Assembly: GCA_963613665.1 (NCBI GenBank)
Contig: CAVEAL010000004.1
Coordinates: 83,134 to 115,133 of the forward strand
DNA from: a bacterium
GTDB taxonomy: Bacteria; Bacillota; Clostridia; Oscillospirales; Oscillospiraceae
DNA length: 32,000 bases
Direction of reading: 5' to 3'
Shown piece after piece: positions 1 through 32,000 of this stretch; the stretch's first letter is position 1; the number at the start of each line of letters is the position of its first letter. The notes under the pieces are model-generated. The model had not been told where the DNA came from, ran no database searches, and saw only the letters and a list, made by a program, of their open reading frames with translations. Made by a program: the position numbers and the translations under genes.

Positions 1-319
1 TGCACGAAACATACTTGCGGGTCGGGCTGGTGCCTTCCTTAAACAGTGCGTTTGAAAGGGCATCTCCGATGGCGTTTACCGCGCCGGAGCGATTGTATAT
101 TTGAGCCAGAAGGCTTCCGGAGAAGATCACCGGAAACAGCGATTTGAACATCGTACAGAAGCCGTCGAAATAAACGTTCGTCATGGTCTCGCCGTACGGC
201 AGACCGTTTAAGAATATGACGACTGCTGCGGCTACCATTCCGACGATCAGCGGGCTCCAACGCCGTATCATAAGCGTGACGACGACCGCAAAGCCCAGGA
301 AAATGCTGAGATAGCCCAT
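1..319 (-). CDS. GntP-family-like permease, 5' part only (gene continues past the left edge)
   Basis: Absent from the ORF track because it runs off the window. Reverse-strand ATG at 319 is preceded by GGAAGGAG. It reads MGYLSIFLGFAVVVTLMIRRWSPLIVGMVAAAVVIFLNGLPYGETMTNVYFDGFCTMFKSLFPVIFSGSLLAQIYNRSGAVNAIGDAL... with no stop down to position 1. Hydrophobic helices with a GntP/citrate-transporter-like N-terminus. Starts 20 nt downstream of the SDR stop on the same strand. Confidence 0.6.
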   Translation of the reverse strand, partial: MGYLSIFLGFAVVVTLMIRRWSPLIVGMVAAAVVIFLNGLPYGETMTNVYFDGFCTMFKSLFPVIFSGSLLAQIYNRSGAVNAIGDALSNALFKEGTSPTRKYVSC

Positions 320-338
320 AGTTCTCCTTCCCGGCCGC

Positions 339-1085
339 TTACACCATCGTTGTGCCGCCGTTCATTGAAACGACCTGTCCGGTAATAAAGTCAGACGCGA
401 GGAAGTATCTTACGATGTGGTACATCTCCGAAACCTCGCCGGCTCTCTGCAGCGGGCAGCCCTTAGTGCGGCTTTCCATGAGCTCGGGGTCGATGCGCAC
501 TGCGTCCCAATACATATCGGTCTTGTGAGAGCCCGGCGCTATGGCGTTGACCTGGATATTATACTGGCCGAGGTCTATGGCGTGTGCCTGGGTCATGCCG
601 CGAACGGCAAATTTCGAGGCGGAATACGCAAGGGAGCCTCTTGCGGCGCGAAGTCCCGCCGCCGAGCACAGGTGGATTATCTTTCCAAAGTGATTTGCGA
701 TCATAAGATCACAGAAATAGCGTGTCATGAAGAAGGTGCCCTTGACATTGACATCTATAACATCGCAGAAATCCTTTGGAACTATGACCTCGGAGGTCTG
801 ATTGGTGTATATACCGGCGTTGTTTATAAGAACGGCAAGGTTCGTGCCCATGGTCTCCTCCGCCCACTTTCGGAACGCGATGACCTCGTTCTCGTTCTGG
901 ATGGAGATCTTGTACATCTCTACCCTGACGCCGTATGTCTGCGCCAGTCTTTCCTTCACGGCCTGTGCTCTGTCTGCCTTGTTCTGATAGGTGATAATGA
1001 GATCGTAGCCTTCGCGGGCAAGCTCCTCTGCGCAGGCCTCGCCGAGACCTCTGGACGCGCCTGTAACTATGCCATATTTATTCAT
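339..1085 (-). CDS. Short-chain dehydrogenase/reductase (SDR family oxidoreductase)
   Basis: 248 aa. Has TGASRGLG cofactor motif, NNAG, and the S...YSASK catalytic motif. GGAGG lies 8 nt upstream of the ATG, inside the end of the MFS gene. Confidence 0.9.
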   Translation of the reverse strand: MNKYGIVTGASRGLGEACAEELAREGYDLIITYQNKADRAQAVKERLAQTYGVRVEMYKISIQNENEVIAFRKWAEETMGTNLAVLINNAGIYTNQTSEVIVPKDFCDVIDVNVKGTFFMTRYFCDLMIANHFGKIIHLCSAAGLRAARGSLAYSASKFAVRGMTQAHAIDLGQYNIQVNAIAPGSHKTDMYWDAVRIDPELMESRTKGCPLQRAGEVSEMYHIVRYFLASDFITGQVVSMNGGTTMV

Positions 1086-1088
1086 TAT

Positions 1089-2531
1089 TCATTCCTCCGT
1101 TTTAAGACTTTTGTCCTTGAGTGTAAGCGAGAGTATCGCAACTATCACGGATGCGGCGAAGCTTCCCCAGAACACAGCGATAAGGCCGGCGCCGAGGTCC
1201 GCCTTTGCGGTCCATGTATTCATAAGAAGCTGGAGCACCGCAAGACCGACCGAACCGCCGAAGGTGATACCCATGTACACAAGAGACGTGGACATGCCGA
1301 TATCCTTGGTTTCGACATATTCAGCCGCTGCGTCGTATATCGTGGTCGTGGTGATAGCGTTGCCGATACCGTAGCAGGCGGCGATGATATTCAGCGTGAC
1401 CAGGTGCTTACCTACATCGGGGCTGAGCCAGAATGCCAGGACACCGATAACTATCATACACACAAGTGAGCAGAAGACAAGAATTTTTTTGGGACGCAGA
1501 TTGCCAATACGGCTGATGATAAAGGTGAAGAACAGTGTAACGAGATAGATGAGAGAGAACGGGATGCCGGATGCCGTCGCGCTCGTTCCGCCAACCTTCT
1601 GCATGTACAGCGACAGGAAGTTTACAGGTGCCATGTTTACGATGCATGCAAATACCGCGATGAAGAAAAGCTTTGTAAAGTTTGAGTTGGTCTTAAACAG
1701 CTCCAAAGGAAGGAGCGCCGCGGAGCCCTTGCTGTTCTCGGTCTTGAGAAGGAATACAAGTGAAGCGGCGGTGATCACAAGGCCGGCAATAATGATCGGA
1801 TTGCCCCAGCCCAGGGTGTTGCCGAGGGTGCAGACCAGTGTTGCGACAGCGATAAAGATGATGAATGCCGAGCAGCCGCTGACATCGAACGGGGTATCTT
1901 TGTAAAATCTGTTTTTGGTGTTGCTAGGGCAGCACATAGCGAAGATTATAAGTCCGGCAAGGTGGAATGCGAAGATGGTGAAGAAGGTAGATCTCCAGCC
2001 GAAGTGGTCAACAAGAAGACCGGCGACCGTGGGGCCGACAACGTTTGTGATGCTGTATGTAACGCCGCGGAATCCGACCCACTTTTTTCTGTCGGCGCTC
2101 GGCCATATCAGGTTGAGCGAAGAAAGCTCCTGACCGCAGATGAGGCCGCAGCCTACACCGTAAAGCACGCGGATGATGAGGAAAACGATCATGTTGGGTG
2201 CGATCGTCGTGAGCAGGTCGCAGGCAAGCACGATCACAAGGCCCGCCAATATGGTCTTTTTGAGGCCTGTCTTGGCTGATACCCGCGCCACTATCAGCGT
2301 CACAACGGTCATGGCAACGGTCATGAGGGAGTTGCCCGCCGAATACAGGTAGGATGAGTATGTCCAGTCTGCGACTATACTCGGCAGCGCTACGCCGTAT
2401 GAGCGGAAGCTGAAATTGCAACCGAAAACTGCGATAAATAATGCTATCGATACTATGGCTCTTTTTCTCGGGTCAATAAAGATACCGACATCTTCTTTCA
2501 GGGGCTGCGCATTTGATACAGTATTTCCCAT
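1089..2531 (-). CDS. MFS transporter (long, many-TM DHA2-like type)
   Basis: 480 aa and hydrophobic throughout. AAGGAG RBS. Only 3 nt from the downstream SDR gene and 14 nt from the upstream reductase gene. Confidence 0.9.
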   Translation of the reverse strand: MGNTVSNAQPLKEDVGIFIDPRKRAIVSIALFIAVFGCNFSFRSYGVALPSIVADWTYSSYLYSAGNSLMTVAMTVVTLIVARVSAKTGLKKTILAGLVIVLACDLLTTIAPNMIVFLIIRVLYGVGCGLICGQELSSLNLIWPSADRKKWVGFRGVTYSITNVVGPTVAGLLVDHFGWRSTFFTIFAFHLAGLIIFAMCCPSNTKNRFYKDTPFDVSGCSAFIIFIAVATLVCTLGNTLGWGNPIIIAGLVITAASLVFLLKTENSKGSAALLPLELFKTNSNFTKLFFIAVFACIVNMAPVNFLSLYMQKVGGTSATASGIPFSLIYLVTLFFTFIISRIGNLRPKKILVFCSLVCMIVIGVLAFWLSPDVGKHLVTLNIIAACYGIGNAITTTTIYDAAAEYVETKDIGMSTSLVYMGITFGGSVGLAVLQLLMNTWTAKADLGAGLIAVFWGSFAASVIVAILSLTLKDKSLKTEE

Positions 2532-2545
2532 TTCAATCTCCTTTT

Positions 2546-4471
2546 TTATTCAAGTACACGAATCGTGTGATAGCCCTGGTGGATAGCGTTTATAACTTTG
2601 CCGGGCTTTATATTGTCGCCGATCTGGACGGCCTCAAAGCCGGCATCTCTGATGGACTCGTAGAGCTTGCGGCTTGATCTGAAGCCTGCCGCAAAGATCA
2701 CGGAATCGCAAGGAATGGTTTTTTTGCCCTCGGCGGTCTCCACGACCACAGCGTCGTCCAGTATCTCCGTGAGCTTTGTGCTTGTCATGATGTTCGTTCC
2801 GGAGTGCTCTACGAGATAGCGGATGTTCTGATCATTTGCCACGAAGTGATCTGCGGTGAGCAGTATCTTGTCGAGCAGCTCGACCATCGTTACGTTCTTG
2901 CCCTGCATGCACAGCTCGGTGGAAAGCTCGCAGCCGACCTCGCCGCCGCCGACGACGACAACATTCTGTCCGACCGTCACCTGCTTTAGCAATACGGGCA
3001 CGGCGGTGCTGACATTGGGCTTATCCGCACCGGGAACGGGGATGACCACCGGCGCTGCACCTGCCGCGACAACGACAAAATCGGGTGCGTATGCCTTGAC
3101 ATCTTCAATGGTCGCGGTCTTGCCGAGTCTTACGCGAACGCCGGTCTTGTATACCTGGCGAATAAGATACTCGACCTGTGCGCTTACATCCTTCTTAAAG
3201 CGAGGCGCGCCCGCGGCAGCCATAATGCCGCCCATATAGTCGTTTTTCTCCCACAACTCGACATCAAATCCGCGCTGCGCCGCGGTGGCGGCAGCCTTCA
3301 TTCCCCCGGGACCCGCGCCGATAACGAGGATGCGCTTCGACGTTTCGGCCGGCGTAAGCTCAAATTCGTTTTCGTGCATGCACAGAGGATTGACGGCGCA
3401 GGGACGGGCATGACCCTTCATGGCGTTGAAATGACATTCTCCGCAGCCGATGCACGGCACGATCTCATCCAGCCGGTTCTTCCTGACCTTGTTCGCCCAA
3501 TGCGGATCGGCGATCATTCCGTGGCCGATCGCGACGAGATCGACAGTGCCGTCCTCAAGCGCCTTTTCGGCAACATCGACGTGGTTGAGCTTGCCGTGCG
3601 CCATGAGGGGGATGCTGCCTATGACCTCGCGGACCATTGCCGCCGCTTCAAGATCGAAGCCCTCCGGCTGGTAGACGCTGCTGACCATGCGCCAGCGGCA
3701 GGAATATGCTCCGCGGCCGAAGTGGATAAGGTCGACCTTTTTCTCGGCAAGGCGCTTTGCGATAGCGAGTCCCTCTTCGAGAGGACGCTCCTCGTCATCA
3801 ACGCTGTCAAGCGTCATTTTGACCGCGATGGGATAATCCTCACCGCAGGCATTTCTAACCTCGTCAACGATCTCGAGCAAGAATCTCTGGCGGTTCTCAA
3901 AGCTTCCGCCATACTCATCGGTTCGATGATTCCACTTTGCGGAGGTGAACTGATCGATAAGGTATCCGCCGTAAGCATGGATCTCGATAATGTCCACACC
4001 CGCATCCTTTGCAAGCTTTGCCGACTCACCCATTGCCTTCACGAGTCTCTTCACTCCGTCGGTCGGTATCTCACGGCAAATAAGGTCAGGCTTGTAATAG
4101 TTCGGGCAGGGGCTTGCGGAATACGGCGGAGTGCTGGGATCTATCCAGTTCATTCTGCCTATTCCCGGCGAAAGCTGGATGCCGAATTTCGCGCCGTAGA
4201 TGTGCACACGCTCGGCGATCATATGCAGCATATATACATCCTTGCAGCTGGTCAGCTTCTGACACGGAGCGGGCTCGAACTCCTCGGATGCCGTAACAGC
4301 GCCCGTCAGGATAAGTCCGGCCCCGCCCTTCGCGCGCTCGGCATAGAAATTAACATCACGCATGTTAAATCCGCTCGAGTGATCGGTGGTCGTTCCCATC
4401 GGAGCAAGGACAACTCTGTTCTTGAGTATCATGCTGCCGATCTTGATCTCTTCAAAAAGTCTCATGGTCAT
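2546..4471 (-). CDS. Fe-S flavoenzyme of the 2-enoate reductase / 2,4-dienoyl-CoA reductase (FadH, BaiCD/BaiH) family: N-terminal OYE-like FMN domain plus C-terminal FAD/NAD(P) domain
   Basis: The ORF-track entry extends to 4642. GGAGGAGAAA sits directly upstream of the ATG at 4471, giving MTMRLFEEIKIGSMILKNRVVLAPMGT, a typical OYE N-terminus. Has the 4Fe-4S motif CIGCGECHFNAMKGHARPCAVNP and the dinucleotide fold ILVIGAGPGG. 641 aa. Confidence 0.9.
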   Translation of the reverse strand: MTMRLFEEIKIGSMILKNRVVLAPMGTTTDHSSGFNMRDVNFYAERAKGGAGLILTGAVTASEEFEPAPCQKLTSCKDVYMLHMIAERVHIYGAKFGIQLSPGIGRMNWIDPSTPPYSASPCPNYYKPDLICREIPTDGVKRLVKAMGESAKLAKDAGVDIIEIHAYGGYLIDQFTSAKWNHRTDEYGGSFENRQRFLLEIVDEVRNACGEDYPIAVKMTLDSVDDEERPLEEGLAIAKRLAEKKVDLIHFGRGAYSCRWRMVSSVYQPEGFDLEAAAMVREVIGSIPLMAHGKLNHVDVAEKALEDGTVDLVAIGHGMIADPHWANKVRKNRLDEIVPCIGCGECHFNAMKGHARPCAVNPLCMHENEFELTPAETSKRILVIGAGPGGMKAAATAAQRGFDVELWEKNDYMGGIMAAAGAPRFKKDVSAQVEYLIRQVYKTGVRVRLGKTATIEDVKAYAPDFVVVAAGAAPVVIPVPGADKPNVSTAVPVLLKQVTVGQNVVVVGGGEVGCELSTELCMQGKNVTMVELLDKILLTADHFVANDQNIRYLVEHSGTNIMTSTKLTEILDDAVVVETAEGKKTIPCDSVIFAAGFRSSRKLYESIRDAGFEAVQIGDNIKPGKVINAIHQGYHTIRVLE

Positions 4472-4697
4472 TTTCTCCTCCCGGTAGATCAAAGTTAAAA
4501 AAACAGTAGACGAGTTCGCAGCTATGTTGTAAAATATAGTTGCGCAGCAGTGATGTGTTCGCGGGTGTGTATTTGTTATACCTCGGTAACACACTATCAG
4601 AATATCACCTTGTCGAAGAGTTGTCAATGTGTAAGTTGACACAACTTTAACATTTTAATTTGTTGCAATTGCACAAAAATCTTAGGGAGGATTTTAT

Positions 4698-5285
4698 TTG
4701 AATATCAAAGAATCGAGTGCTGACACCAAGGAGCGCATAAGATCATGCGCCATAGAGTTGTTTAAAAATAACGGTTACGAAAATGTTACCGTGGTGCAAA
4801 TATGCAAGGCGGTCGGGATCACAAAACGTACATTTTACTATCATTACGAGTCCAAAGAGCAGCTTGTAAGCGGCATTACGGACTATCTCGGCATTAAAGC
4901 CGAGCACTTTGTCGATACGCTGGCGGCACAGCAGACCAATGTCGGCACGCTGTGGGCGCTCATGAGCGTATACAGCATAAACGCAACGGATTATGGTGCG
5001 AATATCATACGCCAGATTTATATCAACCTCGTTCAGGGCAAGAATGAGGGGAAATTTCCGCAGGATATGTACCTGTATAAAACCGTCGTCAAGACTATCA
5101 ACAACGCGAAGCTTGCGGGCGAGATAAGCAATGCCGCCGCCGCGGAGGACATCGCGTTTGCGCTCTATCACGGCTTCCGAAGCGTAACTATCACATGGGC
5201 ATCCGAAGGCGGCGAGTTTGACCTCGTCAGCGCCTTTCGCCAGATATTCATTACGGTGCTCGGCGTAAATGATGTTAATTTTTAA
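4698..5285 (+). CDS. TetR/AcrR family transcriptional regulator
   Basis: 195 aa. TTG start 7 nt after AGGGAGG. N-terminal HTH (ERIRSCAIELFKNNGYENVTVVQICKAVGITKRTFYYHYESKEQL). Divergent from the reductase operon. Confidence 0.9.
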   Translation: MNIKESSADTKERIRSCAIELFKNNGYENVTVVQICKAVGITKRTFYYHYESKEQLVSGITDYLGIKAEHFVDTLAAQQTNVGTLWALMSVYSINATDYGANIIRQIYINLVQGKNEGKFPQDMYLYKTVVKTINNAKLAGEISNAAAAEDIAFALYHGFRSVTITWASEGGEFDLVSAFRQIFITVLGVNDVNF

Positions 5286-5302
5286 ACTAACATTTTTTCA
5301 TG

Positions 5303-5334
5303 ATAACCTCAAAGGCATTTGCCTTTGAGGTTAT
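5303..5334. terminator. 14-bp perfect-stem hairpin between the convergent TetR and ADH-SDR genes
   Basis: ATAACCTCAAAGGC-attt-GCCTTTGAGGTTAT followed by TTG on the + strand. Lies 18 nt after the TetR stop and about 60 nt after the SDR stop on the other strand. Confidence 0.6.
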
Positions 5335-5392
5335 TTGCTGTCAGAGCGTATCGGAGCTCTGCTTTGGCTCGGCTGTCGGATAACGAGAGCCG

Positions 5393-7249
5393 TCAGGTGC
5401 AGGTCCAGCCGCCGTCTATAACAATGTTCTGGCCGGTCATGTAGGAAGCCTCCTCGCTGGCCATGAAAATAACTGCCGCATCCAGCTCCGAGTTCCTGCC
5501 GGGGCGCTTCATCGGACACCAGGTGTTGATGAAGTCGTTGAACCAGCCCTGTCCCACCGGCGATTGCTCGGAAGCAAAGAATCCGGGGCTCAGGGTATTT
5601 ACGGTGATGCCGTACTGCGCCCACTCATTGGCCAGCTGACGGGTGAGGTTTATAACGCCGCCCTTGGTGGCGGAATATTCGCATATACCGCGGCCGAAGG
5701 TGCTGTCGAGCGCGACGCTGCCAAGCATCGACGATACGTTGATAATACGTCCGTAACCGTTTTTCTTCATAAGCTTTGCAAACTCACGGGCGCAGTAGAA
5801 CAGACCGGTCAGGCATACGTCGACGGTTGCCTGCCACTTCTCGTCCGTAAGGGATATAGCCCAGTCGTTGTGGCCTTCGCCGGCGCAGTTTATGAGAATG
5901 TCGCAGCGGCCGAATTCCTTTTCGACCGCGTCGCGGCACGCGCTCACCATTTCGGACTTGGTAACATCGCAGCGGAAGGGCATTGCGCGCACTCCATACT
6001 TCTCGTGGATCTCCTGCGCGTTTTTCTCGAGCAGGTGCATGCGGCGGGCCGCAAGAACAACATCGCAGCCGCGAGCCGCGAGAGCGTTGGCGAAAAGCAC
6101 GCCTATTCCGGATGAACCGCCTGTTACAACCGCAACTTTTCCATTAAAATCGAACATTATCGTTCCTCCTTGTTTTAAATATAAATAATTGGTTTTATGA
6201 ATTGGTTTTATGACTTCGGGTGTTTTGTTTTCCATGAGCTTGAAGCCGTCTTCGATCTTTTCGAAGCCGTGCATCTCATGGGTGATGAGAAGGGTAGGGT
6301 CTAATCTGCCGTTCTTTACAAGAGCCATGAGGTTTTCCATGCGGTATCTTCCGCCTGCGCAAAGCCGGCCGGTGAGAGTAACATGGTTCACAAGGCATCC
6401 GGCATCGGCAACAGTAAGGTGAAAATCCCTGCTGAAGTCATAGCCGGCGACATTGGAAATGCGTCCGCCGCACTTCACCATTCGATATGCATCGTTTACC
6501 GTGCCTTCGGTCCCGCCCGCGATGATGACCTTATCGACCTTTCTGTTTGCCGTAAGCTCCATGATCTGCGATACGATATCGCCCTCGGTATAGTCAACAA
6601 TGTCTGTTGCGCCATACTTTCTGGCTATTTCTTTTGTCAATGCTCTGTTACCGACGGCTATAAGGCGGCCCGCGCCGCGGATCGCCGCAGCCGCAACACT
6701 CATAAGCCCTACCGGGCCTATTCCGATAACGACTGCTGTTTCGCCGAACTGAATATCGGCTCCTTCAACTCCGGAGAAGCCGGTCGTCACCATGTCTCCG
6801 ATAAGACCCGCCGCCTTAATGGAAACTCCGTCCGGAACGACCGCGAGATTCATGTCGGCATCGGGTATGATAAAGTACTCGCCGAAGGTGCCGTCAAGCT
6901 GAGAGGAGAGATAGCGGCCGCCAAGGAAGCCACCCGCGTGCTCGTGCAGGTTTTCGGCGATCTCCCGCCCTCTCCAGATCGGCGTGACCGCGGGTATGGC
7001 AACGATATCGCCGACCTTGATGTCCGTGACCATAGAGCCGACCTTTTCGACGCGTCCTACGCCTTCGTGACCGAGAATACGGTTTGGCCATGCCTTCCTG
7101 TGATGCGCGCTATGCACATCGGATGTACACGGGAGCACTGCGATAGGGGAACAAAGCGCTTCAAGAGGCCCGACCTGGGGGATTTCTTTCTCCATCCAGC
7201 CCCAGCTCACGGTGGGCTCGATCACGCCGTAGCCTTTCATTAAAACCAT
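5393..7249 (-). CDS. Single open frame: zinc-dependent (MDR, secondary-alcohol-dehydrogenase-like) ADH fused in frame to an SDR oxidoreductase
   Basis: ADH part: MKGYGVIEPTVSWGWMEKE.., PCTSDVH, ILGHEGVG, IGDMVTTGF (Cys/His/Asp zinc ligands) and VIGIGPVGL. SDR part begins at the internal ATG at 6157 with its own AAGGAGG RBS: MFDFNGKVAVVTGGSSGIG..YSATK. No stop separates the two parts (see the repeat at 6187-6213). Start could be 7252 (GTG), 7249 (ATG, best RBS spacing) or 7240 (ATG, best match to ADH N-termini). Confidence 0.75.
   Translation of the reverse strand: MVLMKGYGVIEPTVSWGWMEKEIPQVGPLEALCSPIAVLPCTSDVHSAHHRKAWPNRILGHEGVGRVEKVGSMVTDIKVGDIVAIPAVTPIWRGREIAENLHEHAGGFLGGRYLSSQLDGTFGEYFIIPDADMNLAVVPDGVSIKAAGLIGDMVTTGFSGVEGADIQFGETAVVIGIGPVGLMSVAAAAIRGAGRLIAVGNRALTKEIARKYGATDIVDYTEGDIVSQIMELTANRKVDKVIIAGGTEGTVNDAYRMVKCGGRISNVAGYDFSRDFHLTVADAGCLVNHVTLTGRLCAGGRYRMENLMALVKNGRLDPTLLITHEMHGFEKIEDGFKLMENKTPEVIKPIHKTNYLYLKQGGTIMFDFNGKVAVVTGGSSGIGVLFANALAARGCDVVLAARRMHLLEKNAQEIHEKYGVRAMPFRCDVTKSEMVSACRDAVEKEFGRCDILINCAGEGHNDWAISLTDEKWQATVDVCLTGLFYCAREFAKLMKKNGYGRIINVSSMLGSVALDSTFGRGICEYSATKGGVINLTRQLANEWAQYGITVNTLSPGFFASEQSPVGQGWFNDFINTWCPMKRPGRNSELDAAVIFMASEEASYMTGQNIVIDGGWTCT
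6187..6213. repeat. Perfect tandem duplication of a 13-nt unit (ATTGGTTTTATGA x2, plus 1 extra matching base)
   Basis: Read directly: 6188-6200 equals 6201-6213, and base 6187 equals base 6200. It lies exactly at the end of the ADH module, in the 17-nt spacer region before the SDR RBS. Confidence 0.95.
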
Positions 7250-7288
7250 CACTTTACGTCCTTTCCGGGTTTTATAACCGAGATTTTT

Positions 7289-9238
7289 TCAGTTCGTCTG
7301 CATGCCGGCATAGAAGCCGCCTCTTATTGCCTTGCCGCTTTTACCAACCTCAACGCAGTCGCCGACGCAGATCAGCTTCTTGTTATATTTCTGCTTCAGC
7401 TTGTCGGTAAGGTCGGTATTGGGAGCCATTCCGAAGGCCGCAATGACAGCATCCGCCTCAATAAACTCGGTTTCGCCCTGCTCATTGATGACCTCGACGC
7501 CGTTGGCCTTGATCTCGGCAACACGGGTATTGCAGCGTGTGACGACGCCGGCCTCCTTGAGGTGTACCTTCAGAGAGTGCTGATTGATGAATACCATGTC
7601 CATGGCAACATCGGACTTCATCTCGATAACGGTGCAGTCCTTGCCATACTCCGTGGCCATTTCGAGCGCGAAGTCCGAGCCGGAAAGGCCGCCGCCGCAT
7701 ATGACGAGCTTCTTTCCTTCTATCGACGAAGGAGCTCTGTGCGCGTCCTTGATATCTATAACATTATCGCCGTGGACGCCGGGGATGGGAGGCAGCACGG
7801 AGTGTGCGCCGGTAGCAGCAATGATCTTGTCGGCTTCGGCGAGCACGGGGCTGTCGATGTTGAGTTCCTGCTTAACGACATTGACGTTGAGCTTCTTCAT
7901 CTGGACCTTATAGTATTCTATAAGCGCCTTGAGGCGTGTTTTGAACTGAGCCTGGGCGGGCAGATTCAAAGTGCCGCCGAGCTCGTCGCGCTCATAAAGA
8001 GTGACCTTATGACCCTTGAGCGCCGCGACGCGCGCAGCCTCCATGCCGCCGGGGCCTCCGCCGATGACGACAACGTTCTTGGGCTCTTCGGTCTTAACGA
8101 TACTGAAAGCGTGCTCCTCGTTTGCCTGGGGGTTGACCGAGCACGAGAGCTTGGAGTAGCGTCCCCAAATGCGGCCGATGCACTCTTCGTTGCAGCGGAT
8201 GCAGGGGCGAACATCCTCTTCGCGGTTTTCCATCAGCTTCTGCGGGAGGTAGGGATCTGCGATGAGGGGGCGGCCCATCATGGCGAAGTCGGCTCTGCCG
8301 GACTCTATAAGGCGCTTTGCGGTCTCGGGAGTATGGTTGCCTGCATTCAGTATCGGCTTATCGGTCGCTTCACGGGCTGTGTCGCAGACATATTCCATGC
8401 ATGCATCTCCGCGGTAGAACGTGGGATAAACAAAATCGGGATGCTCATAGCAGCCGCAGTCAACGTCGAATGCGTCAACTCCGTTTTCGCCGAGGATCTT
8501 GATAAGCCTCTTGCTGTCCTCGAGCGTTCTGCCTCCGGGGATGCGATGATCCATCGAGATGCGGTAGATAACGGGCATGTCGTTGCCCGCACCGCGCTTG
8601 ATCGCCTGCAGTATCTCGATCGCAAAACGTGCTCTGTTCTCGTCGCTTCCGCCATATTCGTCCTCACGCTTGTTCCACAGAGGAGTGAGGAACTGGTCGA
8701 TTATATATCCAACATGACCGTGGACTTCGATCGCGTCATAGCCCGCGTTTGCTGCGATCTCGGCCGCAAGCTGCCATGACTTCATGATGTCCTTGATCTC
8801 CTCGATGGTTAACGGGCGGCACAGGATCTTCGGATTAAACACAGCGGGAACTGCCGACGAGGAGAAGGGAACTCCGCCGCACTGGCTCGGATGGGCATTT
8901 CGACCCGTGCCGCTGGAAAGCTGCGCTATGGCCTTTGCACCGTAGCAATGGATGCGCTCAGTCATGCCGGTCAGGTGCGGGATTATACGCTTGCTGTCGA
9001 AATATGTTCCGTAAATGCCCTGCGCAAGCTTCGGCGTCAGGTATTGGGACGCGGTGATGATCGCGCCGACGCCGCCCTTGGCGCGCTCCTCAAAATATGT
9101 AGCCAGCGTGTCGGACACCGAGCCGTCCATTTGAGCCGCGTATGTGCCCATGGGGCACATGACAAGTCTGTTCTTTATCTCCATTTTTCCTATCGAAAAT
9201 GGAGTGAACAGCACATCAAAGTTAGAATTTTCTTTCAT
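7289..9238 (-). CDS. Second Fe-S flavoenzyme of the 2-enoate reductase / FadH / BaiCD-BaiH family (divergent paralog of 2546-4471)
   Basis: The ATG at 9238 follows GGAGGCTAAA. The ORF-track start at 9250 is a TTG that overlaps that RBS. Reads MKENSNFDVLFTPFSIGKMEIKNRLVMCPMGT. Has the 4Fe-4S motif CIRCNEECIGRIWGRYSKLSCSVNP and VVVIGGGPGG. 649 aa. Confidence 0.9.
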   Translation of the reverse strand: MKENSNFDVLFTPFSIGKMEIKNRLVMCPMGTYAAQMDGSVSDTLATYFEERAKGGVGAIITASQYLTPKLAQGIYGTYFDSKRIIPHLTGMTERIHCYGAKAIAQLSSGTGRNAHPSQCGGVPFSSSAVPAVFNPKILCRPLTIEEIKDIMKSWQLAAEIAANAGYDAIEVHGHVGYIIDQFLTPLWNKREDEYGGSDENRARFAIEILQAIKRGAGNDMPVIYRISMDHRIPGGRTLEDSKRLIKILGENGVDAFDVDCGCYEHPDFVYPTFYRGDACMEYVCDTAREATDKPILNAGNHTPETAKRLIESGRADFAMMGRPLIADPYLPQKLMENREEDVRPCIRCNEECIGRIWGRYSKLSCSVNPQANEEHAFSIVKTEEPKNVVVIGGGPGGMEAARVAALKGHKVTLYERDELGGTLNLPAQAQFKTRLKALIEYYKVQMKKLNVNVVKQELNIDSPVLAEADKIIAATGAHSVLPPIPGVHGDNVIDIKDAHRAPSSIEGKKLVICGGGLSGSDFALEMATEYGKDCTVIEMKSDVAMDMVFINQHSLKVHLKEAGVVTRCNTRVAEIKANGVEVINEQGETEFIEADAVIAAFGMAPNTDLTDKLKQKYNKKLICVGDCVEVGKSGKAIRGGFYAGMQTN

Positions 9239-9258
9239 TTTAGCCTCCAAATAATATT

Positions 9259-9287
9259 TTGACTTTCTTATAAAATTTATATATACT
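9259..9287 (+). promoter_or_regulatory. Candidate sigma-A promoter for the second TetR gene
   Basis: TTGACT (9259-9264), 17-nt spacer, TATACT (9282-9287). Lies 46 nt upstream of the ATG at 9333. Confidence 0.4.
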
Positions 9288-9332
9288 CAAGGCATATATC
9301 TAAGTGAGCTTATCCGACAGGAGGAATAAAGC

Positions 9333-9935
9333 ATGGCCGGAAGAAGAAATAAAAACGAGCATCCGGGGGATACCAAGGAAAAGATCCGCAGCACCGCCAT
9401 GGAGCTTTTCAAGGAGTATGGTTATGATGAAACATCCATCCCCATGATATGCGAGAAGGCCGGAGTATCGAAAACCACCCTGCACTACTACTTCCCCAAA
9501 AAACAGGATCTGTTTTTTGATATGAAAAACAATTTCGAGGAACTGTACAGCAGCAGCTTTTACAGAATCGTAGAACAGGAGACCTTTACCAAGCAGATAT
9601 GGGAGGTCTTCAATATCATGTGCGAGGGCGATATGTTCTACGGCGTGGGCATCAACCGGCTTTATTTCATTCAGCGCCTGAAGGAACATGATCAGCGCGG
9701 CTTTATCGAGAATATATATCACAAGAAAATGCTGTCCGCGGTCATACGCTCAGCGCAGAAAGCCGAGCAGATACTCAACATGGCAGAGCCCGATAAGCTC
9801 AGCGAGGCGCTCTCATACGCTATGCGCGGCGTCATACTGACATGGTCCATCGAAGACGGTACCATCGACCTTGTCGAATACGCGAAAAATGTAGTGCGTA
9901 CTATAATCATGCCTGCGCCCGGATATGATATCTGA
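9333..9935 (+). CDS. TetR/AcrR family transcriptional regulator
   Basis: 200 aa. AGGAGGAATAAAGC precedes the ATG. HTH region KEKIRSTAMELFKEYGYDETSIPMICEKAGVSKTTLHYYFPKKQDL. Divergent from the reductase gene at 7289-9238. Confidence 0.9.
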   Translation: MAGRRNKNEHPGDTKEKIRSTAMELFKEYGYDETSIPMICEKAGVSKTTLHYYFPKKQDLFFDMKNNFEELYSSSFYRIVEQETFTKQIWEVFNIMCEGDMFYGVGINRLYFIQRLKEHDQRGFIENIYHKKMLSAVIRSAQKAEQILNMAEPDKLSEALSYAMRGVILTWSIEDGTIDLVEYAKNVVRTIIMPAPGYDI

Positions 9936-10162
9936 AACCCATAGAACCGCAGTACTAATTTTATTGAATGTAGGCTCTATAATTATAGAACTATAATACA
10001 TTAAGATATTATTTTGTCAATATGCATTTTTTGTTTTAGGTACATTGCACAATAGTTCCTACCCCGCAATTGTGCACAAACACCATGTTGCTTGGAGTCT
10101 TTTTGCTTTTTTTGAATGCGTGCAGACATTTTTGCGATAAATATCAAGTTTGTTGCTGTTAG

Positions 10163-11036
10163 CACGCAAAACAAAATTTGCCCCGAGTAAATATTCACTT
10201 TTTCCCCTGCGTTGATAGAACGCGAGATGATTGGGAAGGTCTCGTTGCTGCGCAGGATTGTCTCCCGAACGATGAAATGAAAGATAAATTCGGCGCACAA
10301 TACCGCGTCCTGAACCGCGTCTGGAATGCACTCTCCCGGATAGCGGCCTGAACCCTTTTAAAGCAAACTACAGGTGGCTTTCTAAAGTTTATGACTCTAT
10401 CCGCCCGACTGATGAGCGAGGAAAATTGATCTGGCAGCATTTGGCCCCAAAACGATTCAGCTTGTGCATGACAATATCTCGGTCGAGTCTGTTGAAACGG
10501 ATGAAGAAATCCTCGCGATGGATGCGGATATCATCCAAAAATTCATTGAGGGCGACGCTAATGCGGAGAAGAAACGTCGTAAGATAGAAATCGACCTCGC
10601 TGCTATCATACTAAAACACCCAGATGATCCGCGTTTTATTGCGCTGGGAGCCAGAATGGAAAAGCTGCGTGAGGAGCATGAGGCGGGGCCTCTTTCCAGC
10701 ATGGAATTTTTGAAGGCACTACTCGAACTGGAGATAGATGTTGCACATGTTGAAAAGAAAGTCGTTCCAGAAGAGAAGGTAGATAAAGGAAAGGCTGCGC
10801 TGAGGTCTTTGTTCCAAAACGTTAAGAATGATAGCACGCCAATCATTGTCGAGAGAATTGTAGTAAATGATATCGATGGTATTGTGAAAATTGTCCGTTT
10901 CCCCGGTTGGCAGAACACCTCAACAGGGAGAAAAGAAGTTAGTAAAAATCTACGTGACGTTATCATGCGCAAATACAGGATAAGGGATCAGGAGGTATTT
11001 GCAAAAGCATATAGCTAGGTTGAGCAATACTATTGA
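10163..11036 (+). pseudogene. hsdR: Decayed 3' remnant of a type I restriction enzyme R subunit gene (hsdR C-terminal, DUF3387-like region)
   Basis: The reading is spread over three frames: ..FFPCVDRTRDDWEGLVAAQDCLPNDEMKDKFGAQYRVLNRVWNALS / PDSGLNPFKANYRWLSKVYDSIRPTDERGKLIWQHLAP / KTIQLVHDNISVESVETDEEIL...RFPGWQNTSTGRKEVSKNLRDVIMRKYRIRDQEVFAKAYS*VEQYY*. There are -1 shifts at the C-run 10335-10337 and the A-run 10449-10452, an in-frame TAG at 10160-10162 and a premature TAG at 11016-11018. No helicase domains and no hsdM or hsdS are present. Confidence 0.7.
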
Positions 11037-11055
11037 TATTCTTTTATCGCAGAAC

Positions 11056-11088
11056 AACACCTCGCAGTCACAACGGTTGCGAGGTGTT
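11056..11088 (+). terminator. Hairpin after the hsdR remnant
   Basis: AACACCTCGCA-11 nt loop-TGCGAGGTGTT followed by TC. The U-tract is weak. Confidence 0.4.
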
Positions 11089-11180
11089 TCTGCAAGTGTG
11101 GATTTTATGAATTATAGGTTACGGGGACATGCTGCGCTTTTGCAACCATGAGAAATAATTCTGCCACGCTCATTATACCC

Positions 11181-11209
11181 TTGATTTTGCGGGTATAATA
11201 GGGTATAAT
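11181..11209 (+). promoter_or_regulatory. Candidate sigma-A promoter of the AAA+ ATPase gene, overlapped by an inverted repeat
   Basis: TTGATT (11181-11186), 17-nt spacer, TATAAT (11204-11209). The 9-bp inverted repeat ATTATACCC (11172-11180) / GGGTATAAT (11191-11199) brackets the -35 element. GGGTATAAT is directly repeated at 11201-11209. Confidence 0.45.
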
Positions 11210-11243
11210 TCTGCATAGAATAGTATCTCACAGGAGGTGCGCT

Positions 11244-13028
11244 ATGGAGTTATCTGAAATGCAGGCACGGGTGACAGAGTTGGAGCAGCAGATTTCTGCT
11301 TTACCAGCCGGTTCTATTACGAAGAAAACCGTCAATGGTAAGGAGTACTTTTACCATCGTTGGACGGAGAACAAGAAACGGCGGGAGAAGTATATTCCTG
11401 CGGATGAACTGGAAAATATCCGCGCTCAAATCGAGCGGCGGAAGGAACTGGAGCAGGAACTGAAGGCACTGAAGAAGCAGCTGCCCAAAACAAAAACCGT
11501 GGACATTTCCGCATTTACCACCAACATCCGCACCGGCGAGGCGCTGCGTTCCTTTGCGGCGTCTGTTCGCGGCTATCGCAGGCGCGAGTGCTTCCGGCAA
11601 CTGCACGATTTTGTCTACAGTGATCCGCAGGATAAGGTATTCATCCTCTACGGTCTGCGCAGGACGGGAAAAACCACCATGATCCGCCAAATTTTTGCGG
11701 AGATGAGCGACGCTGAGTTGTCGAAAGCGGTATTCATTCAAATCACCGCAAGAGATACGCTGGCAGATGTAAACCGCGACCTCAAGGCACTGGAAGCGCA
11801 GGGCTTCCGCTATGTGTTCCTCGATGAAGTGACACTGATGGAGGATTTCATCGAGGGCGCAGCGCTGTTTTCTGACGTGTTTGCGGCCTGCGGCATGAAG
11901 ATCGTGCTCTCCGGCACGGACTCGCTGGGCTTCCTCTTCACAGAGGACGAGCAGCTCTATGACCGCTGTATCCTGCTGCACACCACCTTCATCCCCTACC
12001 GGGAGTTTGAATCTGTCCTCGGCATTCACGGCATCGACGAGTATATCCGCTACGGCGGCACCATGAGCCTTGGCGGCGTCCACTACAACGAGACTTCCAC
12101 GTTTGCCAGCAAGGAAAGCGCCGACGAATACGTGGACACGGCTATCGCCCGCAACATCCAGCACTCTCTGCGCTGCTATAAGTATGAGGGGCATTTCCGC
12201 CATCTGCGGGATTTGTACGACAAGAGTGAGTTGACCAGCGCCATCAACCGCGTGGTGGAGGACATCAACCACCGCTTCACGCTGGAGGTGCTGACGCAGG
12301 ATTGGAAATCTCATGACCTTGGCATTTCTGCCAGCAATCTGCGTCGGGATCGGGAGAATCCTACGGACATCCTCGACCGTATTGACCTTGCGGCTGTCAC
12401 CGATAGTCTGCGAAAGCTGCTGGAGATCCGCAACAAGGCAGAGCAGAGCGTAGAACTGGACGATGTTCATGCAGCGGAGATCAAAGAATATCTGGATTTG
12501 CTTGACCTGACGCGGGAGATCGATGTGCTGCACCTGCCGGATGTCAGCACGAAGTCCAGCCGCACGGTGATTGCGCAGCCAGGTCTTCGGTATGCGCAGG
12601 CGGATGCACTGATCCGCAGTCTGCTGCTGGATGAAACGTTCAGTGCGCTGTCTCTGACGGAGCGCACCGCCGTGCAGGAGCGTATCCTGACCGAGATCAA
12701 AGGGCGTATGTTGGAGGACATCGTCCTGTTGGAAACCAAGCTGGCGAACCCTAAGAAGCAGGTCTTTGTCCTGCAATTTCCCGTGGGCGAATTTGATATG
12801 GTGGTGTTTGACACGGAAGCGGGCTCCTGCCGGATTTTCGAGATCAAGCACAGTGAAGAAGCCGTTCCGCAGCAGTATCGCCATCTGATCGATGAACAAA
12901 AATGCGCCCAGACCGAGCACCGCTACGGTTCGATCACCGGCAAGTTTGTCCTCTACCGTGGGGAAAGCCAAGTCATAGACGGCATTCAGTACCAGAACGT
13001 GGAAGAATATCTGCGAAACCTTGTATGA
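11244..13028 (+). CDS. AAA+ ATPase (COG1373 / AAA_14 + DUF4143-type) with N-terminal coiled coil and a PD-(D/E)xK-like C-terminal domain
   Basis: 594 aa. AGGAGGTGCGCT precedes the ATG. Walker A YGLRRTGKTT and Walker B RYVFLDEV. C-terminal motif EFDMVVFD...CRIFEIKHS (D..ExK). N-terminal KKTVNGKEYFYHRWTENKKRREKYI followed by a coiled coil. Confidence 0.85.
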   Translation: MELSEMQARVTELEQQISALPAGSITKKTVNGKEYFYHRWTENKKRREKYIPADELENIRAQIERRKELEQELKALKKQLPKTKTVDISAFTTNIRTGEALRSFAASVRGYRRRECFRQLHDFVYSDPQDKVFILYGLRRTGKTTMIRQIFAEMSDAELSKAVFIQITARDTLADVNRDLKALEAQGFRYVFLDEVTLMEDFIEGAALFSDVFAACGMKIVLSGTDSLGFLFTEDEQLYDRCILLHTTFIPYREFESVLGIHGIDEYIRYGGTMSLGGVHYNETSTFASKESADEYVDTAIARNIQHSLRCYKYEGHFRHLRDLYDKSELTSAINRVVEDINHRFTLEVLTQDWKSHDLGISASNLRRDRENPTDILDRIDLAAVTDSLRKLLEIRNKAEQSVELDDVHAAEIKEYLDLLDLTREIDVLHLPDVSTKSSRTVIAQPGLRYAQADALIRSLLLDETFSALSLTERTAVQERILTEIKGRMLEDIVLLETKLANPKKQVFVLQFPVGEFDMVVFDTEAGSCRIFEIKHSEEAVPQQYRHLIDEQKCAQTEHRYGSITGKFVLYRGESQVIDGIQYQNVEEYLRNLV

Positions 13029-13035
13029 CAAAACC

Positions 13036-13070
13036 GCCGCCCCGACTGAAAAATCGGAGCGGCTGTTTTT
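13036..13070 (+). terminator. Rho-independent terminator of the ATPase gene
   Basis: GCCGCCCCGA-ctgaaaaa-TCGGAGCGGC (one mismatch) followed by TGTTTTT. Starts 8 nt after the stop. Confidence 0.65.
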
Positions 13071-13520
13071 ACGATACATCTTGTCATATGACAAACCGTG
13101 GCGTAAAATAAGCTTGACGTATGACAAGTAGCAATGCGCAAAAATCGTGAGGCGAGAATGCACGAATGCGGTTGATGGCGGAAATGCATAATGTCCCAGA
13201 TAGCACCCATCGCTCATTTCATCAATCATATTTTCAGCTTGCATGAGCGATGCCCGCAAAACTGCATCATTTAGGGTGCAAAAGCCTCTGTTTTTTCCTC
13301 TCAGACCGCTGCAAGCAGGCGGGCGTGGATGTTTTCCTATGGACTTCATCCGAGAGGCAAAACGGAGGCTTTTTTCATGGAAAACGACACTTTTCAGAAA
13401 CGTTGAGGTGCTTATTTTTTCTCAGAAATTTTTACAGATTCTTTCCTCGGCACCTTTTCAAATGGATTCCAATCCGTTATAATATATCTACCAACCTAAC
13501 GAATAACGCGAGGTGCCGTC

Positions 13521-15230
13521 ATGAAAACGAAAGATACGCCGAAGCAATATGTCATCTATTCCCGCAAGTCCAAATTTACCGGGAAGGGCGAAAGTATAGA
13601 GAACCAGATCGAGCTGTGCCGCAAGTACATTGCCATGCACTTTGGCGAGGATGCGGCGGAAAACGCGCTGGTGTATGAGGACGAGGGCTTTTCCGGCGGC
13701 AATCTGGAGCGCCCGCAGTTCAAGAAAATGATGAAGGACTCACAGAAGATCGAATTTGCGGCCATTGTGGTCTACCGTCTCGACCGCATCAGCCGCAACA
13801 TCGGTGACTTTGCAAAGCTCATTGAGGACCTGGACGACCGGCACATTGACTTCATTTCCATCCGGGAGCAGTTCGACACGTCATCCCCTATGGGTCGAGC
13901 GATGATGTATATCGCGTCGGTGTTCTCTCAGCTGGAGCGGGAGACCATTGCGGAGCGTATCCGGGACAATATGCACGAGCTGTCCAAGACCGGGCGCTGG
14001 CTGGGCGGTACGACGCCCACCGGCTACGCCTCGGAAAGCCTGTCCAGCGTGACGGTGGACGGTAAGGTGAAGAAAGCCTGTAAGCTCAAGCCCATCCCGG
14101 AGGAAATTCAGCTGGTCAAAACGATTTTCTCTGTGTTCATGGAGACCGGCTCTCTCAGCAAGACCGACCAGTACCTGCTGGAGCACCGCTGCGTCACGAA
14201 GCGCGGCAAACAGTTCACACGCTTTGCCATCCGGGGCATTCTGACCAATCCGGTCTATATGATTGCCGATGAGACGGCGTATCAGTATCTGAAAGAAAAT
14301 AATGTTGACCTGTTTGCCGAGCGCTCGGAGTTCGACAGCGAGCACGGCATCATGGCGTATAACCGCACCCTTCAGCGCCCCGGCAAGGCGAACCAGATCC
14401 GCCCGATGGAGGAATGGATCGTGGCGGTGGGCAGGCATCCCGGCATCATTGCAGGCAGCGACTGGGTACAGGTGCAGTCCATGCTGGACGTGAACAAATC
14501 CAAAAGCTACCGCAGACCGCGCAGTAATGTGGCGCTGCTGTCCGGCCTTCTGCGGTGCGGCGAATGCGGCGATTATATGCGCCCGAAGCTGACCAACCGC
14601 CGCACGGCGGACGGCGAACTGATCTACACCTACATGTGCTCCACCAAGGAGCGCAGCCACGGCACCGTCTGCGGCATGAAAAACTGCAATGGCAACACGC
14701 TGGACGCCAAAATCATCGAGGAGATCCGCAAGCTGTCCGCCGACAAGGAGACCCTTGCCAAGCTGCTGGCGCAGACCAAGAAGGTCATCAGCGGCAACAA
14801 GGAGGGTTACGACGCGGAGCTGGCGCTGCTGAAAGAGAAGCACGCGGAAACGGAGGACCGCATCAAGCGGCTGGTGGAATCCCTGTCCGTTGCCAGCGAG
14901 ACCTCTGCCAAATACGTCATGGAGCAGATCGACGAATTGCATCAGGAGAGCGAGACCCAGCAGGCAAGGCTTTCTGAGCTGGAGGCGCTGACCGAACAGA
15001 GCCGGATGCTGCATCAGGAGTTTGCCTTCCATCAGGAAATGATCGAGTCGTTTGCCAATGCGGTGGATTCGGCAACGCTGGAGGAAAAGCGACGCTTGCT
15101 GCGGACCATCGTCAAGAAAGTGGTCTGGGACGGCAAAAATGCCTATGTGTACCTGTTTGCAGAGGACGGAGAGGCGGATTTGCCCCCTGTTGAGCAACCT
15201 ATGTTTCCACCAGGAGAGGATAGCGAATGA
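13521..15230 (+). CDS. Large serine recombinase (SpoIVCA-like by context)
   Basis: 569 aa. Resolvase-type catalytic domain (YVIYSRKSKF, ENQIELC, VVYRLDRISRN, SVFSQLERETIAERI), a recombinase domain, a Cys-rich zinc ribbon (CGECGDYMRPK...YMCSTKERSHGTVCGMKNC) and a coiled-coil tail. GAGGTG RBS. Directly abuts the sigK fragment. Confidence 0.95.
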   Translation: MKTKDTPKQYVIYSRKSKFTGKGESIENQIELCRKYIAMHFGEDAAENALVYEDEGFSGGNLERPQFKKMMKDSQKIEFAAIVVYRLDRISRNIGDFAKLIEDLDDRHIDFISIREQFDTSSPMGRAMMYIASVFSQLERETIAERIRDNMHELSKTGRWLGGTTPTGYASESLSSVTVDGKVKKACKLKPIPEEIQLVKTIFSVFMETGSLSKTDQYLLEHRCVTKRGKQFTRFAIRGILTNPVYMIADETAYQYLKENNVDLFAERSEFDSEHGIMAYNRTLQRPGKANQIRPMEEWIVAVGRHPGIIAGSDWVQVQSMLDVNKSKSYRRPRSNVALLSGLLRCGECGDYMRPKLTNRRTADGELIYTYMCSTKERSHGTVCGMKNCNGNTLDAKIIEEIRKLSADKETLAKLLAQTKKVISGNKEGYDAELALLKEKHAETEDRIKRLVESLSVASETSAKYVMEQIDELHQESETQQARLSELEALTEQSRMLHQEFAFHQEMIESFANAVDSATLEEKRRLLRTIVKKVVWDGKNAYVYLFAEDGEADLPPVEQPMFPPGEDSE

Positions 15231-15597
15231 AATACTCATGTACTTTCGCAGTCAGAAGAAGACAATGGGGGATGTGAGCCTGTCGGATGTGCTCGACACT
15301 GACGGAGATGGCAACAGTCTGTCGCTCATGGATGTTCTGTCGCAGGGCGACGAGATGAGTGAGCGAATAGGAGAACTTGAGCTGTGCGGAAGACTGCGCG
15401 GGCTAATTGACAGCAGCCTTGACGAGCGCGAGGCGATGATCATACGTCTGCGCTACGGGCTTGGCGGCAGCCTGCCCATGACGCAGCGCGAAACTGCCGG
15501 TATCTGCAAAATAAGCCGCTCGTATGTCAGCCGTCTCGAGAAAAAAGCGCTCGAAAAGCTCAGAGCAGAGCTCGGCGGCGATGAGGACGGAGCATAA
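15220..15597 (+). pseudogene. sigK: 3' segment of a split sporulation sigma-K gene (spoIIIC-like; end of region 2.4 through region 4)
   Basis: Reads IANEILMYFRSQKKTMGDVSLSDVLDTDGDGNSLSLMDVL...[49 protein letters not shown]. It aligns from memory to B. subtilis SigK from [22 protein letters not shown] to the end. There is no sigma region 1.2-2.3 upstream, because that frame is nonsense inside the recombinase gene. A gene caller would probably start at the ATG at 15238. Confidence 0.8.
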
Positions 15598-15662
15598 TTA
15601 TCTTGTATATGCCGTCGGTTTGTGGTAAAATAGCATGAAAAATTCCGGGGAGGTGAGCCTTA

Positions 15663-16454
15663 GTGCGTGTTAAGAAAACGGTGTGGACATTTTTCATGCT
15701 GATAATGACGGCTGTGCTTGTGCTTATCGTCAATTCGCGCGTTCAGCTCACGTCCGAGATAGTTGTCGGCGGGTCGGACTCGGTGTTTGTAAAGACCGAC
15801 AGTCTCGCCGACCCCATGGACGGCTATGAAACATCCGGCAAGGCCTCGCTCGAAAAATACGCGGACCTTGAGTTTCCGACGGTGACAATAACGGACTGGG
15901 AGTATATTCTTATAAACAGCGAAACGCCGGTGAAGTCCTATTCGCCGGAGCTCAAGCAGTTCGGAACGGACGGAGTGTATGTGGATAAGCGCATTATCGA
16001 CAGCCTATCCGAGCTCGTATCGGCGGCGAAGGAAGCGGGCTTTGAGCCTTACATAAGCGTCGGGTACAGATCGTATGCCGACCAGCAGCAGCTTTTTAAC
16101 GAAAAAGCCTCGGAGCTGAGCCGGAACGGCGCGTATACATACGAAGAAGCAAAGAGCATCGCCGCTGAGATCGTGGCAAAGCCCGGCACGAGCGATCACC
16201 AGACCGGTCTTGCCGTCGATATTTTCGACAAGGAGTACGAGGTGCTCGACTACAGCAAGATGGATTCGTCGTTCTTCGACTGGCTTGACGCAAACTGTGC
16301 ACAGTTCGGATTTATAAAGCGCTACCCAAGCAATAAAAAGAGCGTCACGGGCTGGGATGAGCCGTGGCACTACAGATACGTAGGCAAGGATGCCGCCGAG
16401 TTTATCACCGAAAACCGTATGTGCCTCGAAGAATTCGTCGCACACTACAGCTGA
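15663..16454 (+). CDS. D-alanyl-D-alanine carboxypeptidase, peptidase M15B (VanY-like), with N-terminal membrane anchor
   Basis: 263 aa. GTG start after GGGGAGGTG. Motifs SVGYRSYADQQ, SDHQTGLAVDI and EPWHYRYVG. Confidence 0.85.
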   Translation: MRVKKTVWTFFMLIMTAVLVLIVNSRVQLTSEIVVGGSDSVFVKTDSLADPMDGYETSGKASLEKYADLEFPTVTITDWEYILINSETPVKSYSPELKQFGTDGVYVDKRIIDSLSELVSAAKEAGFEPYISVGYRSYADQQQLFNEKASELSRNGAYTYEEAKSIAAEIVAKPGTSDHQTGLAVDIFDKEYEVLDYSKMDSSFFDWLDANCAQFGFIKRYPSNKKSVTGWDEPWHYRYVGKDAAEFITENRMCLEEFVAHYS

Positions 16455-16488
16455 ACAATAAATTGCGGCAGTATGTTTAAAATAATGC

Positions 16489-16517
16489 TTGCAATCACGA
16501 TATTTAGATGGTATTAT
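16489..16517 (+). promoter_or_regulatory. Candidate sigma-A promoter of the rimP-nusA-infB operon
   Basis: TTGCAA (16489-16494), 17-nt spacer, TATTAT (16512-16517), with a TG at the extended -10 position (TGgTATTAT). Confidence 0.5.
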
Positions 16518-16541
16518 AATAAGGTAAGTCAGTAAGCATGC

Positions 16542-16571
16542 AAGAGTGGGTCACAGCCCACTCTTTTTGTT
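16542..16571 (+). terminator. Intrinsic-terminator-like hairpin in the rimP leader (attenuator and/or terminator of the upstream gene)
   Basis: AAGAGTGGG-tcacag-CCCACTCTT followed by TTTTGTT. Lies about 25 nt downstream of the -10 element and 36 nt upstream of the rimP ATG. Confidence 0.55.
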
Positions 16572-16606
16572 GAGCATTTTGCGGATGATAAAATCAGGAG
16601 CATTGT

Positions 16607-17050
16607 ATGAGTAAGATCAGTGACAAGGTTGAGGCACTCGCACGGCCGGTGGTAGAGGAAGAGGGCTGCGAGCTGTGGAGCGTTGAGTATGTAAAAGAGG
16701 CAGGGACGTGGTATCTGCGTGTGTATATCGACAAGGAGGGCGGCGTCGGCATTGCCGACTGCGAGGCGATAAGCCGCAGGCTCGATCCGATACTTGACGA
16801 AGCAGATCCGGTACCCGACAGCTATGTGTTTGAAGTCGGTTCCGCCGGAGCGGAGCGTGAGCTCAGGCGTCCGTCGGATTTCGAGCGCTATATCGGCTCC
16901 GATGTTGAGGTGAAGCTCTATCAGCCCTATGAAGGCAGAAAGACCCTCGTCGGTACGCTCGATAAATACAGCGACGGGAATATAACGGTTTCCGGCGCGG
17001 AGTTTAAGAAAGAACAAGTTGCGCAGGTCAGGCTGCATGTAACCATATAG
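16607..17050 (+). CDS. rimP: Ribosome maturation factor RimP
   Basis: 147 aa. Conserved position upstream of nusA. Reads ELWSVEYVKEAGTWYLRVYIDKEGGV..DCEAISR. AGGAG RBS. Confidence 0.9.
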   Translation: MSKISDKVEALARPVVEEEGCELWSVEYVKEAGTWYLRVYIDKEGGVGIADCEAISRRLDPILDEADPVPDSYVFEVGSAGAERELRRPSDFERYIGSDVEVKLYQPYEGRKTLVGTLDKYSDGNITVSGAEFKKEQVAQVRLHVTI

Positions 17051-17071
17051 AAAAGAAGAGGTATATTGAAA

Positions 17072-18124
17072 ATGAACGCTGAATTTTTTTCTGCAATCGA
17101 AGATCTCGAAAAAGAAAAGGGCATACCCAGAGAATACATGTACGACAAAATAAAGCAGGCCATGCTTGCCGCATTCCGCCGCGATAATCCCGAGTGTGCG
17201 GATAATGTCGATATCCTGCTTGATGAGGACAGAAAGCGCATTGAGATGTATGTCAACAAGGTCGCTGTCGAGCAGGTCGAGGATCCCGCTCTTGAGATAG
17301 ATATCGAGGCCGCGAAGAAGATAACAAAGCGCGCAAAGCCCGGCGATACCATCAAGATCCCCGTGGAGACGAAAAAGTTCGGCCGCATTGCCGCTCAGTC
17401 GGCAAAGCAGGTCATAATCCAGGGCATCCGTGAGGCCGAGCGCGGCATCGTATACGAGGAGTTCACCTCCAAGGAGCATGAGATACTCACGGGCGTTGTC
17501 TCCCGCATCGAGCCGAGGACGGGCAGCGTATCCATCCGTATCAGCTCCAACAGCGAATATACCGAGGCCATGCTCTCGCCTAACGAGAGGATCAAGACCG
17601 AGCCCCTCAAGGAGGGCGACCGCATAAAGGTCTATGTCGTCGAGGTAAGAAATTCCACCAAGGGTCCTCAGGTACTCATAAGCCGCACGCATCCGGGCCT
17701 TGTAAAGCGTCTGTTCGAGCTTGAGGTGCCCGAGATATTCGACGGTACGGTCGAGATAAAGTCCATTGCCCGCGAAGCCGGAAGCCGCACGAAGATGGCG
17801 GTCTGGTCCACCGATCCCGATGTCGATCCCATCGGCTCCTGCGTAGGCCCCAAGGGCGGCCGCGTTGCGAGCATAGTCGATGAGCTCGGCGGCGAGAAGA
17901 TAGACATTATTAAATACAGCGAGATCCCCGAGGAGTACATTGCCGCGGCACTCGCTCCCAGCGAGGTCGTCAGCGTCACAATGCTCGAGGACGGTAAGAG
18001 CTGCCGTGTCGTAGTTCCCGACGGCCAGCTTTCGCTTGCCATCGGCAAAGAGGGACAGAATGCGCGTCTGGCCGCAAGACTGACGGGATTTAAGATCGAT
18101 ATAAAGCCCGAATCGGAGGCATAA
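17072..18124 (+). CDS. nusA: Transcription termination/antitermination factor NusA
   Basis: MNAEFFSAIEDLEKEKGI is a typical NusA N-terminus, followed by S1 and two KH domains (GSCVGPKGGRV, AIGKEGQNARLA). The ATG at 17072 is preferred over the track's TTG at 17066 because of RBS spacing. Confidence 0.95.
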   Translation: MNAEFFSAIEDLEKEKGIPREYMYDKIKQAMLAAFRRDNPECADNVDILLDEDRKRIEMYVNKVAVEQVEDPALEIDIEAAKKITKRAKPGDTIKIPVETKKFGRIAAQSAKQVIIQGIREAERGIVYEEFTSKEHEILTGVVSRIEPRTGSVSIRISSNSEYTEAMLSPNERIKTEPLKEGDRIKVYVVEVRNSTKGPQVLISRTHPGLVKRLFELEVPEIFDGTVEIKSIAREAGSRTKMAVWSTDPDVDPIGSCVGPKGGRVASIVDELGGEKIDIIKYSEIPEEYIAAALAPSEVVSVTMLEDGKSCRVVVPDGQLSLAIGKEGQNARLAARLTGFKIDIKPESEA

Positions 18125-18143
18125 ACGAAAGGAGGCAGCCGCA

Positions 18144-18410
18144 GTGCAGAAGAAAATACCGATGAGGCAGTGTCTGGGCTGCCGCGAGATGAAGCCGAAG
18201 CGCGAGCTTATCCGTGCGGTAAAATCGCCGGACGGGGAAGTGAGCCTTGATTTTAAGGGCAAGATGCCCGGCAGGGGCGCATATCTGTGCCCGAACGGCG
18301 AGTGCCTTAGAAAAGCAATGAAGTCCAGAGCGCTTGAGCGAGCCTTCTCCGTGCAGATACCCGAGGAGATATATGAAGCCTTACAGAGGCAGATGGAGGC
18401 GAGCCAATGA
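18144..18410 (+). CDS. ylxR: YlxR/RnpM family (DUF448) RNA-binding protein
   Basis: 88 aa. GTG start 8 nt after AGGAGG. KKIPMRQCLGCREMKPKRELIR and GRGAYLC motifs. Conserved position after nusA. Confidence 0.85.
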   Translation: MQKKIPMRQCLGCREMKPKRELIRAVKSPDGEVSLDFKGKMPGRGAYLCPNGECLRKAMKSRALERAFSVQIPEEIYEALQRQMEASQ

Positions 18411-18838
18411 GAGAGAAAGCCTTGAATCTGCTCGGACTCATGCGGAAAGCGAATGCTCTGAGCATCGGCGAGGAGGATACGGGCTCGGCTGTGAGAGAAC
18501 ATGCCGCAAAGCTTGTGATCGTTGCGTCGGATGCCTCGGATAACGCAAAAAAGCGCGCCGCAGGCTACATGCACGGGAGCAAAGCGCCGCTGATAACGGT
18601 TCCGTTTACGAAGGAAGATATATCAGAGCACGTCGGAAAAAGCGGCTGCTCGATGGCGGCCGTGTGTGATATCGGCTTTGCCGATGCCTTCATGAAGCTG
18701 CTGTGCGGTATATCGCCAGAGGAATACGGAGACGCCGCGCAGACGATACAAAGACGCGCCCAAATCGGCAAAAAGCGAAAAAACGACAGCACCAGGCAGA
18801 ATAACAAGAGGACAGGTAAAAGGAGGAGCAATGCATGA
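18407..18838 (+). CDS. ylxQ: L7Ae/YlxQ family ribosomal-protein-like RNA-binding protein with a basic C-terminal extension
   Basis: 143 aa. [16 protein letters not shown]...[17 protein letters not shown]. Overlaps the ylxR stop (ATGA) and the infB start. Confidence 0.8.
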
Positions 18839-21180
18839 GCATGATTAATAAATACAGAGTACACGAGGTAGCAAAGGATTTTAACACCACATCCAAGGTG
18901 ATAACTCAGATATTAACGGACTATGCCACGACTCCGAAAAACCACATGCAGGTTCTTGAGAACAACGAACTTGACGTGATATTCGAATATCTGACCCAGC
19001 ATAATCAGGCCGGCAGTCTGGCCGATATATTTGCGTCCGCTCCCAAGACGGAGAGTGCAAAGCCTGCAGAGAAAAAGCAGGGAGGAAAGCCCGCAGCGGC
19101 GCCCTCTTCCGATAAGGCGGCAGCTCCCGCGCAGCCTGCGCCCGTAAAGAAGGAAAAGGAAAACAAGCCGCATGTACCGCGCCAGGTCGCGGAAAAGCGC
19201 GTTGTCGATACCCGCGGCAGCGCGGCGGTGAACATAGCCAAGTACGACGAGAAGTTTGACAACATGGCCGGCGACAAGAGCCGTAACCGTGACCGTGACC
19301 GCAAGGGCGGCAAGGAGAAGATCGTCAACAAGGCAAAGCAGCGCCAGCAGGGGCAGGCGGCATCGGCAAAGCGCCGTCAGGAAGAGCGCGACAAGATGCA
19401 GAAGCTCCAGCTTGAGATCGCAAAGAAGCAGCAGCTCAAGGTCATGATCCCGGACGAGATCAATGTCGGCGAGCTTGCGTCGAGAATGAAAAAATCCGCC
19501 GGCGAGGTCATAAAGCGCCTGATAAAGCTCGGCGTTTTCGCCTCCGTCTCCGATGTTGTCGATTACGACACCGCAGCGCTCGTTGCAATGGAGTTCGGCT
19601 GCAAGGTCGAAAAGGAGGTCGTCGTCACCGTTGAGGAGAAGCTTATCGACGATCACGAGGACAGCGCGGATGAGCTGATCGGACGTGCGCCGGTTGTCGT
19701 CGTCATGGGTCACGTTGACCACGGCAAGACCTCGCTTCTTGACTATATCCGCCATGCAAACGTCGCCTCCGGTGAGGCCGGCGGCATAACGCAGCATATA
19801 GGCGCGTACACCGTTGAGATAAACGGAAGCCCCATAACCTTCCTCGATACCCCGGGCCATGAGGCCTTTACCTCGATGCGTGCCCGCGGCGCGATGGTAA
19901 CGGATATCGCCATCCTCGTCGTCGCCGCCGACGACGGCATCATGCCGCAGACGGTCGAGAGCATAAATCACGCAAAGGCCGCGGGAATACCGCTTGTTGT
20001 CGCCATCAACAAGATGGACACCGTCGGTGCAAATCCCGAGCGCATAAAGCAGCAGCTTACCGAATACGATATCGTCCCCGAGGAGTGGGGCGGTGAGACC
20101 ATCATATGCCCGATCTCCGCCAAAACCGGCGAGGGCATTGACGCGCTGCTTGAAAACCTCGTCATTCTGGCAGAGGTCCAGGAGCTCAAGGCAAATCCGA
20201 ACCGCGCCGCAAAGGGCACCGTCATAGAGGCAAGACTCGACAAGGGCCGCGGCCCGATCATGACCGTTCTCGTGCAGAACGGAACGCTCAAGCTCGGCGA
20301 TATCATCATTGCAGGCACGGCTGTAGGCCGCGTGCGCACCATGATAAACGATAAGGGCGTGCGCATCACCGAGGCAGGCCCCTCCGTTCCGGTCGAGATA
20401 TCCGGCATGTCCGAGGTGCCGAGCGCAGGTGATACCTTCAACGCCGTCGCCGATGAGCGCATGGCCCGTGAGCTCGTCGAGGAGCGCAAGACCCAGCAGA
20501 AGAACGCAGCCTTCGGCAGCAGCAAGAAGGTCAGCCTCGAGGATCTGTTCAGTCAGATCCAGGCCGGTGAGATGAAGACTCTCAACATCATCGTAAAGGC
20601 CGACGTTCAGGGCTCGGCCGAGGCGGTCAAGGCTTCGCTTGAAAAGATAACAAACGACGAGGTGCGCGTAAAGGTCATCCACAGCGCAGTCGGCGCTATC
20701 AGCGAGTCCGACGTTATGCTCGCTGCGACCTCCGGTGCTATAATCGTCGGCTTCAATGTCCGTCCGGACAATGCCGCACGCGACAGCGCCGCGCGCGCGA
20801 ACGTCGATATGCGCATGTACCGCGTTATCTACGACTGCATCAACGAGATAGAGGCTGCCATGAAGGGCATGCTCGCACCGAAGTTCGAGGAGGTCATCAT
20901 CGGCCACGCCGAGGTGCGCGAGACCTATAAGGTCTCCAAGGTCGGCACCGTTACGGGCTGCTATGTCCTTGACGGCAAGATACAGCGCGGCTGCTCGGTC
21001 CGTGTCCTGCGCGACAATATCGTTATCCACGAGGGCGAGCTTGCGTCGCTGCGCCGCTTCAAGGACGACGTCAAGGAAGTCGCCAGCGGCTACGAATGCG
21101 GCATGCAGGTCGAGAAATTCAACGACATCAAGGTCGGCGACGTTATCGAATGCTTTGTTATGCAGCAGGTAAAGGTCTGA
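18835..21180 (+). CDS. infB: Translation initiation factor IF-2
   Basis: 781 aa. Low-complexity K/A/E-rich N-terminal region, then the GTPase domain [24 protein letters not shown] and NKMD. AGGAGG RBS. Confidence 0.97.
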
Positions 21181-21239
21181 TAAAAAACTATTTCGGGCGG
21201 TCGTAAGACCGCCCGATGCACAGATACAGGAGGAGAAAA

Positions 21240-21602
21240 ATGCCTTCAAATAAACTGGCAAGGACAAATGACGATATTCAGCTTGTCATGAGCAAGCTTC
21301 TGCGCGAGATCAAGGATCCGCGCGTAAATCAGGGAATGATAAGCGTAACGCGCGTCGAAACGACGGGCGATATGCGCTACTGCAAGATATGGCTGTCCGT
21401 TATGGGGCTCGAAAACGAAAAGGAATTCAAAAAAGGGCTCAAATCGGCATCCGGCTGGCTGCGCAGGGAGCTCGGAAACTCGCTCAAGCTGCGCAATACA
21501 CCGGAGCCCGTTTTTGAGTTAGACCGCAGCATCGAATACGGTGCGCATATAAACGAGCTTATAAGCAGCCTTGACATTAAGCACGACGAGGATGTGGAAT
21601 GA
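21240..21602 (+). CDS. rbfA: Ribosome-binding factor A
   Basis: The ATG at 21240 follows AGGAGGAGAAAA, whereas the track start at 21216 has no RBS. Reads RTNDDIQLVMSKLLREIKDPRV..ISVTRVETTGDMRYCKIW. 120 aa. Confidence 0.9.
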   Translation: MPSNKLARTNDDIQLVMSKLLREIKDPRVNQGMISVTRVETTGDMRYCKIWLSVMGLENEKEFKKGLKSASGWLRRELGNSLKLRNTPEPVFELDRSIEYGAHINELISSLDIKHDEDVE

Positions 21603-22531
21603 ATATTAAAGAATGCGCCGCGTGGCTCAGAGAGCACGACAATATCCTGCTGCTGACTCATGCCCGGCCCGACGGCGATACACTCGGCGGAGCTGCCGCC
21701 CTGTGCTCTGCACTGCGCAGATCGGGCAAAAATGCCGCGTTATACAACAATACGGATATAACGCCGAAATACTTTAAATATGTAAAGGACTATATAACGG
21801 AAGGCTTTGACTATGACTGCACCGTCGCCGTCGATATCGCCGAGGCATATATGCTGCCGCACGGCTTTGAAGGGCAGGTAGACGTCTGCATAGACCACCA
21901 TCCGTCAAATTCGCATTATGCCGAACAGCTTCTGCTCGACGGCAGAAAAGCCTCCTGCGGCGAGATAGTGCTTCAGGTAATAAAGGAGCTGTGCGGAACG
22001 CTTACGGCAGACGAGGCAAGCCTTTTGTACATGGCAGTATCCACCGACTGCGGCTGCTTCCGCTATGCAAACGTGACCAGTGAGACCTTTGCCGCGGCCG
22101 GCGAGCTCCTCAGCTTCGGCGCGGATGCGCAAAGACTCAACTTTGAGCTGTTCCGTCAGGTGTCACGTGCACGCATGACGCTTGAGGGAAGCATGCTTTC
22201 CGGACTCAGGTATTTCTTTGACGGCAAGGTCGTCGCCGCAACGGTGACGCGCAAAATGATGCTCGATGCTGCCGCTTCGGATAACGACTGCGACGATATC
22301 GCCGGTATACCCGGCAGGGTCGAGGGCTGCGTCGTGAGCCTTGTTATACGCGAGTCTGGCGAAAACAGGAGCAGGGTCTCTGTAAGGTCGCACGAGTGCT
22401 TTGACAGCAGTGCACTCTGTGATCGCTTCGGCGGCGGCGGCCATAAGATGGCGGCAGGCTGCGTGATAGAGGCATCGACCGAGGAAACGCTGAGTATTCT
22501 CTTGTCTGCGATAGGTGAGGTACTCGGATGA
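21599..22531 (+). CDS. DHH/DHHA1 family phosphoesterase (NrnA-like oligoribonuclease/pAp phosphatase)
   Basis: 310 aa. Motifs HARPDGDTLGG, DHH (CIDHHPSN) and GGGGHKMAAG. ATGA overlap with rbfA. Confidence 0.8.
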   Translation: MNIKECAAWLREHDNILLLTHARPDGDTLGGAAALCSALRRSGKNAALYNNTDITPKYFKYVKDYITEGFDYDCTVAVDIAEAYMLPHGFEGQVDVCIDHHPSNSHYAEQLLLDGRKASCGEIVLQVIKELCGTLTADEASLLYMAVSTDCGCFRYANVTSETFAAAGELLSFGADAQRLNFELFRQVSRARMTLEGSMLSGLRYFFDGKVVAATVTRKMMLDAAASDNDCDDIAGIPGRVEGCVVSLVIRESGENRSRVSVRSHECFDSSALCDRFGGGGHKMAAGCVIEASTEETLSILLSAIGEVLG

Positions 22532-23403
22532 ACGGCATCATCCTTGTCGATAAGCCGCAGGACTGGACGAGCCACGATGTGGTCGCAAAGCTCCGCGGCG
22601 TTCTGCACGAGCGCCGTATCGGACACTCCGGGACGCTCGACCCGCTTGCAACGGGACTGCTTGTCGTATTCGTCGGCAGGGCGACACGCGCAGTGGAGTT
22701 TGCAGAGGCAGACAGCAAGGAGTATATTGCCGGGCTCCGCCTCGGACTGAGCACCGACACGCAGGACATTACGGGAAACGTAATCGCCCGCAGCGATAAG
22801 ATTCCGGATGAAAGCGCCGTGCGCGAAGCTGCCGGCAGGTTTATCGGCGATATCTGGCAGATACCGCCCATGTATTCGGCCGTTAAGGTCGGCGGCAAAA
22901 AGCTGTACGAGCTTGCACGCAGGGGACAGAGTGTGGACCGTGCTCCGCGCAGGATCAGGGTATACTCTATCAAGCCCGAAGGACGTGACGGCGAGGATTA
23001 TATCCTGAAGATAAACTGCTCGAAGGGCACCTATGTGCGCACGCTGTGCAGCGATATAGGCGATGCCCTCGGCTGCGGCGCGTGCATGAGTTCCCTGCGC
23101 AGGATAAGCGCCGGGGCTTTTACCGTTGATAATGCGCACAGTCTTGAAGCTGTCGAGGCCGCCGCGCGAGAGGGCAGACTGTCCGATATCCTTCTGCCTG
23201 CGGATACGCTGTTTGCGGATCATCCGGAGCTGAAAGTCGGCCGAAACGCGGCAAAGCGCCTTAAAAACGGCAATATAATAAATATTTCCGCCGAAGACGG
23301 AGACTACAGGGTCTATTCCGACTCCGGCGAATTTCTGCTTCTCGGCAGAGTGGAGAGCGGAAAGCTTAAAACTATCAAGAGCTTTTTTGAGGTAAACCAA
23401 TGA
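22528..23403 (+). CDS. truB: tRNA pseudouridine(55) synthase TruB
   Basis: 291 aa. Motifs GIILVDKPQDWTSHDVV, GHSGTLDPLATGLLVV and QIPPMYSAVK. Overlaps both neighbouring genes. Confidence 0.93.
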   Translation: MNGIILVDKPQDWTSHDVVAKLRGVLHERRIGHSGTLDPLATGLLVVFVGRATRAVEFAEADSKEYIAGLRLGLSTDTQDITGNVIARSDKIPDESAVREAAGRFIGDIWQIPPMYSAVKVGGKKLYELARRGQSVDRAPRRIRVYSIKPEGRDGEDYILKINCSKGTYVRTLCSDIGDALGCGACMSSLRRISAGAFTVDNAHSLEAVEAAAREGRLSDILLPADTLFADHPELKVGRNAAKRLKNGNIINISAEDGDYRVYSDSGEFLLLGRVESGKLKTIKSFFEVNQ

Positions 23404-24296
23404 CAAAACAAAAGGTAATGGCGCTCGGCTTTTTCGACGGCATCCACATCGGTCACGCGGCGCTCATAAACATGATAAAGCAGCGTGCGCAGGAAACGGG
23501 TGCGGAGCCAGCCGTGCTCACGTTCGATGTTCACCCGGACAATCTTGTTTTCAACAGGACTGTTCCGCTGATAAACAGCGCCGAGGACAGGGTGAATATA
23601 CTAAAGCGATGCTTCGGCATCGACGATGTTGTAGTCGTGCACTTCAGCCGCCGCGTTATGTGCATGGATTGGAAGGATTTTATCGACGAGCTCATTGATG
23701 AAATGGATCTGCGATGGATCGTCGTCGGGCATGATTTCTGCTTTGGCCACAAGGGCCTCGGCACGGCCGAAAAGCTCCGCGGCTACTGCGCACAGCGCGG
23801 TATCGGCTGCGATATCATTCCCGCTGTGCGGCGCGACGGAGTGATCGTGAGCTCCACGCTCATCCGTGAGCTCATAGAGAACGGCGATATGGAAAAAGCA
23901 AACGCTTTCCTCGGCCATCCGCACACGTTGACCGACCATGTCCGCAGCGGCTATCGTCTCGGTACGAAAATGGGCACTCCGACCATCAATATGGGCTTCC
24001 CGCAGGGCGTTATCGTCCCGCGTCACGGCGTTTATGCCGCAAAGGCGTATATCGACGGGCAGGAGTACCTTTCGGTGACGAATGTCGGTGTCCGTCCGAC
24101 AGTGAGCGACAGCGGCAATGTCAATGTTGAGAGCTTCCTGCTCGACTTCAGGGGTAATCTCTACGGCCATGAGGCACGCATAGACTTCTACAGCTTCCTG
24201 CGCCCCGAACGCAGATTTTCGGACCTCGCCGAGCTGTCGGCTCAGATAAAGCACGACGCGCAGACAACGCGTGAGTATTTCGATAGCCTAAAATAA
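23400..24296 (+). CDS. ribF: Bifunctional riboflavin kinase / FMN adenylyltransferase
   Basis: 298 aa. Motifs ALGFFDGIHIGHAAL, SSTLIRE and the C-terminal kinase PTINM...GVYA. Confidence 0.93.
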   Translation: MTKQKVMALGFFDGIHIGHAALINMIKQRAQETGAEPAVLTFDVHPDNLVFNRTVPLINSAEDRVNILKRCFGIDDVVVVHFSRRVMCMDWKDFIDELIDEMDLRWIVVGHDFCFGHKGLGTAEKLRGYCAQRGIGCDIIPAVRRDGVIVSSTLIRELIENGDMEKANAFLGHPHTLTDHVRSGYRLGTKMGTPTINMGFPQGVIVPRHGVYAAKAYIDGQEYLSVTNVGVRPTVSDSGNVNVESFLLDFRGNLYGHEARIDFYSFLRPERRFSDLAELSAQIKHDAQTTREYFDSLK

Positions 24297-24310
24297 ACGG
24301 TAGATCCAAA

Positions 24311-24342
24311 ACGCCCCGCGGCATTTCATTGCCGCGGGGCGT
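24311..24342. terminator. Bidirectional terminator between the convergent ribF and prfC genes
   Basis: ACGCCCCGCGGCA-tttcat-TGCCGCGGGGCGT, a 13-bp GC-rich stem flanked by A/T runs on both sides. Confidence 0.7.
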
Positions 24343-24350
24343 AAATTTTA

Positions 24351-25943
24351 TCAGTCTCTGTTGAATTCGCGCAGCTCAAGGCCGGGGTTTTTCGTGAGCG
24401 CCCAGTTGACGCACCACTCGGAGGTAAACAGCAGCAGGTTATTTCCGCGGAAGTCCTGGACCCACTTGGTGTCGCTCGTCAGATTGAGATCGTTGGGGTT
24501 GAGCCCCTCGTTATCTATCCAGCGCACGACCTCATATGGCATGCTGCGGCGGCGCACGTCAACGCCGTACTCGTTTTTGAGCCTGTATTCGAGCACCTCG
24601 AGCTGAAGTATGCCGACGACACCGACGATGATCTCCTCAACGCCGGTGTACGGCTCGTGGAAGATCTGTATCGCGCCCTCCTGCGCTATCTGCATGATGC
24701 CCTTTTCAAACTGCTTGCGCTTCATCGTGTCGATACGCTCAACACCGGCGAAGATCTCGGGAGCGAAGGTCGGTATGCCTTCAAACTCCACCTTCATGCC
24801 CTTATCGCATATCGTGTCGCCGATGGAGAATATGCCGGGGTCAAACACGCCGATTATATCGCCCGCGTAGGCTTCGTTTATTATCGCACGCTCCTGTGCC
24901 ATGAGCTGCTGCGGCTGCGCAAGGCGGATCGCCTTGCCGCCCTGAACGTGGTAATACTCCCTGTCGCGCTCGAATTTGCCCGAGCATATGCGCATAAAGG
25001 CTATCCTGTCGCGGTGAGCCTTATTCATGTTCGCCTGTATCTTGAACACGAAGGCCGAGAACCTGTCGCTGAACGGATCGACTATCTCGTCGCCGGCCTT
25101 GCGCGGCAGGGGAGGCATGGTCATGTCAAGGAAGCTCTCGAGGAACGGCTCGATGCCGAAGTTGTTGAGCGCCGAGCCGAAGAACACGGGGCTAAGCTTA
25201 CCGTCGCGCACCTGAGCGATATCAAACTCATAGCCCGCGCCGTCAAGAAGCTCAACGTCGTCGCACAGCGTGCGTCTCAGCTTTTCGCCTATTAGAGCGT
25301 CGAGCGCCTCGGTGTCGTCGAGGCTGCACTCGATGGCCTTTATCCTGTCCTGACCGCGGTGGAATTCGTTGAAGGCGAGAATCTCGCGCTTTTCGCGGTC
25401 GTACACGCCCTTGAAATCAATGCCGCAGCCTATCGGCCAGTTCATGGGGTAGGTGCCGATGCCGAACTCCTGCTCGAGCTCCTCCATGAGGTCATACGGG
25501 CTGCGTGCCTCGCGGTCGAGCTTGTTTATGAAGGTGAAGATGGGTATATTGCGCATTGCGCAGATCTTGAAGAGCTTGCGCGTCTGCGGCTCGATGCCCT
25601 TTGCCGCGTCTATGACCATGACCGCGCTGTCGGCAGCCATGAGGGTGCGGTAGGTATCCTCGGAAAAGTCCTGGTGTCCGGGAGTGTCAAGAATGTTTAT
25701 GCAGTATCCGTTATACTCAAACTGCATTACCGACGAGCTTATTGATATACCGCGCTGCTTTTCAAGCTCCATCCAGTCGGACACGGCGTGCCGCGCCGTA
25801 GCTTTGCCCTTTACAGAGCCCGCGAGCTGTATCGCCCCGCCGTAGAGCAGCAGCTTTTCCGTAAGCGTTGTTTTGCCGGCGTCAGGATGCGAGATTATCG
25901 CAAATGTCCTGCGCCGTTCGATTTCCTTTCTTATATCAGCCAT
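24351..25943 (-). CDS. prfC: Peptide chain release factor 3
   Basis: 530 aa. Motifs RRTFAIISHPDAGKTTLTEKLLLYGGAIQ, DTPGHQDF and NKLD. Confidence 0.95.
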   Translation of the reverse strand: MADIRKEIERRRTFAIISHPDAGKTTLTEKLLLYGGAIQLAGSVKGKATARHAVSDWMELEKQRGISISSSVMQFEYNGYCINILDTPGHQDFSEDTYRTLMAADSAVMVIDAAKGIEPQTRKLFKICAMRNIPIFTFINKLDREARSPYDLMEELEQEFGIGTYPMNWPIGCGIDFKGVYDREKREILAFNEFHRGQDRIKAIECSLDDTEALDALIGEKLRRTLCDDVELLDGAGYEFDIAQVRDGKLSPVFFGSALNNFGIEPFLESFLDMTMPPLPRKAGDEIVDPFSDRFSAFVFKIQANMNKAHRDRIAFMRICSGKFERDREYYHVQGGKAIRLAQPQQLMAQERAIINEAYAGDIIGVFDPGIFSIGDTICDKGMKVEFEGIPTFAPEIFAGVERIDTMKRKQFEKGIMQIAQEGAIQIFHEPYTGVEEIIVGVVGILQLEVLEYRLKNEYGVDVRRRSMPYEVVRWIDNEGLNPNDLNLTSDTKWVQDFRGNNLLLFTSEWCVNWALTKNPGLELREFNRD

Positions 25944-26035
25944 ATATGCTTCTCTCCAAATAATTTTTCACATAGATTTATATACTATCACAGATATTGC
26001 ACAAAAGCAAAGATTTTTATCTTGAACATAAACTT

Positions 26036-26062
26036 ATCCGCACCGTCTCGGACAGTGCGGAT
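26036..26062 (-). terminator. Hairpin after the MBOAT gene
   Basis: ATCCGCAC-11 nt-GTGCGGAT, 10 nt after the MBOAT stop on the - strand. The U-tract is weak. Confidence 0.4.
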
Positions 26063-26072
26063 AGGACAAGAC

Positions 26073-27470
26073 TCAGAATCTGAAATATATAAACGGGTTG
26101 TAGCTCGAGCTTATGATAAACGCGATGCACAGAGCCAGAAGCGCCACATACATGCAGTTTACGGCAATGCAGGAAGCCGCGCTGTTTTCGTGAAAGCCGA
26201 GCTTTCTTGCAACTGGAAACGAGAAAATAATGCCGGGAATGATGAAGGCAAGATTGAATACCCTTGACACGTTGCCGGACAGGAGCGCCGTCCAATCCGT
26301 GGGCACGAAGCCGAACATAACGCTCAAAACCTGTCCAAGCTGCGCAAAGTCAGTTATATCAAACAGCACCCAGCCTACGGTCACAATGAACATGGAGTAG
26401 AGCCATCTTACGGCCGAAGGGAGCTTTTCCAGCACCTTTCCCCACAAAAGCTTCTCGCCGAGCAGTAAAACGGCATAATACAGTCCCCACAGTACAAAGT
26501 TCCACTGCGCACCGTGCCAGAAGCCGGTAAGCGTCCAGACGATAAGTATATTCAGTATCCAGCGCCGCTTACTTACGCGATTGCCGCCGAGCGGGATATA
26601 TACATAGTCGCGGAACCAGCTCGACAGGCTTATGTGCCAGCGGCGCCAGAATTCCGTAATTGACCTCGATACATACGGATAGTTGAAGTTTTCAAGAAAA
26701 TGAAAACCGAATATCCGGCCGAGACCGATAGCCATGTCGCTGTAGCCTGAAAAATCAAAGTATATCTGAAGGGTATAGCACACGGCGGCGAGCCAGCAGG
26801 CTGCGCTGCCGGTATCATTTAGCGAGTAGATATATACGGCAACGGCGGCGACGTTGTTTGCTATGAGTACCTTTTTGGCAAGCCCGAGTATAAAGCGCCG
26901 CATACCGCCGACGGCATCTTCCCAGCTCTCATGTCTGTCCGATATCTCGCGCTCAACGGTCTCATAGCGGACTATTGGACCTGCAATGAGCTGAGGGAAG
27001 AAGCTTACATACAGTGTAAAGCGGAAGTAGCTTTTCTGAACGCAGACCTTGCCCCAATACAGGTCGATAAGGTAGGAAAGTATCTGAAAGGTGTAGAAGC
27101 TTATGCCTATTGGCAGCGCAATGCTTTTGACCGTAAGTGCAACGCCGTCTATCCTGTTGAGGTTTTCAACGAAAAAGTTGAGATACTTGAACACCGCGAG
27201 ACTGCCGAGCAGGAGAACGAGCGAAAAGATCAGGACACGGCGTGCAGCGCGGCGCCTGCCTTTCAGGCGTTCCATCAAAAGTCCGCACAGCCATGCCGCC
27301 AGCGTTGATGCAAGCATCAAAAACACATACACGGGTTCTCCCCATGAATAAAAAACGAGCGAGGCCGTAAGCAGAACGGCATTGCGCCATGTGCGGTTTT
27401 TTACGGCAAAGTACAGTATCAGGACCGCGGGCAGGAAAAAGTATAAAAATGTAAGACTTGAAAAGAGCAT
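26073..27470 (-). CDS. MBOAT family O-acyltransferase (AlgI/DltB-like)
   Basis: 465 aa, polytopic. MLFSSLTFLYFFLPAVLILYF... is a typical AlgI/DltB N-terminus. Contains FWRRWHISLSSWFRDYVYIPLGG with the conserved His. Confidence 0.9.
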   Translation of the reverse strand: MLFSSLTFLYFFLPAVLILYFAVKNRTWRNAVLLTASLVFYSWGEPVYVFLMLASTLAAWLCGLLMERLKGRRRAARRVLIFSLVLLLGSLAVFKYLNFFVENLNRIDGVALTVKSIALPIGISFYTFQILSYLIDLYWGKVCVQKSYFRFTLYVSFFPQLIAGPIVRYETVEREISDRHESWEDAVGGMRRFILGLAKKVLIANNVAAVAVYIYSLNDTGSAACWLAAVCYTLQIYFDFSGYSDMAIGLGRIFGFHFLENFNYPYVSRSITEFWRRWHISLSSWFRDYVYIPLGGNRVSKRRWILNILIVWTLTGFWHGAQWNFVLWGLYYAVLLLGEKLLWGKVLEKLPSAVRWLYSMFIVTVGWVLFDITDFAQLGQVLSVMFGFVPTDWTALLSGNVSRVFNLAFIIPGIIFSFPVARKLGFHENSAASCIAVNCMYVALLALCIAFIISSSYNPFIYFRF

Positions 27471-27483
27471 ATGTTTTTTCCGA

Positions 27484-28638
27484 TCAGATCATAAAGTCTT
27501 CGGAAACGTAATAATCCACATTCCCGATGAACAGCACCTTTGTGATGCCGTGCTGGCTGACATATTCATCGAAATCGAACTTTTTGCCGAACGCGGTCTC
27601 GTAGTAGCGAAGATCAATGCTGTATGTTTCGGCAAAATGGCCTGCAAGCAGCCTTAGTATTGCATTGTCATACGATTCGCCGATTATGAGGATATTTTCG
27701 CCGTCTCTTCCGGTGTCGAATATTATCTCGCCCTCGTCGCCTCCGTAGACGTCGCCGTAGGTCGGACAGCTCAGCTCACCGAGAAGCAGCTTGTCCTGCT
27801 GCCCGTAATCTTCGGCCGGCGTCCCGTTTATGCTTATGCTCATCGGCGCATAGTCAAAGCGGTATATGCTCATCTCATCGGTGTAGAAGCTCCCCAGCGA
27901 CATTGCCTTGCTGCCGACAAAACGAAGACCGGAATGAAAAACGCCTGCCGGCTCGATGGGCTCGTCATCGCTTATGAGGGAAAGAACGTCTCTGTAGCCT
28001 GAGTATGAGCCGATATAATTCCAGTGATGATCAGTATCATAAAAACGCTCGTCGAACTCGGCAAAGCTTTGTATCTCATACACTCCCATGCGATCCTCGG
28101 GAATGTTAAGCATGGAGAATACATACTCACGCGCACCGAGCCTTTCGCCGGTAGTAAAGTTCAGGTCGGTGTCCTTTTCAATGTAATATGCGTAGAAATC
28201 GAGCTCCGGATGCGCGGCTATGACGGAGTTGAGATTCTCTGCCTTTGCCGTGAGCCGCTCCCTTCTTGCGTCGAGCCCCGTCTGCATATATACGATCTTC
28301 CCCTCGTAAAAGGCCAGACCGTTTGAATACACATAGTCGTGCGTTACGTTTTCCAGCAGACTTATCAGCGGCACGGCCGAGGCCGAAACGGCGTAGTTAT
28401 AGCATTTTTTCGCAAGCTGAGCAAACTGCACCTGATCGGAAAGCGCGCTTTCCATGGCGTCCTGAAAGCTGCCGTCGGCATAAGAAGCCGCAGTAAGCTG
28501 CGAGAGCCTGTTTGCATAGCGGTTTTCATAGCTGTTAATCTCGCTCGGGATAAAAACCGTTGTCAGAAAGCCCGTGAGAAGTATCAAAACAATGAGCACG
28601 AAAAAGGCTTTGTCTATATTTGAGGTCTTATTCTGCAT
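27484..28638 (-). CDS. DHHW family protein (AlgX/AlgJ-like partner of MBOAT acyltransferases)
   Basis: 384 aa. N-terminal signal-anchor and the YDTDHHWNYIGSY motif. Immediately upstream of the MBOAT gene. Confidence 0.8.
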   Translation of the reverse strand: MQNKTSNIDKAFFVLIVLILLTGFLTTVFIPSEINSYENRYANRLSQLTAASYADGSFQDAMESALSDQVQFAQLAKKCYNYAVSASAVPLISLLENVTHDYVYSNGLAFYEGKIVYMQTGLDARRERLTAKAENLNSVIAAHPELDFYAYYIEKDTDLNFTTGERLGAREYVFSMLNIPEDRMGVYEIQSFAEFDERFYDTDHHWNYIGSYSGYRDVLSLISDDEPIEPAGVFHSGLRFVGSKAMSLGSFYTDEMSIYRFDYAPMSISINGTPAEDYGQQDKLLLGELSCPTYGDVYGGDEGEIIFDTGRDGENILIIGESYDNAILRLLAGHFAETYSIDLRYYETAFGKKFDFDEYVSQHGITKVLFIGNVDYYVSEDFMI

Positions 28639-29050
28639 CTGACTGTATCACACTCACTATCCTTGTCGGCGTCGGGTCGGCGCTGTGGCGTGCGCGGCTT
28701 ATGGCCGACGCTATGACAACGCCCAGAACGGCCGCTGCAAAGGCTGCTGTTATGCAGATGCTTTCGCCGAACGAGAGCGCATCGGCTATGAGATAGCCCG
28801 CAAAGAGCATCACGAGCGGCAGGATATATATCGCAAGCGCACCCTTCACAACGCCCTTGGTCGGAGTTTCTATCATAACGTGCTGACCGCGGTGTGCGCC
28901 TATGGGATTGCGCACGACCGACTTCATGAGATTTTCATAGCGGCACTCGCCGCATTCGCTGCAATCGCCTCCGCATATGCCGAGACGCTCAACGACGACC
29001 TCGGCAAGGCCGTCGTCACGAGTTTTTGTCACTATTGCTTCCTGAAGCAT
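28628..29050 (-). CDS. RseC/MucC (SoxR-reducing system RseC) family protein
   Basis: 140 aa. N-terminal beta domain with Cys cluster GICGGDCSECGECRY, followed by two TM helices. Its 3' end overlaps the DHHW start by 11 nt. Confidence 0.75.
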   Translation of the reverse strand: MLQEAIVTKTRDDGLAEVVVERLGICGGDCSECGECRYENLMKSVVRNPIGAHRGQHVMIETPTKGVVKGALAIYILPLVMLFAGYLIADALSFGESICITAAFAAAVLGVVIASAISRARHSADPTPTRIVSVIQSDAE

Positions 29051-29088
29051 TTCACATCACCTTTAGGGATTATACACCCTAATATACC

Positions 29089-29117
29089 TTGCCGCAAGGG
29101 GATGTTTATGTTATACT
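29089..29117 (+). promoter_or_regulatory. Candidate sigma-A promoter of the hydrogenase-like sensor operon
   Basis: TTGCCG (29089-29094), 17-nt spacer, TATACT (29112-29117) with an extended -10 TG (TGtTATACT). The palindrome CCTTGCcGCAAGG (29087-29099) overlaps the -35 element. Confidence 0.4.
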
Positions 29118-29167
29118 GCATTATATAAACTGTAAAAACACGGTGAAGATAACAGGAGGTGGCTGCT

Positions 29168-30844
29168 GTGCCCGGCGTGCTGAACCTTAAAAAGTCAAAC
29201 TGCAAAAATTGTCACAGATGCATTAGAAAATGCCCTGTCAAGTCTATCCGCTTTACTGGGCATCAGGCGCATATAATAAGCGATGAGTGCATACTGTGCG
29301 GCCAGTGCTTTGTTGTCTGCCCGCAGGAGGCAAAGGAGATCATCGACGACCGTGAGCGAGTCGGCGTCATGCTGCGCGGCGCTTCTCCAGTGATCGCAAG
29401 CTTTGATCCGTCGTTTTATGCCTGCTGGGAGGACTGCGGAGCAAATTCAATGCGAAAGGCGCTCATGGAGCTCGGCTTTGACGATGCCGAGGAAACGGCC
29501 ATAGGCGCAACTATCGTAAAGCGCGAGTACGAGCGAATGCTCAGGGAGGCAAAGCAGGATGTCATCATAACCTCCGCCTGCGCGTCGCTTAACCTGCTTG
29601 TTGAAAAGCACTTTCCGGAGCTGCGGCAGTATCTTGCACCGGTAGTGTCGCCTATGATAGCCCACGCTATGGACATAAAGCGCCGGAGTCCGGACGCGAA
29701 GGTCGTGTTCATAGGTCCGTGTGTTGCCAAGAAGCAGGAGTATGAGGGTACATGTGTGGATGCCGTGCTCACCTTCGAGGAGTTTGACCAGATGCGCCTT
29801 TCCGCCGGTGTTGAGATCGAAAAGGAGTTCGGCGAAAGCTTCAGAGGACGCGCACGCAGCTTCCCCGTGACGGGCGGCATCATAAAAAGCATGGATATCC
29901 CCGACACGGGCTATCAGTACATTGCGACAAACGGCCCGAAAAACTGCATGAATGCGCTCAGAGACCTCAAAAACGGCAACATCCACAAGTGCTTTATAGA
30001 GCTTGCCATGTGCGACGGCAGCTGCATTGACGGGCCTATTATGGAAAAATATATCAACTCGCCGATACGGCATATCTACTCCGTGTGGAGCCATGTCGGC
30101 ACGGAGGATTTCGATGTTCCGCAGCCGGAGCCGGAAAAGCTCGCTGTGCAGTATATCGGAACTCCGGTCAGCAAGAACACCCCGAATGAGGCGGAGATAC
30201 GCGCCATTTTATCAAAGCTCGGCAAAAACACAAAGGGCGATGAGCTCAACTGCGGCTCCTGCGGATACGATTCCTGCCGCGAAAAGGCTATAGCCATCTA
30301 CCGCGGCAAGGCCGACTACAGCATGTGCCTGCCATTTATCATGGATAAGGCCGAGCGTTTCAGCAATAAGATCCTCAACAATATGCCCAGCGGCGTCGTT
30401 GTCGTCAACGAGGATCTCGAGGTGCAGCAGCTGAACCGCACGGCGCTTCAAATGCTCAACATCAGCCACGAGTCCGACATTCTGGGCGACAGCGTCGTAA
30501 GAGTGCTTGATACGGCGCCGTTTTTCACCTGCCTTGAAACTGGAAAGACCGTGAAAAAGCTGCGCGCTTATTTCTCCGACTACGAGAAATACTTTGAGCA
30601 GACCGTGGTCTACGACCGCTCCTCGAAGATACTTATCGACATCATCTCCGACGTTACCGAGGAAGAGGAGGAGGCGCGCCGCCGCAAGGCGCTGAGCCAG
30701 CAGACGGCGGAGATAACGAACAAGGTAATTGAAAATCAGATGCGTATAGTTCAGGAGATAGCTTCGCTGCTCGGCGAGACAACGGCCGAGACGAAGATAG
30801 CCCTGACGAGACTGAAGGAGTCGCTGAGCCTTGAAGAAGAATAA
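29168..30844 (+). CDS. HydS-type (putative sensory, group C) [FeFe]-hydrogenase-like protein: 2x[4Fe-4S] ferredoxin, H-domain, Cys4 motif and PAS domain
   Basis: Ferredoxin motifs CKNCHRCIRKCP and CILCGQCFVVCP. H-cluster motifs in variant form: TSACAS (canonical TSCCP), GPCVAKKQE (canonical MPCxxK) and ELAMCDGSCIDGP. Also CGSCGYDSCREKA...C and a PAS-like NNMPSGVVVVNEDLEVQQLNRTALQML. GTG at 29168 is preferred because the track start at 29159 abuts the AGGAGG RBS. Confidence 0.85.
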   Translation: MPGVLNLKKSNCKNCHRCIRKCPVKSIRFTGHQAHIISDECILCGQCFVVCPQEAKEIIDDRERVGVMLRGASPVIASFDPSFYACWEDCGANSMRKALMELGFDDAEETAIGATIVKREYERMLREAKQDVIITSACASLNLLVEKHFPELRQYLAPVVSPMIAHAMDIKRRSPDAKVVFIGPCVAKKQEYEGTCVDAVLTFEEFDQMRLSAGVEIEKEFGESFRGRARSFPVTGGIIKSMDIPDTGYQYIATNGPKNCMNALRDLKNGNIHKCFIELAMCDGSCIDGPIMEKYINSPIRHIYSVWSHVGTEDFDVPQPEPEKLAVQYIGTPVSKNTPNEAEIRAILSKLGKNTKGDELNCGSCGYDSCREKAIAIYRGKADYSMCLPFIMDKAERFSNKILNNMPSGVVVVNEDLEVQQLNRTALQMLNISHESDILGDSVVRVLDTAPFFTCLETGKTVKKLRAYFSDYEKYFEQTVVYDRSSKILIDIISDVTEEEEEARRRKALSQQTAEITNKVIENQMRIVQEIASLLGETTAETKIALTRLKESLSLEEE

Positions 30845-32000
30845 TCTTTGCAGCGAGATAGCGTACATGAGCCTTAACCACTTCGGCGAGCAGCTCTGCG
30901 GCGACCATATAGAGATCGCCGAGAGCGAAAACTCCACTATCATCGTCCTCGCCGACGGTCTCGGCAGCGGCGTTAAGGCCAGTATCCTGTCAACGCTGAC
31001 ATCGACCATTATATCGACTATGCTCGCCGCCGGACTTGATATCCGCGATGCGGTCGAGACCATTGCCGACACGCTGCCTATCTGCTCCGAGCGAAAGACC
31101 GCGTTCTCGACCTTTACGATCATAAGGCTCGAAAACGAAACGCACGCGGATATAATCCAGTACGAAAACCCGAACGTTATACTCATCCGCAATGAGCAGC
31201 TGTATGAGTTCCCGCTTTCGACTATCACCATAGGCGAGAAAACGATCTACCGCTCGAGCCTTGAGCTTGCAGACGGCGATCTGTTCATCGCACTGTCCGA
31301 CGGGATGCTTTACGCCAGCGATAACGGCGTGCTTAATTCCTCGTGGGACAGAGCGGCGCTTGCCGAATTCATGAGCCCGCTCAGCGACTCCGGCCTTACA
31401 GCCAATGTGCTTACCAACATCCTCATGGAGGAGGTCAACAAGCTCTACGGCTATAAGCCTTTTGACGATGCAACGGCCTGCATAGTAAAGATACGTCAGC
31501 GCCAGACCGTCAATATCGCTGTCGGCCCGCCGAAAAATATGAGCGACAACCACCGCATGATGGCGCTGTTTTTTGCCAAGGAGGGCAAGCACATCGTCTG
31601 CGGCGGTACGACCTCAAAGATCGCGGCGGAGTATCTGCACGCGACGGTGCAGACAGAGTATGCCTCGCCCGACCCTGATATACCGGCGATATCGCACATT
31701 CAGGGCGTCGATCTGGCGACCGAGGGCATCATAACCGTTGACCGCATCCTTGCCTATTCAAAGGACTATCTCAGGGATAACCGCAGCTTTGAAAACTGGT
31801 ACTATAAAAAGGACGGTGCGTCGCTGGCTGCGCATATACTGTTCGAGGAGGCAACGGACATAAACATGTTCATCGGCCACGCAGCAAACCCCGCGCACGA
31901 CGGCCTGCCCATAAATTTCAATGTCAAGATGCAGATACTGAAGGAGCTCTCGCAGAATCTGCAAAAGATGGGCAAGCGTGTGAAAATACACGATTTTTAA
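30831..32000 (+). CDS. PP2C-type SpoIIE family serine phosphatase with an extra C-terminal domain of about 170 aa
   Basis: 389 aa. Motifs GEQLCGDHIE, IIVLADGLGSGVKASILS, FIALSDGMLYA and DDATACIVKI. TTG start overlaps the upstream gene by 14 nt; the alternative ATG is at 30867. The stop is the last triplet of the window. Confidence 0.85.
   Translation: MKKNNLCSEIAYMSLNHFGEQLCGDHIEIAESENSTIIVLADGLGSGVKASILSTLTSTIISTMLAAGLDIRDAVETIADTLPICSERKTAFSTFTIIRLENETHADIIQYENPNVILIRNEQLYEFPLSTITIGEKTIYRSSLELADGDLFIALSDGMLYASDNGVLNSSWDRAALAEFMSPLSDSGLTANVLTNILMEEVNKLYGYKPFDDATACIVKIRQRQTVNIAVGPPKNMSDNHRMMALFFAKEGKHIVCGGTTSKIAAEYLHATVQTEYASPDPDIPAISHIQGVDLATEGIITVDRILAYSKDYLRDNRSFENWYYKKDGASLAAHILFEEATDINMFIGHAANPAHDGLPINFNVKMQILKELSQNLQKMGKRVKIHDF

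Follow-up and report, generated by a model that had tools for sequence, protein, structure and literature searches.

An intact large serine recombinase (LSR) gene runs directly into a frame resembling the 3' half of sigK in the analysed stretch of DNA from an uncultured gut Oscillospiraceae bacterium (32 kb, called the window throughout). This arrangement raises the question whether the recombinase marks the right end of a skin-like element which splits sigK, and whether the gene can still be rejoined. The features relevant to the answer are collected in Table 1. Around ~15216-15240, the window probably contains the attR of such a skin-like element splitting sigK, with its own LSR at the right edge and an AAA_14 gene upstream.

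Table 1. Features of the window, ordered by position.
Feature	Position	Strand	Basis or remark
Metabolic gene cluster	1-9935		Pfam
SDR	339-1085	-	Pfam
MFS	1089-2531	-	Pfam
OYE/pyr-redox	2546-4642	-	Pfam
TetR	4698-5285	+	Pfam
ADH-SDR fusion	5393-7252	-	Pfam
OYE/pyr-redox	7289-9250	-	Pfam
TetR	9333-9935	+	Pfam
AT-rich non-coding spacer, GC about 0.44, without protein similarity	9936-10192		Holds the cluster/hsdR breakpoint
hsdR pseudogene, last ~280 codons, two frameshifts	10193-11033	+	tblastn, HsdR query
Left limit of the module conserved at the right end, including the promoter before the ATPase gene	11153-11243	+	Homology limits
AAA_14/DUF6788 ATPase, 594 aa	11244-13028	+	Pfam AAA_14 1e-10; precomputed DUF6788 and AAA_14 on orthologues
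Sigma-70-like promoter TTTTCA-17-TATAAT, 38 nt 5' of LSR start	13455-13483	+	Promoter scan
LSR, 569 aa, intact	13521-15230	+	Pfam and PHROG matches
attR	15216-15240		Same junction in related loci L001 and L002
sigK 3' segment (spoIIIC equivalent), 123 codons and stop, NEILMYF...GGDEDGA, regions 3 and 4	15226-15597	+	SigK model, Pfam
VanY-family carboxypeptidase, first flank gene, outside the element	15663-16454	+	Same order in sister strains

The sigK fragment and the adjoining recombinase gene

The frame at 15220-15597 reads IANEILMYFRSQKK... and was placed against models of several sigma factors. It matched positions 111-229 of the 235 positions of the NCBIfam SigK model NF004471 (116.6 bits, 1e-33), while SigE reached 92 bits and SigF, SigG and SigB at most 45 bits. 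Pfam Sigma70_r4 also matched the 3' fragment at 2e-13. A first-pass annotation of this DNA had proposed that the frame fits SigK from about residue 111 better than SigE, and the model scores agree with it. In alignment to B. subtilis SigK, the fragment likewise starts at about residue 111, close to the split point of B. subtilis sigK, which may be the equivalent insertion site. The frame had been described as starting 11 nt before the LSR stop codon. The overlap of 11 nt between the two ORFs stands, but the first residues, I and A (15220-15225), come from the P arm of the element and the sigK-derived sequence starts at AAT, 15226. Sigma similarity starts abruptly at the element boundary, and the frame upstream of 15220 has none. 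Regions 1.2-2.3 had also been reported as missing, with nonsense in the upstream frame; in keeping with this, a motif scan, tblastn (E<=10) and an attL pattern search detected no region 1.2-2.4 sequence across the whole 32 kb.

The 3' fragment is under purifying selection, with dN/dS about 0.08. The individual values were 0.083 against the sister-strain locus L008, 0.15 against the split gene of L002 and 0.086 against the intact gene of L025. A composite of the window 3' fragment and the 5' half from a sister strain scored 273.4 bits on NF004471, for which the cut-off is 252, and 212 bits on SigE; it stayed under the stricter TIGR02846 equivalog cut-off (269.5 vs 298.65). The antisense ORFs at 11301-13349, 13881-15239, 16529-18574 and 18913-21267 were set aside as shadow ORFs, and the two of them that were tested had no family matches.

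The LSR has the architecture of integrase-type enzymes, in which a catalytic domain is followed by a recombinase domain and a zinc ribbon, and the nucleophilic serine is kept. Pfam detected Resolvase (7e-34), Recombinase (5e-18) and Zn_ribbon_recom (3e-12) in this order, and the PHROG integrase family phrog_95 matched at 6e-111, so the resolvase, recombinase and zinc-ribbon domains named in the first-pass annotation were recovered. The motifs YSRKS (nucleophile), DRISR and ERE are legible in the sequence, and the N-terminal domain resembles the structures of TP901-1 integrase and SPbeta SprA (YokA). A putative coiled coil was read by eye at residues ~410-530 from the heptad-rich sequence. The top named NCBIfam matches were CcrB, XisF and CcrC, all far under their cut-offs. 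The label SpoIVCA-like, given earlier to this protein, may be kept as a functional analogy only. The nearest phage LSRs (phage HM T, TPELB_ph1 and CP51) are 35-40% identical to the window LSR, and the closest C. difficile plasmid LSRs ~40%. Sister and related loci carry homologues at 94-97% identity, with LSR dN/dS of 0.04-0.07.

The promoter sequence of the LSR gene is conserved throughout the related loci, the stretch being kept in the window and in L001, L002, L003, L007 and L008. No candidate directionality factor conserved near the LSR was found in the window and related loci. The ORF at 13243-13482 was considered for this role and discarded, as it is not kept as an ORF in related loci. 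A Skr-like ORF across the LSR start was also discarded; its +2 frame is open, but the start is not conserved and the stop positions vary.

Attachment sites and elements of related strains

The attR is composed of the P arm GAGGATAGC (15216-15224), the core GAATG (15225-15229) and the B' arm AAATACTCATG (15230-15240). The direct contact between recombinase and sigma fragment noted earlier holds at this resolution, with an intact LSR gene whose stop codon is situated inside attR. The last LSR codons make up the P arm of this site, and the LSR stop codon TGA (15228-15230) straddles the crossover core, being formed by the core and the first sigK base. In L005, L014, L179 and L181 attL reads TGCAT(C/T)GAGAATGCTATACT. 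In the attP-like junction GAGGATAGCGAATGCTATCCTC, GAAT is flanked by palindromic arms, and the P arm and the P' arm (GCTATCCTC) are reverse complements. The core GAATG is shared by all four kinds of site (attL, attR, rebuilt attB and attP-like junctions), where attL is that of related loci instead of this genome. Alignment of attL from sister and related strains with attR of the window, a comparison proposed in the first-pass annotation, gave GAATG as the core, and we infer AA at 15226-15227 as the crossover dinucleotide.

Union of attL (TGCATCGAGAATGCTATACT) and attR (GAGGATAGCGAATGAAATACTCATG) gives the attB TGC ATC GAG AAT GAA ATA CTC ATG, which encodes CIENEILM. The same residues are found in intact SigK of related species (L025-L031, P0148, P0169 and P0170). 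The predicted attB junction is TGCATCGAGAATGAAATACTCATG and the predicted attP junction is GAGGATAGCGAATGCTAT, also given as GAGGATAGCGAATGCTATACT; beside a 5' sigK fragment ending ...ASRCIEN, the expected sequence is TGCTATACT. Judged from these junction sequences, the element splits sigK between the codons of ...SRCIEN and EILM... P0169 was rejected as proof that an empty site occurs in a species which has the split form as well; it is intact at the CIENEILM site but split at a second site, in region 4.2, by a different element.

Contigs of sister strains (L008-L013) are 96.5% identical to window positions 13200-25597 and show the same order of LSR, sigK 3' fragment, VanY, rimP and nusA. In the chromosomal flank of the window, the VanY gene is followed by rimP, nusA, ylxR, infB, rbfA, truB and ribF, an order identical in the sister strains at 96.5% nucleotide identity. 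By exact match, the window and the sister strains had none of the 10 core proteins compared in identical form. The 5' half of sigK (P0268, 138 aa) is located downstream of uvrB-polA-tsaD-radC in L014-L021, L179 and L181, where it is followed by attL and then by the left module of the element. The 5' segment which the first-pass annotation proposed to seek in the rest of the genome was thus found beside attL in same-species contigs, but not within the 32-kb window. L179 overlaps L010 at 97.5% over 8 kb, giving a complete element of ~12.0 kb on a 153-kb contig. P0121 (3' half) and P0268 (5' half) each list a longest contig of 79,309 bp, and we take these to be the same contig, NODE_247. The 5' half is situated ~12 or ~22.6 kb upstream of the 3' half in sister strains, and the same-species elements that could be measured are of no more than these sizes. 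In the window, neither attL nor 5' sigK was found within 13.5 kb upstream, and attL patterns with two mismatches occurred at chance level (3 matches in the window including attR itself, 1.2 expected). The sister strains show attR, the flank, the upstream 5' half and an exact in-frame union, which upholds the earlier assignment of this locus to the right junction of a sigK-intervening element.

All of the best 120 N-terminal matches (120/120) are split fragments, and most of the best C-terminal matches are fragment-sized and without region 2. When GTDB representatives were compared with the same-species 5' fragment, the best among the matches listed was 88% identical, with an intact sigK. The sister elements possess XRE, RepA_N and MobC/NikA genes at the left end (precomputed Pfam), swappable defence cargo in the middle and a constant module of AAA_14 ATPase and LSR at the right end. 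The element cargo met includes Wadjet, restriction-modification systems, AIPR and AbiEii. No relaxase was recognised among the sister-element genes in precomputed Pfam, and no recognisable phage structural or lysis genes were found in the precomputed Pfam lists of the elements or by PHROGs on three window proteins. From this gene content, the sister-strain element looks mobilizable and not phage-like. In L079, an 8.1-kb element occupies the same site with the same layout, and its LSR is more distantly related (39% identity).

Between the window and L002, the LSR shows a dS of 0.47 and 95% amino acid identity, against a dS of about 2.5 and 61% for the sigK 3' fragment. Between species, the LSR has diverged much less than sigK, so the element spreads horizontally, and transfer between species is supported by this contrast in sequence divergence. 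LSRs which are 94-96% identical differ in their C-terminal extensions. The longest (747-785 aa) arise where the frame reads on into an XRE gene, that of a neighbouring element or of one in circular form, and an LSR of 667 aa continues into another LSR gene in convergent orientation. A promiscuous element inserting at many sites was largely rejected, as read-through at attP-like junctions explains the longest extensions; a small share of other targets (WKMN... and YYL* contexts) may exist.

Interior of the window and rival explanations

In most related elements examined, the ATPase gene adjoins the LSR gene upstream. It is weakly matched by the candidate defence family PDC-S01 in PADLOC (7e-12). 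Promoter scan detected a sigma-70-like promoter upstream of this gene (TTGATT-17-TATAAT, 11181-11209), and homology to L001, L003-L006, L008 and L010 begins at 11153-11181 in every comparison. The stretch next to it on the left, 10193-11033, aligns with HsdR residues ~701-978 of 978, and the HsdR query matched in three frames (residues 701-748, 745-792 and 783-978). Searched against plasmids by tblastn, a 184-aa ORF matched HsdR C-termini at 38-45% identity (E=1e-31). By its sequence, the hsdR remnant is decayed defence cargo. An AAA+ ATPase and a dead hsdR, and not a prophage, had been named as visible cargo in the first-pass annotation; the AAA_14 match, the two hsdR frameshifts and the absence of phage genes fit this description. 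The XRE, RepA_N and NikA/MobC genes of the sister left module were not found inside the window. The metabolic cluster has no homology to any element compared or to the sigK flanks. Its homologues are located on large human-gut metagenome contigs at 72-77% nucleotide identity and in different gene order, and no sigK, LSR, AAA_14 or hsdR is near them on those contigs. With the SDR protein as query, metagenome contigs gave only homologues of 72-84% from other taxa. The cluster is either element interior or chromosomal DNA brought in by rearrangement.

For a skin-like element, the following course is proposed on the model of the B. subtilis skin and C. difficile skinCd elements. Both sigK halves would be silent during growth, and the LSR would be made from a sigma-A-type promoter. 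In sporulation, a small directionality factor present in the mother cell only would let the LSR recombine attL with attR, with crossover at the AA dinucleotide inside the GAATG core. The element would leave as a circle and sigK would be rejoined in frame in the terminally differentiated mother cell, while the interrupted copy would be kept in the spore. Excision and its timing, the directionality factor and a usable 5' half in the window strain are presumed here.

The window strain might instead hold a relic, in which a rearrangement inside the element removed or displaced its left end together with the 5' sigK half; the breakpoint would be at ~9936-10192 in the former hsdR, rejoining of sigK would no longer be possible, and both LSR and 3' fragment would be decaying. 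A rearrangement in the window is indicated because a truncated and frameshifted hsdR abuts at least 10 kb of unrelated metabolic genes with homologues which are chromosomal in other taxa and have no element genes nearby, and the left end of the element may have been split off or lost in this event. The gene strand flips from minus to plus at ~9.3-10.4 kb, and L007 provides another element truncated on the left and joined to chromosomal genes, with only a 3' remnant of the ATPase gene left. The breakpoint junction itself is real, as three Logan contigs, assembled independently and from separate runs, carry the TetR-hsdR'-ATPase junctions at 100% identity. Against decay, the sigK fragment differs from the sisters by only 2% at the protein level, and a dN of 0.012 and a dS of 0.15 are not compatible with a long time of neutral drift; the LSR frame is also unbroken (dN/dS 0.04). 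In the species, polA, tsaD and uvrB flank the 5' half, and a simple deletion extending that far would take them out as well. Moreover, attL is directly followed by LysR, transporter and acyl-CoA dehydrogenase genes in another species, so elements of this kind do at times enclose metabolic genes. With these points on both sides, a relic is considered unlikely. Still far less credible is a chimeric junction, either between recombinase and sigK or between metabolic cluster and element, produced by assembly or binning. The window assembly is probably metagenome-derived and the exact window LSR protein, when looked up, was not on record elsewhere, but numerous assemblies made independently, from this species and from others, show the attR junction, and the three Logan contigs again carry the second junction without a mismatch.

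Plain insertional disruption would also leave sigK in two parts. A mobilizable element would target a conserved sigK site resembling its attP, excision would not be developmental, and the host would be non-sporulating or rely on sporadic excision. The RepA_N and MobC/NikA-like genes of the left module, the movement of the recombinase module between species, the free swapping of cargo within one species and the existence of tandem or attP-like junctions are all in line with such behaviour. A conserved, sigma-70-like LSR promoter and the absence of any recognisable sporulation promoter also point this way, but the promoter argument is weak because a constitutive LSR promoter and developmental control through a directionality factor coexist in C. 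difficile (PMC5025042). Across many diverged lineages with the split gene, the two halves of sigK have kept open frames and strong purifying selection, which would not be expected of a permanently dead gene, and we regard plain disruption as improbable.

Known sigK elements and biological meaning

The skin element of B. subtilis is 48 kb and prophage-like. As in that system (SpoIVCA and Skr; spoIVCB and spoIIIC), sigK halves are arranged around an element with an LSR at its edge, and in-frame rejoining is predicted here. Unlike skin, the window has no phage genes, a sigma-70-like LSR promoter and no conserved skr-like overlapping ORF. C. difficile SigK has no pro-sequence, whereas the SigK N-terminus of the window's lineage looks hydrophobic and pro-sequence-like on sequence reading. 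In B. subtilis, spoIVCA has a sigma-E promoter and skr overlaps the spoIVCA start (PMC6957869). The C. difficile element skinCd is 14.6 kb in size, its recombinase CD1231 is expressed from a sigma-A-type promoter, and its control rests with the small mother-cell factor CD1234 (PMC5025042). This regulatory layout would correspond to the one proposed for the window element. skinCd occupies another sigK position in the opposite orientation (PMC5025042, PMC6957869).

Galperin and colleagues describe 15 skin elements of 2.6-48 kb across Firmicutes, in which the LSR is the sole shared gene, always at the edge and usually directly 5' of the 3' sigK fragment (bioRxiv 10.1101/2022.02.25.481979). The layout of the window is exactly this usual LSR position. 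The survey appears to cover complete genomes of named species, while the elements described here belong to uncultured Oscillospiraceae; this family shows strong within-species cargo turnover and recent cross-species transfer. In Bacillus cereus ATCC 10987, gerE is split by gin, which is described as a non-prophage-like intervening element with a serine recombinase in a mother-cell sporulation gene (PMC5595907). It differs from the element here in its target gene, gerE, and in its much smaller size. Clostridium perfringens PhiS63 is reported to be a functional phage, mobile at present, with sigK as its attachment site (PMC3442830). PhiS63 is a complete siphovirus, whereas the elements here are without recognisable phage structural or lysis genes.

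Skin-like sigK elements are already known, and the established picture of their working is unchanged by this locus. A joint reading of all these observations, which as a whole we consider doubtful, would make the sigK site between CIEN and EILM a landing pad for defence-carrying elements in gut Oscillospiraceae, and developmental excision would turn this gene, though essential for sporulation, into a safe harbour. The elements would form a horizontally moving mobilizable family whose main payload is exchangeable anti-phage cargo, and the recombinase would exist in two forms. The integrated LSR would take its stop codon from sigK, while in the excised or tandem state the ORF would continue into XRE (747-785 aa), and this LSR-XRE read-through could feed back on directionality or regulation.

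As their cargo pattern suggests, skin-like elements can be carriers for defence islands. The LSR is also a potential recombinase tool; its att sites are defined, ~25 bp long and built on a GAATG core, and attL, attR, attB and attP-like junctions all have natural examples. Split sigK is often mis-annotated as a pseudogene, and such mis-annotation can make a spore-former seem asporogenous in genome predictions for gut bacteria. The presence of selected sigK halves across this uncultured Oscillospiraceae lineage argues, at the level of sequence, for sporulation and developmental DNA excision in it.

Recombinase gene and sigK 3' fragment

The ORF which the first-pass annotation had marked as a large serine recombinase (LSR) carries its domains in the typical LSR order and matched the PHROG integrase family phrog_95 (6e-111), which bears out the assignment. 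By structure match, its N-terminal domain resembles those of TP901-1 and SPbeta SprA. Thousands of homologues were found, many of them 94-97% identical, and the few with a source name are labelled Dysosmobacter, Oscillibacter or Clostridia. The closest phage and plasmid LSRs showed 35-47% identity. A dN/dS of 0.04-0.07 indicates strong constraint on the gene.

A second frame opens 11 nt ahead of the LSR stop. It matched positions 111-229 of the 235 in the NCBIfam SigK model with 116.6 bits, compared with 92 bits for SigE and 45 bits or less for the SigF, SigG and SigB models, and possesses sigma-70 region 4 (Pfam). No likeness to sigma regions 1.2-2.4 was found anywhere within the 32-kb window. 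The initial observation, a fragment closer to SigK than to SigE and missing regions 1.2-2.3, was right in each particular. The fragment is followed by VanY, rimP, nusA, ylxR, infB, rbfA, truB, ribF and prfC, which is an ordinary chromosomal stretch. The junction is almost certainly the attR of a sigK-intervening LSR element. At the far right of the window, an Fe-hydrogenase-like protein and a SpoIIE/PP2C phosphatase-domain protein may represent a sensor-phosphatase pair with no relation to the sigK finding.

Positions of features in the window and in related loci
Sequence	Feature	Position	Remarks
Window	Metabolic genes	1-9935	two paralogous pairs, each TetR beside OYE/pyridine-nucleotide-disulphide reductase; fused ADH-SDR, 619 aa
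Window	Match to three Logan contigs	8387-11246	separate runs, 100%
Window	Start of likeness to every related element	11153-11181	at ATPase promoter
Window	Stretch compared with sister-strain cargo	11244-13520	sisters L008 to L014, L179 to L181
Window	Stretch compared with L008-L013	13200-25597	96.5% identity
Window	Promoter ahead of LSR	13455-13483	sigma-70-like, conserved
Window	LSR gene	13521-15230 (+)	569 aa; Resolvase, Recombinase, Zn_ribbon_recom (Pfam)
Window	attR	15216-15240	GAGGATAGCGAATGAAATACTCATG
Window	sigK 3' fragment frame	15220-15597	
Window	Likely 2-bp crossover	15226-15227	AA
Window	Start of true sigK	15226	AAT
Window	LSR stop codon	15228-15230	formed in integrated state only
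Window	Fe-hydrogenase-like, then SpoIIE/PP2C	29159-32000	first protein 561 aa, Fe-S and PAS domains
L003-L006	Second LSR gene	~11700-13100	43.5% identical to first
L007	Truncated element	8184-12334	
L007	LSR-HTH read-through	11700-12400	
L185	sigK with second-site interruption	1018-1662, 8791-10534	close relative

The 5' half and predicted rejoining of sigK

Contigs of one ENA project (L008-L013) were treated as the window's species because of their identity to it and the common LSR, sigK 3' fragment and downstream genes. The junction GAGGATAGCGAATGA(A/G)AT was also found in more distant hosts, such as L001 and L002, in which the sigK fragment has just 54-61% protein identity to that of the window. 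With the N-terminal 110 residues of one related intact SigK as query, all of the 120 best matches were truncated 5' fragments of 112-173 aa, and the majority of the best C-terminal SigK matches were likewise fragment-sized. In the window's species, the 5' fragment (protein cluster P0268) lies downstream of uvrB, polA, tsaD and radC on L014-L021; next come an XRE regulator, a 58-aa ORF, RepA_N, a NikA/MobC-like gene and cargo that varies. The longest contig given for P0268, 79,309 bp, has the same length as that given for the 3' fragment cluster P0121, and we take the two to share one contig. L014 and L008 pieced together gave an element of ~22.6 kb, which is an estimate with the mid-element Wadjet genes outside the fetched pieces. 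A better-defined variant of the same species, ~12.0 kb from attL to attR, was obtained from L179, on a 153-kb contig, and L010, which overlap with 97.5% identity over 8 kb. Among the matches listed, L025 and L026 are the nearest GTDB species representatives, and both possess an intact sigK. L025 (CAVFCI010000010.1) is titled 'Hallerella sp.', a genus of Fibrobacterota; its sigK is of Clostridia type and shares 88% identity in the N-terminal half with the sigK of the window's species, and the contig is probably mis-binned.

The related loci gave attL as TGCAT(C/T)GAGAATGCTATACT. Crossing attL and attR in the common GAATG produces TGC ATC GAG AAT GAA ATA CTC ATG, encoding CIENEILM, which is present in intact SigK proteins of related species. 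Where two elements abut, an attP-type junction, GAGGATAGCGAATGCTATCCTC, was found. The likely crossover dinucleotide was placed at AA because the 9-bp arms of this junction are perfectly complementary around GAAT. Therefore, the residues I and A which opened the fragment in the first-pass annotation are element-encoded, and the rest stands as the C-terminal part of SigK. When the 5' half from the same species was joined to the window 3' half, the composite scored 273.4 bits on SigK NF004471 (cut-off 252) and 212 on SigE, and stayed below the stricter TIGR02846 cut-off (269.5 vs 298.65).

By analogy, the LSR would be made from its sigma-70-like promoter, as CD1231 is in C. difficile, and a small mother-cell-specific factor would make it recombine attL with attR, the role played in C. 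difficile by the directionality factor CD1234 (PMC5025042) and in B. subtilis by Skr (PMC6957869). No conserved candidate for such a factor adjoins the LSR; the obvious candidates are the left module's small ORFs, which the window lacks.

Some unusual ORFs were also observed. The LSR ORF runs in frame past attP-like junctions for ~24 codons into the left-end XRE regulator gene, and read-through ORFs of 747-785 aa occur in at least 13 protein clusters (P0002, P0006 and related). This could be chance (roughly 10% for one lineage) or a state-dependent isoform. Cluster P0153 is a SigK with 19 residues missing from around its att site (…GIRL|KKTMGD…), and P0145 is a glycosyltransferase N-terminus fused to SigK; both may be imprecise excision products or metagenome assembly chimeras.

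Element architecture, cargo and the left side of the window

The left module in sister strains is composed of XRE, a small ORF, RepA_N and a NikA/MobC-like gene, usually with 86-88-aa and 247-aa ORFs and sometimes HTH_26. The right module, an AAA_14/DUF6788 ATPase plus LSR, was seen in most elements examined; of the ATPase gene, L007 holds just a remnant. The middle is variable, with cargo sets such as helicase-nuclease with Wadjet JetABCD, AIPR-Dcm-Vsr-HNH, BamHI-type restriction with SNF2 and AIPR, and AbiEii with AIPR. Within one species the cargo changes from strain to strain, among Wadjet with helicase-nucleases, AIPR-Dcm-Vsr-HNH, and DUF5655 with NgoFVII-helicase and UvrD. Sister strains also have two additional genes (272 and 271 aa, the latter with weak DUF2442/HTH_17 matches) between ATPase and LSR, both missing from the window, and the ATPase gene of the window is just 88% identical to theirs, compared with 96.5% for the chromosome. 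The Pfam gene lists precomputed for the elements showed no recognisable phage structural or lysis genes, and the LSR was the sole match among three window proteins scanned against PHROG. The element is called mobilizable-like, not prophage-like; as no relaxase was recognised in the elements, the name is provisional.

Other arrangements were found in related loci. In L003-L006, two different recombinase-bearing elements abut tail to tail, since their LSR genes converge across GAGGATAGCGAATGCTATCCTC; all four contigs end ~1 kb beyond the second-LSR region. L007 has two elements in tandem, of which the first, between chromosomal genes on the left and a complete second element on the right, is truncated and decayed (ATPase 3' remnant, 146-aa ORF, Fic and LSR). 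In L185, sigK is intact at CIEN|EILM and broken elsewhere, in region 4.2, by an unrelated ~8.7-kb interrupter that encodes a 525-aa LSR (just 21% identical) besides AIPR, Fic and a tyrosine integrase. The final 20 sigK codons come after that LSR, and then VanY. Since split fragment P0241 has the same N-terminal 110 residues as the L185 protein, one species apparently harbours two different elements that intervene in sigK. L169-L178, from a further species whose flank is 82.5% identical to L014, carry the 5' sigK fragment and a recognisable P' arm (AATGCTATACTCAC) without the XRE/RepA_N/MobC module.

The left side of the window is atypical. Left of the ATPase lies a type I hsdR remnant, dead as first described, which retains residues ~701-978 only and has two frameshifts. 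It is preceded by a 257-bp AT-rich spacer and at least 9.9 kb of metabolic genes (SDR, MFS, old-yellow-enzyme-type reductase, ADH-SDR, TetR). These genes had no match among the fetched elements or sigK flanks. Their homologues share 72-77% nucleotide identity and were found on large contigs from human-gut metagenomes, not close to any sigK or LSR; there the same genes are reordered and flanked by two 443-aa transporters. An assembly error at the metabolic-gene/hsdR/ATPase junctions was ruled out by the three Logan contigs. This leaves two readings: the cluster may be unusual cargo within a larger element, or a rearrangement may have separated the right end of the element from its left end. Metabolic cargo does occur, as L169-L178 have attL directly before LysR, a transporter and acyl-CoA dehydrogenase. 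The sigK fragment of the window has a dN of 0.012 and dS of 0.15, which argues that any loss of function, if it happened, would be very recent. The full functional reading is considered quite probable for the window's strain.

Selection, transfer and relation to known skin elements

For the sigK 3' fragment, dN/dS came to 0.083 in the comparison with a sister strain, 0.15 with a different split copy and 0.086 with an uninterrupted orthologue, and sigK fragments are still open in dozens of diverged lineages. This fits a gene still in use, which needs rejoining. When the window is compared with L002, dS is 0.47 and protein identity 95% for the LSR, and ~2.5 and 61% for the sigK 3' part. This discordance of LSR and host divergence indicates that the recombinase module moved between species recently, to the same site each time. 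An 8.1-kb element in L079 with this same layout sits at the same sigK site, and its far more distant LSR is 39% identical.

Skin elements are described from B. subtilis, C. difficile, C. tetani, C. perfringens and twelve further Firmicutes. According to a published survey, they have no common genes save the LSR, usually directly upstream of the 3' sigK fragment (bioRxiv 10.1101/2022.02.25.481979), and the window fits this layout exactly. As far as the literature was checked, what is added to the published picture is an element pervasive in an uncultured Oscillospiraceae lineage, turnover of defence cargo within one species, and clear evidence of recent inter-species transfer to one site.
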